Assembly (NCBI GenBank): GCA_963820525.1
Contig: CAWGAA010000001.1
Location: 2,560,001 to 2,624,000, forward strand
Direction: 5' to 3'
Origin: an uncultured Spirochaetota bacterium
GTDB lineage: Bacteria > Spirochaetota > Spirochaetia > SZUA-6 > Fen-1364
DNA: 64,000 nt
Position numbers and translations under genes: made by a program. Positions 1-64,000 of the stretch are shown here, piece by piece (position 1 is the first letter of the stretch; every line of letters begins with the position of its first letter). The notes under the pieces are model-generated. The model did not search any database. It saw only the letters and a program-made list of their open reading frames with translations, and was not told where the DNA came from.

Positions 1-10
1 TTCGGTTTCC

Positions 11-805
11 TCATTCCGCTCTCGCAGCGATCCGATAGTAGAGCCGGCGAGGCAGGAGGCTGACGAGCCGCAAAAGGATCCGGTTCAGGAGGCCGGGAAT
101 GCAGACGGCCTTTCCCCTCTTCAAGGCCTTCAGGGAGGCATCGACCACCTCGTCCGCTTCCATCCACCGCAGAAGCCCCCGGTTGGGCTGCCTTCCCTTC
201 ATCCCCAGCTTGTTGTGGAAATCGGTGTGGGTAAATCCCGGACAGAGGCTCTGCACTCTCACCCCGTTCTGCGCCACCGTCATGTGCATCGATTCGCTGA
301 AAGAATTGAGGAAAGATTTCGTCGCCGAATAGAGCCCGCTCCCGGGCAGCGGCAGAAAGGCGGCCATCGAGGCGACATTGATGATCGTCCCCTTCCGCCG
401 CTTGATCATCGGGGGGAGGACCGTTTTCATCAGCCTCACGGGGGCCAGAACATGGACCTGCATCATTGCCAGCCCTTCCGCGATGTCCCCTTCGAGGAAG
501 CCGTCCCGCGCCCCGAAGCCCGCGTTGTTGACGAGGACCTCGATGTCGGTGCGCCCGCGCGCCGCCTCGATCACCTTCAGGAGGTCTCTCTCCCTGGCGA
601 ACTCCGCGATGATGGGCCTGACCTCCACGCCGTGCGCCTTCTTCAGCGCCGAGGTGACCTTGCGAATCTCCCCGGCCCTTCTGCCCGTGATGATCAGGTT
701 GTAGCCCAGCCTCGCGAAGCGCTCCGCGAAAGCCTTCCCGATCCCGCTCGTCGCTCCCGTGATCAAGGCGCTCGGCGAAGCGCCACCTTTCATAATGGCG
801 TTCAT
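11..805 (-). CDS. Short-chain dehydrogenase/reductase (SDR)
   Basis: TGATSGIG Rossmann motif, VNNAG, YSATK (YxxxK). Start moved to MNAIMK (ATG at 805; 793 is an alternative). The longer ORF-track extension is the antisense of the next gene. Confidence 0.9.
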   Translation of the reverse strand: MNAIMKGGASPSALITGATSGIGKAFAERFARLGYNLIITGRRAGEIRKVTSALKKAHGVEVRPIIAEFARERDLLKVIEAARGRTDIEVLVNNAGFGARDGFLEGDIAEGLAMMQVHVLAPVRLMKTVLPPMIKRRKGTIINVASMAAFLPLPGSGLYSATKSFLNSFSESMHMTVAQNGVRVQSLCPGFTHTDFHNKLGMKGRQPNRGLLRWMEADEVVDASLKALKRGKAVCIPGLLNRILLRLVSLLPRRLYYRIAARAE

Positions 806-848
806 TCCTCTATTATTATACTGAAAGCTGAATCGAATCGAGAAGCAG

Positions 849-1853
849 GTGGAATGCAAAAGAACGGCGGCGCGCGCCGCAGGGCGGGAAAAATTGGCGC
901 TCCTCGGGAGGGCGGAGCTCTTCTCCACGCTGGACGAGGAGGAGATCGCGATCATCGCGAGATACAGCGGATACCATTCCTTCGACGCGGGCCAGGTGAT
1001 CTTCTCCGAGGGCAGCCAGGTTGAGGAGTTGTACCTCATCAAATCGGGGACCGTGGTTATCCGCAAGAAGACCGAAGGCGGAGAGGATAACGACATAGCG
1101 CGATTCCTCGAAGGAGAGCTGTTCGGGGAGATGGACCTTCTGGACACCACTCCTCGTGACGCCTCCGCCATCGCGGAAACCCCCACGAACCTCCTCATCT
1201 TTCCCCGGCGCGGGTTGCTCTTTCCCAACATCCTTGAACGGCACCCCAACATCTTCGCCCGTATCCTCCAGAAGCTCCTGGGCATCGTCGCCGGAAGGAT
1301 TCGCGCAACCGACAGGCTCATCTCGGAGAAGACCCCGTGGATACAGGAGCTGAAGAGACAGCTCTTGCGGGACAAGCTCACCAGCCTCCATAACAAGGCC
1401 TACCTCGAGGAGGAGCTTCCGAGGATCCTCGCCAAAATCCCGCAGACGAGCTTCCTCGTGGTGAAGCCGGACAACTTCAAGACGATAAACGACGTCCATG
1501 GGCACGATGCCGGCGACAAAGCCCTGGTCCTCATCGCGGAAACCCTGAAATCCGGCTTGAAGGATGCGGACATCGCGGTCCGCTACAGGGGGGACGAGTT
1601 TTGCATCATCCTGAACGGCAGGCCGTGCAATGAGGCGGTGCGGATAGCCGCTGATCTCCTCGTCGTCTATAAGGGTATTGACGTCACGCCTCTCATTGCC
1701 GGCGAGCGGCTTACCCTCACCGCCAGCATCGGAGTTTCCAGCTTCCCCGACCTCGCCAGGGACGCGGCCTCCCTCGTGTCCAACGCTTTCGAAGCGATGA
1801 TGGAAGCGAGAAACTCCGGGGGAGACGGTTTTCGCGTCAGGGGGGGAGCATGA
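849..1853 (+). CDS. cNMP-binding + degenerate GGDEF domain protein
   Basis: N-terminal cNMP fold (LYLIKSG...FGEMDLLDTTPRDASA). C-terminal GGDEF domain with KPDNFKTINDVHGHDAGD and RYRGDEF. Confidence 0.88.
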   Translation: MECKRTAARAAGREKLALLGRAELFSTLDEEEIAIIARYSGYHSFDAGQVIFSEGSQVEELYLIKSGTVVIRKKTEGGEDNDIARFLEGELFGEMDLLDTTPRDASAIAETPTNLLIFPRRGLLFPNILERHPNIFARILQKLLGIVAGRIRATDRLISEKTPWIQELKRQLLRDKLTSLHNKAYLEEELPRILAKIPQTSFLVVKPDNFKTINDVHGHDAGDKALVLIAETLKSGLKDADIAVRYRGDEFCIILNGRPCNEAVRIAADLLVVYKGIDVTPLIAGERLTLTASIGVSSFPDLARDAASLVSNAFEAMMEARNSGGDGFRVRGGA

Positions 1854-2821
1854 GGGAGATTGCGGTATTGGAAAAGGCCGCCATCTTCTCACTCCTGGAA
1901 CGCCGAGAGCTCGGCGAGCTGGCCGAGCACCTGGCCACGGTGACCCTGCACGATGGGGAGATACTTTTTCTGGAGGGAGACGAGGGCAACGACCTGTATA
2001 TCGTGAAGAACGGGAAGGTCAGCGTCGGCATCCGGCTTCCCGACGGAACGGATCACGAGATCACGCGCTTTTCCGCGGGAGATTTCTTCGGGGATATGTC
2101 GATTTTCGACAATGCTCCCCGCTCGGCCACATGCAGGGCGGTGGAGGAGACCTCGCTGTACAGCCTGTCGAAAGCCGCTTTCTCCGACATCATCAGGGAT
2201 CACCCCCGCATCGCCCTGAAGCTCATGTACCGGATGCTCAACGTCACGACGCAGCGCCTGCGCAACACGAGCGAGCTGGTCTCTGACATGGTGATCTGGG
2301 GTGAAAGCGCTCGCAAGCGCGCGGTCACCGACGAGCTCACCGGCGTCTACAACAGGCGATTCCTGGAAGACTCTCTGGGAAACTACATGGCCGAAGCCCG
2401 GGAGAAAGGGGAAGCGCTCTCCCTCATCATTGTCGACCTCGATTATTTCCGCCGCATCAATGAGCGCTATGGAAACGCAAAGGGCGACGAGGCCATCCGG
2501 GAGGCGACGCGCCTTTTCACGCGATTCCTCCGGCAGCGGGACGTCGTTGCCCGCTACGGCGGGGACGAGTTCATGATCCTCCTGCCCGGCGCGGTATCCA
2601 CGGAGGCGATGGCCGTCGCCTCTGCGATCTGCGCCGAGGTTTCGACCCTCAGCATCGCCGCGGGAGCCGACGGAGCGACCATCGGGGTTACGGTGAGCAT
2701 GGGCATCGCCTCCTATCCGCAGCACGCGGGAGACCTTCCGTCGCTTCGAAGCGCGGCGGATGCGGCGCTGTACAGGGCCAAGGAGGGCGGGCGCAACCGC
2801 GTTCTGTGCGCGGAAGGCTGA
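1850..2821 (+). CDS. cNMP-binding diguanylate cyclase (GGDEF)
   Basis: cNMP domain (FFGDMSIFDNAPRSATC), DELTGVYNRR, DLDYF, RQRD I-site, RYGGDEF, ADAALYRAKEGGRN. ATGA overlap with the upstream gene. Confidence 0.92.
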   Translation: MREIAVLEKAAIFSLLERRELGELAEHLATVTLHDGEILFLEGDEGNDLYIVKNGKVSVGIRLPDGTDHEITRFSAGDFFGDMSIFDNAPRSATCRAVEETSLYSLSKAAFSDIIRDHPRIALKLMYRMLNVTTQRLRNTSELVSDMVIWGESARKRAVTDELTGVYNRRFLEDSLGNYMAEAREKGEALSLIIVDLDYFRRINERYGNAKGDEAIREATRLFTRFLRQRDVVARYGGDEFMILLPGAVSTEAMAVASAICAEVSTLSIAAGADGATIGVTVSMGIASYPQHAGDLPSLRSAADAALYRAKEGGRNRVLCAEG

Positions 2822-2855
2822 CGGCAGGAGGACTCATCGCCAGCGGGAGCCGACT

Positions 2856-4013
2856 ATGAGCAAGACGGGGATCGCGCGGATTGGGGAGAAAAACAGAGTC
2901 ATCGCCAATATCATCGAGGCAATCGACACGCGATGGCACTTCCTCATGCTCGGCCATACCAGCCCCGACGACGACTGCATCGCTTCCATGATCTCCTTCG
3001 CTCTGATTCTTCGCATGTTCGACAAGGAGGCGATGATCCACCTCGACGGCCGCGTCCACGATCACTTCAGCTACCTCCTGGACATCTGCTCCTACAACTC
3101 CATCCGCGTCACCTACACGGGCTCCCCTCTGCCTTCACCGATCGACACGATCGTCCTCTGCGACACTCCCAAGCCTTCGATGATCGGCGTGACGCCGGGC
3201 GAAGGCGGACGGCTGGCAGACCCCGCCCTCCTCCGCATCGAGATCGACCACCATCTGGGCGCTGACAGCAACTACTTCGGAGACGACGGCTACAGGCTGG
3301 TGAGCGAGGCATCCTCGGCGAGTGAGCTCGTCGGTCACCTGCTGTTGAAGCTGCGCGACCGCAGGGACCTCTTGGAGAGATACCAGATCGCCGAGGTTCT
3401 CCCGCGCAACCTCGTCTTGACCATTCTTACCGGAATCATCGGCGATTCCAACATGGGTCAGTTCCTCAAATCCCGCCGGGAGAGAAGGTACTACGAGATC
3501 TTCAGCGGCATGTTCAATGATCTGCTGGCGAAAACGACCACCAAGAGGTCGAACTTCTTCACCAAGGACCAGGTGCACGACGAGCTTCAGAGGCTCTCAT
3601 CGTGCGAGGTGGCCTGCTTCCGTTTCATGATGGACAGGAAGCGCTTCTCCTCTTCCGTCGGCTACGTGGCACTTTCCCAGGAATCGACGGCCGCAATGCA
3701 CGAGTCCTTCGACGCGGAGACGATCGTCTCCACCGCGCGCCTCGTGGCGGATCACCTGGCGGAGGAGAGCGCGCGCGTCAGCCTTGTGGCGTTCTACGAT
3801 GCGCCGGAAAAAGGCGACCTCATCCAGTTTCGCGTCCGCAGGGCGGGTGCCTACAAGGGCTACGACCTTCGAAAGCTCATTGGGCTTTTCTCGATCGCAA
3901 ACGGAGGAGGCCACGAGGGGGCCATCGCTTTCCGCGTGCCTCGGGATCAGGTGCCGGACTTCGACGGCTATATCGCGGGGATCGTTTCGGGAATCGAAGC
4001 GGCGCTGGCCTAA
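2856..4013 (+). CDS. Stand-alone DHH/DHHA1 phosphoesterase (NrnA/Pde2-like)
   Basis: GHTSPDDD, LCDT, IDHH, GIIGDS and GGGH motifs. ATG at 2856 preceded by GGGAG. Confidence 0.85.
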   Translation: MSKTGIARIGEKNRVIANIIEAIDTRWHFLMLGHTSPDDDCIASMISFALILRMFDKEAMIHLDGRVHDHFSYLLDICSYNSIRVTYTGSPLPSPIDTIVLCDTPKPSMIGVTPGEGGRLADPALLRIEIDHHLGADSNYFGDDGYRLVSEASSASELVGHLLLKLRDRRDLLERYQIAEVLPRNLVLTILTGIIGDSNMGQFLKSRRERRYYEIFSGMFNDLLAKTTTKRSNFFTKDQVHDELQRLSSCEVACFRFMMDRKRFSSSVGYVALSQESTAAMHESFDAETIVSTARLVADHLAEESARVSLVAFYDAPEKGDLIQFRVRRAGAYKGYDLRKLIGLFSIANGGGHEGAIAFRVPRDQVPDFDGYIAGIVSGIEAALA

Positions 4014-4015
4014 AG

Positions 4016-6154
4016 TCACTTCACCGCGAGGGCGAAGACCCCATCCCAGTTCCTGCCCGGCGGGTTCGTCTTGAAAAGGGCGATGCGCCGGAGAAAGATC
4101 TCGCTTGTCTCGTCCTTGAACTTCTCATGGAGGAACACGAAGGCCTTCTCCGCGGCCTGCCACTTCTGGTTTCTGTACAGCTCCAGCCCCTCCTCGAAGA
4201 TCTTCTTGATGTTATGGAGCTTTTCGGAGGCCAGCTTTTTGGACTGGAGGAGCTCGAATATCCTCACCGGTTTGGTCTTGCCCTTCACGGTGAGCATGTC
4301 GATCTCCCGGCAGAGGTAGCTCTCCTTCACCTTATCGAATACCGCCTCCGTGATCAGGGTCTTGGTTCCGTAGGTCTTGTTGGCCCCTTCCAGGCGGGCG
4401 GCGAGGTTCACCGTGTCGCCGATGCTGGTGAAATCCATGCGGTTCTTCGCGCCGACGCTGCCGAAGACGACGGGTCCCGTGTTGATCCCGATCCCGATGG
4501 ACACCACGTTCCGCTTGGCGAGCCGCGCGATCTCCCGCTCCTCCGCCATGCTCTTTCGGATTTCGAGGCTGGTCTTGCAGGCATTGAGCTCTTTGCGCGC
4601 CCCCTCGTACATCGCCATCACCTCGTCACCGACGAACTTGTCCACGTCTCCGCTGTTGGCAAAGATCACCGAGGATTGGATATCGAGGAAGTGGTTGAGC
4701 ATTTCCACCACCTTGTCCGGCTTCATCCCCTCGCAGAGGGTGGTGAAGCCCCGGATGTCGGTGAACAGGAACGTGAGGTCCCGCTTTTCCGTCGACGGCG
4801 TTTCGCGCTCGGAGTGTTTCAGCGTGGAAGCCGAGATGTAAGGAACGATCCCCCGGATCACCGTTGTCATGTTGCCGATCTCCGTGGAGAGGCTCTTGAT
4901 CTCATCCCGGGTGGCCACCCTGTCCCGGTATTGAAGGAGCTCCGAGGAGATCTTCAGCTTGCCCTTCACCATCCCGGCCAGAACGTTGGAGATGGAGTTC
5001 ACGCTCATGCGCAGGAAAAGGATGGGAAACACGATGGACCTGCCGGATACGTAGATCAGGAATACCGCGAGGTACACGAAGATGGCGGCGATGGCGAACA
5101 CCTTTACCTGCGTCCTGAAGAACTGCTCGTAGATGTCGTCCCGCGCGTAGTCGACCATGACGAATCCAAGAAACTTGGTGGCGAGGGTGACGGGGGCGAG
5201 AAACTCGTAGACGTCGTGCGACGGCTCGTAGCGCATGATCGTTTCGCTGAAGGGGGCGGTGGGCCGCTCCAGCTTCGTGCCGACCAGCACGCGGTCCGTG
5301 CTCGCCGCGACCGTGAAGACCTCGCCCCGGGGCTCCCGCTGGAAGAAGGACATGGTCTTGAAGCGCAAGGAGGAAACGAGATTCTTCTTGGCCTCGATGG
5401 AGAGATAGTCGTCGGCCCCTATCATGTCGCTGGGGTTCGCCTTGATCACGCTCGCCGTCCTGTCGGCGAGGTTCTTGCCGTCCTGGATCACGAACCCCAT
5501 GATCGTGTTGCTGAAGTTCTGCATCAGCACGAAGCTCAGCACGACGATGATGACGAGTATCAGGGGAACGAAGGAGAGGATCAGACGCTTCTGGATTCCC
5601 TGGCGCAGGAGAACCCGGAACAATCCCCGCGGTTTCTGCTCGGCGCTCCTTCGAAACTCGAGGTACTCCTGGTAGGTGGGGTTTCGCGTGCTGATGCTCG
5701 TGACCAGGAAATACAGAAAGTACGCGTTATATGCCAGGGAAGCGAAGAGCACTCCGTAGAGGATCGGCGAAGAGGCCATGAAGTAGCCGGTGCTTCGGGC
5801 ATTGACCACGATATGAGCGGCGATGATGCCCAGCACGATCCCCGAGCAGATGATGTTCAAAAGAATCGGCACAAGCCGGAGGGGCGACGTCAAAGCGGGG
5901 ATCCGCCGCTCGAGGAAGGAGGCGGAGAGCTTGAACAGACAGATCAGGGGGATCAGGAAGACGAGGAACCCCGAGACGATGAGAGGGACGAGCTTTTCCG
6001 CGGGACCTCCGAACAGCTGCAGGGGCATGTCGGGGGCGGAGAAAAGCCCTTCGAAGGTGATGAAAAGCGGGAGGAAAAACCACGCCAGGATTCCAAGGGA
6101 ATAAAGACTCTCCACCACGTGGAGAACGATCGAGATCCGTTCTTTGCGGCCCAT
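4016..6154 (-). CDS. Membrane-bound class III adenylate/guanylate cyclase (TM-HAMP-cyclase, C-terminal helical tail)
   Basis: FTDIRGFT, DKFVGDEVMAMY, GIGINTG, DFTSIGDTVNLAARLE. The Lys/Asp specificity pair suggests ATP. Several N-terminal hydrophobic helices. Confidence 0.92.
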   Translation of the reverse strand: MGRKERISIVLHVVESLYSLGILAWFFLPLFITFEGLFSAPDMPLQLFGGPAEKLVPLIVSGFLVFLIPLICLFKLSASFLERRIPALTSPLRLVPILLNIICSGIVLGIIAAHIVVNARSTGYFMASSPILYGVLFASLAYNAYFLYFLVTSISTRNPTYQEYLEFRRSAEQKPRGLFRVLLRQGIQKRLILSFVPLILVIIVVLSFVLMQNFSNTIMGFVIQDGKNLADRTASVIKANPSDMIGADDYLSIEAKKNLVSSLRFKTMSFFQREPRGEVFTVAASTDRVLVGTKLERPTAPFSETIMRYEPSHDVYEFLAPVTLATKFLGFVMVDYARDDIYEQFFRTQVKVFAIAAIFVYLAVFLIYVSGRSIVFPILFLRMSVNSISNVLAGMVKGKLKISSELLQYRDRVATRDEIKSLSTEIGNMTTVIRGIVPYISASTLKHSERETPSTEKRDLTFLFTDIRGFTTLCEGMKPDKVVEMLNHFLDIQSSVIFANSGDVDKFVGDEVMAMYEGARKELNACKTSLEIRKSMAEEREIARLAKRNVVSIGIGINTGPVVFGSVGAKNRMDFTSIGDTVNLAARLEGANKTYGTKTLITEAVFDKVKESYLCREIDMLTVKGKTKPVRIFELLQSKKLASEKLHNIKKIFEEGLELYRNQKWQAAEKAFVFLHEKFKDETSEIFLRRIALFKTNPPGRNWDGVFALAVK

Positions 6155-6164
6155 GATGCGCTCC

Positions 6165-7418
6165 TCAGTATTCTTCTATCAATTTTTGCTTTGCCTTTGC
6201 TTTTTCCAGGTAATCCGCCGCCTGCTCGTAGTCGACGTCGATCTGAACGATGGACTGGAACAGCTCGATCGCGTCCTTGAAGTCCTCGTTCCTATAGCTG
6301 TCGACGGCCTTGGCATAGATGTCCTTGAGGCTCGCCGCGATTGTCTGGCGCCGGCTGTCCAGCTGATCGAGCTTCGACTGATCAGAGGTGGTTTTGGCGA
6401 CGGCATTGATCCTGGCGTTGGCGCTCACCAGCTCTCCCGCGGAGATGAGGGAGTCGATGTCGCCGAGCGAGGCGTCGAAGGATGCTTCCTGCTCCGCCTG
6501 ACCGGCGATATCCGAGATCTTTTTCTTGAGGGCGAGCGCCTCGTCCGTCTTGGTGATCGAAAGGGCCGCGCTCACCTTTGCGTCCGCTTTCAGGTAGTCT
6601 TTCCGGGCGAAAAAGCTCCTGGCCCATTGGTAATTCAAGGAGTAACGGGTGCTCCGCACCTTGGAGTCGAAGCCGCCGCCCAGCTTCTTGTTGAGATCCG
6701 AAAGGACGGCAATCTCCGCGTTCGCCTCGTCGAACTTTCCCCCCGCGATCAGCTTGTTGGCATTGTCAACGTGCCGGGAGAAGATCTTTGCCAGCTCCTC
6801 CCGAAGCGAGCGCATCTGCTCCGTTGCCGCGGAGTTCTGCGGGTCGATTGCCACGGCCTTGCTCAGGTTCTGATAGGCATCGATGGAGTTCGCTTCCCGG
6901 GCTGGAGGCGGGGTGTCCCGCGTGATCTTTCCCAGGGAAGCCTTGGCACGCGAGATATAACTGTTCAGCAAGTTCGTTCGAAGCGGTGTTATGTCCCGCT
7001 GGAGCTTCACCACGGCCGCGTTGGTCGGATCCAGGCGCGCTGCGGCCTGAACGTCCATGCAAATGGCGTAATCCTCCGCCTCGCGCCGCTTCGGCTTCGC
7101 AAGGTAGCCGGAGGCCTCCTTGAGCTTCGCTTGCAGCCTCGTGGCCTTGAAGCTGTCGACGAGCTTCCGGTACTGGATGGCGAGCAGGTTGTCGGGGTCG
7201 TAGCGCAGAGCCATGGAGAAGTATTCCCGCACATCGGAAACCTTTCCATAATCTTCCCTGCGGACAAGCTGAAGCTGGTACTGCTCGATCCCCTGGTCTA
7301 CGAGGACCTTCGCCTTGTCCTGACCGTCGAGCTTTCGAAGGAGAAACTCATCCGGCGCCGAAACGCAGCCAAGAATAACGGAAGAAAATGCAACAAAGAG
7401 AAATAGACACCTTTTCAT
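6165..7418 (-). CDS. TPR-repeat lipoprotein
   Basis: Signal peptide ending VILGC and repeated TPR-like helices (AIDPQN, LRYDPDN). 10 bp upstream of the cyclase gene. Confidence 0.75.
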   Translation of the reverse strand: MKRCLFLFVAFSSVILGCVSAPDEFLLRKLDGQDKAKVLVDQGIEQYQLQLVRREDYGKVSDVREYFSMALRYDPDNLLAIQYRKLVDSFKATRLQAKLKEASGYLAKPKRREAEDYAICMDVQAAARLDPTNAAVVKLQRDITPLRTNLLNSYISRAKASLGKITRDTPPPAREANSIDAYQNLSKAVAIDPQNSAATEQMRSLREELAKIFSRHVDNANKLIAGGKFDEANAEIAVLSDLNKKLGGGFDSKVRSTRYSLNYQWARSFFARKDYLKADAKVSAALSITKTDEALALKKKISDIAGQAEQEASFDASLGDIDSLISAGELVSANARINAVAKTTSDQSKLDQLDSRRQTIAASLKDIYAKAVDSYRNEDFKDAIELFQSIVQIDVDYEQAADYLEKAKAKQKLIEEY

Positions 7419-7749
7419 ATATCCCTGCCGAAGAGAATCACTCGTTTACCCTAAATATACGAGGGTTAATTGGCGGGAGACAAACCGATGCCCCTCTCGG
7501 CATGCCTCCCCTTGTGACCCAATATAGCACGCATTCCCCGATTTGACAGTTTTTTTCAGCGGAAACGATATTCTTTAAAAAACGCGTGGATTCACCACCT
7601 GCACTGTGCCGCGCTCCGCATTTGTGCCGACATCCGCTTTCACCCACGAAAGAGTCACGGCGGTTCTCTTGGAAAGGCCGGAGCGGCCCTGACAACTCTC
7701 CCCTTGAGGGATTCGGCTTGCATGAATACTCTCTCAGATACGGAAAGGT

Positions 7750-9744
7750 TTGGGTAGCACAGTGAAAAGGGTTCGTCTCCCGGTCGTTCTGGCAATCGGG
7801 ATCATTTCACTTCTCGCGGCAGGCCTCATGCAGCTTTTCAACGGAATCTTCTTTCTCCGCGACCTGCAGGCGATCGTTCCCGATCTGCCGCGCTTCGCCC
7901 TGGTCGTGCTGGGCATCACGGGCGCCGCCTGCGTTCTCATCTTCTTTCGCATGAGCACCCTCGCGCGGACCCTGTCGGCGATCTCGCGCGGAGATGCTGT
8001 TCCGCTGGACAGGCGGTTGGGCGCCCGCAGGGTGCTCACCGAAATTCCCCGCCTGATCGTCACGGTGAATATCGTGGGGTTCGTCGCCGGGCCGATCATC
8101 AGCATCGGCCTGACGGCGCTTTTGGCGGGAAAGCCCATCGTCCTCGTCGACACGCTCCTCTACGTAGCCCTCAACGTCTCCATCGGGCTTATGGCGGCGC
8201 TCCAGGAGATCACCCTCATTGATTACCAGATGGTGAGGCCTCGAGAGGCGCTCGGGATCGTCGAGTTCAGCGATTCTCACGGGGAGATCGATCTTCGCAT
8301 CCGGCTCCTGCTGGTGGCCCTGGGATCGACGCTGCTCACGGGAATCCTCATCGCGATGGCGGGGCTGGGCTTCTACCATGAGCTCCTGCGCTGGTTCGCT
8401 TCCCGGTCGGCGGACACGGGCTCATTGGTGACTCTTCTGGCAGGCTCATCGGTCCAGACCAACAACTGGAGATTCCTCGGCCAGATGGGAATCCTCATCC
8501 TCGTGGTGGCATCCTGGGCGCTCCTTCTCATGGCCACGCTGGCCTACGGACTTCTTGCCCAGATCGAATCCCTCAAGAAAAGGATGCAGAGCATCGCTTC
8601 CGGCGACGCGGACCTGTCGCAGCGCGTCGCCATCGTGCAGTTCGACGAGATCGGCAGGCTCACCGATGCCATCAATTCAGTCATCTCCCGTCTCCAGGGC
8701 CTCGTTGTGAATGTGCGCGACGCAGCCCGGGGTATCTCCTCCTCCAGCATCTCTTTAGTGGGATCCACGGAAGACGCCCGGCGATCCGTCGAGGAGATCA
8801 GCCGGTCCCTGGAGCGGGTGCACGCAGCCGTTGAGAATCAGAACGGAACAGTGGATTCCTCGAAGGGCTCCATCTCCCGGCTCTCCGCCTCGATCGCGAA
8901 CATCTCCGAGCAGGTAACGACCCAGGCGAGCTACGTGGAGGAGAGCTCCGCCGCCATTACCGAGATCGCGGCGAACATCGCCTCGGTATCGAAGCTCGCC
9001 GAACAGGCCAACGGAATCACCCGCTCCCTCAACGAGGTGGCCGCGAAGGGAGACTCCGACGTGCGGGAGATGGAAAAATCGATGGAGGAGATAACCCGCG
9101 CCTCCTCGGCGGTAAGCGATACGGTCAGCGTGATCTCGCGCATCGCCTCCCAGACCAACCTCCTGGCGATGAACGCGGCGATCGAAGCGGCCCATGCGGG
9201 GGAGGCGGGCCGGGGATTCGCCGTGGTGGCGGACGAGGTTCGCGGCCTGGCGGAGACGAGCGCGCAGAGCGCCAAACAGGTCATGACCGTGATCCGGCAG
9301 ATGCGGACAAAGATCCAGACCGGAACCGTGCTCTCGGAGCAGGTCAAGGATGCCTTCCGAAATATAACGAAGGGCATCGGGTCAGCCGCGGGCCTCATCG
9401 AGACGATCACTCACTCGATGAGCGAGCAGAAGGCGGGCGCCGAGGAGGTCCTCAAGTCGGTCGGCTCCCTGATCGAAGCGACGGAAAAGATCAAGGCCAG
9501 CGCCGGGGAGCAGACAGAGAGCTCGCGGGACATGGAGGCGGGCATGTCGCGAATCGTCGAGGCGGCGCGTCAGATCGACGGGGCGCTGCGCGAGCAGGTG
9601 AAGGGGGTTGAGTCACTGGCCCAGCTCGTCATGCAGGCGGACGCGGACGCCAACGAGAACAGGCGGAGGATGGAAGAGCTGGAGGGGGCCGTCGGCGGAT
9701 TCTCCCTGGCCAAAGGGGAATCCTCGGGGAGGCTCAGAGCCTGA
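7750..9744 (+). CDS. Methyl-accepting chemotaxis protein
   Basis: [34 protein letters not shown] signalling tip, HAMP (DEIGRL), multi-TM N-terminus. Exact start uncertain. Confidence 0.95.
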
Positions 9745-10624
9745 GCGCCGCGTGCTCACGCGCGGAGAGGACCGTGTTGTAGAGCAGCATCGTGACTGTC
9801 ATGGCGCCTACTCCGCCGGGCACGGGCGTGATGGCCGCGCACTTGGCCGCCACCTCGTCGAACTTCACGTCCCCCGCGAGGCGGTATCCCTTGGATCGCG
9901 TGGAGTCTTCGACGCGGTTGATCCCCACGTCGATCACCGTGGCTCCCTCCTTGACCATGCCGGCGGTGATGAACTCGGGCCTTCCCATCGCGGCGATCAG
10001 GATGTCGGCCTCACGGGTGATGGAGGCGAGGTCCCGGGTGCGGGAATGACAGAGAGTGACGGTGGCGTCGGCATCGCTTCCCTTCTGGGCGAGCATCGCC
10101 GCGATGGGCTTTCCCACGAGATTGCTCCTGCCCACAACGACAACGCGGCTCCCCTCGATGGGAATCCCCGAATATACGAGGAGCTTCTGGATGCCCAGCG
10201 GAGTGCAGGGCCTGAAGCCTCGCTCCCCGCTCAAAAGCCTCCCGAGGTTCAGGGGATGAAGCCCGTCAACATCCTTGTCCGGCCTAAGCGAAGCGATGAC
10301 TCGCTTTTCGTCGAGTCCCGCGGGCAGAGGAAGCTGGACAAGGATGCCGTGGATGGCGGGGTCGGCATTGAGAGTCTCCACCAGGGCGAGCAGCTCTTGG
10401 AGGGATGTCTCGTGCGGAAGGTTGTGCTGCTGGGAATGTATTCCGATCGCGCGCGCCGCCTTGTTCTTGCCGCGAACATAAGACATTGAAGCCGGGTTTT
10501 CCCCCACCAGCACTACGGCGAGGCCGGGAGTCACACCGGCTTCCTTCTTGAGGGACTCTATGTCGGCTGCGAGCTCGGCCAGTATCCGGGCTGAGATCGC
10601 AGTGCCGTCGATGATCTTCGCCAT
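9734..10624 (-). CDS. folD: Bifunctional methylene-THF dehydrogenase/cyclohydrolase
   Basis: [39 protein letters not shown]. Confidence 0.97.
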
Positions 10625-10643
10625 CCCCGCCCCCTTTCCTTGA

Positions 10644-11441
10644 TCAATCCTCGAGCTTTCCCGAGCGTTCGGCGGTGATGTAGCCCATGCAGAAAGGATC
10701 CTTTCCCGCCAGCATCTCCGCAGCGAATATCGCCGCCATCAGGCTCCTGTCCAGCGGATCCACGATCGCCGCATCCATTCCTCTGGCCACCGCCATAGTC
10801 ACGAACACCCGATTGACCAGCTTGCGCCGGGGAAGGCCGTAGGAGACGTTGGAAAGTCCGCAGACCCTGTGCACCTGAGGGTGGCTTGCCGCGAGCCTCT
10901 CCACGACCGAAAGGGCCCCGGCCGCGGAGTCCGTGTTCGTGCTGACCGGGCGGATGAGCGGATCAGAGAATATGTGGTCGGGAGGCACTCCATCGTCCTC
11001 GAGGCGCTTGATGAGGGCGTCTGCCACGGCATAGACCTTGTCCATGTCGTCGGTCATGCCGCTGTCGTCGAGGCTGAGGGCAATCACGCGCGCGTCGTGG
11101 GCGCGAACCAGAGGGAGGATGGCCGTATAACGGTCCCTCTCCGCGGAAATCGAGTTCACGAAGGGATCTTTACCGGCAAGGGCGAGGCCCGCCTCCACGG
11201 CCTCGAGACGCGGAGAGTCGATGGACAGGGGAGCGTCCGTGGCCCTTCGCACGGCCGCGATCATCCATGCAAGGGCTTGCGGCTCTCCCGAGGCGAAAGC
11301 GCCGGCGTTTACGTCGATCCACTGGGCGCCGGCTTCCGCCTGCTTTCGGGCAAGGCCCTCGATGACGGAAGAATCCCTCTCTTCGACGGCCTTCCTCACC
11401 CGCGCGCGCGTGGAGTTGATGAGCTCTCCAATGATGAGCAT
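10644..11441 (-). CDS. Pterin-binding methyltransferase (methyl-THF:corrinoid methyltransferase, AcsE/MetH-folate-domain-like)
   Basis: MLIIGELINSTR, IDVNAG, LSIDSP, NSIS, DPL, GLSNVSYGLP..R, GMDAAIVDP. Start reassigned to ATG at 11441. Confidence 0.85.
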   Translation of the reverse strand: MLIIGELINSTRARVRKAVEERDSSVIEGLARKQAEAGAQWIDVNAGAFASGEPQALAWMIAAVRRATDAPLSIDSPRLEAVEAGLALAGKDPFVNSISAERDRYTAILPLVRAHDARVIALSLDDSGMTDDMDKVYAVADALIKRLEDDGVPPDHIFSDPLIRPVSTNTDSAAGALSVVERLAASHPQVHRVCGLSNVSYGLPRRKLVNRVFVTMAVARGMDAAIVDPLDRSLMAAIFAAEMLAGKDPFCMGYITAERSGKLED

Positions 11442-11604
11442 GGCATTCCTCACTCGGGAGCGGCTGTGGGCTCGGCGGCTCGAAAACCCGTCTGCTGCGG
11501 CCCACGGGGACTTCCCACTATACGGAGGAAGGAGAGCCAAGGTCAATAATGGAGCCGTCGTCGCCGCCTGATGCCGGTTTGCTTATCTTAAGGGAGAGGA
11601 ATTC

Positions 11605-12672
11605 ATGTTCGAAAAATTCGACCCGCGGGAAGGAAAGCGGATTTCCCTGCTCGACCCTTCTGGAGTTCTTTTGGCCGATACTCAGGGTTTGCCCCTGTTG
11701 AGCGACGAACTTGCCCTGGCCGCCTACCGTTCGATGGTCCTCGCGAGGGAGGCGGACCAGTGGGCCGTGAGCCTGAACCGCCAGGGAAGGATGCCCACCT
11801 ACGTCGTGAACAAGGGCCAGGAAGCGAGCTCGGCCGGTGCTCTCATGGCAATCAGCGGCGACGACTGGTTCGTCCCGGCGTATCGGGAGCTCGCGGGGAT
11901 GATTGTCCGAGGAGTCCCCTTGAGGCAGATCTTCCTCTACTGGTACGGCAATGAAGAGGGAAGCCGCCTGCCCAGAGACGAGCTTCACATGCTGCCCCTT
12001 GCCGTGCCCGTGGGCAGCCAGATCGTCCACGCGGTCGGGATCGCGTACGCCGAGCGCTTCCTTGGTTCAGGGAGAATCGTTCTCACATTCATGGGCGAGG
12101 GTGCGACCTCCGAGGGCGACTTCCATGAGGCATGCAATCTGGCCGGGGTCTGGAAATCGGGAGTCATCTTTTTCGCTCAGAACAACCAATGGGCAATCAG
12201 CCTCCCGCGCGAGAAACAGACCGCCTCCCGGACCCTGGCCGAAAAGGCCTTCGCGTACGGCTTCGAAGGGGTCGTGGTTGACGGAAACGACATCTTCGCG
12301 GTCTACGCGGCTGTCAGCCTTGCAGCGGCAAAGGCGCGCGAGGGCGGGGGACCGACGCTCATTGAGGGCTTCACCTACCGGCTCGGCGCTCACACGACGG
12401 CCGATGACCCCTCCCGCTATCGGCGGGACGAGGAGGTGAGCAGATGGATTCCCCTGGACCCCATCCCTCGGCTGGAGCGGTATCTCCTTTCAAAGGGGCA
12501 TCTTTCGGAATCCCAAATCGACTCGATCCGCGAAGAATCGCTCGCCTCGGCGCGCCGTGAGTTCGAGGAAGCCGAAAAGACGGCGGACCCGGCCCTGGAG
12601 GAAGTCTTCCGCTACCTCTACGAGCGGATGCCGGAGAGCCTCTCCGCTCAAATGGAGAGGAGGAGGCGATGA
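11605..12672 (+). CDS. pdhA: 2-oxoacid (pyruvate or branched-chain) dehydrogenase E1 alpha
   Basis: GQEA, GEGATSEGDFHE...NNQWAIS TPP motif, YRLGAHTTADDPSRYR. Substrate not determinable from sequence. Confidence 0.88.
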   Translation: MFEKFDPREGKRISLLDPSGVLLADTQGLPLLSDELALAAYRSMVLAREADQWAVSLNRQGRMPTYVVNKGQEASSAGALMAISGDDWFVPAYRELAGMIVRGVPLRQIFLYWYGNEEGSRLPRDELHMLPLAVPVGSQIVHAVGIAYAERFLGSGRIVLTFMGEGATSEGDFHEACNLAGVWKSGVIFFAQNNQWAISLPREKQTASRTLAEKAFAYGFEGVVVDGNDIFAVYAAVSLAAAKAREGGGPTLIEGFTYRLGAHTTADDPSRYRRDEEVSRWIPLDPIPRLERYLLSKGHLSESQIDSIREESLASARREFEEAEKTADPALEEVFRYLYERMPESLSAQMERRRR

Positions 12673-13652
12673 GGGCCCTGACGATCCTCGATGCCGTGAC
12701 CGAGGCGATCTCCACCGAGATGGAGAGAGACTCTTCCGTGGTTGTGTTCGGAGAGGACGTGGGCCTGGAGGGCGGGGTCTTCCGCGCCACCGCCGGGATC
12801 CAGGAAAGGTTCGGCGAGGCGCGCTGTTTCGACACGCCGCTGTCCGAATCGGGAATCGTGGGGGCCGCCATCGGAATGGCCGTAGCGGGCCTCCGCCCCG
12901 TCGTGGAGATCCAGTTCGCGGGATTCGCCTACTCCGCCTTCAATCAGATCGTCAACCACGCGGCGCGGATGCGTAACCGGAGCCGGGGAGCGCTCTCCGT
13001 ACCGCTCGTGGTCCGCATGCCCTACGGAGGGGGGATCCGGGCCCCGGAGCACCACTCCGAGAGCATGGAGGCGATATTCGCGCACGTTCCCGGCCTCAAG
13101 GTCGTGATCCCTTCGACCCCCCACGATACGAAAGGCCTCCTCGCCGCGGCGATTCGCGATCCCGACCCCGTCATCTTCATGGAGCCGGCGCGGATCTACA
13201 GGTCGGTCAGGCAGCACGTCCCGGAGGAGCCCTACACGGTGGAGATCGGCAGGGCGAAGATCGAAAGGCCCGGCGCAGACCTCACGATCGTATCGTACGG
13301 CGCGCAGATGAAAGAGGTGCGGGAAGCGGCGGCCGCGCTCTCGGAGGATGGGATCTCGGCCGAGGTGATAGACCTCAGGACCATCTATCCCGTGGATGCT
13401 CCCCTCGTCGTGGAATCGGTGAAAAAGACGGGCCGCCTGCTCGTGGTCCATGAAGGGCCCCAGAGCTTCGGCGTGGGAGGCGAGCTCCTGGCGACAATCG
13501 CGGAAGAGGCCTTCGAATACCTGGAAGCCCCTCCGGCCCGCCTGTCGGGCGCCGACTGCGTTTTCCCCCTGCCCAGAAGCGAACGACACTACCTCATCGG
13601 CGCGCCGCTGATCCTGGCGGAGTCCAGGCGGGTGATGTCGTACCAACCATAG
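12669..13652 (+). CDS. pdhB: 2-oxoacid dehydrogenase E1 beta
   Basis: GEDVGLEGGVFRAT, DTPLSESGI, EIQF, EHHS, EVIDLRT. Confidence 0.9.
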   Translation: MRALTILDAVTEAISTEMERDSSVVVFGEDVGLEGGVFRATAGIQERFGEARCFDTPLSESGIVGAAIGMAVAGLRPVVEIQFAGFAYSAFNQIVNHAARMRNRSRGALSVPLVVRMPYGGGIRAPEHHSESMEAIFAHVPGLKVVIPSTPHDTKGLLAAAIRDPDPVIFMEPARIYRSVRQHVPEEPYTVEIGRAKIERPGADLTIVSYGAQMKEVREAAAALSEDGISAEVIDLRTIYPVDAPLVVESVKKTGRLLVVHEGPQSFGVGGELLATIAEEAFEYLEAPPARLSGADCVFPLPRSERHYLIGAPLILAESRRVMSYQP

Positions 13653-13668
13653 GCCCCGGAGGTCACCC

Positions 13669-14865
13669 ATGCGCTTTTCCTTCGCCTTCCCCGACATCGG
13701 AGAGGGCCTCACCGAGGGAAAGATCATCCAGCTCAAGGTCAAGCCCGGTGACATCGTGCGCCAGGGAGACGCTCTGGCCATCGTGGAAACGGACAAGGTC
13801 GTGACGGAGATCCCTTCACCACGGGACGGAGTGGTCGTGGAGCTTGCCATGAGCGAAGGCGGGACCGTGCGGGTGGGCGAGATGATTGCCGTTATCGAGA
13901 CCGCTCAGGATGGGAGCGCCTCCGTGGTGGGAAAACTTGAGAATACCGGGGACATGCTTGCTCCAAGCGAAGAAAGCGGAGACCTGCCGCCGGCTGCCGA
14001 ACGCCCTGCTTCCCGGGCCAAGCCGCTCGCATCTCCCGTTGCCCGGAAGCTCGCGGCAGAGCGCGGCATAGAGCTGGATGGCTTTCCCGGTTCGGGCCCG
14101 GGAGGCAGGATATTGAAAAAGGACATCGAGCAGGCGGCCGCCAAAATGCGCCGGCCGGCCGGCCCCGAGCCTTCATTGCAGGCGGCAGGAAGCCAGGAGC
14201 TTTCCACGATCAGGAAGGCCATCGCTTCCAACATGGAGAGAAGCCAGGGAATTCCCGCTGCCGTGGTCCACGATTTCATCGAAGTGGACGGACTTGTTGC
14301 GCTGAGGAAGGAGCTTGCCGCTCAGGCGGGGAGAAAGATCGGCTTCCTTCCGTTCTTCGTCAAGGCCGCGGCAATCGCCCTCGAGGAGCATCCGCTTCTC
14401 AACTCGAGCTTTACGCCCGAATCCATGACATACCAGCGCAATGACGCTGCCCATATCGGGGTGGCTGTGGACACGGAGGAGGGGCTCGTCGTACCTGTGA
14501 TCCGTGACGCGGCCCGCCTTCCCATCATAAGGCTTCAGGAGGAGATCGACGGCCTTGCGGAGAAGGCGCGAGGGCGCCGCATCTCGGTAGGCGAGCTCCG
14601 GGGAGGGACGTTCACCGTGAGCAACTTCGGGGTGTTCGCAGGAACATACGGCAAGCCGATGATCCTTCCCCCCCAGGTGGGCATCCTGGGGACGGGACGG
14701 ATCCACCAGGCCGCCGTGGTTCGGGACGGCGCGATCCAAGCGGCGCATATCCTGCCGCTGTCTCTCGTCTTCGATCACCGCCTGATAGACGGGATGTACG
14801 CCTGCCGCTTCCTTGCCCGCTTCATGGACCTTGTCGCGAAGCCGCTCATGATCCTGTCCGGCTGA
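13669..14865 (+). CDS. pdhC: Dihydrolipoamide acyltransferase E2
   Basis: Lipoyl domain (ETDKV), peripheral-subunit-binding domain (ASPVARKLA...GSGPGGRI), catalytic DHRLIDG. Confidence 0.9.
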   Translation: MRFSFAFPDIGEGLTEGKIIQLKVKPGDIVRQGDALAIVETDKVVTEIPSPRDGVVVELAMSEGGTVRVGEMIAVIETAQDGSASVVGKLENTGDMLAPSEESGDLPPAAERPASRAKPLASPVARKLAAERGIELDGFPGSGPGGRILKKDIEQAAAKMRRPAGPEPSLQAAGSQELSTIRKAIASNMERSQGIPAAVVHDFIEVDGLVALRKELAAQAGRKIGFLPFFVKAAAIALEEHPLLNSSFTPESMTYQRNDAAHIGVAVDTEEGLVVPVIRDAARLPIIRLQEEIDGLAEKARGRRISVGELRGGTFTVSNFGVFAGTYGKPMILPPQVGILGTGRIHQAAVVRDGAIQAAHILPLSLVFDHRLIDGMYACRFLARFMDLVAKPLMILSG

Positions 14866-16123
14866 ACAGCGGCGATACCTTCTCCGCGTCGAAGGAGTAG
14901 AGGACCTCCTGGAAGCCGGACCGAAACTCCTTCACCTCGTCCCCCATGTATTTCTTTTCGATGAGGATCTTCTTGAAGAAGGTGGCGATCCTTTCCATCT
15001 CCGGCTCCTTCATGCCGACCCGGGTCATCTCCTGCACGCCGAGGCGCACCCCGGCCGGATTGGTCACCTTGTCCAGCGGCTCGAAGGGAAGGAGGTTCAT
15101 GTTGGTGATGATCCTGTTGTCCTTCAGGGTCCGTGCGGCGGCGTCACCGCCGCTGAACTCCGACATGTCGATCGCCACCTGATGGCTCTCCGTGAAGCCG
15201 AACTTCTCCGCCTGGACCTTGAAGCCTTCCTCGAAGAGCCGGGCGGCCAGGCACTTGGCGTTGGCCACGACCTGCCGCGCGTACTCCGCGCCGAACTCCA
15301 TCATCTCGTAGGTGGCAATGGAAAGGGCAACGAGAGTCTCCAGGTGATGGTTGGACGAGGAGCCGGGGAAGGCGCCCTTGTCGATCCGCCGCCATTCCTC
15401 GTCGTCCACGTTGCTCATGATCAGGCCGCGCTGGGACCCGAAGAAGGTCTTGTGGGTGCTCGCCGTCATGAGGGGCGCCCCCTCGGCGAGGGGATCCTGG
15501 AACTGGTGGCCCGCAATGAGCCCCAGCACATGGGCCGCGTCATAGATGAGGGCGATCCCCTTCCTGCGGCACAGCGAGGAGAGCTCCTTCACCGGCTCCG
15601 GGAAGAGGAACAGGCTCTTGCCCATGATGAGGACCTTGGGCTCCAGAGACTTCATCAGCTCCACGGTACGATCCACGTCGATATGGTAGCCGTCCGCGGT
15701 GAGAGGAAAGTTCACGATGTTCTTCGTGTACTTGCCGACGGAGCCCGCGCGGTGATGGCTGATGTGACCGCCCGCCGGGGTGGAGTTCACCATGACGACG
15801 TCTCCCGGCCGGATGTAGCGGCTGAACACCGCATCGTTGGCGATGGTGCCGCTGATGGGGCGCACGTCGGCGTGCCTGCAGCGGAAGATCGTCTTCACCT
15901 GCTGCTTGAGGAGGCCCTCGATCTCGTCGATGATCTCGGTCCCCTGATAGTAGCGTTCTCCCGGATGGCCCTCGGCGTAGCGGTGGGCGAAGTCGGAGCC
16001 CATGATGCCCCGCGTGCGCAGGCTCGTCACGTTCTCGCTGGCGATGAGGTTGATGCACCTGCTGCGCCAATCGTTTTGCTGCTTCACCAGCTCCTCGATG
16101 TGCGCGATATTCATTTCGTACAT
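14846..16123 (-). CDS. glyA: Serine hydroxymethyltransferase (archaeal-like sequence type)
   Basis: LIASEN, YAEGHPGERYYQG, GGHISH, DAAH, STHKT (PLP Lys), FPGSSSNHH. Confidence 0.93.
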   Translation of the reverse strand: MYEMNIAHIEELVKQQNDWRSRCINLIASENVTSLRTRGIMGSDFAHRYAEGHPGERYYQGTEIIDEIEGLLKQQVKTIFRCRHADVRPISGTIANDAVFSRYIRPGDVVMVNSTPAGGHISHHRAGSVGKYTKNIVNFPLTADGYHIDVDRTVELMKSLEPKVLIMGKSLFLFPEPVKELSSLCRRKGIALIYDAAHVLGLIAGHQFQDPLAEGAPLMTASTHKTFFGSQRGLIMSNVDDEEWRRIDKGAFPGSSSNHHLETLVALSIATYEMMEFGAEYARQVVANAKCLAARLFEEGFKVQAEKFGFTESHQVAIDMSEFSGGDAAARTLKDNRIITNMNLLPFEPLDKVTNPAGVRLGVQEMTRVGMKEPEMERIATFFKKILIEKKYMGDEVKEFRSGFQEVLYSFDAEKVSPLFSRTGS

Positions 16124-16182
16124 CCCGCTTCTCTCCAATCCCTTGAGCGTTGTTTACAGCGCGCGCGAGGCGGGCCACCTCG

Positions 16183-17436
16183 CTAATGCTTGAAACTCCT
16201 CTGGCCCGTGAACACCATGGCGACGCCGGATTCGTTACAGGCCTCGATTGATTCGAAATCACGCTCGGAGCCCCCGGGCTGCACCACGGCCGTGACCCCT
16301 TCGCGGATCCCCACGTCCACCCCGTCGCGGAACGGGAAAAAGCCGTCGGATACCATGCAGGAGCCCGCGATCCCGCCCTTCTGGCGCGACACTTCCCGGT
16401 CTATCTCGGCCCGCGCCTCAGGCTTGGCAAGGCCGCTGTACGGGGTCGTGAAGGCTTCCCACGAGAGCCTGTCCGCGAGCTTCCTGTACGCCTTGTCCCG
16501 CGCGATCTCGGCCACTCCCACCCGATCCTGCTCGCCCGTGCCGATCCCCACCGTCGCGCCGTCCTTGACGTAAATCACGGAGTTGCTCGAGACGCCCGAT
16601 TCGACCAGCCATCCGAAGAGCAGATCCTGGTATTCCCGCTCGGTGGGCATCCGCGCGATGCGATACTCCTTGCCCTTGCACGAGGCCTGGGCGGGGAGAA
16701 AGTCCCCGATCTCCAGGGTCCTGGGGACGAAGGAGGACTGGGCCACGATCCCGCCGTCGATGAGGCTCTTGAAGTCCACGTACCGCTCGCCGATGAAATC
16801 ACGCAGGCGCGCCATGTTGGCGATTCGCATCACGCGGAGGTTCTTCCACGTGGAGAAGATCTCCATGACCCCCGGCGCAAACTCCGGCGCCACGACAACC
16901 TCGGCGTAGGTTTCCGCGATGAGCTCGGCCGTCCGCTTATCCACTTCCCGGTTCAAGGCGATTGCGCCCCCGAAGGCGGCCAGCCTGTCGGCCATGTGGG
17001 CGCGCTGATACGCATCTGCAAGGCTCTCGCCCTTTGCCACACCGCAGGGGTTGTTGTGCTTCACGATCACGGCGCAGGGGGTGTCGCTGAAATAGCGCAG
17101 GATATTGATCGCATTGTCGCAGTCCGTGATATTGATCTTGCCCGGGTGCTTGCCGGACTGCAGGAGCTCCACGTCGGAGGCAAGGTACCTTCCGGGCTGG
17201 ATCGTCGTCACCTCACCCAGGGCGAGGTTGCCGTTCACCAGGCGGTACAATGCGGCCTCCTGACCGGGATTCTCCCCGTAGCGAAGGCCCTTCTCTTCTC
17301 CCCCGATGACCCAGCTCACCTTCTTGAAGACCAGCGTCTGCCTTCCCGACTCCCCGACAAAGGAAATTTCCATCCCGTCGGGGAAATGATCTTCCATTAT
17401 TCTCTTGTAGGCGGATTTGAAATCGGGCGCGCTCAT
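16183..17436 (-). CDS. purH: AICAR transformylase domain of PurH as a stand-alone gene
   Basis: LRYGENPGQEA, VKHNNPCGVA, AFGG, SDGFFPFRDG, VQPGGS, FTGQRSFKH. No N-terminal MGS-like domain. Confidence 0.88.
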   Translation of the reverse strand: MSAPDFKSAYKRIMEDHFPDGMEISFVGESGRQTLVFKKVSWVIGGEEKGLRYGENPGQEAALYRLVNGNLALGEVTTIQPGRYLASDVELLQSGKHPGKINITDCDNAINILRYFSDTPCAVIVKHNNPCGVAKGESLADAYQRAHMADRLAAFGGAIALNREVDKRTAELIAETYAEVVVAPEFAPGVMEIFSTWKNLRVMRIANMARLRDFIGERYVDFKSLIDGGIVAQSSFVPRTLEIGDFLPAQASCKGKEYRIARMPTEREYQDLLFGWLVESGVSSNSVIYVKDGATVGIGTGEQDRVGVAEIARDKAYRKLADRLSWEAFTTPYSGLAKPEARAEIDREVSRQKGGIAGSCMVSDGFFPFRDGVDVGIREGVTAVVQPGGSERDFESIEACNESGVAMVFTGQRSFKH

Positions 17437-18131
17437 GACGAGGAGCTCCGGTTCTTCACGGAATAGCAGGCTGCCATGTCCTGGAATGAAAGCCGGGAAA
17501 GATGCGCGGCGATGGCCCCGTCATAGTCCGCCGTGAGGCGGAAGGCCTTCTGGGCCAGGCGGAAACGCGTGGCCAGGGAGAGAAGCCCGCCGGTGGATGA
17601 AAGCTCCTCAACGACTCCCCTGTAGTCCGAGGGATCGGTGACCGCCGCGACCCTGTGGAAATTCTTTGCTGCGGCGCGGACCATGCAGGGCCCGCCGATG
17701 TCGATGTTTCCCCGTGCCGCCTCGGGGCTTGCGCCGGCGGCGGCGATCGTCTTCTGGAAGGGATAGAGATTGACCACGACCATGTCGATGGGTGACGCGC
17801 CCAGCCGTCCGAGGTCGTCCTGGTGGGCCGGATTGTAGGTCTCGGAGAGAAGGCCGAGATAGATCTTGAAGTCCAGCGTCTTCACCAATCCGCCCTGCAT
17901 CTCCGGCTGACCGGTGTACGCGGAGACCTGCATGAGGGTGCCGGAGGCGCGCGGGCCGAGGATCCGGGCGATCTCGGCATGGGTTCCGCCGGTTGAAAGG
18001 ATCCGCGCCTTCGGGTTGGCGGCAAGGAGGCCGGTCACCAGAACCTCGAGCCCCGCCTTGTCGGAAACGCTCACGAGTACGGTCCGTAGCGCGACGCGAT
18101 CGTCGATGGATTGGACTGTGTTGATGGCCAT
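17433..18131 (-). CDS. IMP cyclohydrolase (MGS-like N-terminal domain of PurH) as a stand-alone gene
   Basis: SVSDKAGL, STGGT, GGLVKTL, VVVNLYPF, NIDIGGPCMVRAAAKN. GGAGG SD upstream. Confidence 0.88.
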   Translation of the reverse strand: MAINTVQSIDDRVALRTVLVSVSDKAGLEVLVTGLLAANPKARILSTGGTHAEIARILGPRASGTLMQVSAYTGQPEMQGGLVKTLDFKIYLGLLSETYNPAHQDDLGRLGASPIDMVVVNLYPFQKTIAAAGASPEAARGNIDIGGPCMVRAAAKNFHRVAAVTDPSDYRGVVEELSSTGGLLSLATRFRLAQKAFRLTADYDGAIAAHLSRLSFQDMAACYSVKNRSSSS

Positions 18132-18166
18132 GGCGCCTCCTTTGCCGGGGATTGTCTTGAGCCGCC

Positions 18167-18195
18167 ATGCTATTCGTTTTTCGATCCTGATTCAA
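18167..18195 (-). promoter_or_regulatory. Putative sigma70 promoter of the purH/glyA operon
   Basis: Minus strand TTGAAT-17 bp-TAGCAT, about 35 bp upstream of the ATG. Confidence 0.5.
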
Positions 18196-18230
18196 GGGAG
18201 AACTCAGGATGAGAGCGCCCCCGCGGCGCT

Positions 18231-19424
18231 TTACTTTCCGCCGGAGAGCAGGGCCGTGATCCAGGGGATGGCGATGAAGTTGCCGATCATTCCGCCTATG
18301 CTGGAAAGAAAGAAGACGAGGAGAATATGCGTGACGCGGTTCCTGTAGAACCCCGTGAAGCTCGCCACGTCATCCTGGAGCCTCTCGAAGTCCTGGACCC
18401 GCGGCTTTCTCAGGAACGCCTCTGAGATTCCCGTGAAAAGCCCGATGCCGACAAACGGGTTCAAGGTGGCGATGGGGGCGCCGAGGAACGCAACGAGGAT
18501 GGTGAGGGGATGGGCAAAGGCGGCCAGGGCGCCGAGCGCGGCCAGCCCTCCATTGGCCAGAAGCCATTTCAACGCGAGATCCAGGCTCATCTGCCAGCCG
18601 GACTTGAGAAAGCCCAGGGCGAAAATGGCGACGAGCGCCGCGGGGACCACCCAGGGCAGGATTCGGGAGGCCGCCGTTTTTTGGGGAAGCCGGTCCAGGG
18701 GGGAGATGTCCTCGGACTGCCGTCCCTGCGCCAGGGCATCGATGTGGGCGCTGATCCCCGACAGGTGCCCCGCCCCGACCACGGCGACCAGCTTCTTTCC
18801 CTCGGCCTGGAATATCTTCGTCGCGAGGTAGCGGTCCCGTTCGTCGATGAGGACCTCCTTGGCGGGCGGCAGGTATTCGGCGAGCTCTTCCATCATCGTG
18901 GCCAGGACGTCCTTCTGCTTGAGCTTCTCGATCTCGGCGGCATCGAGCTTCTCGTCGGAGAACACGGCGGAAACCATGGCCGCCAGCATCTTGCTCTTTC
19001 CCCAGAGGCCGGTCCGCCCCCACGCCCTGCGCAGCGTGACCTGGATGTTCCTGTCGCACAGCGAGTAGGGGATACCCAGCTCCTCTGCAGTTTGGACCGA
19101 AGCGAGCATCTCCTCCCCCGGTCTCACCCCGAGGTCGGAGCCCAGCTTTCGCTGAAACGAGGCCAAGACGAGGTTTGCCAGGAGGAGAAATCCCTTCCCT
19201 TCGCGCAGCACCTTGCCGACATTCAAGTTTTGCCAGGAGCTTCCCTGGGTCATGGATGCGTGGCGGCTCGCGTCGAGCTCCACGCACACCCGATCGGGGC
19301 GTTCCTCCGTAATGACGCGGCGGACCTCCTCGACGCTCTCGCGCGAGACGTGGGCGGTGCCCACCAATACGATCTCCTTGCCGCCCACGTTTAGCCGAAC
19401 GATCCCCTGCTCCGTGGCTTCCAT
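18231..19424 (-). CDS. TraB/PrgY/GumN family protein
   Basis: LVGTAHVS, VCVELD, RPGEEM, LIDERD, VVGAGH and C-terminal TM helices. Confidence 0.9.
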   Translation of the reverse strand: MEATEQGIVRLNVGGKEIVLVGTAHVSRESVEEVRRVITEERPDRVCVELDASRHASMTQGSSWQNLNVGKVLREGKGFLLLANLVLASFQRKLGSDLGVRPGEEMLASVQTAEELGIPYSLCDRNIQVTLRRAWGRTGLWGKSKMLAAMVSAVFSDEKLDAAEIEKLKQKDVLATMMEELAEYLPPAKEVLIDERDRYLATKIFQAEGKKLVAVVGAGHLSGISAHIDALAQGRQSEDISPLDRLPQKTAASRILPWVVPAALVAIFALGFLKSGWQMSLDLALKWLLANGGLAALGALAAFAHPLTILVAFLGAPIATLNPFVGIGLFTGISEAFLRKPRVQDFERLQDDVASFTGFYRNRVTHILLVFFLSSIGGMIGNFIAIPWITALLSGGK

Positions 19425-20852
19425 CTATTCCTTGCCTTTCAGTTTCTGGAGCTCCCGCATGGCAATTCCGATCTCGGGAGCATCTGATGAGGCGGCGCCT
19501 TCCATCTCGAAGAGGTAGATTGTTGCCGGGGCGATCCGCCCGTCCGCGAGGGAGAGCGCAGCCATGTAGAAGAGCATGCGGGCGGCGAGCGCCTTGTTTT
19601 TCTCCTTGGCAATCCGCGCGCTGTATGAGCCGTCCATGGACTGCGGCTCAATCAGGAAGCGCGCAGCGTCGAAGTACCAGGAGTCCCGGGGAATTGCGCT
19701 CATCACCCCCTGGAGATAGCCGGCCGCCTGCTTGGCCTGTCCCGCCCTGCGCAGCGCGAGAGCGGAAAGGAGTGCGAAGGAATGTTCCTCCGGTTCCGCC
19801 TTGTACGCCTGGAGGAAGGCGGCACGCGCCCCCGACCAGTCCTCCTTCATGTAGAGAAGAACTCCGAGGGGCTCGTACGCGAAGTAATAATCGGGCCTGA
19901 GGCTCACGAGCCTCTTGTAATCCGAAAGCGCCTGATCGTCGGCGTGCCGCAGGTAGAGGATCCCCGCCCGCATCGCGTAGCCGATGAACTCCTCGGGCGC
20001 CAGCTTGATCGCCATGGAGAAATCCTCCAGGGCCTGGTCGGGTTTTCGCGCCTGCAGATACAGCCTCCCTCGGTCGATGTACGACCACGAGTAGCTGGGA
20101 TCCAGCCCTATGGCCCGGGAGAGGTCCTGGATGGCCCCGGCGGAATCGCCTTGGGCGCCCCTGGCCCGCGCCCTGTCGATGTAGGAGAAGGGATAGTCGG
20201 GCTGGACATCGATCGCCTTGGAGAAGATCTCCGAGGCTTTCGCGTACTCCTTCCTCTGGGTGGAAATGGAGCCCTCGCCCATGAGGGCGACAAGGTTGGC
20301 CGGGTCGCTTGCCAACGCCCTCCTGAAATAGCCCAGGGCCGTCTCCGGGTCCTTGTCTTCCAGGGCGAGATCTCCGAGAGCGGCGAGGGAGTCGGAATGT
20401 GAAGGATCCAGCGCTATGGCCTTCTGGAGATACTCCTTCTGCCCCCTCTTGTTTTCAGCCAGAGCCTCGAGTATCGAGAGGTTGTAGAGAACCTCCGCGT
20501 CCCTGCCATCCTCGGCCAGGAGCAGGTCGAACTCCTCCCGCGCTTCATCCATCTTTCCCGCCATCATGAGCAGCCGGGCGTGAAGGAGGCGCGTCTCGCG
20601 GCTCTGGGGCCGCTCCTTGAGCGCCTTGTCGTATTCGCTCAAGGCCTGCTCGGGATTGCCGACAGCTATGGAGGCGGCAATGCTCTCGTAGGGGGCCTCC
20701 GGCTCCTTCGGGGCCGGCCTTTGCGGCCGGGATGGAGCCATACAGGAGAGGAAGATCGCGGCGACCAGCACGACGGGCAGGCAGAAAAGAGATTTCTGCG
20801 CGACAACGAGTAAGGAGCATGGCGAGGGAATCATGGAAACCTTCGATTTCAT
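19425..20852 (-). CDS. TPR-repeat protein (probable lipoprotein)
   Basis: Many TPR repeats (AIALDPSH, AIDVQPDY, AIGLDPSY) and a hydrophobic stretch ending FLSC. Start uncertain. Confidence 0.82.
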   Translation of the reverse strand: MKSKVSMIPSPCSLLVVAQKSLFCLPVVLVAAIFLSCMAPSRPQRPAPKEPEAPYESIAASIAVGNPEQALSEYDKALKERPQSRETRLLHARLLMMAGKMDEAREEFDLLLAEDGRDAEVLYNLSILEALAENKRGQKEYLQKAIALDPSHSDSLAALGDLALEDKDPETALGYFRRALASDPANLVALMGEGSISTQRKEYAKASEIFSKAIDVQPDYPFSYIDRARARGAQGDSAGAIQDLSRAIGLDPSYSWSYIDRGRLYLQARKPDQALEDFSMAIKLAPEEFIGYAMRAGILYLRHADDQALSDYKRLVSLRPDYYFAYEPLGVLLYMKEDWSGARAAFLQAYKAEPEEHSFALLSALALRRAGQAKQAAGYLQGVMSAIPRDSWYFDAARFLIEPQSMDGSYSARIAKEKNKALAARMLFYMAALSLADGRIAPATIYLFEMEGAASSDAPEIGIAMRELQKLKGKE

Positions 20853-20904
20853 AGCCCAACGCGTTGAATCTTTCAAGCCCCCCTGATAGAATATCAGACG
20901 CCCA

Positions 20905-22746
20905 ATGCCTGACGCTTCCCGCAGACTCCGCTTCATCAGCTTTCTCGTCTACGGCGCAGCCGTGCTGCTCCTCTTCTATCTCGCATTGTTTTCCCGCGGG
21001 TTCTCGCAGAACGTGGGGGAGGTCCGCATCCACGGCCGCTACGCGCCTTTCCCGCTCCTCGGCGAGCGAAGGGTGAGGGACCTGGAAATCTCCTACCATG
21101 GGCTCAATCTCTCCTTCTCCCGCTCCCGGCCCCTTGTCATTCGTACGGCCGACGGCAGGGATGCGGCCCGCTCGATAGACTCGATACGCTTCTATTCCGA
21201 CGAAGCCGATATCCTCTTCGAGGGGGGAGTCGCTCTCCACCTCACGGCAGATCCCGGCGGCACCTCCTCCTATACGATCGCCATTTCCTCTCCTTCGGCC
21301 GAAGAGGCGTCACTGCTCATCGCCTTCTCGCTCAGGGAGCGCGCCGGCAAGGGTGATGGGGCACCCGTGCTCTCGTGGAGCGGCAGCGGAAACTCCTATA
21401 TCCTGTCGGTATCGGAAAGGTCGAAGATCGATTCCCCCGCCGGCTCGCTCGTAATCGCCTCCGGAAAGCAGGGAAAAGCGGCCATCCGGCTCGGCGCCGA
21501 CGTCTCGCCCCTTGCCGGTCCCTACGCATCCTGGCTGTCTCAGCAAGCCGCGCTCGCGACGCCCGAGGCGCTCCAGAAGTCGTTTTCCGCGTTCGCCGAC
21601 GCCTCCTTCAGCGGCTGGACAAGAACGAGAATATCGACCGACGGCGCCTCGTGGCGCGGTGCGGACGGCGCGTTCGGGGTAAGCGAGGATCTGGGCCAGG
21701 CGCTGATCGCCGAATCGATTGCCCGCGGCACGTATCTGAAGTACCGCGCCCTCTACCAACAGGCAATCGGCCAGCGCCTCGTGCAGAGCCCCCAGCTCCC
21801 ATTCACGCTTTCCTCCAGCCCCTACATCGGAAACCTGGCCGAGTTCTCTCGGCGCCTCGAAGCTCGGCAAGCGGCCGAAGTGGAGAGACTGCGTCGGCTT
21901 CTGGCCGCCCCTGACGCCTCCCTCGGGGACGCCGGTGCCATTGTGTCGACCCTGCTCGACCACGGTCCCTTCTCGCTGGTCCAGGACGCCCTGGCGCTCT
22001 TCGAGCAGCGGGATATGAAGCGGGCGGACCTCTCCCTCCTCCTGGTCATGCTGGAATCGTTTCTCGACTATGCCTCCTTCGCAGACGAGACCGGCAACAG
22101 CCTCACGGAATGCCGCTCGATAATCGAGAAGGGAATCCTCCCCGCGATCCGCAATACTGACCAAGGGATGTTCCTCGTCGGAGGCAAGGATGGCACGGTG
22201 GACGTGGCGATGAGCCTGCACGCGGCATCCCTTCTCCTGCGCTGCGGTGACGAGCTCAAGATGCCCGTGATTTCCTCTCTTGGAAGAAGCCTCATGATAG
22301 GGTCTCTTGGCCTGGTGCGCGACGAGGGGTTCCTTCCGGCGACGCTCACGCTTTCTGCCGACGCCGTCGTTTCCCAGGACGGCTTGCTCGCTCCGGAATC
22401 GATCTACCGGTATGTGGCAATCGACGGCTACATTCCCCGGGAGCGCCCCCTCTACAGATATCTCGGACCCGGGACATGGATCTGGTCGGCGGCGAAGGTA
22501 CAGTCCATAGAGTCCACGACGGAGACGCTGCGCATCCTTTTCTCGTTTCCCGCAGGCCTGCCTCATTACGCGATAATCCAGGGAGTGAAGCCCTTTCGGG
22601 AGCTCCAGATGCACGGGACCGCCTGGAGAACAGACCCCGAGTATGCACAGTACTCGGACGGGTGGATGTATAGCGCCCTGAGCAAGACGCTGTACCTGAA
22701 ACTGACGGAAAAACAGGAAAAAGAAGAGATCCTGATCACCTACTAG
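20905..22746 (+). CDS. Hypothetical exported/membrane-anchored protein
   Basis: 613-aa ORF with an N-terminal hydrophobic helix. It fills the space between neighbouring genes. No recognised motif. Confidence 0.7.
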   Translation: MPDASRRLRFISFLVYGAAVLLLFYLALFSRGFSQNVGEVRIHGRYAPFPLLGERRVRDLEISYHGLNLSFSRSRPLVIRTADGRDAARSIDSIRFYSDEADILFEGGVALHLTADPGGTSSYTIAISSPSAEEASLLIAFSLRERAGKGDGAPVLSWSGSGNSYILSVSERSKIDSPAGSLVIASGKQGKAAIRLGADVSPLAGPYASWLSQQAALATPEALQKSFSAFADASFSGWTRTRISTDGASWRGADGAFGVSEDLGQALIAESIARGTYLKYRALYQQAIGQRLVQSPQLPFTLSSSPYIGNLAEFSRRLEARQAAEVERLRRLLAAPDASLGDAGAIVSTLLDHGPFSLVQDALALFEQRDMKRADLSLLLVMLESFLDYASFADETGNSLTECRSIIEKGILPAIRNTDQGMFLVGGKDGTVDVAMSLHAASLLLRCGDELKMPVISSLGRSLMIGSLGLVRDEGFLPATLTLSADAVVSQDGLLAPESIYRYVAIDGYIPRERPLYRYLGPGTWIWSAAKVQSIESTTETLRILFSFPAGLPHYAIIQGVKPFRELQMHGTAWRTDPEYAQYSDGWMYSALSKTLYLKLTEKQEKEEILITY

Positions 22747-22761
22747 CTGATCCGCCCCCGG

Positions 22762-23517
22762 CTATGCCAGATGGAATGTCTTTCCCGAGAACCCGGGGTC
22801 TTTCGCGCGGACCAGGGGAGGGAGATCTCCGATCACGCCGAAGCGGTCATCCTTGATGATGAGAAGCCCGCGCACCCCCGGGATGGCGGAGACCCTGTGC
22901 AGTGTCGGCTCAACGTCGTGGACGCTCTTCACGCAGTTTCCCGTGAGGGTCGCGGCCGCGTCGGCCAGGGCGCCATCCCGCGCCACGACTGTTGCCAGAT
23001 CGCAGTCTCCGAAGCTCAAGCTGTGGCCGAACCGGCTGGATGAGGAGCAGATCGAGAGGGGCATCAATGGGGGGTCCACGCGGAAGGCAAGGGTGCCGGA
23101 GAGCGGGTGGTCTCCCGCGTACAGCCCTACGGTGACGGCGGCCGGCGAAGTGAGGAAGATGTCGCCCCCATTCTCAATTATGGCCTCATCGGCTCCCGCC
23201 GCGATGGCCGCCTCGGCGCACATCTCCGCAACGGCCCCGGCAACTGCGGCCATCGGCCCCACGCCGCAGGCAGCCGCAGCGCGGGCCATGCGGAGCGCGA
23301 TCTCGGGAGCGTTCACCAATAGCTGGATCGGGACCAGGGATGTGCGAAACTCCGGCTGCCGCTCGATGTAAAGCTCGAGCACTCCACGAAGCCGCTTCAC
23401 CTCTTGGCAGATCAGCCGCGAGCGGGGCGAGCAGATCCGCAGGTTCGCCTCTTTCCAGCTGAAGGTGGCGTAGCGGCGGGGTGAGCCCGGCACGCGCGTA
23501 TGTCGCGGAACCTCCAC
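22762..23517 (-). CDS. UPF0280 / ApbE-like (COG2122) protein
   Basis: GVGPMAAVAGAVA, IENGGDI, ICSSS..GHSLSFG, ADAAAT. GTG start at 23517 with GGAGGAG SD. Confidence 0.88.
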   Translation of the reverse strand: MEVPRHTRVPGSPRRYATFSWKEANLRICSPRSRLICQEVKRLRGVLELYIERQPEFRTSLVPIQLLVNAPEIALRMARAAAACGVGPMAAVAGAVAEMCAEAAIAAGADEAIIENGGDIFLTSPAAVTVGLYAGDHPLSGTLAFRVDPPLMPLSICSSSSRFGHSLSFGDCDLATVVARDGALADAAATLTGNCVKSVHDVEPTLHRVSAIPGVRGLLIIKDDRFGVIGDLPPLVRAKDPGFSGKTFHLA

Positions 23518-23539
23518 ATCTCCTCCCGCCTGGCGGCAG

Positions 23540-23950
23540 CTAGAAAAGCGATGAACAGGCGCCGAAGGGGCAGTTCTGGAGGCAGGAGAGGCATTCCACA
23601 CAGTCGCCGGGGTAGAACGCCACCGTCCTGCTCGCGGCATCGGAAAAGCGCAGCGCTTTCGTGGGACAGTGGGGGAGGCAGTTGCCGCAATGGGTGCATT
23701 TCTGGACGTCCCACCGCACCCCGACGCCCGCCTCATCGACGTCCACCTTGAAGGTCTGAACGTACTCGATGCCCCGCCGGATGTCCTGCTCGCTTCCCGA
23801 TAGGTCCAGGACGAGGTAGCCGTACTCCTCGGGGGTCACCTTGGCGCGGAAGATGTTGATCACGAGGTTGTAGTTCTTCACCAGGTTGTAGACGATCGGC
23901 TTTTCCGTCTCGCTCTTGGGGAATGAGAACATCACCCTCTTGGTGGTCAT
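23540..23950 (-). CDS. NIL domain + 2[4Fe-4S] ferredoxin
   Basis: KPIVYNLVKNYNLVINIFRA (NIL domain), CTHCGNCLPHCP and CVECLSCLQNCP. Confidence 0.9.
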   Translation of the reverse strand: MTTKRVMFSFPKSETEKPIVYNLVKNYNLVINIFRAKVTPEEYGYLVLDLSGSEQDIRRGIEYVQTFKVDVDEAGVGVRWDVQKCTHCGNCLPHCPTKALRFSDAASRTVAFYPGDCVECLSCLQNCPFGACSSLF

Positions 23951-25137
23951 TTCTTCTTCTCCCTGACAACGAGCGGCTTCATCGACTGGGCGCGAGGAAG
24001 AGGCCGCCATGGCCGCGACAGGAGGAACTCTCCCCGCTTTATCTCGTCCTGGAGCACATGCGCGATCTCCAGCGCCATCGCGTAGGAGGAAAGGGAACCT
24101 ACCTCGACCGTCTTTCCCAATACGGTCGCCTCGCCGCGCTTCAGCTCCTCATAGGAGAGGCGGCAGAGGACCTTCCCCGTCCTGTTGGGGTAGTCGCTGG
24201 AATAGTCGACAACGGGCGCCAGGATGTCGCGGTCGCGGACCGTGGTGCGCGCGAGGATCCGGGAATTGAGGATGGGGATGGGAATGCCCACGCCGAGAGA
24301 GAGGGAAACCCCATAGCCGATGAGGCTCAGGCCGCGGAGGTACTTGCCCTTCATCTCCTTCATGTTGGCCGTCAGCCCCAGGGTGCCGGCCCCCTCCGTG
24401 GGTACATCGTTGGGCCCGCGCTCACAGGTGGAGGCATACTGCGTGCCCTCGGCGTGCACATGCCCGTGCGCCCCGGCCAGCCACACGCTTGTGCCGATCC
24501 CGATGGTCTCGTAAAGGGGATCGTTCAGAAGAGGGGAGAGCTGCCCCGCGGAGGAGTAGGTGATGTTCTGCATGCTCGGCTTGAGAAGCCCGAAGTAGGT
24601 GTAAAGCGGCCGCTCGCCGCAGTTGATGGCCACGTTGTAGTTCTGGTAGCAGTTTCTGGGATTCACCATGATGGCCTGGTTCACGTCCTTTATCGTGAAC
24701 CAGGTGCGAAGCTCCCTCAGGGGATACTCGTCGGTGCCGTAGGAAATCGCGTGAAGCTCAAGCCTCTCTCCGGCCACGAGCCTCTCTATAACGTGCCCTC
24801 CGCCATAGCGGAACTCGCCGGGGTAATAGAGGTTCGCCGGGTCGTTGCGCCGAAGCTGGGTGGCGCCGAGATACACGTCCACCGCCGCAATGCCGCAGTA
24901 GGCCTCCACCTCGTCGATCCATGCCTGGGTCATGCGGATCCGCGGCTTCGAATGGCCGAAGTTGATGAAGCAGCCGGAGGAGCACATCGGGCCGAAGGTT
25001 GCCGTTGTCACCACGTCAACCTCTTCCGCGGCCTCTTCCAACCCTTTCTTTTCGACGTAATCGATGACTTCCTCGGCCGTGAGGACCAGGGCTTTCTTCG
25101 ACTCGATTCTGGCGTTGATCTGCTCGTACGTTTTCAT
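23947..25137 (-). CDS. Homocysteine biosynthesis protein (DUF39/COG1900, aspartate-semialdehyde sulfurtransferase)
   Basis: KTYEQINARI, VDVVTTATFGPMCSSG, YGGGHVIE, NPRNCYQNY, SPLLNDP, GIGT. Confidence 0.88.
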   Translation of the reverse strand: MKTYEQINARIESKKALVLTAEEVIDYVEKKGLEEAAEEVDVVTTATFGPMCSSGCFINFGHSKPRIRMTQAWIDEVEAYCGIAAVDVYLGATQLRRNDPANLYYPGEFRYGGGHVIERLVAGERLELHAISYGTDEYPLRELRTWFTIKDVNQAIMVNPRNCYQNYNVAINCGERPLYTYFGLLKPSMQNITYSSAGQLSPLLNDPLYETIGIGTSVWLAGAHGHVHAEGTQYASTCERGPNDVPTEGAGTLGLTANMKEMKGKYLRGLSLIGYGVSLSLGVGIPIPILNSRILARTTVRDRDILAPVVDYSSDYPNRTGKVLCRLSYEELKRGEATVLGKTVEVGSLSSYAMALEIAHVLQDEIKRGEFLLSRPWRPLPRAQSMKPLVVREKKK

Positions 25138-25286
25138 CGTTGGGTGGGTTACTGTAGCGCAGGCGGGGCGGCGCTTGCAAGCGGGAAGGCGCTGACAACC
25201 GGCTCGAGCGTTCAGGCGGGCCGCGCTCAAAGCGCCGCGGCTGAAGCGTCCGAGGCGCCGTCAAGCCCGCGCCCGAAGCACCCGCT

Positions 25287-25796
25287 TCAGAACGTGAAGA
25301 GAATCCCCGCGTTCACGTGGAAGACCCCAATGTTCTGGTCTCCCACGAACAGCCACGCGTACTTCGCCTGCACGAACGCGTCGAGGTTGCTGATCAGCCG
25401 GAAGGTGCCTCCGGCGAGCACGCCGACGTGGATCGCCAGGACATCCGCCACGGCGGTGAGCCCGGGCGCCAAGCCGGCGTAAAGGCTGAAATCGGAGAGA
25501 GGGACGATGAACTTGAACGCGATATCGAAATCCGTGGCGTTCTGCGTGCCGAACTTGTACAGCTCAGATGAAGGAGTCAGGTGGAATGTATAGACCAGAG
25601 GGATATTGACGTAGAAGCCCCAATTGAAGCTGGTCTGTGTATCGACGCCGGGAACGCCGGCAGGGCTTGCCTGCGGCAAGGCGGCTCCCAGAGAAATCCC
25701 CAGCCCCACGGAGTTGCCCGAGACTTGTGCAAAGAGCGGGAGAGCTAGGAAAAGTGCCACCGCTGCAAGAGCAAGAATGAGAGCCGTCCGTTTCAT
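25287..25796 (-). CDS. Putative small outer-membrane beta-barrel protein
   Basis: Signal peptide ending LFA, alternating aromatic beta-strands, C-terminal GILFTF. Confidence 0.7.
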   Translation of the reverse strand: MKRTALILALAAVALFLALPLFAQVSGNSVGLGISLGAALPQASPAGVPGVDTQTSFNWGFYVNIPLVYTFHLTPSSELYKFGTQNATDFDIAFKFIVPLSDFSLYAGLAPGLTAVADVLAIHVGVLAGGTFRLISNLDAFVQAKYAWLFVGDQNIGVFHVNAGILFTF

Positions 25797-25874
25797 GAGC
25801 GTCTCCTCCTTCGCCGGATTCTATCCCTTTCTCCAACCCCATGGAAAGCCCCGGTGGACACCGGGGCCGAAGCA

Positions 25875-26585
25875 TCACTTCTGGCCGGCGGCTTCGTCGA
25901 GATCGCCGCGGTCTTCGAGGGACGCATAGAGGGTGGTGATCGTCGCTTCCAGCTCCCTCTTCAGGCGGATCTTTTCCTCGGGAAAGGGAACGCTGCCGTC
26001 GAATCTGATCGGCTTTCCAATGAGGATGCTCTTGACCCTGCGGTTGACGGCAACGGGAAGGAAGGAGACCGCTTTTCGCGTCTTCTCGAAATAAAGCTTG
26101 GCCAGATGGAGGAATCCGGTGCAAAAATCGAAGAGCACCTCATTGATCATTGGTTTCTGCGAGTCTTCGGGGAATACCAGGATGTTCTTCCCCTGTTCCA
26201 TGAGGCGGAGGCTCTGGTCTACCGTGGACTTGATCTTCTTGCTCTTGTCATAGACGGGAATGGCATCGATGTCCTTCATGAGCGCCACGCAGATACGGCC
26301 GATCACGCGGGCGAAGAACCTTGCAAGGGGTGGGCTCAGGTGCAGCTCGGCCTCGAAGAAATCGGCCTGGATCCTTTTTGCGACGGTGCGGACATCGGTG
26401 ACTTCATGGGCTACCCAGGGGTAGAGCTTCCAGGGAAAGGAGGTGATGATGGAGATCGGCCCGAAAGATCCCGCGTGATTGGAGACCAGAATGACCGGCT
26501 CTCCACGGCTGATATTCTTCATCCCTTTGATCCGGATCTTGAAGAGGAGATAGCGGAAGACTTTATAGAACAAACGGGCAACCAT
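25875..26585 (-). CDS. Lysophospholipid acyltransferase (PlsC superfamily)
   Basis: VILVSNH, AIPV, ILVFPE, FLPVAV blocks. The HX4D motif is altered to HAGSFG. Confidence 0.75.
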   Translation of the reverse strand: MVARLFYKVFRYLLFKIRIKGMKNISRGEPVILVSNHAGSFGPISIITSFPWKLYPWVAHEVTDVRTVAKRIQADFFEAELHLSPPLARFFARVIGRICVALMKDIDAIPVYDKSKKIKSTVDQSLRLMEQGKNILVFPEDSQKPMINEVLFDFCTGFLHLAKLYFEKTRKAVSFLPVAVNRRVKSILIGKPIRFDGSVPFPEEKIRLKRELEATITTLYASLEDRGDLDEAAGQK

Positions 26586-26710
26586 GGAAACCTTGCACCA
26601 TCGACTATACGGGCATAGGCTGTCTATGCCTAAACTAATCCACAGAGCGAATGATGTCAAGGCGAATTGTCAGGATGGTTGAGAGAGGCGGAGCGGCGCG
26701 ACCCGGCCTG

Positions 26711-27682
26711 CTATGTTTCCTTGGGGGTCACTTCGTGCGCGAAGAAGGTATGGATGAACAGGGGGGCAATGAGGACCAGGAAAAGCCCGAGAGAAACCAC
26801 AAGAAGCTGAGCAAGCCCCAGATCGGTCCAGAGGCTTCTCACCACCAGGGAACCGCTCACGATCCCGATCGTGATGAGGGCGCCGGCCTTCAGGACCCTC
26901 TGGCGCAGGCGGACAAAAAGCGCCGATGTGATCCCTAGGATGATGCAGAAGTAGGCCATCGCGGCATCCCACTGACGGAACTGCTCGACGCCCTTTGTAA
27001 GCAGCCGGAAAAGCGAGTCTCCCGTATGCTCAACGGTAAGGGCCCAGATTATCAAGACCGGCAGGGGAAGAAGCATGAGGGAGAGAAAGAGCCAATCCCG
27101 CCTTGCCACCCGAACCGATGACATGACGAAGAGCCCGACGATGAATACGTAGAACAGAGCGAGAAGGGCCAGCTCCCAGACGGGAGCCGGCATCCCGGTT
27201 CCCGTGAAAACGAACGAAAAGGTGGATGCGAATGGATGGCGGGAGAGAAAGCCGATCATGAGCAGAGGGAAGAAAGCATAGCCCGCCCAGGAATACATCC
27301 ATGTCGGGGAGCCCATCCTCCAGCCCTGGATGGTAATCACGGCGATCGCCCCCAGGGCTATGCCCAGAAGGATAGGATCGTGCCAGAAGTGCGTCGCGAA
27401 GAGCACGGCGACGATGAAATGGGGCTGCGAGCCGATGAACGCGTCCACCCAGCTCCCCCGGCTGTACGCCTCGTACATGGCCCGTGCTATCGACCGCGCC
27501 TCTCCGAAGGACGAGATCGCTTCCTGCTCCGCCTGCTCCATCGAGAATCCGGCGCACTCCAGCTCGCTCACCTTCTCCTGGAAATGTGTGGAAAGCTCGT
27601 TCACCACCCTTCTTTCCATCTCGGGGCTGAGGTGAAGATGAGCGCGAACCTCGTCGAGATAGGTATCGATCACTTCAGCCAT
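26711..27682 (-). CDS. Membrane protein with N-terminal permease-prefix (HAAS-like) domain
   Basis: YLDEVRAHL...ELSTHFQE...AEQEAISSFGE, then about 8 TM helices. Lies directly downstream of PadR, a typical pairing. Confidence 0.8.
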   Translation of the reverse strand: MAEVIDTYLDEVRAHLHLSPEMERRVVNELSTHFQEKVSELECAGFSMEQAEQEAISSFGEARSIARAMYEAYSRGSWVDAFIGSQPHFIVAVLFATHFWHDPILLGIALGAIAVITIQGWRMGSPTWMYSWAGYAFFPLLMIGFLSRHPFASTFSFVFTGTGMPAPVWELALLALFYVFIVGLFVMSSVRVARRDWLFLSLMLLPLPVLIIWALTVEHTGDSLFRLLTKGVEQFRQWDAAMAYFCIILGITSALFVRLRQRVLKAGALITIGIVSGSLVVRSLWTDLGLAQLLVVSLGLFLVLIAPLFIHTFFAHEVTPKET

Positions 27683-27707
27683 GCTGCAAGCACCGCCGCA
27701 CCAGCGT

Positions 27708-28061
27708 TCATCCCTCGGAAGGCTTGAGAATGAGGTCCATGGCGCTGGAAAAGCTCTGCCACATCGCAAGCTTCCTGGCCAGGAATTCACGACCCTGCTC
27801 GGTCATGATGTAGTACCTGCGTTCCTGCCCGTTGGAGAGCTTCTTCCACTCTCCCTTGATGAGCCCGTCGTTCTCGAGCTTGCGAAGAGCAGGGTAGACC
27901 GTGCCCTCCCGGAAGCGGAAGTAGCCCCGGCTGCGTTCTTCTATCTCCTTGATGAGTCGATATCCATAGATCTCACCGCGCTCATTGATGAGGTAGAGCA
28001 GGAGCGAATCCGTGTTCCCCCGAAGCAGATCGGAATCGTAGCCGAGCCCTTCTCCAGCCAT
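27708..28061 (-). CDS. PadR-family transcriptional regulator
   Basis: YGYRLIKEI, EGTVYPALRKLE..G.I...W, RRYY. Start at 28061 (28088 is an alternative). Confidence 0.93.
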   Translation of the reverse strand: MAGEGLGYDSDLLRGNTDSLLLYLINERGEIYGYRLIKEIEERSRGYFRFREGTVYPALRKLENDGLIKGEWKKLSNGQERRYYIMTEQGREFLARKLAMWQSFSSAMDLILKPSEG

Positions 28062-28162
28062 ATCCGCACCCTCGCTTTCCCTTTTCATATCAAGGATACG
28101 TTCGCTCGAAAGATGCTGTCAATACTTCTCGGGGTGGTGTATCCTCCTGTCCGGAGACATTC

Positions 28163-28753
28163 ATGAGGGAAAAGAGGGCAAAAAAAACGGGGACGGCCCG
28201 CGCGCTTGGGGCGAAAGCTGCAAGCCCGAGGGGCAAACCGGCGAGCCCGGGCGGCCAGAGAACCCGGCTGCTCAAGGATCTCACCGCCGCGATCAGGCAG
28301 ATCGATGAGGAGGGGCTTCTGTTCCTGCTCCGTCAGGCGAATGTTCTTATCCATAATGCCAGGGTCGACGTCTTGAACCGTGAAGCGGAGGAGTTGGAGA
28401 AGAAGGCGACAAAGACCCGCGGATCGGGAGCGGCCGCATCGGTCTCCTCCCGGGGGCTTCGAATGGCGGGCTCCGCCCCTTATGCAGCCGTCGAGGAGTC
28501 TCCCGACGGGAAGGTCATCTTCCTGGTCCTGGGAAAGTCGCGCAAGGTGATGAACGTCGAGGAAATCAAGCAGCTGGTGCGGATCTGCTATGGTGCCGAG
28601 ACGAAAAGTGATGCCCAGCGCCAACTCTTCAATGTTCTCGCCCGCGAGCGCAAGGACGTTCTTGTGGACGCGGGAATCGGGGCTCCCGCAAGCCCCATCC
28701 TGGAGGCTCTCTTCCATGCCTTGCGGGAGAAATACAGGCTCAAGGACAGGTAG
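28163..28753 (+). CDS. Hypothetical protein
   Basis: 196-aa ORF with GGAG SD and a basic N-terminus, 9 bp upstream of the PRTase gene. Confidence 0.7.
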   Translation: MREKRAKKTGTARALGAKAASPRGKPASPGGQRTRLLKDLTAAIRQIDEEGLLFLLRQANVLIHNARVDVLNREAEELEKKATKTRGSGAAASVSSRGLRMAGSAPYAAVEESPDGKVIFLVLGKSRKVMNVEEIKQLVRICYGAETKSDAQRQLFNVLARERKDVLVDAGIGAPASPILEALFHALREKYRLKDR

Positions 28754-28762
28754 ACGGGAAAG

Positions 28763-29293
28763 ATGTCACTGCGGGAAATCGACGGAAGGTACTACTTCAG
28801 CTACAACCACATCCACGACACCGTGAAAAAGCTCGCGGGCATGGTGGAGGCGTCCGGCTTCGCCGCCGACGTCATGGTGGCCATTGGAACGGGAGGGTTC
28901 ATCCCCGCCAGGATCCTGAAAACCTTCCTCAACAAGCCGATCCTGACCGTCGGGATCACCTACTATGGGACCGACAACAAGCCCTCGAGCTCTCCCCGGA
29001 CCATCCAGTGGATCGATGAGGTCGAGAAAAAGCTTTCCAACAAGCGCGTGCTTCTCGTGGACGAGGTGGATGACTCCCGGGTGACCCTCGAATACTGCCT
29101 TCGGGAGCTGCTCCAGCACGGGCCTCGCGAAATCGCCGTGGCGGTGCTCCACAACAAGATAAAGGAAAAGCGCGGGAGCCTCCCCGCCGAGGTGCACCAT
29201 TATTTTGTCGGGGAGGTTCTGGAAGACCGCTGGATCTGCTACCCCTGGGATGCACAGGACATCGAGAGGCACGAAGAGCTGGCGCGGGGCTGA
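28763..29293 (+). CDS. Purine (xanthine/hypoxanthine-type) phosphoribosyltransferase
   Basis: AIGTGGFIPARIL, VLLVDEVDDSRVTL PRPP loop, WICYPW. Confidence 0.88.
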   Translation: MSLREIDGRYYFSYNHIHDTVKKLAGMVEASGFAADVMVAIGTGGFIPARILKTFLNKPILTVGITYYGTDNKPSSSPRTIQWIDEVEKKLSNKRVLLVDEVDDSRVTLEYCLRELLQHGPREIAVAVLHNKIKEKRGSLPAEVHHYFVGEVLEDRWICYPWDAQDIERHEELARG

Positions 29294-29304
29294 CAGGAGC
29301 CGCG

Positions 29305-30303
29305 CTACTCCGTATCGAAGGGCGTTCCCAGGGCGGACGGCGGGGTGGCGTTGAGGGCGCGCAGGAGCCTCGCCGCGATCCGCCGAAGCGGTTGGGGCAA
29401 TCTCGCCAGAGTCCTTTCCACCCATTCGGCATTACCGATGTTGACTAAGAGCAGCGTCAGGATCATCAGGGGGAAGGGCGCCACCTGCAATACCTGGGAG
29501 GGGACGCCGGGCAGGAGAGGCTGCAGCACGAGCCCAAGCCACTGGAGCAGGGAGAAGAGGTAGGCCCCGAAGGCGGCTCTGAACGGATTCCACCCGCCGA
29601 AAATCGTGATGGCAAGCACTATCCAGCCGATCCCATCGAGACCCGAGATGGTCCCCTTCCAGCCCGCTTTCACGGAGAGCGAGTAGATCGGTCCGGCCAG
29701 GCCCGCGATAGCTCCGCCCGCCACTGTATAGAGGTAACGGAGCCGGTTGACGTTGGCCCCCCTTATGTAGGCCGCCGCGGGCCGCTCGCCGATTCCTCTG
29801 AGCATGAGTCCGGGACGGGTTCTGTAGATGAACACCCACGAGGCGATGACAAGGATGAAGCTGAGATAGGTCATCACGTCCAGCCTGAAGATCAACGGGC
29901 CGAGCACCGGAATGCGGTCGAGCAGGGGGATGGGCATTGTCGAAAGGCGGGGGGCGGTCTCCCCCATGATGGGGTTTCCCAGAAAATAGGAAAGATCCCG
30001 GCACAACAGGGCGAGGACGAAACCCACCGCCACCTGTGACTGCTTCAGCGTGATACTGGCAAACGCCACCACCAGGGCCACCAGAGCGCCGATCAGCGCT
30101 CCGGCGAGAAATCCCAGCGCGATCGACTGCGTCATGAAGGCTGCCGCGAATCCCCCCATAGCGCACAGGAGGATTGTGCCGTTCATGGAAAGGTTGATCA
30201 CCCCCGCGCGCTCCGACACCGTCTCGCCGATGACGGCAAAAAGAACGGGGGCGGCGGCTGAAAGGACCCCGGAAAGGCTGATGAGCAGAACGTCGGAGCT
30301 CAT
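29305..30303 (-). CDS. Nucleoside/sugar ABC transporter permease
   Basis: GETVSERAGVINL, RGIGERP.AA, GIGWIVLA..IFGGWNP. Confidence 0.9.
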   Translation of the reverse strand: MSSDVLLISLSGVLSAAAPVLFAVIGETVSERAGVINLSMNGTILLCAMGGFAAAFMTQSIALGFLAGALIGALVALVVAFASITLKQSQVAVGFVLALLCRDLSYFLGNPIMGETAPRLSTMPIPLLDRIPVLGPLIFRLDVMTYLSFILVIASWVFIYRTRPGLMLRGIGERPAAAYIRGANVNRLRYLYTVAGGAIAGLAGPIYSLSVKAGWKGTISGLDGIGWIVLAITIFGGWNPFRAAFGAYLFSLLQWLGLVLQPLLPGVPSQVLQVAPFPLMILTLLLVNIGNAEWVERTLARLPQPLRRIAARLLRALNATPPSALGTPFDTE

Positions 30304-30310
30304 TGCGCGC

Positions 30311-31381
30311 CTACCCCCTTTTCAAAAGCCGCTGGCGAGCGCCCTGAGCCAGCATCACGAACAGCACCAGCGTCCCCTGCAGGACGCCGGCCAGGGATGA
30401 GTCCAGCTTGAGCATGATGGGAAGCTGAATGCTGCCCACGTTCAGCCCCGCGAAAAAGAGGGCAACGGGCGCGGCAAGGGATGCCCTGTAGTTTGTCAGC
30501 ATGGCCACCATGAGCCCCAGGTACCCATACCCGCTTGAGATCGACGGGATGAGGCGGTGATACACCGAAGTGACCTGCACCGCCCCGGCAAGGCCGGCGA
30601 AGATCCCGCACAACGCGAACGATATCATCATGTGCTGCCAGGTGGGGATTCCCAGCAGATACGCGGCCCTTGGGTTCCTGCCCACCGCCTTCAAGCGCAG
30701 CCCGAAATAGGTCCCCTGGATAAGGGAATAGATTATCATGATCGACAGGATCGCCATCACGACGGCAGCGGGGCTCAGCCGGGACTGGGCCGTCAGCGTG
30801 GGCATCCAGAGGGACTGCGGGAAGGGCATTGTCCCCGACATGGATGCCACGCCGGGCCGCTTCCAGGGACCGAAAATCAGCCACAGGTTGAGCGCCGTTG
30901 CCACGAAGTTGAGGCCGAGACCCCCGAAGATCTCGTTCACCCCTCCGAAGGTTTTGAGCGCTCCGGCAAGCATGGCCCAGAGGGCGCCGCCGGTCATGCC
31001 CGCCAGAACGCTCATGCCGATCACGAGCGCGGGATTCCAGCCGCTGCTTTGAAGAAGGCGAAGCATCCAGGTCGAGAAGATGGCCCCCAGCGTAATCTGG
31101 CCTTCGATTCCGATGTTCCACAGCCCGACCGTGAAGGTGAGAAGCAGGCCGGAAGTCACCAGGAGCAAAGGAACCCAGGAGACGAGCACGTTCGAGATCT
31201 CATCCCAGGATCCCACGGCGCCGGAAATGATGTCCTTGAAGGCATCCAGGGGCGGAGCCTTGGAAGCGAACAACACGACGGTGGTGAGCGCCAGGGCAAG
31301 GGCGATGGCCCCGATTCGAAATAACGCTTCGGTCCACGGGGAGTTTCTCAAAGCGCCGCCTCCATGGCGAAGCGTTCCCAT
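30311..31381 (-). CDS. Nucleoside/sugar ABC transporter permease
   Basis: WNIGIEGQ, GVNEI, LKAVGRNPRAA, GYGYLG. Confidence 0.9.
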   Translation of the reverse strand: MGTLRHGGGALRNSPWTEALFRIGAIALALALTTVVLFASKAPPLDAFKDIISGAVGSWDEISNVLVSWVPLLLVTSGLLLTFTVGLWNIGIEGQITLGAIFSTWMLRLLQSSGWNPALVIGMSVLAGMTGGALWAMLAGALKTFGGVNEIFGGLGLNFVATALNLWLIFGPWKRPGVASMSGTMPFPQSLWMPTLTAQSRLSPAAVVMAILSIMIIYSLIQGTYFGLRLKAVGRNPRAAYLLGIPTWQHMMISFALCGIFAGLAGAVQVTSVYHRLIPSISSGYGYLGLMVAMLTNYRASLAAPVALFFAGLNVGSIQLPIMLKLDSSLAGVLQGTLVLFVMLAQGARQRLLKRG

Positions 31382-32838
31382 CCCTTTCCTCCGATCAGGG
31401 TTCCGAGCTGCTCCACTGTAAGCTCCGAGGCCGAAAGCGGCGGGGAGACCCGGCCGGAGAAGAACACCAGCACCCTGTCGCTGTATTGCAATATCTCGTC
31501 CAGGTCCGACGAGATGAACACGATCGCCGTGCCGCCGGCGCAGCGTTCCTTGAGCTTGCTCCAGATATACATCGTGGACTCGATATCCAGCCCCCGGGTG
31601 GGATGCTCCAGGAGTATCAGCGAGAGGCGTGTTGGAAGGAGCGCCATCAACATGCGCTGCTGGTTTCCGCCGGAGAGCGACTCCACGGTGCTTGCCGGCA
31701 TTCCCTTGATGTTGTAGGTGGCGATGCGCTCGCCGGCCAGGGCTGCCGCCTTTCGCCGGTCAATGAACAGGCCTTTCATTCCCTCGGACAGAACGAAATG
31801 CTCGGTCAGCGTCAGCCCGGGAACCAGGCCCTGCTCCAGCCGCGCAGCCGGCAGATACACGACTCCCCGCTTCTTGAATGCATGGTGCGACTGGCCGGAC
31901 ACGTCGCTCTCATCGATGCATATCCTGCCGGCCACGGGTCTCGACAGGCCGGCGCACGTCCCCAGGAATATCGACTGCCCGGAGCCTTCCATGCCGGCGA
32001 GCCCGATGACTTCTCCTGCCCTGGCCTGGAAGCTCACATTGCGGATCTGCAGGCGCACGCTTTCCACGGACACCTCGGCCAGGCGGAGCACCGCCGCGCC
32101 GGGAGCGGAGGGGAACCTGTCTGAAGCGGAGATCTGCTTGCCGAACATCATCTCGATCAGGCCGCTGGTCTGGTAGGGCGGCTCGGCGGTGCCGATCAGT
32201 CTTCCCTGGCGGAGAACGGCCACCCGGCCGCACAGGGCTTCCACGTCCTCCAGCTTGTGAGAGACGAACAGAATCGTCATGCCCTGCCCCGCGAGCTTTT
32301 CAAGCGTGGCGAAGAGCTTCTCCTTCTGCGGCAGGCTGATGCCCGTTGTCGGCTCATCGAGGATCAGGGCCCGGGCCCCGAACCATAGAAGGCGGAGGAT
32401 ATCGAGCTGTTGACGCTCGCCGACGGTGAGCGTATCGACATAGGCTTCGGGGTCGAGAAGGAATCCGAACTGTCCGGCCAGCTCCCGGAAGCGCGCGGCG
32501 GCTCCCCGCCGGTCGGGGAACAACCCCCCCTCGCGCCCGAGGATGAAATCGTCGAGCAGCTTCAAGGGGGGAAAGTCGAGGGGATCCTGATGCAGCATCC
32601 CGATGCCGCTTCGGATCGCATCCGCCGGAGAGTGGATGTGAAGGGGCCTGCCGTCCAGGAGGATTTCCCCGCTGTCGGGAGGGATGAAGCCGGAGAGGAT
32701 CTTCATCAAGGTGCTCTTGCCGGCCCCGTTCTCTCCGAGAAGGCCCTGGATGGCGGCGGAAGGAATGGCCAGGGAGATCCCTGCGTTCGCGTGAACCTGC
32801 CCGAATGCCTTGTGGATGTTACGCAGCTCGACCCGCAT
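31348..32838 (-). CDS. ABC transporter ATP-binding protein (two ABC domains, CUT2 type)
   Basis: GENGAGKST, LILDEPT, LSGGNQQR, HPTRGLD. Confidence 0.93.
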   Translation of the reverse strand: MRVELRNIHKAFGQVHANAGISLAIPSAAIQGLLGENGAGKSTLMKILSGFIPPDSGEILLDGRPLHIHSPADAIRSGIGMLHQDPLDFPPLKLLDDFILGREGGLFPDRRGAAARFRELAGQFGFLLDPEAYVDTLTVGERQQLDILRLLWFGARALILDEPTTGISLPQKEKLFATLEKLAGQGMTILFVSHKLEDVEALCGRVAVLRQGRLIGTAEPPYQTSGLIEMMFGKQISASDRFPSAPGAAVLRLAEVSVESVRLQIRNVSFQARAGEVIGLAGMEGSGQSIFLGTCAGLSRPVAGRICIDESDVSGQSHHAFKKRGVVYLPAARLEQGLVPGLTLTEHFVLSEGMKGLFIDRRKAAALAGERIATYNIKGMPASTVESLSGGNQQRMLMALLPTRLSLILLEHPTRGLDIESTMYIWSKLKERCAGGTAIVFISSDLDEILQYSDRVLVFFSGRVSPPLSASELTVEQLGTLIGGKGWERFAMEAAL

Positions 32839-32891
32839 GAAGCATCTCTCCCGCCACGCCGCGGATACCCGAACGGGGGGCACCTCCGGGG

Positions 32892-32928
32892 AAAAAGAAG
32901 GGGGCGAGACCGACGCGAGCCCCGCCCC
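32892..32928 (-). terminator. Intrinsic terminator/attenuator after the BMP gene
   Basis: Minus strand GGGGCGGGGC-loop-GTCTCGCCCC stem followed by a U-rich tract (TTCTTTTT). Confidence 0.65.
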
Positions 32929-32952
32929 TCAGGGGAGTTCCCGAGTGAATAC

Positions 32953-34134
32953 TTACTTGGAAACGCTCTGCCCGACCATGCCTTTCAACAGCTGCGGCAG
33001 ATACCAGATCTGTTGGTCCGTGGGGATCTCGCCGGCTTTCAGGTACGAGGTTCCATCCTGGAGCGCCAGCGGGCCCTTCCAGAGGTTCAGGCCTCTGGCG
33101 AGCTCGGAGATGAACTTGTCCACGTTTGCCGAAGCGGAAGCGGACAGAGCGGCACCCTTCTTGAAGCCGACAGCGGAGGTATCCGGGTTGTTGATGTTCT
33201 TCCAATCCGGGCCGTTCCACTCGAAATGCGATTTCCATTTTCCGCTCATCGCCGAACTGATTGCGCGCTGGTAGGCGGGACCCCAGTTGAAGTAGGGCAC
33301 GCCCAGGCAGACATCGGGCCCCTCTTTGATGGCGTCGGAATAGTCGTAGGGGATGGCCCACACCTTTTTGCCCTGGGCGGCGAGCTTGACGGCTTCGGTC
33401 ACGGCCTCGGTGGTGTCGATGCCGGAGACCACCACGTCGTAGCCCGTGTTGAAGAAGTCGTCGGCAACCTGGGTGGGATCCGAGGTCACCCCGGGGATGT
33501 TGAACCAGAACCCGATCCACGTGACCTTGAACTTCAAGGTGGAGGGATCCTTCTTCAGATACGTGGTCCAGGCGTAGCGTGCGCCAAGGTACACGGCGGA
33601 AGCCAGCCGCCTGGTCTCGGCGTTGATTAGGGGGCCGAGGTAGCCGATCTGGCCGGTCTTGGTGGTGAGGGCTGCAGCAACCCCCGCCATCATCTTGGTG
33701 TATTCCATGCGCCCCATGATGTCGACCATGTTGGGAAGGTCTTTGTATTCCTTGCCCTCCTTCCACACCTGGGCGCCCGACGTCATGATGACGAACACGT
33801 CGGAATGAGCCTGGGCGAATTTGACCGCCTCGTCGCTCATGTCGTCGGAGCTGAAGATGACAAGCTTCGCACCCTTGGCCACCAGGCTTTCGGCAAGCTG
33901 GGAGGCGGTGGTGCCCGGGCGATCCGCCGGATTGACCTTGTCGAGGTACAGCATTTTCGCCCCGGGGACCTTGTTCACGACATACTGGGCGCCGTCGTAG
34001 TTGGCCTGGCTCCAGCCGTGGTCGTTGTACGGACCGACCAGCAGGAGGCCGAAGGTGAAGTCGCTCTGCCCGTAGGCAGCGAAGGCCACGCATGCCATGG
34101 CCAGAAGCAGGACGAGTCTGGTGAGTTGTCTCAT
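32953..34134 (-). CDS. BMP-family ABC substrate-binding protein (purine nucleoside type)
   Basis: VGPYNDHGWS, AGVAAALTTKTGQIGY, WIGFW, FNWGPAY, signal peptide, strong SD. Confidence 0.9.
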   Translation of the reverse strand: MRQLTRLVLLLAMACVAFAAYGQSDFTFGLLLVGPYNDHGWSQANYDGAQYVVNKVPGAKMLYLDKVNPADRPGTTASQLAESLVAKGAKLVIFSSDDMSDEAVKFAQAHSDVFVIMTSGAQVWKEGKEYKDLPNMVDIMGRMEYTKMMAGVAAALTTKTGQIGYLGPLINAETRRLASAVYLGARYAWTTYLKKDPSTLKFKVTWIGFWFNIPGVTSDPTQVADDFFNTGYDVVVSGIDTTEAVTEAVKLAAQGKKVWAIPYDYSDAIKEGPDVCLGVPYFNWGPAYQRAISSAMSGKWKSHFEWNGPDWKNINNPDTSAVGFKKGAALSASASANVDKFISELARGLNLWKGPLALQDGTSYLKAGEIPTDQQIWYLPQLLKGMVGQSVSK

Positions 34135-34248
34135 ACTCCCTCTCCTTTCACGAGATGCTTGCAAAGTGACATGGACACGATTTGTCTCGCGAGATCCAGA
34201 TTGTACTACACTTGTCGCCGCCAGCACAATCGCCGCCCGATCCCCTGT

Positions 34249-34359
34249 GGGCCGGCCTTCTGACATCCCTGTCGCGGCCGGCCTCCGCCCTCCGCGCGGC
34301 GGAATACCGCCGCGGGGCTAGGGCCGGCCTTCTGACATCCTTGTCGCGGCCGGCCTCCG
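34249..34359. repeat. Two 39-bp palindromic direct repeats (REP-like) separated by 33 bp
   Basis: GGGCCGGCCTTCTGACATCC(C/T)TGTCGCGGCCGGCCTCCG at 34249-34287 and 34321-34359, one mismatch. Confidence 0.85.
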
Positions 34360-34409
34360 TCCATCATAACGGCGTTTTTCTCGCTGGCGCTCGAAAAGCC
34401 GCCGTTGGA

Positions 34410-35684
34410 CTAGGGCCGCACACGCTTCCTGTCCCTCGGGAACAGGGCGGCCTCCTTGACGTTGGCCAGTCCCAGCACCTTCTGCGTCAGCCTCTCAAGC
34501 CCGATGGCGAACCCCCCATGGGGCGGGCAGCCGTATTTGAAGATGGACAGGTAGTCGGAGAGCCCCGCCGGATCCAGGCCGAAGGTCCGGGCGTTTTCAA
34601 CAAGCATTTCATGGCGATTGATCCTCATGCCGCCCGACGTGACCTCGAGGCCCCGGAAGAGCAGGTCGAAGGCCCTGGTCTTGTTGTTCTCCGCGGGGAA
34701 GGTATAGAAGGGGCGTGACTTGCGCGGGTAGGCATGGACGAACACGGCATCGATTCCGGCCTCAACGGCCGCCCACTCGCAGAGGGTGCGCTCGCCCTCC
34801 GGCGTGATCTCGTACACCTTCTTGCCCGTCTGCCGGGAAATAATCTCCCGCGCCTCGTCGTATGCCACGCGGGGGATCTTGGGGCACAGCTCGGGCTCGG
34901 GCACCGATGCGTTCCACGCGGCCAGGTCCCCGGCGTTCTCCTCCGTGAGCCCGGAGAAGATCGATTGCAGGATCCCGACCTCCAGGTCCATCAGCTCCAT
35001 CTCGCTTTCGATGAAGGCCATCTCGACGTCCAGCGACACGAACTCGTTGATATGACGGGGAGTGTCGTGCTTTTCGGCGCGGTAGGCGGGGCCGATCTCG
35101 AAGACGCGCTCCAGGCCCGAGGCGATCATTGCCTGCTTGTACAGCTGCGGGGATTGCGTCAGGTACACGCGGGTGTCGAAGTACTCGACGGCGAAAAGGC
35201 CGGTGCCGCCCTCGGTCCCGGTGCCGATGAGCTTCGATGTCTTGATCTCGAAAAACCCCTGGCTCCTCAGGTACTCCGAGAACCTCTTGAGGATGGTTGA
35301 CTGCACTCGGAAGATCGAAAGGATCTGGGGGTTCCTGAGGCTGATCATCCTGTTGTCGAGGATCGATTCGAGGGAGAGCTTGTCCGGCTCCTGGTTCACG
35401 GGAATGGGGAGGTCGGGGGCCGCTGCGGAAAGCACCTCGATCCCGGAAACCCGAACCTCGGCCCCGCCGGGGGCCTTCGTGTTGGCCGCCGCCAGGCCGG
35501 AGACGCGCACCACGGACTCCAGCGTCACATCCGGCTTGGCTTCGAAGACGAGCTGAACGATGCCGGAGCGGTCACGCAGGAGGAGAAACGAAACCTTGCC
35601 CAGGTCTCGTATCCTGTGAACCCATCCGAAGAGGGTGATCTCCTGCCCCACGCGGGAGGCGACGTCACGAGCCAGCGTCCGCAT
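34410..35684 (-). CDS. aspS: Aspartyl-tRNA synthetase, short archaeal-type, non-discriminating
   Basis: GWVHRIRDLG, KAPGG, YLTQSPQLYKQ, YRAEKH, GCPPHGGFAIGLERL. About 425 codons with no GAD insertion. His/Pro residues typical of ND-AspRS. Confidence 0.92.
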   Translation of the reverse strand: MRTLARDVASRVGQEITLFGWVHRIRDLGKVSFLLLRDRSGIVQLVFEAKPDVTLESVVRVSGLAAANTKAPGGAEVRVSGIEVLSAAAPDLPIPVNQEPDKLSLESILDNRMISLRNPQILSIFRVQSTILKRFSEYLRSQGFFEIKTSKLIGTGTEGGTGLFAVEYFDTRVYLTQSPQLYKQAMIASGLERVFEIGPAYRAEKHDTPRHINEFVSLDVEMAFIESEMELMDLEVGILQSIFSGLTEENAGDLAAWNASVPEPELCPKIPRVAYDEAREIISRQTGKKVYEITPEGERTLCEWAAVEAGIDAVFVHAYPRKSRPFYTFPAENNKTRAFDLLFRGLEVTSGGMRINRHEMLVENARTFGLDPAGLSDYLSIFKYGCPPHGGFAIGLERLTQKVLGLANVKEAALFPRDRKRVRP

Positions 35685-38076
35685 TGCCCAGCTCCATCCT
35701 TTCCTGCGCTTCCTCCTCGCTCTCGGAAAAGGCAAGACAGGCGAGGAGCTTCGTGTAAGCAGATTCGGTGGTGAGCGATCCCATGGGAACCGCCCCTTCG
35801 CGCCACAGCTCGTGGGAGGTCACATAGCGGGAGAAGTCCACGATCCCTTCCTGCTGGGAGGTGCAGTAGATCTTCACGCCCCTCTCCTTTGCCTCGAGGA
35901 AGGCCTTTCGAAGCGAGTAGGGAGACTCGCGGAGGTTCGCCGTTCCGGTGTCGTACAGCTCCAGGATGAACCAGCGGATGCCCTTGTTCATGAAATCGAT
36001 GAGATGCTCGCCTCTCATGCCGGGATAGATGCGCAGAATCAGCGTGGCGTTGATGGCCGCCTCAAGGCGGGCACGGATCCTCTCCTTGTCCACGGCGAAG
36101 GGCTCGGCAAACAGGGGGTTTGCCGTGTGCACGCGATGGGGCATATTCCAGTTCCTGAATCCGTCAGTGGCCACCCTCTCGAATCTGAGGTTGAGGGGAG
36201 AGAACACCTCGGAGCCGAACACGACGTAAACGCCGGGGGCTTCGCTGGAGGCCACCTGGATGGCCTTTCGAAGATTGGGGATCGCGTCGCTTCCCTCCCT
36301 GCCGGGGGGCTGGAGGGATGCCGTGAAGACGATCGGCACGGGCGGCTGGGGAAACAGCCAGAAGAGGAGGGAGGAGGTGTAGGCGAGGGTGTCGGTCCCA
36401 TGGGCCACGACGATCCCCGCAGCCCTGCCCTGATGCAGGTTCTCTTCGATGCTCGCGATGAGCCTGGCCCAGTCCTCCGGAGTGATCTCCTCGCTCAACA
36501 GCTCTCCCAGCTCCGCCTCTTCGAAGGCGAGGCTCTTGGAGAACTTCCCCTCGGCCTCCAGCATCTTCATGATCTGGGTGGAGTCGCCTCCGACGATATC
36601 CCCCGTTTCCGAGACTCGGCCCACGATCGCCCCTCCGAAGGAGAGGATCCTGATCACGGAGAGGGCGAGCTTTTCCCGAACGAGGCTCTGCACGAGGGCG
36701 GGATCCGCCCTGCCCGAGGTGGCCTTCATGATCTCCCCGACCAGGTAGCCGGTGGGCTTGTGGTCGCCCCTCCTGATTGCCTCGACGATGGAGGCGTTCT
36801 CCTTCATCACGCGATCGATATAACCGCCCAGGACCTTGGGGTCCGTTATCTGCTCCCAGCCTTTCTCGCGAATAATCGCCAGGGGATCCTTGTCCTCCAG
36901 AAAGACGCTCTCGAGGACCGCCTTGGCGATCTTTCCATGAATGCGCTTGGAGGCCAGAAGCGTCAGAAGCTCGCACAGCCGCTTGGGGGTGAGGGGGCTG
37001 GCGGAGAGGGAAACCTCGGCGCGGTTCAAATGCTTCCGCACGTCCGAAGCAAGCCACAGCGCCACACTCTGGGCATCGGCTCCCAGGGCCACGGTCTGCT
37101 CGAAGAAGTCGGCCTGCTCCTTTTCAGCGCAGAGGTACTCCGCCTGCTCCTCGCTCAAGCCGTAGTGGGCAATGAACCTTTGCTTGACTGCCTCGGGAAG
37201 TTCCACGAGGGAATCCTCGACAGCGGAGAGAAACTTCTCGTCGGCAACGAAGGGGGGCAGGTCCGGCTCGGGGAAATAGCGATAGTCTGCCGAGGCTTCC
37301 TTGGTTCTCATTCCTTCCGTGATGTCGCGATTCTCGTTCCACAGGCGGGTCTCCTGCTTCACCGTGCCCCCGCGCTCCAGGATTTCCTCCTGCCGCTCGA
37401 TCTCGTAGCTGATGGCCTTTCTGACGAACTTGAAGGAGTTCAAGTTCTTCACCTCGACCTTGTTGCCCAGGCCCTGGCCCGCCAGGTTCACGGAAACATT
37501 GGCGTCGCAGCGCAGGGAGCCTTCCTCCATGTTTCCGTCGCAGACCCCCAGGTAGCGGACCATGCGCCGCAGGTGCTGGAGGAAGATCTCGGCCTCTTCG
37601 CCCACCTCCATGTCGGGCTGCGTGACGATCTCCAGGAGGGGAGTGCCGGTCCTGTTGAAGTCCAGAAGCGTCACGTCTCCCGCGTGGATCATCTTTCCCG
37701 CATCCTCCTCGAGGTGGACCTCGCGGATGCGAACGCGCCGCTTGCGTTTTCGAAGCTCGATCTCCAGGAAGCCGTCGGTGCCGAGGGGAGAGCGGAACTG
37801 GGAGATCTGATAGTTCTTGGGCAGGTCGGGGTAGAAGTAGTTCTTCCTCTCGAACAGGGTTGACTTGGAGAGCGTGCAGCTCAGGGCCCGCGCCACCACG
37901 TAGCCCATGCGGATCGCCTCGAGGTTCAGGGCAGGGAGCACTCCGGGATAGCCCATGCACACGGGGCACACATTGGTGTTGGGCTCGTCTCCGAAGGCGG
38001 CGCGGCAGCCGCAGAACACCTTCGTGCGGGTGAGCAGCTGGATGTGGACCTCAAGGCCGAGGAACGACGCGTACAC
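35665..38076 (-). CDS. gatB: GatB amidotransferase subunit fused to a C-terminal asparaginase/GatD-like domain
   Basis: aa 1-472: GLEVHIQL, YFYPDLPKNYQISQ, HLEEDAGK, LRCDANVS, YRYFPEPDL, Yqey-like tail. aa 473-803: ILSFGGAI, VAHGTDTLAYT, SDAIPNL, IYPG, TSQ, LTTESAYTKL. Confidence 0.93.
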   Translation of the reverse strand: MYASFLGLEVHIQLLTRTKVFCGCRAAFGDEPNTNVCPVCMGYPGVLPALNLEAIRMGYVVARALSCTLSKSTLFERKNYFYPDLPKNYQISQFRSPLGTDGFLEIELRKRKRRVRIREVHLEEDAGKMIHAGDVTLLDFNRTGTPLLEIVTQPDMEVGEEAEIFLQHLRRMVRYLGVCDGNMEEGSLRCDANVSVNLAGQGLGNKVEVKNLNSFKFVRKAISYEIERQEEILERGGTVKQETRLWNENRDITEGMRTKEASADYRYFPEPDLPPFVADEKFLSAVEDSLVELPEAVKQRFIAHYGLSEEQAEYLCAEKEQADFFEQTVALGADAQSVALWLASDVRKHLNRAEVSLSASPLTPKRLCELLTLLASKRIHGKIAKAVLESVFLEDKDPLAIIREKGWEQITDPKVLGGYIDRVMKENASIVEAIRRGDHKPTGYLVGEIMKATSGRADPALVQSLVREKLALSVIRILSFGGAIVGRVSETGDIVGGDSTQIMKMLEAEGKFSKSLAFEEAELGELLSEEITPEDWARLIASIEENLHQGRAAGIVVAHGTDTLAYTSSLLFWLFPQPPVPIVFTASLQPPGREGSDAIPNLRKAIQVASSEAPGVYVVFGSEVFSPLNLRFERVATDGFRNWNMPHRVHTANPLFAEPFAVDKERIRARLEAAINATLILRIYPGMRGEHLIDFMNKGIRWFILELYDTGTANLRESPYSLRKAFLEAKERGVKIYCTSQQEGIVDFSRYVTSHELWREGAVPMGSLTTESAYTKLLACLAFSESEEEAQERMELGNADAGS

Positions 38077-38079
38077 GCT

Positions 38080-39474
38080 TCAGCTCCACTTCATGGGGAA
38101 TCCCGGGGGATCCGGGGAAGGGAACACCTTCTCATACGCCGCGCAGGCCTGGAAGAGCCGAGACTCGCCAAAGGCCGGCGCGATGAACTGCATCCCGATG
38201 GGAAGCCCGCCCTCCAGCGCGGCGGGGAAGGAGAGGGCGGGGAGCCCCGCCAGGTTGGCCGAGCAGGTGAAGATATCGGCAAGCTTCTGGGAGAACGGGT
38301 CTGCCTCCGCGCTTCCCCTCTCGAATGCGGGAACCGGGTAGACCGGCATGAGAATGAGGTCCACGGCGGCGAAGGCCTTCTGGAAATCATTGCGGATCGC
38401 GGTTCGCACCTTCTGCGCCTTCAGGTAGTACTGGTCCTGGAAGCCCGAGCGAAGCACATATGTGCCCAAAAGGATGCGCAGCTTCACTTCGTCGCCGAAG
38501 CCCTCGTTGCGCGTGAGAAGCATCATCTGCTCCGGGTTATCGGCCTGGGCCGCACGCGAGCCGTAGCGTACCCCGTCGAAGCGCGCGAGGTTGGCGCTCG
38601 CCTCCGCGGTGGCGATGATGTAGTAGCAGGAAACGACGTGCTCAAGGGTCGGGAGGGTGACTTCCTGGACCGCGAAGCCCAGCTTGCCCAGGGCGGCCTT
38701 CGTGTTCTCCAGGGTCTTCTTCACGTCGGGGTGCATGGGAACCTCGGCGCATTCGCGGGGGACCCCGATGACGATCTTTCCCGCTTTGGAGGCCGGCCGA
38801 GGATCGGCGGGCTGATAGGGCAGCGAGGAGTGATCGAGGGGATCCTGGCTCCGCATCGCGCCGAAGACCTCGGAGGCGGTGGAAACAGTCTTTGCCGCCA
38901 CCCCGATCACTTCGAGTGAGGAGGCATAGGCCACCAAGCCGTAGCGGGAGACCGATCCATAGGTGGGCTTCAGGCCATAGACGCCGCAGAAAGCGGCGGG
39001 CTGCCGGACGGAGCCTCCCGTGTCGGAGCCGAGGGCGAAGGGAACGATTCCCGAGGCGACGGCTGCCGCGGATCCGCCGCTGGACCCCCCGGGCACGCGC
39101 TTGAGGTCCCAGGGGTTGGCGGTCTTTTGGAAGGCCGAGTTCTCGGTGGAGGAGCCCATGCCGAACTCATCCAGGTTGGTTTTTCCAGCTACCACGGCGC
39201 CCGCGGCCTGGAGCCGGGCCACGGCGGTAGCGGTGTAGGGCGACACGAAGGAGCCGAGGATGCGCGAGCCGCAGGTCAACCGGAACGATCGGACGGCGAT
39301 ATTGTCCTTCACTGCGAAGGGCACCCCTGCAAGAAGGCCGGACGCCGCCGAATCTTCACCGCCCAGAGCGGGATCGAACTGGAGAAATGCGCGCACCTTC
39401 TCTTCCCGGGCCAGGGCTTGAGTCTTCCACTTTTCGCTCACTGCCCCGGGCGCCGCGATGCCGTGCCAATCCAT
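38080..39474 (-). CDS. gatA: Glu/Asp-tRNA amidotransferase subunit A
   Basis: VKDN, GKTNLDEFGMGSSTENS, PGGSSGGSA, GSDTGGSVRQPA, NLARFDGVRYG. Confidence 0.96.
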   Translation of the reverse strand: MDWHGIAAPGAVSEKWKTQALAREEKVRAFLQFDPALGGEDSAASGLLAGVPFAVKDNIAVRSFRLTCGSRILGSFVSPYTATAVARLQAAGAVVAGKTNLDEFGMGSSTENSAFQKTANPWDLKRVPGGSSGGSAAAVASGIVPFALGSDTGGSVRQPAAFCGVYGLKPTYGSVSRYGLVAYASSLEVIGVAAKTVSTASEVFGAMRSQDPLDHSSLPYQPADPRPASKAGKIVIGVPRECAEVPMHPDVKKTLENTKAALGKLGFAVQEVTLPTLEHVVSCYYIIATAEASANLARFDGVRYGSRAAQADNPEQMMLLTRNEGFGDEVKLRILLGTYVLRSGFQDQYYLKAQKVRTAIRNDFQKAFAAVDLILMPVYPVPAFERGSAEADPFSQKLADIFTCSANLAGLPALSFPAALEGGLPIGMQFIAPAFGESRLFQACAAYEKVFPSPDPPGFPMKWS

Positions 39475-39481
39475 AGGACCT

Positions 39482-39760
39482 CTATAATACGTTGGGGATG
39501 ACGATGAAGCGGTCTTCCCGCTGGGGAGCGTTATCGAGAAGCCGGTCGGTATCGACGCCGGCTGACTCCCTGTCTTCTCGGAGCCGGTTTTCCTTCAAGA
39601 GGGCATGTGTCGTGGGTTGGAGCGCCTCGACATCGAGGCTCCTCATGTGAGAGAAGTAGCCCAGCATCTGTTCGACGGCCTGCCGGAGCTTCTCCACCTC
39701 ATGCGGCTTCAGAGAGAGTCGCGCCATGCGGGCGGTAGTGTACAGCTCCTCGGCATCCAT
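39482..39760 (-). CDS. gatC: Glu/Asp-tRNA amidotransferase subunit C
   Basis: ARMARL, LRED, LLDNAP, FIVIPNVL. Position directly before gatA. Confidence 0.9.
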   Translation of the reverse strand: MDAEELYTTARMARLSLKPHEVEKLRQAVEQMLGYFSHMRSLDVEALQPTTHALLKENRLREDRESAGVDTDRLLDNAPQREDRFIVIPNVL

Positions 39761-39768
39761 GGCAGAGC

Positions 39769-39797
39769 ATTAAACCCGGAGCCCAGCGCCATGTCAA
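39769..39797 (-). promoter_or_regulatory. Putative sigma70 promoter of the gatCAB-aspS operon
   Basis: Minus strand TTGACA-17 bp-TTTAAT, ending 8 nt before the gatC ATG. Confidence 0.6.
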
Positions 39798-40032
39798 GGC
39801 GCCGGAAGCGCTCGGGATCTTACGGAAGGAGCTTGACGGAGAGAATGGCGATATTTTACATTATTGAAGGGATATCGAGGCTTCTCCTGTCGGGCGGAGA
39901 CTTTCTCTGGCGTTCAAAGCCGCTATTATCCAAGGAATACTCCGTTCTCGACCGTCATCGGTGTAAAAAAAATTTGACGGTAGAGAAGAGCATGGTACAA
40001 TACGGCAACCAAACCAAGAGCGAGGAATGTGA

Positions 40033-41454
40033 GTGGTCAAAAAGGATTTCCCGAGGGTTCACTTCTACGATCGAGAGCTGGTAGGGCTCTACGACGAGAC
40101 CTGGACGCTCATGAAGGACTACTGGAAGAAGGGCACCCAGAGAAACGGATTCGCCTCCCGCTATTTCAATCACCCCGACAGCACGATGATCAATCAGTTC
40201 GAGGCATGCTTCGCCACCTTCTTCCTCGTGTACTCCAACCGCATCTTCCCCGTGCTTTCCCTGCTGGACAACTTCTACGGCAAGCAGGAGGACTCCGGCG
40301 CGATCAGGGGGGAGTACAGCGAAGAGGATGGAAGGCCGCTGCACCGGCGCGACAACCCCAAGGGAATCCTCCCTCCGCTTTTCGCCTGGGCCGAGCATAA
40401 CATCTATCACAAGCTTGGGGCGAAGAAGCGAATCCGGGACGTTCTTCCAACCCTCGAGCGCTACTACCAGTGGATAGAGGATACCTTCAAGCTGGAAAAC
40501 GGCCTGTTCTCGGTCCCCCTTTCCGCCACGATGATGGACAATTCTCCCCGGGAAGACATGCACTTCCCCATCGACTTCAACTCCCAGATGGCGCTCTTCG
40601 CCTACTACATGTCGGAGCTCGCCGACATCATCAACGACAAGGAAACCAACTACAAGTACAGGAAGAGCTACTTCTCGCTGAAGACAAAGATCAACTCCCT
40701 GATGTGGGACGAGAGGGACGGCTTCTACTACGATCTGGACGCACGGGAGAAACGGCTGCGCGTCAAGACGATCGCCTCGTTCTGGCCCCTGATTGCCGAG
40801 ATTCCCAACGAAGCCAGGGGAGAGAGGCTCATCGACCACCTGGTGGATCCCCACGAGTTCGGGATCGAGAATCCCTTCCCGACCCTGGCAGTGAAGGACA
40901 AGCACTTCGACCCCATCGGGATGGGCTACCGCGGCTCGGTGTTTCCGCCCTTCAACTATATGGTCATCAAGGGCCTGGAGAAATACAAGAGGTTCGACCT
41001 CGCCCGCGAGTTCGCCATCCGCCACCTCTACTACGTTCTGGACGGGCTCTACCCGAATAACGGCAAGAAGGGTTCCCTCTTCGAAGCCTATGCGCCCCAA
41101 ACCGAGGGTCCCGCAAAGTGGCCGGGGAAAAGGGGCTTCCCGAGGTCCATGTTCCTCCCCTCCACCGCCATTTCAACGGTTTCCCTCATGATGGAGAACA
41201 TCATCGGGCTGGACATTTCCCTGCCGAGGAAGACGGTGGATTGGACCATCCCCACCCTCGAGATGATGGGAATCGAGGACCTGGCGCTGAAGAGGAACCT
41301 CATCACCATTCTGAGCAGCAAGAGCACGAGGGGCTGGGAGATACATCTGGAGAGCGAAAAGCTCTACTACCTCACGATCGACCTGTTCGGGGCGAAAAAC
41401 AAGACCCTCCCCATCCCTTCAGGCAAGTGCTCCATCCTGGTGGACAAGATATAG
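40033..41454 (+). CDS. GH63/MGH1-like (alpha/alpha)6 glycoside hydrolase (trehalase-like family)
   Basis: PPLFAWAE, MDNSPR, MWDERDGFYYD, YRGSVFPPFNYMVIKGL, FEAY. Confidence 0.75.
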   Translation: MVKKDFPRVHFYDRELVGLYDETWTLMKDYWKKGTQRNGFASRYFNHPDSTMINQFEACFATFFLVYSNRIFPVLSLLDNFYGKQEDSGAIRGEYSEEDGRPLHRRDNPKGILPPLFAWAEHNIYHKLGAKKRIRDVLPTLERYYQWIEDTFKLENGLFSVPLSATMMDNSPREDMHFPIDFNSQMALFAYYMSELADIINDKETNYKYRKSYFSLKTKINSLMWDERDGFYYDLDAREKRLRVKTIASFWPLIAEIPNEARGERLIDHLVDPHEFGIENPFPTLAVKDKHFDPIGMGYRGSVFPPFNYMVIKGLEKYKRFDLAREFAIRHLYYVLDGLYPNNGKKGSLFEAYAPQTEGPAKWPGKRGFPRSMFLPSTAISTVSLMMENIIGLDISLPRKTVDWTIPTLEMMGIEDLALKRNLITILSSKSTRGWEIHLESEKLYYLTIDLFGAKNKTLPIPSGKCSILVDKI

Positions 41455-41469
41455 CACACGGGCTCTCGA

Positions 41470-42057
41470 TTATAAGAGACTTCGCCCCTTGAACGACCGG
41501 GAGAGGGTCTGCTTGTCGGCAAATTCGAGGTCCCCCCCGACGGGAAGACCGAAAGCGATCCGTGAGACCTTGGCCCCGGTATCCTTGAGCGCCTTCACGA
41601 GATAGAGGGCCGTGGTTTCGCCCTCAACCGTAGGATTGGTGGCGACGATCACTTCCCTGACCGCGCCCCTCCGCACCCTTTCGATGAGACTGGAAATCCG
41701 AAGCTCACCCGGTCCGACGCCGTCGATCGGGGAGATGGCTCCCATGAGCACATGGTAGAGGCCGTGGTACTCGCGGATGGATTCAATGGTGAGCACGTCC
41801 TTGGGCTCCTCCACCACGCAGATCTGGCCCGCGTCCCTGCTCTTATCCGTGCAGATCCCGCAGGGATCGATGTCGGTATATGTTCCGCATACGCTGCACG
41901 GGCGGATGGTCTGCTTGAGGCTTGCGATATCTTCGGCGAGCGAGCGCGCCAGGGACTCGTCGGCTCGAAGCAGGTAGTAGGCGATTCGAGAGGCGCTCTT
42001 TCTCCCCAGGCCGGGCAGGCGGGTGAGGTGTCCGATCAGCCTCTCCAGGGCGTTCAC
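41470..42057 (-). CDS. recR: Recombination mediator RecR
   Basis: LPGLGRKSA HhH motif, C4 zinc finger, ICVVEE, ATNPTVEGETTA. Confidence 0.97.
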   Translation of the reverse strand: MNALERLIGHLTRLPGLGRKSASRIAYYLLRADESLARSLAEDIASLKQTIRPCSVCGTYTDIDPCGICTDKSRDAGQICVVEEPKDVLTIESIREYHGLYHVLMGAISPIDGVGPGELRISSLIERVRRGAVREVIVATNPTVEGETTALYLVKALKDTGAKVSRIAFGLPVGGDLEFADKQTLSRSFKGRSLL

Positions 42058-42059
42058 GG

Positions 42060-42380
42060 CTACAAGCCCAGAAGCCCCGGGGGAAGATCCAGCCCCGTGA
42101 ACTGGGACATCTCTTCCTTGAGCTTTTCCTTGAGCCTTTCCAGGGTGTCGGTGAGGGCCGCAAGCACGAGGTCTTCCAGCATCCTGATGTCCTTCTGATC
42201 CACAGCCTCGGGCGAAATGGCCACCTTCTCCACGCTCATCTGCCCGTTCATCTCGATCGTGACCAGACCTCCGCCCGCGGAGCCGCTGACCTTCAGGGAG
42301 CGGAGCTTCTCCTGGATCTCTCCCATACGGGCCTGGAGGTTCTGCAACTGCTTCAGCATATCAAAGGGGTTGATTGCCAT
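42060..42380 (-). CDS. ybaB: YbaB/EbfC nucleoid-associated protein
   Basis: GSAGGGLV, MLEDLVLAA. Located between dnaX and recR. Confidence 0.93.
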   Translation of the reverse strand: MAINPFDMLKQLQNLQARMGEIQEKLRSLKVSGSAGGGLVTIEMNGQMSVEKVAISPEAVDQKDIRMLEDLVLAALTDTLERLKEKLKEEMSQFTGLDLPPGLLGL

Positions 42381-43911
42381 GCCCCTCTCCTTTCACGACT
42401 TCTCCGCGAAAGACATTGCGGAGAAGATCCACACGAGGGTCGGGTACCACGACATCCGATTTGGCCTCCTGGAAGCTGACCTTGACCTTCACGGCCTTTC
42501 CGATGAGCTGGGAAACCCGCTCGCTCACGAGCTCCCTCTCCCTCATGATCTGCTCCCCCGCGAAGCGGTCCCGCGCAAGGAAGCCGAGCTCGAGCTCCGT
42601 ATCCGTGAAGACGGCGGATACGGCTTTTTCCAGCCATGAGGAGATCGACGGCTTCTCCCGACGGAAGCCCTCGCACAGCCGCTTCACGATCTCGCCGGCG
42701 TCGGGATTCTCCGCCTGTCGCCGGACAGCCGCCGGCTGGGCCCGGGCAGCCGCTTTCACTCCCGGAGTGGACACGATCTCGCCCTTGATCTTCGCCAGGG
42801 CTTCCCGTATCTCGGACGGGGAGATCATCCTGTCCAGCTCCACGAGCCGCGAGACGGCGAGCTCCAGCTCGAAGCGCTGGTTGAGCGAAAAACGGATGTT
42901 TCTATAGAGGGCCAAGAGGAGCTCAATCGCCTTTTCGATCTGGGGAGCCGACAGGGACTCGAGCACTCCGGCATCGAAGTCCTCGGCCGCGTATCCAAGG
43001 AGAGTATCCCGTGTGATTCCGCTCTTGATGAAGAGGAGGTTCCTGAAATACTCGCAGAGGTCTGCGACGAACTGCTCTATGGAGACGCCGGAGGCGAGAA
43101 CCTGATCGAGCCTCTCGAAGACCTTCCCCACATCGCCCGAACGCAAGAGGCGCGCCAGCTCGTTCATCTCGTCGATGCCGAGGACACCGAGCTTTTCCCT
43201 GATGTTCTCCAGGGTGATGGTGCCGGCGGAGAACGAGACGATCTGGTCGAGGAGCGTATAAGCGTCGCGGAGGCTTCCCGTCGCCTCCTTGGCTATCCAG
43301 GTGAGAGCCCTTTCCTCGGATTTCACGCCGAGCTCTCCCGCCGCCTCCCGGAGCTTTTCCTTGATCTCCGCCGTGGAGATGAGGCGGAAGTTGTACTGCT
43401 GGCAGCGGGAGCGGATCGTTGCGGGGACCTTGTGCACCTCGGTGGTGGCGAAAATGAACACGATGTACGGCGGAGGCTCTTCGATGGTTTTCAAAAGCGC
43501 GTTGAAAGCGCTGTTGGAAAGCATATGGACTTCATCGATGATATAGATCTTGTGCCGGGCGCTGTTGGGAGCGAAGAGGACCTCGTCGCGGATCTCCCGC
43601 ACGTCGTTCACGCTCGTGTTGGAGGCCCCATCGATCTCGATCACGTCCAGCGAGGAGCTGTGCGCGATCTCCTGACACGCGGGGCACGTTCCACAGGGCT
43701 TCTCCGTCGGGCCTTTTTCGCAATTCAGCGCCTTGGCGAGGATCCGCGCCACAGAGGTTTTTCCCACCCCCCGGGGGCCGGCAAAGAGGTACGCGTGGGC
43801 GATCCGTCCCTGCGCGATAGAACTGCGCAGGGTGGCTGCCACGAACTCCTGCCCGACGAGGTCGTCGAAGGTTTGAGGTCTCTTTCGAGTCGCGGTGACT
43901 TCGTACGGCAT
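42361..43911 (-). CDS. dnaX: DNA polymerase III gamma/tau
   Basis: RPQTFDDLVGQ, GPRGVGKT, IIDEVHMLS, FNALLKTIEEPP, SRCQ. Confidence 0.97.
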   Translation of the reverse strand: MPYEVTATRKRPQTFDDLVGQEFVAATLRSSIAQGRIAHAYLFAGPRGVGKTSVARILAKALNCEKGPTEKPCGTCPACQEIAHSSSLDVIEIDGASNTSVNDVREIRDEVLFAPNSARHKIYIIDEVHMLSNSAFNALLKTIEEPPPYIVFIFATTEVHKVPATIRSRCQQYNFRLISTAEIKEKLREAAGELGVKSEERALTWIAKEATGSLRDAYTLLDQIVSFSAGTITLENIREKLGVLGIDEMNELARLLRSGDVGKVFERLDQVLASGVSIEQFVADLCEYFRNLLFIKSGITRDTLLGYAAEDFDAGVLESLSAPQIEKAIELLLALYRNIRFSLNQRFELELAVSRLVELDRMISPSEIREALAKIKGEIVSTPGVKAAARAQPAAVRRQAENPDAGEIVKRLCEGFRREKPSISSWLEKAVSAVFTDTELELGFLARDRFAGEQIMRERELVSERVSQLIGKAVKVKVSFQEAKSDVVVPDPRVDLLRNVFRGEVVKGEGHGNQPL

Positions 43912-43925
43912 AGGCTCAGTGAAAA

Positions 43926-44054
43926 AACCCCTTTAGCTCCATTCAAGCCGAGTACGGCTCATGAGCACGCTGCTTACCGCTGCTACCTTCCGGTCCTGAC
44001 GGGGTTAGGCAGCAGCTCATAGCGTATGACCTGGATATCATCGCTAAAGGGGTT
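43926..44054 (-). ncRNA. ffs: Signal recognition particle RNA (4.5S type)
   Basis: Minus strand TCAGGACCGGAAGGTAGCAGC domain-IV motif inside a long hairpin closed by AACCCCTTTAGC/GCTAAAGGGGTT. Lies upstream of dnaX. Confidence 0.92.
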
Positions 44055-44056
44055 AG

Positions 44057-44143
44057 CGGAGAGAGTGGGATTCGAACCCACGGTACCCTTACGAGTACAC
44101 ACGCCTTCCAAGCGTGCACCTTCGGCCACTCGGTCATCTCTCC
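44057..44143 (-). tRNA. tRNA-Ser(GGA)
   Basis: Anticodon arm CACGC-TTGGAAG-GCGTG, long variable arm, GGTTCGAATCC. CCA not encoded. Confidence 0.95.
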
Positions 44144-44235
44144 CAGGGCCGTGAACGGCCCGCGGCCGGCAAAACCCCGCTGCCGCTTGCTGGAGCAAGC
44201 ACATCGGATGGCGGAAGCCGGTCAAGCTCACACAT

Positions 44236-44322
44236 CGGAGAGAGTGGGATTCGAACCCACGGAGCCGCAAGCGGCTCAACGGTTTTCGAGACCGCCCGAT
44301 TCGACCGCTCTCGCATCTCTCC
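44236..44322 (-). tRNA. tRNA-Ser(CGA)
   Basis: Anticodon arm GCGGT-CTCGAAA-ACCGT, long variable arm. Confidence 0.95.
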
Positions 44323-44348
44323 CAAAGGTCGTCCGAAGCCGACCGATC

Positions 44349-44423
44349 CGTGCCCAAGAGGATTCGAACCTCCGACCTTTAGATCCGCAGTCTAATGCTC
44401 TATCCAGGCTGAGCTATGGGCAC
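44349..44423 (-). tRNA. tRNA-Arg(GCG)
   Basis: GTGCCCA acceptor stem, anticodon arm TTAGA-CTGCGGA-TCTAA, GGTTCGAATCC. Confidence 0.93.
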
Positions 44424-44427
44424 AAAA

Positions 44428-44514
44428 CGGAGAGGAGGGGATTCGAACCCCTGATACCCTTACGAGTATAACGCCTTAGCAGGGCGCCCGATTCGACCAC
44501 TCTCGCACCTCTCC
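44428..44514 (-). tRNA. tRNA-Ser(GCT)
   Basis: Anticodon arm GCGCC-CTGCTAA-GGCGT, long variable arm. Confidence 0.95.
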
Positions 44515-44597
44515 AATTCAGGATCCCTTGCGTCGCCGGAAGGCCGCCGCGACTGCTCACTCGATCGCACGACTCATCGCGGCGCGGGGAAAGTGAC

Positions 44598-44685
44598 CGG
44601 AGAGGGAGGGATTCGAACCCCCGGAACCGCAGAGCGGCTCAACGGTTTTCAAGACCGCCTCCTTCGACCACTCGGACACCTCTCC
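44598..44685 (-). tRNA. tRNA-Ser(TGA)
   Basis: Anticodon arm GCGGT-CTTGAAA-ACCGT, long variable arm. Confidence 0.95.
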
Positions 44686-44711
44686 CGGAATACCACGTAC
44701 TGGCGCGATTA

Positions 44712-44740
44712 ACTATACTCAGCGACTGTGGCTTTGTCAA
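44712..44740 (-). promoter_or_regulatory. Sigma70 promoter of the tRNA/SRP cluster
   Basis: Minus strand TTGACA-17 bp-TATAGT. Confidence 0.8.
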
Positions 44741-44788
44741 TAAAAGCGAGGTTCCGGCTGCCGTTTCGATGCGCCGCTCGGCGCAGAC

Positions 44789-45670
44789 TCACTTCTTTCC
44801 CGATAGAATCTCGATCACTCTTTCCAAATCCTCTGATGAAAAATAGGAAATTTCGATTTTGCCCTTGGCAGAGGTTCCCCTGATCTCCACTTTCGTCCCC
44901 AGCCGCTCGATGAGGCTCTCCTCGATCTCGTGGATCTCGGGCTCCCGGGCGTTTCGATCGGATTGAGAGCCGCCCTTCGCGCTCTTTCCCGCGGCCTTCT
45001 TTCCCCTGTTGAGGCTCGCCGCCATCTGCTCCGCTTCGCGCACGGAGATGCCCCGCTCGAGGATCCGCTTGAAAAGCAGCCGCTGATCCGAAGGGTTCAA
45101 CGACATGAGGATGGCGCGGGCATGCCCGGGGCTCATGTCCCCCTTGTCCACCGCTTCCTGCATCTCTGGGTCAAGCTTGAGCAGCCGCAAGCTGTTGGCC
45201 ACCGTCGAGCGGTCCTTGCCGACCTGGGCCGCGACCTCCTCCTGGCTCAACCCCGCGGATTCCATGAGCTTTCTGTATGCCTGGGCTTCCTCGATCGGCG
45301 TCAGGTCCTCTCTCTGGATGTTCTCGATGAGGGCGATCTCCAACTTTTCGCGGTCGTTGAACTGCCTGACGATGACGGGGATCTTCTCCAGGCCGGCCAT
45401 CCGGGCGGCGCGCACGCGCCGTTCGCCGGCGATGATCGTGTAGGCACCATCCTGAGCCGCCTCCACGAGCACGGGCTGGAGCACCCCCTTCTTCCGGATC
45501 GAGTCGGCAAGCTCGGAGAGGGCCGCTTCCGAAAAATCGCGCCTGGGCTGATCGGGGTTGGGTGCGAGGGCGGAGAGAGCCGCCTCCGTGACGCCCGAGG
45601 CTTCTCTCTTCTGCCCTTCCTCGGTCGGGATGAGAGCGCCGATCCCTTTGCCGAGAGCCCGCTTAGACAT
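44789..45670 (-). CDS. parB: Chromosome partition protein ParB/Spo0J
   Basis: ALGKGIGALI, NPDQPRR, IIAGERRVRAA, ENIQREDL, HTH (GKDRSTVAN). Confidence 0.96.
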   Translation of the reverse strand: MSKRALGKGIGALIPTEEGQKREASGVTEAALSALAPNPDQPRRDFSEAALSELADSIRKKGVLQPVLVEAAQDGAYTIIAGERRVRAARMAGLEKIPVIVRQFNDREKLEIALIENIQREDLTPIEEAQAYRKLMESAGLSQEEVAAQVGKDRSTVANSLRLLKLDPEMQEAVDKGDMSPGHARAILMSLNPSDQRLLFKRILERGISVREAEQMAASLNRGKKAAGKSAKGGSQSDRNAREPEIHEIEESLIERLGTKVEIRGTSAKGKIEISYFSSEDLERVIEILSGKK

Positions 45671-46418
45671 TGAGGAGCACCTCCTCGGCGAGCTTCTGGT
45701 AGCTCTTGGCCCCGATGCACTCGGGATCGTACTGGTTGATCGGCTTTGCGAAGGAGGGGGCCTCGCTCAAACGGACATTCCGCGGGATGATGGTATGGAA
45801 GACTTTCTCCTTGAAATATCCCGTCACTTCCTGAACCACCTCATGCGCCAGCCGGGTCCGCATGTCGTACATCGTAAAGAGTATCCCCCCGATCTTCAAT
45901 TGGGGATTGAGGCTCTTTTGAACCTGGTTGATGGTCTGAAGGAGAAGGCTCAAACCCTCCAGCGCGAAGTACTCGCACTGGAGGGGGATGATGACGAAGT
46001 CCGCGGCTACCAGGCCGTTGAGGGTGAGGATTCCCAGGGAAGGCGGGCTGTCGATGAAGATATAATCGAAGCGGTCATGGATCTTATCCATCGCCTTCTT
46101 GAGGAAGAACTCCCTTTCAGCCTGGTCCACGAGCTCGATCGTCGCGCCAGTGAGGTTGATGCTGGATGGGATTATCGAAAGCCCTGGAACAGAGCATGCC
46201 TGAATGGCTGAGATGGGATCGGCCTTGCCGGTGATCACCTCGTAGATGCCGGGAAGGTTCTTGTCCGCCCCGACGCTGCTTGTCGTATTGCTCTGGGAGT
46301 CGAAATCGACCAGGAGAACACGCTTTCCCACATCTGCCAGATAGGCGCCGAGGTTGACGGCGGTAGTAGTTTTGCCCACACCTCCCTTTTGATTCGCAAA
46401 AACGATAATCTTAGCCAT
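45663..46418 (-). CDS. parA: Chromosome partition ATPase ParA/Soj
   Basis: NQKGGVGKTT, DSPPSLG, QCEYFALEG, IPRNVRLSEAPS. Confidence 0.96.
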   Translation of the reverse strand: MAKIIVFANQKGGVGKTTTAVNLGAYLADVGKRVLLVDFDSQSNTTSSVGADKNLPGIYEVITGKADPISAIQACSVPGLSIIPSSINLTGATIELVDQAEREFFLKKAMDKIHDRFDYIFIDSPPSLGILTLNGLVAADFVIIPLQCEYFALEGLSLLLQTINQVQKSLNPQLKIGGILFTMYDMRTRLAHEVVQEVTGYFKEKVFHTIIPRNVRLSEAPSFAKPINQYDPECIGAKSYQKLAEEVLLNV

Positions 46419-46653
46419 TCTCTTATGGATACCCGATTTTCAAAGTGCATGCAAGGCTGCTCCAGATCCGAGGGTCTGACCGTGAAAAGATTTTGGAGAA
46501 AAGAAATATAATGGATAAAAAACGCGGTATCTTTGCCTAGAAAACACGAATCGGAATAAAAAAACCACAAAACGCTTGCGCGCGGGCGATTTGTGCTGTA
46601 TAAAAAATCCCGGCTCACAAGAGAGACGCTTTGCATTCGGGAGGGGAATCAAA

Positions 46654-48744
46654 GTGTTCGTATCCATCAAGAAGCGCAACGGGACCATCGTCCCGTTTCA
46701 ACCTGAAAAAATTATAAACGCGCTGCTCAAGGCTGGAGAGGCGACGAGCGAATTCGGGGAAGAACTCGCTCGCAAGCTCATGCTGCGCGTTCTCAACCTG
46801 GCCCAACAGGCGCTGCCCGGCGAAATACCTACCGTCGAACAAATCCAGGACATCGTCGAGGAAGTCCTCATATCTTCCCAGTTCAAGCAGACCGCCAAGG
46901 CGTATATCATCTACCGCGATCAGCATGCCAAGATCCGCGAAATCGTCTCCCGCGCGGACGTGGACCTGATAGACCGCTACCTGGAGAGGGCGGATTGGCA
47001 GGTCAACGAGAACTCCAACATGGGCTACTCGCTTCAGGGCCTGAACAACTACGTCTCCTCGGAGATCTCAAAGATCTACTGGCTGAACAAGATCTACCCG
47101 CCCGAAATCCGCCTTGCGCACAGCGACGGGGACTTTCACATCCACGATCTGGGCATCCTCTCCGTCTACTGCGTGGGCTGGGACCTTGAGGACCTGCTCC
47201 TGCAGGGATTCAAAGGGGCAATGGGAAAGGTCGAAAGCAAGCCCGCCCGGCATTTCGCCAGCGCCCTCGGTCAGATCGTCAACTTCTTCTATACCCTCCA
47301 GGGTGAAGCGGCGGGCGCCCAGGCCTTTTCTCATTTCGATATGTTCCTCGCCCCCTTCATCCGCTTCGACCGCCTCGACTACGAAGAGGTGAAGCAGGCG
47401 CTCCAGGAGTTCGTTTTCAATGTCAACGTTCCAACGCGGGTCGGCTTCCAAACCCCTTTCACGAATATCACCATGGATCTGAAGGTCCCCGCCATGTTCC
47501 GGGACAAGTCGGTAATCGTCGGAGGGGAATACCGCACGGAAACGTACGGCGAGTTCCAGCGCGAGATATCCATGCTCAACAAGGCGTTCCTCGAGGTCCT
47601 GGCCGAGGGGGATGCCAAGGGCAGGGTCTTCACCTTCCCGATTCCCACCTACAATATCACGAAGGACTTCCCCTGGGACGATCCCGACCTGGAGGTCCTC
47701 TGGCGGGTCACGGCGAAGTACGGGATCCCCTACTTCTCCAACTTCGTGAACTCGGACATGTCACCCGAAGATACCCGCTCGATGTGCTGCCGGCTACGCC
47801 TCGACCTTCGAAGCCTCGAAAAGAGGGGCGGCGGCCTGTTCGGGGCGAACCCGCTCACAGGATCGATCGGCGTGGTAACCATAAACATGCCGCGATTGGG
47901 GTACCTGTCGGCGGACGAGGAGGAGTTTATCGGGAGGCTCGGGGAGCTCATGGAGCTGGCGAAGAGCAGCCTGGAAATAAAGAGAAAGATACTTGAGCGT
48001 TTCACGGAGAGAAACCTCTACCCCTATACGAAACACTACCTGCGGGGAGTCCGCGAGAGATTCAGCCAGTACTGGAAGAACCACTTTTCGACCATTGGCC
48101 TGGTCGGACTCAACGAGGCGAGCATGAATCTCCTGGGGACCCACCTGGGAACCGAGAAAGGCCAGCTCTTCGCGATGAGAGTGCTTGAATACATGAGGGA
48201 GAAGCTCCTCCAGTTCCAGGAAGAGACGGGGAGCAACTACAACCTCGAGGCTACCCCTGCTGAAGGCGCCTCCTACAGGCTTGCCCGCCTCGACAGCGAA
48301 AAGCTCCCGGGCATCCTTTCGGCCAATCTGAACGGCACTGAAGCCGGGGCCAAGCCTTTCTACACCAACTCATCGCAGCTTCCCGTGCAATATTCCGAGG
48401 ACATCTTCGAGGTTCTGGATCTGCAGGACGAGCTTCAAACCCGCTACACCGGCGGGACGGTTCTGCACCTGTTCATCGGAGAGGAGATCAAGGCACCCCG
48501 CAGCGTGACAGGGCTCGTCAAGATGATCTGCAGCCGCTACCACCTCCCCTACTTCACCATCACCCCGACGTTCAGCATTTGCCCCGTCCACGGCTATCTG
48601 TCCGGCAAGCAGGAGACATGCCCCCACTGCGGAGCGGCGGCCGAGGTCTATTCCAGAGTCGTGGGATATCTCAGGCCCGTCAATCAATGGAACGAAGGGA
48701 AAGTGGAAGAGTTCAAGTACCGAAAGACTTTCAAGCTGTCGTAA
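46654..48744 (+). CDS. nrdD: Class III (anaerobic) ribonucleoside-triphosphate reductase with ATP cone
   Basis: ATP cone (IKKRNG), HIHDL, RSMCCRL, EATPAEG, CPVHG..CPHC, YSRVVGYL glycyl-radical motif. GTG start after GGAGGGG. Confidence 0.95.
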   Translation: MFVSIKKRNGTIVPFQPEKIINALLKAGEATSEFGEELARKLMLRVLNLAQQALPGEIPTVEQIQDIVEEVLISSQFKQTAKAYIIYRDQHAKIREIVSRADVDLIDRYLERADWQVNENSNMGYSLQGLNNYVSSEISKIYWLNKIYPPEIRLAHSDGDFHIHDLGILSVYCVGWDLEDLLLQGFKGAMGKVESKPARHFASALGQIVNFFYTLQGEAAGAQAFSHFDMFLAPFIRFDRLDYEEVKQALQEFVFNVNVPTRVGFQTPFTNITMDLKVPAMFRDKSVIVGGEYRTETYGEFQREISMLNKAFLEVLAEGDAKGRVFTFPIPTYNITKDFPWDDPDLEVLWRVTAKYGIPYFSNFVNSDMSPEDTRSMCCRLRLDLRSLEKRGGGLFGANPLTGSIGVVTINMPRLGYLSADEEEFIGRLGELMELAKSSLEIKRKILERFTERNLYPYTKHYLRGVRERFSQYWKNHFSTIGLVGLNEASMNLLGTHLGTEKGQLFAMRVLEYMREKLLQFQEETGSNYNLEATPAEGASYRLARLDSEKLPGILSANLNGTEAGAKPFYTNSSQLPVQYSEDIFEVLDLQDELQTRYTGGTVLHLFIGEEIKAPRSVTGLVKMICSRYHLPYFTITPTFSICPVHGYLSGKQETCPHCGAAAEVYSRVVGYLRPVNQWNEGKVEEFKYRKTFKLS

Positions 48745-48780
48745 AGAGGGGACTCACCCCCATTCGAGGCGATCCGATCC

Positions 48781-49470
48781 ATGGTTGTCGGTGGATTTCA
48801 AAAGTTCTCCCTTGTTGATTATCCTGGAAAAATCAGCGCCATCGTCTTCACCCAGGGCTGCAATTTCAGATGTCACTATTGCCATAACCCGGAGCTGGTC
48901 GATCCACAGCGCTACGCAACGCCAATTTCCGAAGACTTCATAGCTTCATTCCTTAATAAAAGAATGGGAAGGCTCCAGGGTGTCGTGATCAGCGGAGGTG
49001 AACCTACCGTACATGCAGACCTTCCCTTTTTCATCGAAAAGCTCAGATCCCTCGGATACTCGGTGAAGCTCGACACGAATGGGAGCAACCCGCAAATGCT
49101 CGAGAAGATCATCCAGGACCGCCTTGTCGACAGCATCTCCATGGATATCAAGGCACCCCTCCCCTCCTATGCCAGGATCGCGGGGGTTTCGGTGCGAACA
49201 GAAGACATCGAGCGCAGTATCCACCTCATCATGGAAAGCGGGCTTCTCTCTGATTTTCGAACTACGTACCTCGACTCCCTGCTCTCCATTGAGGATATGA
49301 AAAGCATCGGCGAGATGGTCATGGGATGCTCGAACTTTACCCTTCAGCGATTCGTTTCCACGAAAGCGCTTCAGAGAGAAGTTCTGTCGCAACCCTCGCC
49401 TTCCACGGAGAAGCTGGCAGACATCCAGGCCTTGCTCCTGGCCATGGGAGTCCCTTGCAGGCTCCTCTGA
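48781..49470 (+). CDS. nrdG: Anaerobic RNR activating radical-SAM enzyme
   Basis: SLVDYPG, GCNFRCHYCHN, SGGEPT, KLDTNGS. Confidence 0.93.
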   Translation: MVVGGFQKFSLVDYPGKISAIVFTQGCNFRCHYCHNPELVDPQRYATPISEDFIASFLNKRMGRLQGVVISGGEPTVHADLPFFIEKLRSLGYSVKLDTNGSNPQMLEKIIQDRLVDSISMDIKAPLPSYARIAGVSVRTEDIERSIHLIMESGLLSDFRTTYLDSLLSIEDMKSIGEMVMGCSNFTLQRFVSTKALQREVLSQPSPSTEKLADIQALLLAMGVPCRLL

Positions 49471-49473
49471 TTC

Positions 49474-50994
49474 TCAGCCCAGAACCACCTGCTCGGCGGT
49501 GCAGATAACGTTATACAGCTCGAGCGGAGTAGCTGCAGTCTCCAGCCTGCCTTCAAGAAACTCGCTTTCAAAAATGCCAGCGATATGGGAGAGGAGAATC
49601 TGGTGAATGCGCGGCGTATCAGCGGGAGTCAGAAGCAGGAAGAGCAATGAGATGCTCTCCCCGGCAGCCGGCGCGGGAATAGGCGACTTGAGCCGGGCGA
49701 CAATCACCATTGGATTGGCCAGGATCATCAGACGTGCATGGGGGATGGCGAGCCCCTTGCCGATATAGCTGCTGCCCAGTTTCTCCCGTTCGATTACTGA
49801 AAGCATTATCGCCTCTCGCGACAGCGGAAGATCCGAAGCCCTGATATTCTGGAGGGCGTTTCGAGCGGCTGACAGGATGCTGTCTCCTTCCACCTCCAGG
49901 AAGGTCCGTTCCACGGACAGCAGGTCCGAGAGGCGAACGGGCGGTTCGATCGGATACTCTTCTTCGATCGTTCCGATGACCTCTTCGATCGCGTCCTCCA
50001 GCGTGATGATCCCTGTCCATGCCCCGTCCTTAGCGAAGACGAGCGCCATGTGGCAGGCTTTCCTCTGCATCTCCGAGAGCAAATGCTCCAGCGGATGCTC
50101 TTCTCGCGCCTGGAGACAGGGACGTATGAAAGGCCGCAGATCGTCAGTAGGCTTTCCTGCCCTGTCGGCGAGAAACAGGTCTTTTACATGGATATATCCC
50201 AGGGGTTTTTCGGAATCCTTTTCAATTACCGGGTACCTGGAAAAGCGGTTCTCTCCGATCAGTTTCTCCGCTTCGGCGCGCGACATCCCCAACCGGAGGA
50301 AGCGTACGAGCCTTCGAGCGCGCATCGCGTTCCTGACGGTCAGGGCGCCCATGTCGAGAACGTTCTCGATGTGGAGGAGCTGGCGGAATGAGAGCATCCC
50401 GCTGGACTGGGAGTGATCGAGGATGATCCTGATCTCGTCTTGCGTGTGGGCCCCCGGCCCGCTCACAAGGGGGAGGCGGAAGAGACTGAGTATGGCGTTC
50501 ACAGTCGTGTTGAGAAGCCAGATGGGAACGATGAAGATGGAGCGGAAGATCATCATGGGGTAAGCCATGAGCAAGGCCAGCCTCTCGGTGTCTCGGATGG
50601 CGATTGATTTCGGGACGAGCTCGCCCAAAATGATGTGAAGATATGAGACAAGGAAATACGCGATCGCGATGGCGACCGCATGCGATGTTATCCGGGTTGC
50701 GACTCCCGTTATCCCCACAATGGAAACGGCTGGCTCGATGAGCGCCGCAAAGGCCGGTTCCCCGACGAACCCCAATCCGATGCTGGCGAGGGTGATCCCG
50801 ACCTGGCAGACGGAGAGAAACTCGTCAAGATTCGCCTGGATTCGCTCCACCAACCTGGCCCTTCGGTTGCCTTTGGCCGCTAGAGATTCCATGAGGGTTG
50901 GACGGGCTTTAATCGCGGTCAATTCAGCCAGTACGAAGAAAGCGTTCAGTACCAGGAGAAAGACCGCAATAAGGAGATACAAGCTAATGAGCAT
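49474..50994 (-). CDS. CNNM (DUF21)-CBS pair protein fused to a PTS EIIA-like domain
   Basis: NAFFVLAE, CQVGITLASIGLG, GELVPKSIA, FSRYPV, GIITLEDAIEEVIG. C-terminus REKLGSSYIGKGLAIPHAR...LLFLLLTP..HQILLS. Confidence 0.88.
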   Translation of the reverse strand: MLISLYLLIAVFLLVLNAFFVLAELTAIKARPTLMESLAAKGNRRARLVERIQANLDEFLSVCQVGITLASIGLGFVGEPAFAALIEPAVSIVGITGVATRITSHAVAIAIAYFLVSYLHIILGELVPKSIAIRDTERLALLMAYPMMIFRSIFIVPIWLLNTTVNAILSLFRLPLVSGPGAHTQDEIRIILDHSQSSGMLSFRQLLHIENVLDMGALTVRNAMRARRLVRFLRLGMSRAEAEKLIGENRFSRYPVIEKDSEKPLGYIHVKDLFLADRAGKPTDDLRPFIRPCLQAREEHPLEHLLSEMQRKACHMALVFAKDGAWTGIITLEDAIEEVIGTIEEEYPIEPPVRLSDLLSVERTFLEVEGDSILSAARNALQNIRASDLPLSREAIMLSVIEREKLGSSYIGKGLAIPHARLMILANPMVIVARLKSPIPAPAAGESISLLFLLLTPADTPRIHQILLSHIAGIFESEFLEGRLETAATPLELYNVICTAEQVVLG

Positions 50995-51267
50995 TGTGCA
51001 CCTCGAGCTCTTCGCGCTCCGCTATTCAAAATCGCATGCAGAGGATCTGCCTGCGATACGTTCTTCTACCGGCTATTAGATTATGTCCTGGGGGAAATGA
51101 AAAGTGCCATCGGGCATCGACAAGAACGGGATCGAAGTGAATGCCGCTTTGCTCCTTGATGATGGTAATCGGGGATTCATGGGAGAGAGGCTGCTTGTAG
51201 ACGCGGCGTGAATCCCGTCTTGGTACTGATCAATCACGCCCTTCGTATAGGCGCTCAGGAAATCCAA

Positions 51268-51283
51268 TGTTTCACGTGAAACA
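51268..51283. promoter_or_regulatory. parS: parS centromere site
   Basis: Perfect 16-bp palindrome TGTTTCACGTGAAACA just downstream of gyrA. Confidence 0.93.
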
Positions 51284-51304
51284 CTCGGGAGGGGTTCCGC
51301 TCGC

Positions 51305-53812
51305 CTACTCAGGGGTACCGGGTTCTGATTCTTCCGAATCGGCTTTCTCTTCCTGGTCCGATGGTTGGCCCTGCTCGCTTTCTTCCTCTTCCTTGACGAC
51401 ACGGGCCACTCCGACAACGACATCCGGCTTGGTGATATTGACGATCCGCACTCCCACCGCGGTCTTTCCAAGCGCGGCGATGTCCGAGAGGCGAAGCTTC
51501 AGAGCATTGCCCTGGGAGGTGATGCAGACAAGATCGTCCCTGGTGCTCACGGAAAGAACACCCACCACCTCGCCGGTCTTCTCCGAGGCCTTATAGCAGA
51601 TCTGGCCGCGAGTTCCCCTGCCATGGGGAGAGAAGTTGTCGTACTCCGTGCGCTTGCCGAAGCCGAACTCGCACACCAGGAGCATCTGCTCTCCTTCCTT
51701 GACCATGGCCATGCCGGAAAGCTCATCCTTGTCCGAAAGACGGATCCCCAGCACCCCCCGGGAGGATCTGCCGGTGGCACGCACTGCCTCCTCATTGAAA
51801 CGAAGGGCATTGCCCTTGCGCGTGACGAGCACGATCTCGTTCTTCCCCGAGGTGAGCTGCGCGGTGACCAGACCGTCTCCCTGATCCAGCTTGATGGCGA
51901 CGATGCCCCTCGCTTTGGCGTTGGCGAAATCCGAGATTGCGACCTTCTTTACCACGCCCTTGCGGGTGGCCATGAACACGTACTTCTCATCCGTGAAGTT
52001 GCGCAGGCTGACGATTGCGGTAATCTCCTCCTCGCTTCCCAGGGAGAGCAGAACCTTGATGCTCTGGCCTTTTGCCTGCCGCGTGCTCTCCGGGATTTCA
52101 TGAACCTTGATCCAATACGCGAGTCCCTTGTTGGTTATGCAAAGCACGTAGTCGTGGGTTGAAGCGATGAAGACCTGCTCGATGAAATCGTCTTCCTTGA
52201 GGTTGGCCGATGAAGAACCCTTTCCGCCCCTGCCCTGCCGGCGGTACGCCGTAACGGGGATCCGCTTGATGTAGCCGCGGTTGGAGATGAGAATGATCAT
52301 GTCCTCTTCCGCGATCAGGTCCTCGATGTTGATCTGCTCGGCTTCCTCCTCGATGATCTCGGTCCTTCTGTCGTCGCCGAACTTCTCGGATATCTCCTGA
52401 GTCTCCTCCTTCACCACCCCGAGAATCTTCTGCTCGCTTGAGAGAAGGTCTTTGAGGTGATCGATAAGAGCCAGCACCTCTTTCAATTCATCAAGGATTT
52501 TCTGGATCTCCAGCCCCGTAAGCCGCTGCAATCTCATGTCGAGAATCGCCTGGGCTTGCTTCTCCGACAGCTTGAACCGTTCCATGAGAGCCAGCCGCGC
52601 CGCTTCGGGGTTCGCCGAGCCCTTGATGAGAGCGATCACCTCGTCGATGTTCTCGACGGCGATCTTGAGCCCCTCCAGGATATGCGCCCGCTCCTCGGCC
52701 TTGGCCAGATCGAACTTCGTCCTCCTGGTGACCACTTCCTTCCTGTGGGCCATGAAGCAGTCGATCATGTCCTTCAGCCCGAGAATCTTGGGAAGTCCGT
52801 TCACTAAAGCGAGGTTGATCACTCCGAAGGAAATTTGAAGCTGCGTATGAGCGAACAGCTGATTCAAGATCACCTTGGGCGAGATGCCCTTTCGAAGATC
52901 TATCACGACCCTCATCCCATGCCTGTCAGACTCATCGTTGAGATCCACGATCCCGTCTATCTTCTTTTCCTTGACCAGGTCCGCGATCCGTACGATCATG
53001 TTGGCCTTGTTCACCTGGTAGGGAATTTCCGTGACGATGATCGAGTCCTTTCCTGAACTCGATGTCTCCACGGTTACCTTTGCGCGCACGGTGATCTTGC
53101 CGCGGCCGGTCGAATAAGCCTCCCGGATCCCATTCCTCCCGAGGATGATCCCCCCCGTCGGAAAATCGGGGCCTTTGACGATCTTCATCAGCTCTTCATT
53201 GGGGGTTTGTGGATTGTCGATGACCCGCACGATCGCTTCGCAGACCTCCCGCAGATTATTGGGAGGGATGTTGGTTGCCATTCCCACGGCGATCCCGCTG
53301 CCGCCGTTTGCCAGAAGGAAGGGAAACGCGGCGGGCAGGACGAGGGGTTCCATCTGCGACCCATCGTAGGTTGGGCCCAGGTCGACGGTGTCCTTGTTGA
53401 TGTCGCGCAGCATCTCTTCGGCTATCCGGTTCATCCGCGCTTCCGTGTATCGCACGGCCGCTGGGGGATCTCCGTCTATTGAACCGAAATTGCCCTGGCC
53501 ATCCACCACGGGGTAGCGCAGGCTGAAGTCCTGGGCAAGGCGGACCAGTGAATCGTAGATTGCCTGGTCTCCGTGGGGATGGAATTTCCCCAGGACGTCC
53601 CCCGTGATCCTCGCGCATTTCTTGTAAGGCCTGTCCGCGTGGAGACCCATCTCGTTCATCCCGAAGAGGATCCGGCGATGGACCGGTTTCAGCCCGTCAC
53701 GCGCGTCGGGCAGGGCTCTCGAAACGATGACCGACATCGCGTAGGTGAGGTATGAGTTCCTGACCTCCTCTTCAATGGGAAGGGGAATGATTCGCGTTCC
53801 TGCGTCAGACAT
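51305..53812 (-). CDS. gyrA: DNA gyrase subunit A
   Basis: [30 protein letters not shown], GyrA-box QGRGGKG, beta-pinwheel repeats, acidic tail. Confidence 0.97.
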
Positions 53813-53856
53813 TGCGTGTACTCCGTTTCACCTTCGAGGCGCCCTGCCCCGGGGAA

Positions 53857-56204
<2,348 letters not shown>

Positions 56205-57572
56205 ATGGAGGCGGGCAAACGGAGCCATGAGGCTTTCTGGAGACAGGCGCTGAAGGAAATCCAGGGAGAGCTGAGCGAGCAGGAGTTCGCCACCTGGTTC
56301 AAGGACGTGGAGTTTGCGGGCAGCGGGGACTCCAACATTCTCCTCTCGGTGCCTTCTTCCTTCTATAAAGACCAGATTTCTCAAAGATATCTGGCCAAGC
56401 TGGAGGGGAAGCTCCTCGAGCTCTCGGGTGAGGAGCTTTCGATCAAGTTCTCCGTTCAGAGGAAATCCCGCGAGAAAGCGTCCCACGAGGAGATGGCCCG
56501 GGGACAGAAGCCCGAGGATTCGGCGTCTCGAAAAAGACAGCACCCCCAGCTCAACCGCGAGTACACCTTCGAGCGCTTCATCATCGGGGAGTCCAACTCC
56601 TTTGCGGCGAACGCCGCTTTAGCCATCGCGAGGAATCCCGGCTCTGGATACAACCCCTGCCTCATCTACGGCGGGGTCGGGCTTGGAAAGACCCATCTCG
56701 TTCAGGCCATCGGCAACTCGGTCTACCGGGAGTTTCCCGACTTGAAGGTGGCGTACGTGACCGTGGAGACCTTCGCCAATGAGTTCATTCTTTCAATCCA
56801 AAAGAAAACAGGGCACCAGTTCAAGAACAAATACCGTTCCGTCGACGTCCTTTTGATCGACGATATCCATTTCCTGGAGGGAAAGGAAGGAACCCAGGAG
56901 GAACTGTTCCACACCTTCAATGCCCTCTACGACGCAAACAAGCAAATGGTGTTCACCAGCGATAGGCCGGTCTCGGAGATCCGAAGCCTTTCAGAACGCC
57001 TGAGGAGCCGATTCGAGCGTGGGCTCAATGTGGACCTCCAGCCGCCCAACTACGAGACGAGAATCGCCATCCTGAACAAGAAAATCGAAGAGAAGAAGGT
57101 GGATATCCCCGACGAGGTCGTGGAGCTCATCTGCCGCAATGTCACCACCAACGTGAGGGATCTCGAAAAGGCCCTCACCAAGCTCATCGCCTACGCCGAG
57201 CTCGTGAACAAGAACATCACCCTCGAGATCGCCCAACATCAGCTTAAGGACTTTTTCGCCCAGCCCAGCCAGAAGAACATCACCATCGAGCTCATCCAGA
57301 AGATCGTCTCCGACTACTTTGGGCTCACGTACAAGGACCTCCGCGGGAAGCGCAGAACAAAGGCCGTGGCCCTGCCCCGACAGGTTGCCATGTACATTGC
57401 CCGGGAGCTTACCGAGTTTTCCACCACGGAGGTTGGAGCGGAGTTCGGCGGCCGTGATCATACGACGGTCATGCATGCATGCCAGAAGATCGAAGACCGC
57501 ATGAAGATGGACCCCACGATGGACCCGATCATCCAGCAGCTGGTGAAGAAGATCAGGCAGAACAATGGGTAA
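56205..57572 (+). CDS. dnaA: Chromosomal replication initiator DnaA
   Basis: YTFERF, YNPCLIYGGVGLGKTHL, LLIDDIHF, QEELFHTFN, GGRDHTTVMHA. Confidence 0.98.
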   Translation: MEAGKRSHEAFWRQALKEIQGELSEQEFATWFKDVEFAGSGDSNILLSVPSSFYKDQISQRYLAKLEGKLLELSGEELSIKFSVQRKSREKASHEEMARGQKPEDSASRKRQHPQLNREYTFERFIIGESNSFAANAALAIARNPGSGYNPCLIYGGVGLGKTHLVQAIGNSVYREFPDLKVAYVTVETFANEFILSIQKKTGHQFKNKYRSVDVLLIDDIHFLEGKEGTQEELFHTFNALYDANKQMVFTSDRPVSEIRSLSERLRSRFERGLNVDLQPPNYETRIAILNKKIEEKKVDIPDEVVELICRNVTTNVRDLEKALTKLIAYAELVNKNITLEIAQHQLKDFFAQPSQKNITIELIQKIVSDYFGLTYKDLRGKRRTKAVALPRQVAMYIARELTEFSTTEVGAEFGGRDHTTVMHACQKIEDRMKMDPTMDPIIQQLVKKIRQNNG

Positions 57573-57834
57573 GGATTGGGGACAGTCGGTGGGATCGGCC
57601 CCGGAGGAACGCCGACGGACAGGGAGCACAATGTGCAAACCCTATCTCCGAAAGGGCGGGGTATGGTAGAGTCACCCCTGGTGAGAGGACTATGTGCATG
57701 AATCGGGGATATCCGGCAGCGGTTATCCTTCTTCTCAACTCCCTATTGCCGAATGAAATGGATCGATCTCCCACATATCCACAGCGCTTACTAGCATTAC
57801 CATTATTAGAATTCTCTAGAAAGAGGAGGTAGAG
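57573..57834. other. oriC, dnaA-dnaN intergenic region with predicted unwinding site
   Basis: TCTCCCACA/ATATCCACA tandem boxes (57767-57783), then GCGC, then trinucleotide-periodic TTA CTA GCA TTA CCA TTA TTA. Confidence 0.75.
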
Positions 57835-58941
57835 ATGAAACTCATCTGCTCGCGCGATGCGATTCTCAAAGAGATTGGTATTGCCCAGGAGGTCATATCC
57901 TCGAAGAACTCCCTCTCGATCCTCTCCAACGTCCTTTTAACGGCGACCAAGGGAACCCTCGTATTGCAGGCGACAGATCTCAAGGTGGGCTTTGAAACGA
58001 GCATTCCCGTGGACGTGGTGCAGGAAGGAACGACAACGGCATTCTGCGACAAGCTTCTCAATATCATCAGGTCCCTTCCCGAGGGAGATGTCGAATTGGA
58101 GCAGACGGATGCGACGATGCTGCGCATCAGGCCCGTTTCGAAGAAGATCGATTTCCAGCTCCGCTGCATCCCGGCGGACAAGTACCCCGAGATCGCCAAG
58201 GTGGCGGACTCCAGCTACTTCGACTTTCCCCAGAAGGATTTCATCGAGATGGTATCCAAGACTCTGTTCGCCGTCTCAGACGACGAGACCCGCTACTTCA
58301 TGAACGGGATCTTCGTGGAAAAGCGGGATGACATGCTCGTCATGGTGGCGACTGACGGACGGCGCCTGGCCCACATCTCAAGAAAGATTCCCGTCCCCAT
58401 TGAAAACCTCCGTGGCGTGATTCTCCCTCCAAAGATCCTTACCATCGTTCGAAAGCTCTCCTCCGGCGAAGGCAGCCTTTCTCTCGCCCTGACCGATAAG
58501 AACCTGTTCGTGCGAATGGACGGGAAGAACCTCGCTTCGAACCTGATCGATGGGCAGTTCCCCGATTACAGGAGAGTGATTCCCGACGCCCAGAAGTACC
58601 GCGCCACGATAGAGCGGGAGCCTCTGGAAGACGCCCTGCGCCGCGTGTCGCTCCTTGTCGAGCAGAAATCCCGAAAGGTGATCTTTGCCGTGACCGAAGG
58701 GGCCGTGACCATCTCTTCCAAGGAGAGCGAGCTCGGAGTCGCCAGCGAGGAGGTCGCCTGCGACTATTCCGGGCCGAACATGTCATTCGCCGTGAACTGC
58801 CTCTACATGATCGAACCGCTTCGAGAGATCGGCTCCCGAACCGTTTCCCTGGAGTTCAGCGACGTGAACAAAGCCATCACCGTGAAGCCGCAGCCAGAGG
58901 ACGGCTACCTGAACATCATCATGCCCATGCAGCTGGATTGA
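57835..58941 (+). CDS. dnaN: DNA polymerase III beta clamp
   Basis: ILSNVLL, ATDL, DETRYFMNG, ATDGRRLA, GQFPDY, IIMPMQL. Confidence 0.97.
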   Translation: MKLICSRDAILKEIGIAQEVISSKNSLSILSNVLLTATKGTLVLQATDLKVGFETSIPVDVVQEGTTTAFCDKLLNIIRSLPEGDVELEQTDATMLRIRPVSKKIDFQLRCIPADKYPEIAKVADSSYFDFPQKDFIEMVSKTLFAVSDDETRYFMNGIFVEKRDDMLVMVATDGRRLAHISRKIPVPIENLRGVILPPKILTIVRKLSSGEGSLSLALTDKNLFVRMDGKNLASNLIDGQFPDYRRVIPDAQKYRATIEREPLEDALRRVSLLVEQKSRKVIFAVTEGAVTISSKESELGVASEEVACDYSGPNMSFAVNCLYMIEPLREIGSRTVSLEFSDVNKAITVKPQPEDGYLNIIMPMQLD

Positions 58942-60026
58942 TGGGGTTTGAATCGGTTCGGTTCTTCAACTTCCGCAATCTCAGGGATCGGGAGCTCTCC
59001 CTGGGCGCGAAGGAGGTCTTTCTCATCGGCGAGAACGGCCAGGGGAAAACCAACCTGATCGAGGCGATCTACCTGCTGAGCGTGGCTTCCTCCTTCAGGG
59101 AGAATCGCGACTCCGTAATGTTTCGCGATTCCCAGGCCGAGATGGGCCTGTCCGGCCGCTATACCGACCCCATGGGGGGGGTGAAGGTGGTGGACCTCCG
59201 GGTCCGGACCGGCATGAAAAAAGAGATCAGGGTGGACGGCAGGCCCCTGATTGATCGCAGAGAGCTCATCGGCCAGGTCCTTTGCATCTGCTTCGTTCAG
59301 CAGGACATGGATTTCGTCGCCGGGACCCCCGAGGCCAGGCGCCGCTTCTTCGACCAGACCCTCGTCCTTTCAACCCCTGCCTTCATCGAAACCCTCCGAG
59401 CGTACCGCAAAGTGCTCAAGGCGCGGAACTTCGTGCTCAAACAGCGCCGGGAAGAGCTTTTGGACGCATACGATAAACAGCTCGCCGCCTTCGGGCTCGA
59501 GCTGACCGCCGGACGCGCATCACTGGTTCGCCGGTTCAACACCGTTTTTTCTCCGCTCTTCAAGGACATCATGGGCGTAGAGACGCCTGTCGAGATCCGC
59601 TATGCTCCTTCCTGGCGGGAGACGTCGAGCGCCGCTGAGGCTGAAGAGCTCCTCGCGGCGATGCGCGGCAGGGATCTCGCTTTCGGAGCGTCCACGACAG
59701 GGCCTCACCGCGACCTGTTTCAGTTCTCCTGCGACGGCAGGGATTTTGCCGCCTACGCTTCGACGGGACAGATGCGCTTGTGCGCCCTCGTCCTCCGAGT
59801 GGCTCAGGCCGCCTTCCTGGCCGAGCGTACGGGAAAGAAACCAGTACTCCTCCTCGACGACGTTCTCTTGGAGCTCGATCCGGCAAAGAAGAGGGCCTTT
59901 ATCTCCCGGCTCCCCGAAAGCGAGCAGGCCTTCTTCACATTTCTTCCTGACGAGAACTATCTCCCCTATCGGGGCGACGCCACTCTCCTTCTTGCCGTGG
60001 AAAATGGGGATTTCCGCGCATGGTGA
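58941..60026 (+). CDS. recF: RecF
   Basis: FRNL, GENGQGKTNLIEAI, GPHRD, STGQ, LLLDDVLLELD. Confidence 0.95.
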   Translation: MGFESVRFFNFRNLRDRELSLGAKEVFLIGENGQGKTNLIEAIYLLSVASSFRENRDSVMFRDSQAEMGLSGRYTDPMGGVKVVDLRVRTGMKKEIRVDGRPLIDRRELIGQVLCICFVQQDMDFVAGTPEARRRFFDQTLVLSTPAFIETLRAYRKVLKARNFVLKQRREELLDAYDKQLAAFGLELTAGRASLVRRFNTVFSPLFKDIMGVETPVEIRYAPSWRETSSAAEAEELLAAMRGRDLAFGASTTGPHRDLFQFSCDGRDFAAYASTGQMRLCALVLRVAQAAFLAERTGKKPVLLLDDVLLELDPAKKRAFISRLPESEQAFFTFLPDENYLPYRGDATLLLAVENGDFRAW

Positions 60027-60316
60027 AGAAAATCGGCGATGTCCTGCGGGAGTTTCTCAAGGAGCGGGGATGGCCGGCTGAAGATCCCTGCTCCGCCGTG
60101 TTCCTGAACTGGAAGAGCATTGTCGGGGAGACTTTCGGGGAGCATTCGTGGCCCATGGAGGTGGAAGACGGGACGCTTGTCGTGGAGGTCGATCACCCGG
60201 GCTGGATGCAGATGTTTCTCCTCAGGAAAGGCTGCCTGCTGGAATCCGTGAGGAAGGTCTCTCCGCGGGCGGGAATTCGAGACCTGCGCGTCCGCCTCCG
60301 GGCCAGATGCCCATAG
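60020..60316 (+). CDS. DUF721 / DciA family protein
   Basis: WKSIVG...GTLVVEVDHPGW. Typical position after recF. Confidence 0.82.
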   Translation: MVKKIGDVLREFLKERGWPAEDPCSAVFLNWKSIVGETFGEHSWPMEVEDGTLVVEVDHPGWMQMFLLRKGCLLESVRKVSPRAGIRDLRVRLRARCP

Positions 60317-60360
60317 GGGCCGGATGCGGTGCGCAGGCGGCGGCATCGACTTTCGAGGCA

Positions 60361-60389
60361 TTGACACGATACCGGAGAATCCCTATATT
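60361..60389 (+). promoter_or_regulatory. Sigma70 promoter of rpmH-rnpA-yidD-yidC-jag
   Basis: TTGACA-17 bp-TATATT. Confidence 0.75.
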
Positions 60390-60453
60390 CATTTGGTTCA
60401 TTTCAGCCGTGTAATAAACCCTGGTTGTCCAGGATATCAAGGAGCTTATTCAC

Positions 60454-60609
60454 ATGAAGCGCACCTATCAGCCCAGCAAGGTCAAGAGAACGAGAAAATT
60501 CGGGTTTCGGGCGCGAATGAAGACCAAGGGCGGCAGGCTCGTCCTCAAGCGCAGGAGGGCGAAAGGTAGGATCAAGCTGACCGCCTCAGATGAGAAAAAG
60601 CCTTACTAG
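60454..60609 (+). CDS. rpmH: 50S ribosomal protein L34 (not in the ORF track)
   Basis: Translates to [59 protein letters not shown]. Confidence 0.97.
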
Positions 60610-60928
60610 GAGCGAACGCCTCCGCGCGACGGGCGAGATAAGAGCCCTCCTGCGGTCCGCCAAGAGGATCGAAGGGCAGGGAGTAAAGCTGCTCTACCGG
60701 GACAACGGTGGGGGAGCAAACAGGATTGCAGTAATCGTCGGTCGAGGATGCGGCGGCGCTGTCCGGCGAAATCGCGAGAAGAGGATCACCCGGGAAGCCT
60801 ACCGCGAGCTGAAGCCGGAGCTCAAGCCTGGAAAGGACATGGTTTTCATCATCGGTAGATTCGGGCAAACCTCTGTCCAGAGACGGGAAGCCCTGCGCGG
60901 GCTTTTCAAGCGGGCGGACCTCTCGTGA
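60590..60928 (+). CDS. rnpA: RNase P protein
   Basis: LTRSERL and AVRRNREKR (RNR motif). Confidence 0.92.
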
Positions 60929-61158
60929 TCGCATGGATCGAGAAGGCAGTGCGGTTTCTCGCCGTTTCCCCCATCAAGGTCTACCAGTATCTCGTCTCGC
61001 CGCTTTTCCCGCCCTCCTGCCGGTATGTTCCCACATGCTCCCAGTACGCCGTGGAAGCGATCATGAAATACGGAATCCTGAAGGGTGTGTATCTCGGGGT
61101 GCGCAGGCTCTTGCGCTGTCATCCCTTCCACCCCGGCGGATACGACCCCGTTCCATAG
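60925..61158 (+). CDS. yidD: Membrane protein insertion efficiency factor
   Basis: YQYLVSP...[10 protein letters not shown]...[14 protein letters not shown]. Confidence 0.95.
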
Positions 61159-61167
61159 AGGAGATGC

Positions 61168-62997
61168 ATGGATAAAAGGACTCTCTTAGCCGTCGTAATC
61201 TCGGTGGCCATCCTCATCGCGGGAACGCTCATCCAGCAGTGGCTTTTCCCCGCGCCGCCGAGCAGGCAGACCCCGACCCCTGCGGCGACACAGCCGGCCA
61301 CGGAGGGACAGCAGGGCAGCCAGCCTCAGCCTCAGCCCGCCGGCGCATCCACGACAGCCGGGCAGCAGGCGCCCGGAAAGCCGGCGGGCATCGCGGCGCC
61401 CGGCGTGGTTGTGCCGGTCCCCCAAAGCGGCGCGATCCAGCCCGGGCTGGAGAAGGTGGAGCGCGATACATCGTTGTTCCATCTCACTTTCTCCCGCGAG
61501 GGAGGTGTTCTCACCTCGATCCAGCTGAAGAAATTCAAGAACGCGAACGGATCTCTCGTGGACATGGTGCTCCCCTCCACCACGGGGCAATATCCTTTCG
61601 ACATCTCCTTCGGGGATTACAAGACGCCGTGGATTACGGTCGCCTTCGATCTCAAGGAGACGGTGAGTCCCCAGCAGTCCGTATTCGAGTTCTCCCGTGC
61701 CTTCCTCTCGGTCACCGGCGTCCCCTTTACGCTTCGAAAGACCTACGTCTTCCACAACGACGAGTACATGATGGAGCTTCGCGTTTCCCTCGAGAACTCG
61801 GTGAACGACGTGCCGGACCTCGGGCCCGGCACCTACGCCTATTCCCTGAGCATCGGCCCCCAGATCGGCCCCCCTTTCCTGAAGCTGGACGGCAGGAGCG
61901 AGTACCGCTCTTTTTTCACCTATTCGAACAACAAGCTCAAGGACCTGGGAGGTCTCTCGGGCCAGGTGAAGGAGAGCAGTGACAGCCTCACATGGGCGGG
62001 GATCGTGGGAAAATACTTTACCGTGCTGGCCATTCCTGACGCAAATCAGTATCGCTACATCTTCGACGCCGAGAAGCTCGTCCCCAACTTCGACAGATCC
62101 GCCCTCTCCATCGAGCGGCCCAGGCTCAAGGCCGCCAAGACCCAGGACGTTTTCCGCTTCTATATCGGGCCAAAGATGAGGGAGATCTTGAGCCGTTACA
62201 ACGACACGGGCAACAACACCTTCGCCGTGAGCGATCTCAAGCTCGACGAGGTGATCAAATCTCCACCGATCATTGGGGGGCTGGCGCGGCTGTTGAGCTG
62301 GTTCCTTCTCCAGTTCTTCAAGGCAATCCCCAACTACGGCGTCGACATCATCCTGCTCACGCTGTTTCTGAAGCTCATTTTCCTGCCCCTGACGTTCAGG
62401 AGCTCCGAGGCCACAGCACGGATGCAGGCCCTGAACCCCAAGATCAGCGAGATCAGGGAAAGGCTCAAGGGCAAGCCGGACAAGATGAACCAGGAGATCG
62501 CGGAGCTCTACAGGAGAGAGAAGATCAATCCGCTGAGCGGCTGTCTGCCTCTTCTCCTGCAGCTTCCCATACTCTGGGCCTTCTACAGCATGCTGAGCGA
62601 CAACTTTTTCCTGCGGGGCTCCGGATTCATAGCGGGTTGGATCACGGACCTCTCCGCCCCCGAAGCGGTCTGGGATTTCTCTCCCTTCACCATCCCCATC
62701 GCGGGATGGCACAGCCTGCGCATCCTGCCCTTCCTGATGCTCGCCACCCAGTTTCTCACCACCAAGGTGACCACGCCCCAGGACTCCTCCCAGCAGGGCG
62801 CGCAGATGAAGCTCTTCACCTACGTGCTTCCGGCGGTATTCTTCTTCATCCTCTACGATATGCCGTCGGGGCTCGTGCTCTATTGGACAGTTCAAAACAT
62901 ATTCTCCATCTTCCAGCAGCTCTACATCAACTCCGTGAACAAGAAGAAGAAGCTGATGGCCGGGAAGGTGGAGGTGGTGAATACACGGAGGAAATAA
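61168..62997 (+). CDS. yidC: Membrane protein insertase YidC
   Basis: NYGVDIILLT, INPLSGCLPLLLQLPI, WITDLSAP, PSGLVLYW. Confidence 0.96.
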   Translation: MDKRTLLAVVISVAILIAGTLIQQWLFPAPPSRQTPTPAATQPATEGQQGSQPQPQPAGASTTAGQQAPGKPAGIAAPGVVVPVPQSGAIQPGLEKVERDTSLFHLTFSREGGVLTSIQLKKFKNANGSLVDMVLPSTTGQYPFDISFGDYKTPWITVAFDLKETVSPQQSVFEFSRAFLSVTGVPFTLRKTYVFHNDEYMMELRVSLENSVNDVPDLGPGTYAYSLSIGPQIGPPFLKLDGRSEYRSFFTYSNNKLKDLGGLSGQVKESSDSLTWAGIVGKYFTVLAIPDANQYRYIFDAEKLVPNFDRSALSIERPRLKAAKTQDVFRFYIGPKMREILSRYNDTGNNTFAVSDLKLDEVIKSPPIIGGLARLLSWFLLQFFKAIPNYGVDIILLTLFLKLIFLPLTFRSSEATARMQALNPKISEIRERLKGKPDKMNQEIAELYRREKINPLSGCLPLLLQLPILWAFYSMLSDNFFLRGSGFIAGWITDLSAPEAVWDFSPFTIPIAGWHSLRILPFLMLATQFLTTKVTTPQDSSQQGAQMKLFTYVLPAVFFFILYDMPSGLVLYWTVQNIFSIFQQLYINSVNKKKKLMAGKVEVVNTRRK

Positions 62998-62999
62998 AC

Positions 63000-63695
63000 A
63001 TGATCGTGAGGGAGTTCGAAGGAAAGAACGAAAAGGAGGCGATCGACAGGGCGATCGAGGAGCTCGGTCTGGATCGCAACGAAATCGATTTCGAGATCGT
63101 GGAGGCAAAACGGCCCGGCATCCTCTTCCGGGGCGGAAAGGTGAAGATCCGCGTCCACATGAGCGAGGAGCAGGAAGAGGAACCCCCCCCACAGCAGGGC
63201 TCCAGCGACCCCACTCCTCAGACACCCTTCGAGGAGAAGATCGTGGATTTCACCAGGGACCTTCTCGCCAAGATGGGCTTCCCGGCACAGGTCGTCGTCA
63301 ACCGCCGGGAGGAGAGGAGGTTGGGCCTCGACGTAGAGACGGAAAACTCAGCCATCCTGATCGGCAAGCAGGGAAAGACGTTGGAAGCATTCCAGTTCAT
63401 TGTGAACCTGGCGGCCGGCCGCATGGGGGGGGATTCCACGCGGATCGTGATCGATACCCAGGACTATAGAAGCCGCAGGGAGCGAAGCCTTATAAGAATG
63501 GCCAACCAGGTCGCCGAGCAGGTCCGTCGAAGCAGGGATTCGCGCCTTCTGGAGGCGATGAATCCCTTCGAGCGCAGGATCATCCACACTACTCTCGCCA
63601 CCCACGGAGACATCGAGACGGTGAGCGAGGGGGACGGGCTGTACAAGAGGATCCGGGTCATCTACCGCGGCAAACAGGGCTCCCGGAGGGAGTGA
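63000..63695 (+). CDS. jag: Jag/EloR (KhpB) RNA-binding protein
   Basis: Jag-N domain, KH (ILIGKQGKTL), R3H (ERRIIH), SEGDG. Start at ATG 63000. Confidence 0.93.
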   Translation: MIVREFEGKNEKEAIDRAIEELGLDRNEIDFEIVEAKRPGILFRGGKVKIRVHMSEEQEEEPPPQQGSSDPTPQTPFEEKIVDFTRDLLAKMGFPAQVVVNRREERRLGLDVETENSAILIGKQGKTLEAFQFIVNLAAGRMGGDSTRIVIDTQDYRSRRERSLIRMANQVAEQVRRSRDSRLLEAMNPFERRIIHTTLATHGDIETVSEGDGLYKRIRVIYRGKQGSRRE

Positions 63696-63700
63696 TCGCC

Positions 63701-63931
63701 GTGCCGATCTACGAATACCAGTGCAAGGATTGCGGATCCCCCTTCGAGCTTCTCGTGCGTTCCGACACCCGTATCGCGTGTCCCTCGTGCGACAGCGCGC
63801 GCGTGGTGAAGAAGCTCAGCCTCTTCTCGGCCCAGGTGAAGAAGGGGACGGAATCCGTTCCGTCCTGCCACACGGGCGCCTCCGGCTGCGACCTGGGCAA
63901 GTGCGGCTCCGGCTTCTGCGGGGTGGACTGA
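63701..63931 (+). CDS. FmdB-family zinc ribbon protein
   Basis: PIYEYQCKDCG...CPSCDS, Cys-rich tail, GGAGGGAG SD. Confidence 0.88.
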   Translation: MPIYEYQCKDCGSPFELLVRSDTRIACPSCDSARVVKKLSLFSAQVKKGTESVPSCHTGASGCDLGKCGSGFCGVD

Positions 63932-64000
63932 CAGGCCGTTTTTTCACATACTGGGCGCATGGCTGCGGGTGAGAGGACGGGGATCTCCGTCTGGGACCCG

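Follow-up and report, generated by a model that had tools for sequence, protein, structure and literature searches.

An asparaginase-like domain with alanine at the nucleophile position is fused to GatB in a gatC-gatA-gatB-aspS operon of an uncultured Spirochaetota bacterium

We analyzed a stretch of 64,000 nucleotides of genomic DNA (the window) from an uncultured Spirochaetota bacterium. A single ORF on its minus strand (35665..38076, 803 aa, GTG start) spans both a GatB part and an asparaginase-like part, and gatA and gatC lie directly upstream of this fused gene, here written gatB::asn. The features of the locus are as follows.

39482..39760, minus strand: gatC, 92 aa (Pfam GatC, 58.8 bits)
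38080..39474, minus strand: gatA, 464 aa, amidase/glutaminase subunit (Pfam Amidase, 454.9 bits)
36661..38076, minus strand: GatB part of the fused ORF, residues 1-472 (GatB_N, 6-283; GatB_Yqey, 323-470)
35665..36660, minus strand: asparaginase-like domain, residues 473-803, including the stop codon (Asparaginase, 475-647; Asparaginase_C, 680-794)
36628..36630, minus strand: Ala483 codon, where asparaginases encode the nucleophile Thr (GGT to GGA; placed by the 1wls alignment, with coordinates counted from the start of the ORF)
36388..36402, minus strand: HGTDT, residues 559-563, the kept Thr-Asp of the second triad (from residue conservation)
36184..36186, minus strand: Arg631 codon, in the position of the catalytic Lys (aligned with Lys in 1wls and 4q0m)
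34410..35684, minus strand: aspS, a non-discriminating (archaeal-type) Asp-tRNA(Asn) ligase (NF003483, TIGR00458)

The four genes share one strand and are tightly packed or overlapping. A gap of 8 nt separates the end of gatC from the start of gatA, and the last 20 nt of gatB::asn overlap aspS, whose likely start is the ATG at 35684. The aspS frame is open from 35735 (441-aa ORF), with the profile match starting at residue 17, and the product exceeded the cut-offs of NF003483 (511 vs 353 bits) and TIGR00458 (408.6 vs 368.4 bits). The GatA product likewise exceeded that of TIGR00132 (513.2 vs 481.1 bits). It contains the stretches AVKDN, GGSSGG, and GSDTGGS, which we take to be the Lys/Ser/Ser motifs of amidases, and it looks like an intact amidase, as an initial annotation made from the sequence had stated. 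That annotation had also proposed a complete transamidosome operon, and judged by gene content, gatC-gatA-gatB::asn-aspS is indeed a complete operon for GatCAB and a non-discriminating AspRS.

Residues 1-472 had been described as a complete GatB, which the profile searches bear out. Pfam GatB_N and GatB_Yqey scored 375.4 and 140.5 bits in the fused ORF, which also passed the GatB equivalog cut-offs of NF004012 (611.5 vs 338 bits) and TIGR00133 (544.3 vs 314.8 bits). In Foldseek comparisons, the structure model matched the solved GatB chains 3ip4_B, 3h0l_B, 3al0_B, and 2g5i_B with TM-scores of 0.80-0.87 by target length, within a range of 0.77-0.87 for solved GatB chains overall; the matched chains comprise 398-482 residues, the length of the window's GatB half alone. 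This half looks like a full, functional GatB. The locus shares a full-scoring GatB half, the gatC-gatA-gatB order, and an intact-looking GatA with bacterial GatCAB (comparison set: 3ip4_B, 3h0l_B, and 3al0_B, with the transamidosomes 3kfu and 4wj3). Unlike the solved bacterial GatB proteins, however, the window protein adds a 331-residue asparaginase-fold domain, which joins the YqeY domain directly, with no more than 4 linker residues in between.

Logan contigs from four other sequencing runs, one of which possibly derives from the same sample as the window, cross the GatB/asparaginase junction (36660/36661) with 0 gaps and no indels listed (X1, 35837-37833; X2, 35818-37365; X3, 36054-36934; X5, 36399-36951). 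Of 401 genomes sampled from the class, 57 carry the fusion; among the 47 carriers that we examined further, 46 encode the domain and GatB_N within a single open frame. All 120 homologues listed carry the GatB_Yqey and asparaginase domains, 110 of them together with GatB_N. The gap-free contigs and the recurrence of the fusion refute an assembly or annotation artefact, that is, two genes joined by a missed stop or frameshift, to which we give practically no credence; the uninterrupted 803-codon fusion reported initially is thus confirmed. The fused gene is the sole GatB in 43 of the 47 carrier genomes, adjoins a GatA gene in 44, and is directly followed by an AspRS/AsnRS-like class II gene in 42. 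Our literature and database search found no characterized example or study of the fused protein, in agreement with the initial annotation; the protein itself is listed in databases. A divergent set of relatives (group B) keeps the fusion without gatA, gatC, or aspS, and GatA was not found in the group B genomes G633 and G645. Their GatB half is degenerate (GatB_N 99-134 bits vs about 380 bits), which argues that these proteins are not amidotransferases at all.

The asparaginase layout proposed for residues 473-803 was recovered by both sequence and fold, and the strings quoted in its support (RILSFGGAI, HGTDTLAY, SDAIPNL, IYPG, LTTESAYTKL, and LRFERVATDGF) all occur in the translation. Pfam Asparaginase scored 118.4 bits (E 3.5e-34) and Asparaginase_C 46.9 bits against a cut-off of 34.6. 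In Foldseek, the domain aligned with 4q0m, 5ot0, and 1wls at TM-scores of 0.78-0.82 by target length, compared with 0.58 for GatD (1zq1_A). The best sequence and fold matches were type I asparaginases of Pyrococcus/Thermococcus (E 1e-33 and 8.6e-31). The score against the type I L-asparaginase model TIGR00519 was below its cut-off (128.8 vs 260.5 bits).

Alignment to the Pyrococcus asparaginases 1wls and 4q0m places Ala483 at the Thr of the GGT motif and Arg631 at the catalytic Lys; Asp493 aligns to the loop Tyr of 1wls. The substitution of Ala for the first catalytic Thr of TGGT, noticed initially in the window, recurs in 101 of 106 full-length homologues and throughout a set of 61 rows made up of the window and 60 related loci (61 of 61), while all 108 standalone relatives aligned at the nucleophile motif have GGT or a close variant. 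The nucleophile has thus been lost, and the loss fixed, in this family. A few members keep Thr or Ser at this position, such as Treponema phagedenis P0132 with GGT. HGTDT was correctly described as intact. Ser528, Glu529, Thr561, and Asp562 are invariant in all 106 homologues (main clade). The segment that usually holds the catalytic Lys had been reported to contain no Lys, which is true of the window copy, but the place of this Lys is occupied by Arg631, and the homologues have Lys (84 of 106) or Arg (22 of 106) there. The Thr-Asp-Lys triad therefore seems largely kept in the family. The loop Tyr position is Asp in 62 and Glu in 44 of the 106 homologues. In a deep fused subclade (P0148, P0150, P0152, P0153, P0156, and P0157), HGLDTL replaces HGTDT, and five of the six members have no Lys at the catalytic position, P0157 being the one that keeps it; nearly the whole catalytic set appears to be gone there while the fusion is kept. 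Across 106 sequences, residues 473-803 contain 71 near-invariant positions, and the mean column conservation is 0.75, compared with 0.82 in the GatB half. Selection on the asparaginase-like domain is, by all appearances, strong.

Compared with the type I L-asparaginases (4q0m, 1wls, and 5ot0), the window domain shares both Pfam domains, HGTDT, and the dimer interface (predicted here), and differs in having GGA for GGT, Asp for the loop Tyr, Arg for Lys, and a GatB fused to it. The initial annotation called the protein a GatCAB/GatD chimera, a description that our comparisons do not favor. The domain scored far below the GatD equivalog cut-offs (NF003217, 129.2 vs 310 bits; TIGR02153, 122.9 vs 324 bits), with its best stretches covering only positions 69-220 and 53-208 of the respective models, and a GatD profile search did not find the GatD N-terminal part in it. 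In trees, the fused domains formed their own clade (SH-aLRT 99), separate from P0258 and P0271, both bona fide GatD sequences. Forcing a sister relationship with GatD cost 20.7 lnL and was not rejected (p-AU 0.141, with 54 of 135 tree rows). Archaeal GatDE (1zq1, 2d6f) does have in common with the window protein a GatB/GatE-family kinase-transamidase and a type I asparaginase fold, and a dimer, which is predicted here. In GatDE, however, the asparaginase-like GatD is a separate subunit, whereas the window domain is covalently attached at the C-terminus, and the window locus has GatA as its amidase. GatD and other asparaginases are described as using a Thr nucleophile and a Thr-Lys-Asp triad, and homodimeric GatD as forming the core of an alpha2-beta2 complex (PMC2330236). 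GatD requires the nucleophile Thr to free ammonia, and the window domain has Ala483 in its stead.

Structure prediction of the asparaginase-like domain as a homodimer gave a score of 0.87, compared with 0.00 for the best of three controls, although the score may reflect likeness only, because asparaginase and GatD dimers are among the solved structures. Among proteins of known structure, 20 of 30 solved as one-chain pairs reached the mark used for dimer prediction, as did 1 of 23 solved as single chains. At least 90% of contacts were common to the three runs, with a partner pLDDT of at least 85. The predicted interface contains the family-invariant segments LSEEI (527-533), TDT (561-563), FER (632-636), YPG (684-688), ELYDTGTA (706-716), and SQQEG (740-744), and includes both Thr561 and Asp562. 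The domain is thus predicted to homodimerize through the asparaginase interface. The full-length AF2 model had a pTM of 0.59, at which the model does not fix where the domain sits with respect to GatB, GatA, and tRNA.

Besides the fused set, the window's genome encodes a second, canonical gatCAB operon, AsnRS (467.2 vs 342.6 bits), GlnRS, and AsnB (480.7 bits, cut-off 267.1); a profile search did not find AsnA. Thermus and Deinococcus add a second, non-discriminating archaeal-type AspRS for asparagine synthesis. The combination of AsnRS, GlnRS, and GatCAB is described for Thermus, Deinococcus, and Bdellovibrio (PMC4206432). The acceptor stem of tRNA-Asn(gtt) in the window's genome is 5'-UCCCCUG / CGGGGGA-3', with the U1-A72 pair given as the bacterial transamidation determinant in one report (PMC1635274). 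The gene set (non-discriminating AspRS, GatCAB, AsnRS, GlnRS, and U1-A72 tRNA-Asn) is the same as that of tRNA-dependent asparagine synthesis in Thermus/Deinococcus. In contrast to that type, the window's genome adds AsnB and the second gatCAB, gathers the four genes in one operon, and has a GatB with an extra domain. Because AsnB and the second gatCAB are present, the module would not be the sole route to Asn in this genome. AsnRS and GlnRS were over the cut-off in 45 and 40 of the 47 carrier genomes, respectively. In 22 of these 47, searches detected no AsnA and no AsnB, and the 22 include every one of the 6 other genomes that belong to the family of the window's genome. The fusion being usually the sole GatB, together with the second gatCAB here and the presence of AsnRS and GlnRS, points to asparagine biosynthesis rather than a necessity of tRNA charging.

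The architecture, residue states, conservation, operon, and genomic distribution described above are direct observations, from which we infer a scaffold role and ligand binding for the domain; an oligomerization scaffold and an allosteric sensor of amino acids were among the roles suggested initially. We give about an even chance to a reading in which a non-catalytic, dimerizing, and possibly Asn-binding pseudo-asparaginase sits on the GatB of a tRNA-dependent asparagine-synthesis machine. The fused gene would encode subunit B of a functional GatCAB amidotransferase, with the pseudo-asparaginase at its C-terminus after the tRNA-binding YqeY domain. Ammonia would still come from GatA, and the extra domain would not hydrolyze Asn or Gln. 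Homodimerization, predicted to involve the classical "intimate dimer" interface of asparaginases, may tie two GatCAB protomers into (GatCAB)2, comparable to the GatD dimer with two GatE in archaeal GatD2E2. Such a (GatCAB)2 would match the dimeric non-discriminating AspRS encoded by the adjoining gene, but since group B keeps the fusion without aspS, this matching cannot be a family-wide role. Because AsnRS and GlnRS are also present, the four genes may constitute a Thermus/Deinococcus-type module for tRNA-dependent asparagine synthesis. The pocket remnant at the dimer interface (Ser528-Glu529, Thr561-Asp562, and Lys/Arg631) may still bind Asn or Asp, in which case feedback control would be possible.

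The invariant Thr-Asp-Lys/Arg triad and Ser-Glu pair of the main clade would be compatible, too, with catalysis that is residual or altered, or with ligand sensing alone. Possible, though on the doubtful side, is that the domain acts mainly as an amino-acid sensor, its pocket binding free Asn (or Asp, Gln, or Glu) and its dimerization being incidental, and that it modulates GatB allosterically in its transamidase, kinase, or tRNA binding, thereby exerting feedback on tRNA-dependent asparagine synthesis. The invariance of all substrate-contacting positions other than the nucleophile, with Lys/Arg at 631, argues for such sensing, as does the attachment of the domain right after YqeY; with AsnRS in most carriers, sensing of free Asn would be physiologically sensible. 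Thr-to-Ala nucleophile mutants of true asparaginases are recorded as crystallized with intact Asn bound (PDB 5dnc and 7c8x), and the natural GGA domain thus plausibly binds Asn without cleaving it. These same invariant residues, however, are part of the interface predicted for the dimer, and structural constraints may therefore explain their conservation; moreover, the deep subclade keeps the fusion with Leu at the Thr561 position and, in five of six members, no Lys.

Less probable is a docking or tRNA-handling module that contacts the non-discriminating AspRS or the tRNA-Asn elbow and channels Asp-tRNA(Asn) with no need for a dimer. The aspS-type gene directly downstream in 42 carriers, the 20-nt overlap in the window, and the direct attachment to YqeY agree with this proposal, whereas group B keeps the domain without aspS, and no RNA-binding role is known for the asparaginase fold. 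The second ammonia source suggested initially, an active asparaginase/glutaminase that would use Thr561 or another nucleophile and feed GatB as GatD feeds GatE, we regard as still more improbable. HGTDT and Lys/Arg631 are kept, a few members have Thr or Ser at the nucleophile position, and G633 and G645, with no GatA detected, would need other ammonia if their proteins are amidotransferases; the GatB half of group B is degenerate, however. Moreover, the nucleophile Thr that asparaginases use according to PMC2330236 is Ala in nearly all homologues, with Asp or Glu for the loop Tyr; 44 of 47 genomes have a gene for an intact GatA next to the fused one; and the whole catalytic set is gone in five of six deep-subclade members.

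A bolder reading we consider unlikely, slightly more so than the sensor with incidental dimerization. The domain would be a natural "substrate trap", in which free Asn bound at the GatB-GatB dimer interface switches GatCAB and the non-discriminating AspRS off or on. If true, this would give the first case of allosteric regulation in a tRNA-dependent amidotransferase, and a bacterial architecture convergent with GatD2E2, in which an asparaginase has turned from ammonia donor to product sensor.

The fused gene is a single unbroken ORF of 803 codons on the minus strand (35665-38076), according to the ORF listing and its translation, in which all motif strings quoted in the initial annotation were found. 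Pfam searches assigned the following domains to its product.

Pfam domains of the fused protein
Residues 6-283: GatB_N, 375.4 bits
Residues 323-470: GatB_Yqey, 140.5 bits
Residues 475-647: Asparaginase, 118.4 bits, E 3.5e-34
Residues 680-794: Asparaginase_C, 46.9 bits versus a cut-off of 34.6

The GatB half scored above the NCBI GatB equivalog models (NF004012, 611.5 bits versus a cut-off of 338), and the asparaginase-like half scored below the cut-off of all curated asparaginase and GatD models tried (TIGR00519, 128.8 versus 260.5; the GatD models NF003217, 129.2 versus 310, and TIGR02153, 122.9 versus 324). An AlphaFold2 model of the full-length protein, built from 52 aligned homologues, had a mean pLDDT of 86.6 and a pTM of 0.59, at which the placement of the domain relative to GatB is not readable. 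In Foldseek searches, the first half matched solved GatB chains (3ip4_B, 3h0l_B, 3al0_B, and 2g5i_B; TM by target length 0.80-0.87), and the second half matched Pyrococcus/Thermococcus L-asparaginases (4q0m, 5ot0, and 1wls; 0.78-0.82) and, more weakly, GatD (1zq1_A; 0.58).

The fused ORF is not an assembly artefact. Contigs from four other public runs (Logan), one of which may be the window's source sample, cross the GatB/asparaginase junction (36660/36661) without a gap, and no indels were listed in them.

Contigs of other public runs spanning the junction
35837-37833: X1
35818-37365: X2
36054-36934: X3
36399-36951: X5

The uninterrupted frame proposed at the outset was further borne out by the fusion in listed homologues. 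A word-indexed protein search with residues 473-803 returned 717 proteins at E<=1e-3; among the best 120 of these, GatB_Yqey and both asparaginase domains were present in 120 of 120 and GatB_N also in 110, the other 10 being shorter (459-642 aa).

The gene is flanked by the other members of its operon.

Genes adjoining the fused gene
39482-39760, minus strand: gatC, upstream of gatA
38080-39474, minus strand: gatA, TIGR00132 513.2 versus a cut-off of 481.1, with the stretches AVKDN, GGSSGG, and GSDTGGS
34410-35735, minus strand: class II synthetase ORF (aspS), 441 codons, last of four consecutive genes

The aspS product was identified as a non-discriminating Asp-tRNA(Asn) ligase (NF003483, 511 bits versus a cut-off of 353), and its likely start, ATG at 35684, gives a 20-nt overlap with the 3' end of the fused gene. 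No riboswitch or T-box was found upstream of gatC in an Rfam search of the whole window at gathering thresholds, which gave 6 matches, none near the operon.

Rfam matches in the window
43938-44685, minus strand: five tRNAs and an SRP RNA

These form a tight cluster of four tRNA-Ser (gga, cga, gct, and tga), one tRNA-Arg(gcg), and a small SRP RNA, and the cluster sits directly upstream of dnaX (42361-43911); recR lies at 41470-42057. Two overlapping ORFs occupy opposite strands within 39955-41454. The 381-aa ORF (39955-41100, minus strand) had no family match, and the 473-aa ORF (40033-41454, plus strand), the sole family-supported one of the pair, had weak glycosidase/trehalase-like matches (57.8 bits versus a cut-off of 625). 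Downstream of aspS, an ABC transporter set (29305-34266, minus strand) comprises an ATPase, a PnrA/Bmp-like binding protein, and two permeases with sub-cut-off similarity to the 'putative B6 ABC transporter' models; no link between this set and the amidotransferase operon was seen.

In reference genomes, a relative is encoded at 71 loci, 69 of which contain the asparaginase-like domain (E<=1e-8). By record title, all are from Spirochaetota except one Alphaproteobacteria-labelled MAG; among the carriers are Treponema primitia, Breznakiella homolactica, and Gracilinema caldarium. The clusters also contain proteins of Treponema phagedenis, which bear the names 'asparaginase domain-containing protein' or 'amidotransferase subunit B'. 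Sampling the class evenly gave the domain in 57 of 401 genomes and 31 of 155 genera, and in 7 of the 7 other genomes sampled from the window's family. Across the phylum, 2 of 301 sampled genomes had it (E<=1e-40), and no fusion turned up outside the class among these 301. The Alphaproteobacteria-labelled contig (L073) keeps the gatC-gatA-gatB::asn-aspS order, with a domain 50% identical and frame breaks, and may represent mis-binning or transfer with decay. Frame breaks in the fused gene also occur at long-read MAG loci (L010, L020, L021, L054, and L058).

We surveyed 47 of the 57 carriers in detail, leaving out those with a partial domain match (G601, G427, G117, G509, G531, G618, G629, G641, and G647) and G456 (79% complete).

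Gene content of the 47 surveyed carriers
Domain and GatB_N in one open frame: 46 (frame break in G515)
Fused gene as the only GatB_N locus: 43
Second, standalone GatB: 4 (the window's genome G000, G561, G571, and G576)
GatA adjoining the fused gene: 44
AspRS/AsnRS-like gene directly downstream: 42
AsnRS above cut-off: 45
GlnRS: 40
AsnB: 12
AsnA: 18
Neither AsnA nor AsnB: 22, among them all 6 other genomes of the window's family

An adjoining GatA was not found in G633, G645, and G495 (16 kb of G495 lay outside the search). These counts indicate that the usual state is one GatCAB, its GatB bearing the domain, beside a non-discriminating AspRS, in a genome able to charge tRNA-Asn and tRNA-Gln directly. 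A set of AsnRS, GlnRS, and GatCAB serves tRNA-dependent asparagine biosynthesis via a second, non-discriminating AspRS. The same combination occurs in Thermus, Deinococcus, and Bdellovibrio (PMC4206432). An accessory, Asn-specialised extra copy was rejected as a general explanation, because the fused gene is the sole GatB_N match in 43 of the 47 carriers; it may apply to the window's own genome, which has two operons.

That genome (G000; 5.05 Mb, 4 contigs, 96.7% complete) encodes a second, canonical operon on another contig, C2.

Second operon in the window's genome
L005:6479-10098 (G000:C2, about 124.5-128.1 kb): gatC (weak match)-gatA-gatB

Its gatA (560 aa, 529.1 bits) and gatB (497 aa, 611.7 bits, without the asparaginase domain) encode products 48% and 43% identical, respectively, to the window copies. 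The C2 GatA ORF has a Pro/Lys/Arg-rich repetitive tail behind the amidase domain. A mis-binned contig was rejected, given the GC contents of C2 and the window's contig C1 (0.606 versus 0.601) and a tetranucleotide correlation of r 0.995. The genome also encodes AsnB (480.7 bits) and the synthetases AsnRS (467.2 bits) and GlnRS (698.9 bits), and a search of it for AsnA found none. Here the operon is redundant with AsnB and the second GatCAB, and the Lys position of the domain is Arg. The tRNA-Asn and both tRNA-Gln genes have U1-A72, the bacterial transamidation determinant (PMC1635274). Elsewhere on C1, a stand-alone 167-aa protein (L006:4835-5338; G000:C1:2514834-2515337) consists of an N-terminal asparaginase domain with no Asparaginase_C behind it and with TGGT, HGTDT, and the VRKN Lys intact; its gene is flanked by those for a PAS histidine kinase and a methyltransferase, and a tyrS/trpS-type synthetase follows downstream.

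At 38 of the 69 domain-bearing loci, no gatA, gatC, or aspS lies nearby, and the GatB part is 36-44% identical to that of the window. These diverged relatives, group B (L022-L045, L047-L053, L055, L062-L064, L067, L069, and L072; genomes G633 and G645), include many MAGs from termite guts along with T. primitia, Breznakiella, and Gracilinema. Their GatB half is strongly diverged (GatB_N 99-134 bits; Breznakiella 129.3 versus 375.4 in the window), and they retain GGA and the Lys. GatA was not found anywhere in G633 or G645, the two group B genomes of the class sample, both of which have AsnA, AsnB, and AsnRS. In this sister lineage, the GatB half appears to have been retired as well.

A maximum-likelihood tree of 135 rows grouped the fused sequences with their short fragments in one clade (27 rows, SH-aLRT 99); P0258 and P0271, confirmed as GatD by model score (640.1 and 502 bits), fell in the other half, alongside classical type I asparaginases. 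An AU test under LG+G4 was performed on a 54-row subset (81 of the 135 rows dropped) comprising 2 GatD rows, 15 fused rows (the window being one of them), every third standalone row, and named neighbours. The 15 fused rows again formed one clade (SH-aLRT 99), and forcing it onto GatD cost 20.7 log-likelihood units without rejection (p-AU 0.141). A single origin of the fused domain is clearly indicated by these trees. As for the 'GatD chimera' initially proposed, the scores below the GatD cut-offs and the separate clade speak against it, but sisterhood to GatD is still statistically tolerated; the chimera is thus neither supported nor excluded.

Alignment with the P. horikoshii and P. furiosus asparaginases placed Ala483 at the GGT Thr, Asp493 at the loop Tyr, and Arg631 at the Lys, which we take to be the catalytic residues of those enzymes. 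Residues were counted in 106 full-length homologues (>=740 aa) drawn from 121 proteins.

Residues at aligned positions in 106 homologues
Position 483: Ala 101, Ser 2, Thr 1, Arg 1, Val 1
Position 493: Asp 62, Glu 44
Ser528, Glu529, Thr561, and Asp562: each 106 of 106
Position 631: Lys 84, Arg 22

The initial annotation had described both the nucleophile Thr and the Lys as lost. The former stands, as Ala483; the latter holds for the window copy, but Lys is kept in 84 of the 106. Likewise, GGA was found in 61 of 61 rows (60 intact reference-genome loci and the window) and Lys in 59, the Arg rows being the window and L071. Searching 1.84 billion representatives exhaustively with HMMER, we obtained 5569 matches at E<=1e-3, 41 of them at E<=1e-30. 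We aligned the best 150, minus 16 covering <250 of 331 residues; standalone relatives aligned at the motif have GGT or a close variant, and the fused family has GGA, except for P0131 and P0141 (GGS) and P0132 and P0151 (GGT). A deep subclade of fused proteins (P0148, P0150, P0152, P0153, P0156, and P0157) has HGLDTL in place of HGTDT, and five of its six members, all except P0157, have no Lys at the catalytic position. The general scheme for GatD and asparaginases is a Thr nucleophile and a triad of Thr, Lys, and Asp (PMC2330236). Canonical hydrolysis by the domain is very unlikely, judging from these residues, because the nucleophile and loop Tyr are gone, their loss is fixed family-wide, the whole catalytic set is lost in 5 of the 6 deep-subclade members, and GatA is intact next door. 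The domain is nevertheless under strong constraint, as judged from the 106 homologues: 71 positions are near-invariant, ELYDTGTA and CTSQQEG among them, and the columns have a mean conservation of 0.75, versus 0.82 in the GatB half.

Two copies of residues 473-803, submitted with the family alignment, gave a predicted dimer score of 0.87 (best of 3 controls, 0.00), with >=90% contact agreement over three runs and a partner pLDDT of at least 85. Of the benchmark proteins for this test, 20 of the 30 solved as one-chain pairs reached the mark, as did 1 of the 23 solved as single chains. Since asparaginase and GatD dimers are already solved, we read the pass as likeness to them, and dimerisation of the window copy stays a prediction. 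The symmetric predicted interface (493-494, 527-533, 561-563, 632-636, 684-688, 706-716, 740-744, and others) consists of the family's invariant motifs and the remnant of the active site.

A single role for the entire family would most economically be an architectural one, in which the domain dimerises and thereby joins two GatB; in members of the operon type, two GatCAB would be joined in this way beside the dimeric non-discriminating AspRS. A live and more interesting possibility is that Asn or Asp binds at the interface and exerts feedback control on tRNA-dependent asparagine synthesis. The invariance of Ser-Glu, Thr-Asp, and Lys/Arg in the main clade is consistent with such binding, as are Thr-to-Ala mutants of real asparaginases, in whose crystals Asn is bound intact (PDB titles 5dnc and 7c8x). 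However, the invariant pocket residues double as predicted interface residues, so sequence alone cannot separate a scaffold from an Asn-binding module.

The protein itself is present in public databases under generic names. No description of a GatB-asparaginase fusion was found in the literature searched, from which subscription journals and bioRxiv supplements were outside the scope, and the words 'fused' and 'fusion' do not occur in the review PMC2330236. The fused enzyme, a GatCAB carrying a pseudo-asparaginase, is a variant of GatCAB, a textbook translation enzyme solved alone and in transamidosomes. The matched solved GatB chains (398-482 residues) are too short for such a domain, whereas the fused GatB carries one. 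In archaea, the asparaginase fold is the partner of GatE; here, the same fold is joined to GatB with its catalytic threonine removed. The fused version is mostly the sole GatB across a large part of one bacterial class, and it is a clear-cut natural example of an enzyme fold that became a pseudoenzyme under strong selection. Dimerisation of the enzyme through the domain would alter the stoichiometry and geometry expected of the asparagine transamidosome; sensing of asparagine by the domain would tie amino-acid supply directly to the tRNA-dependent synthesis of asparagine.
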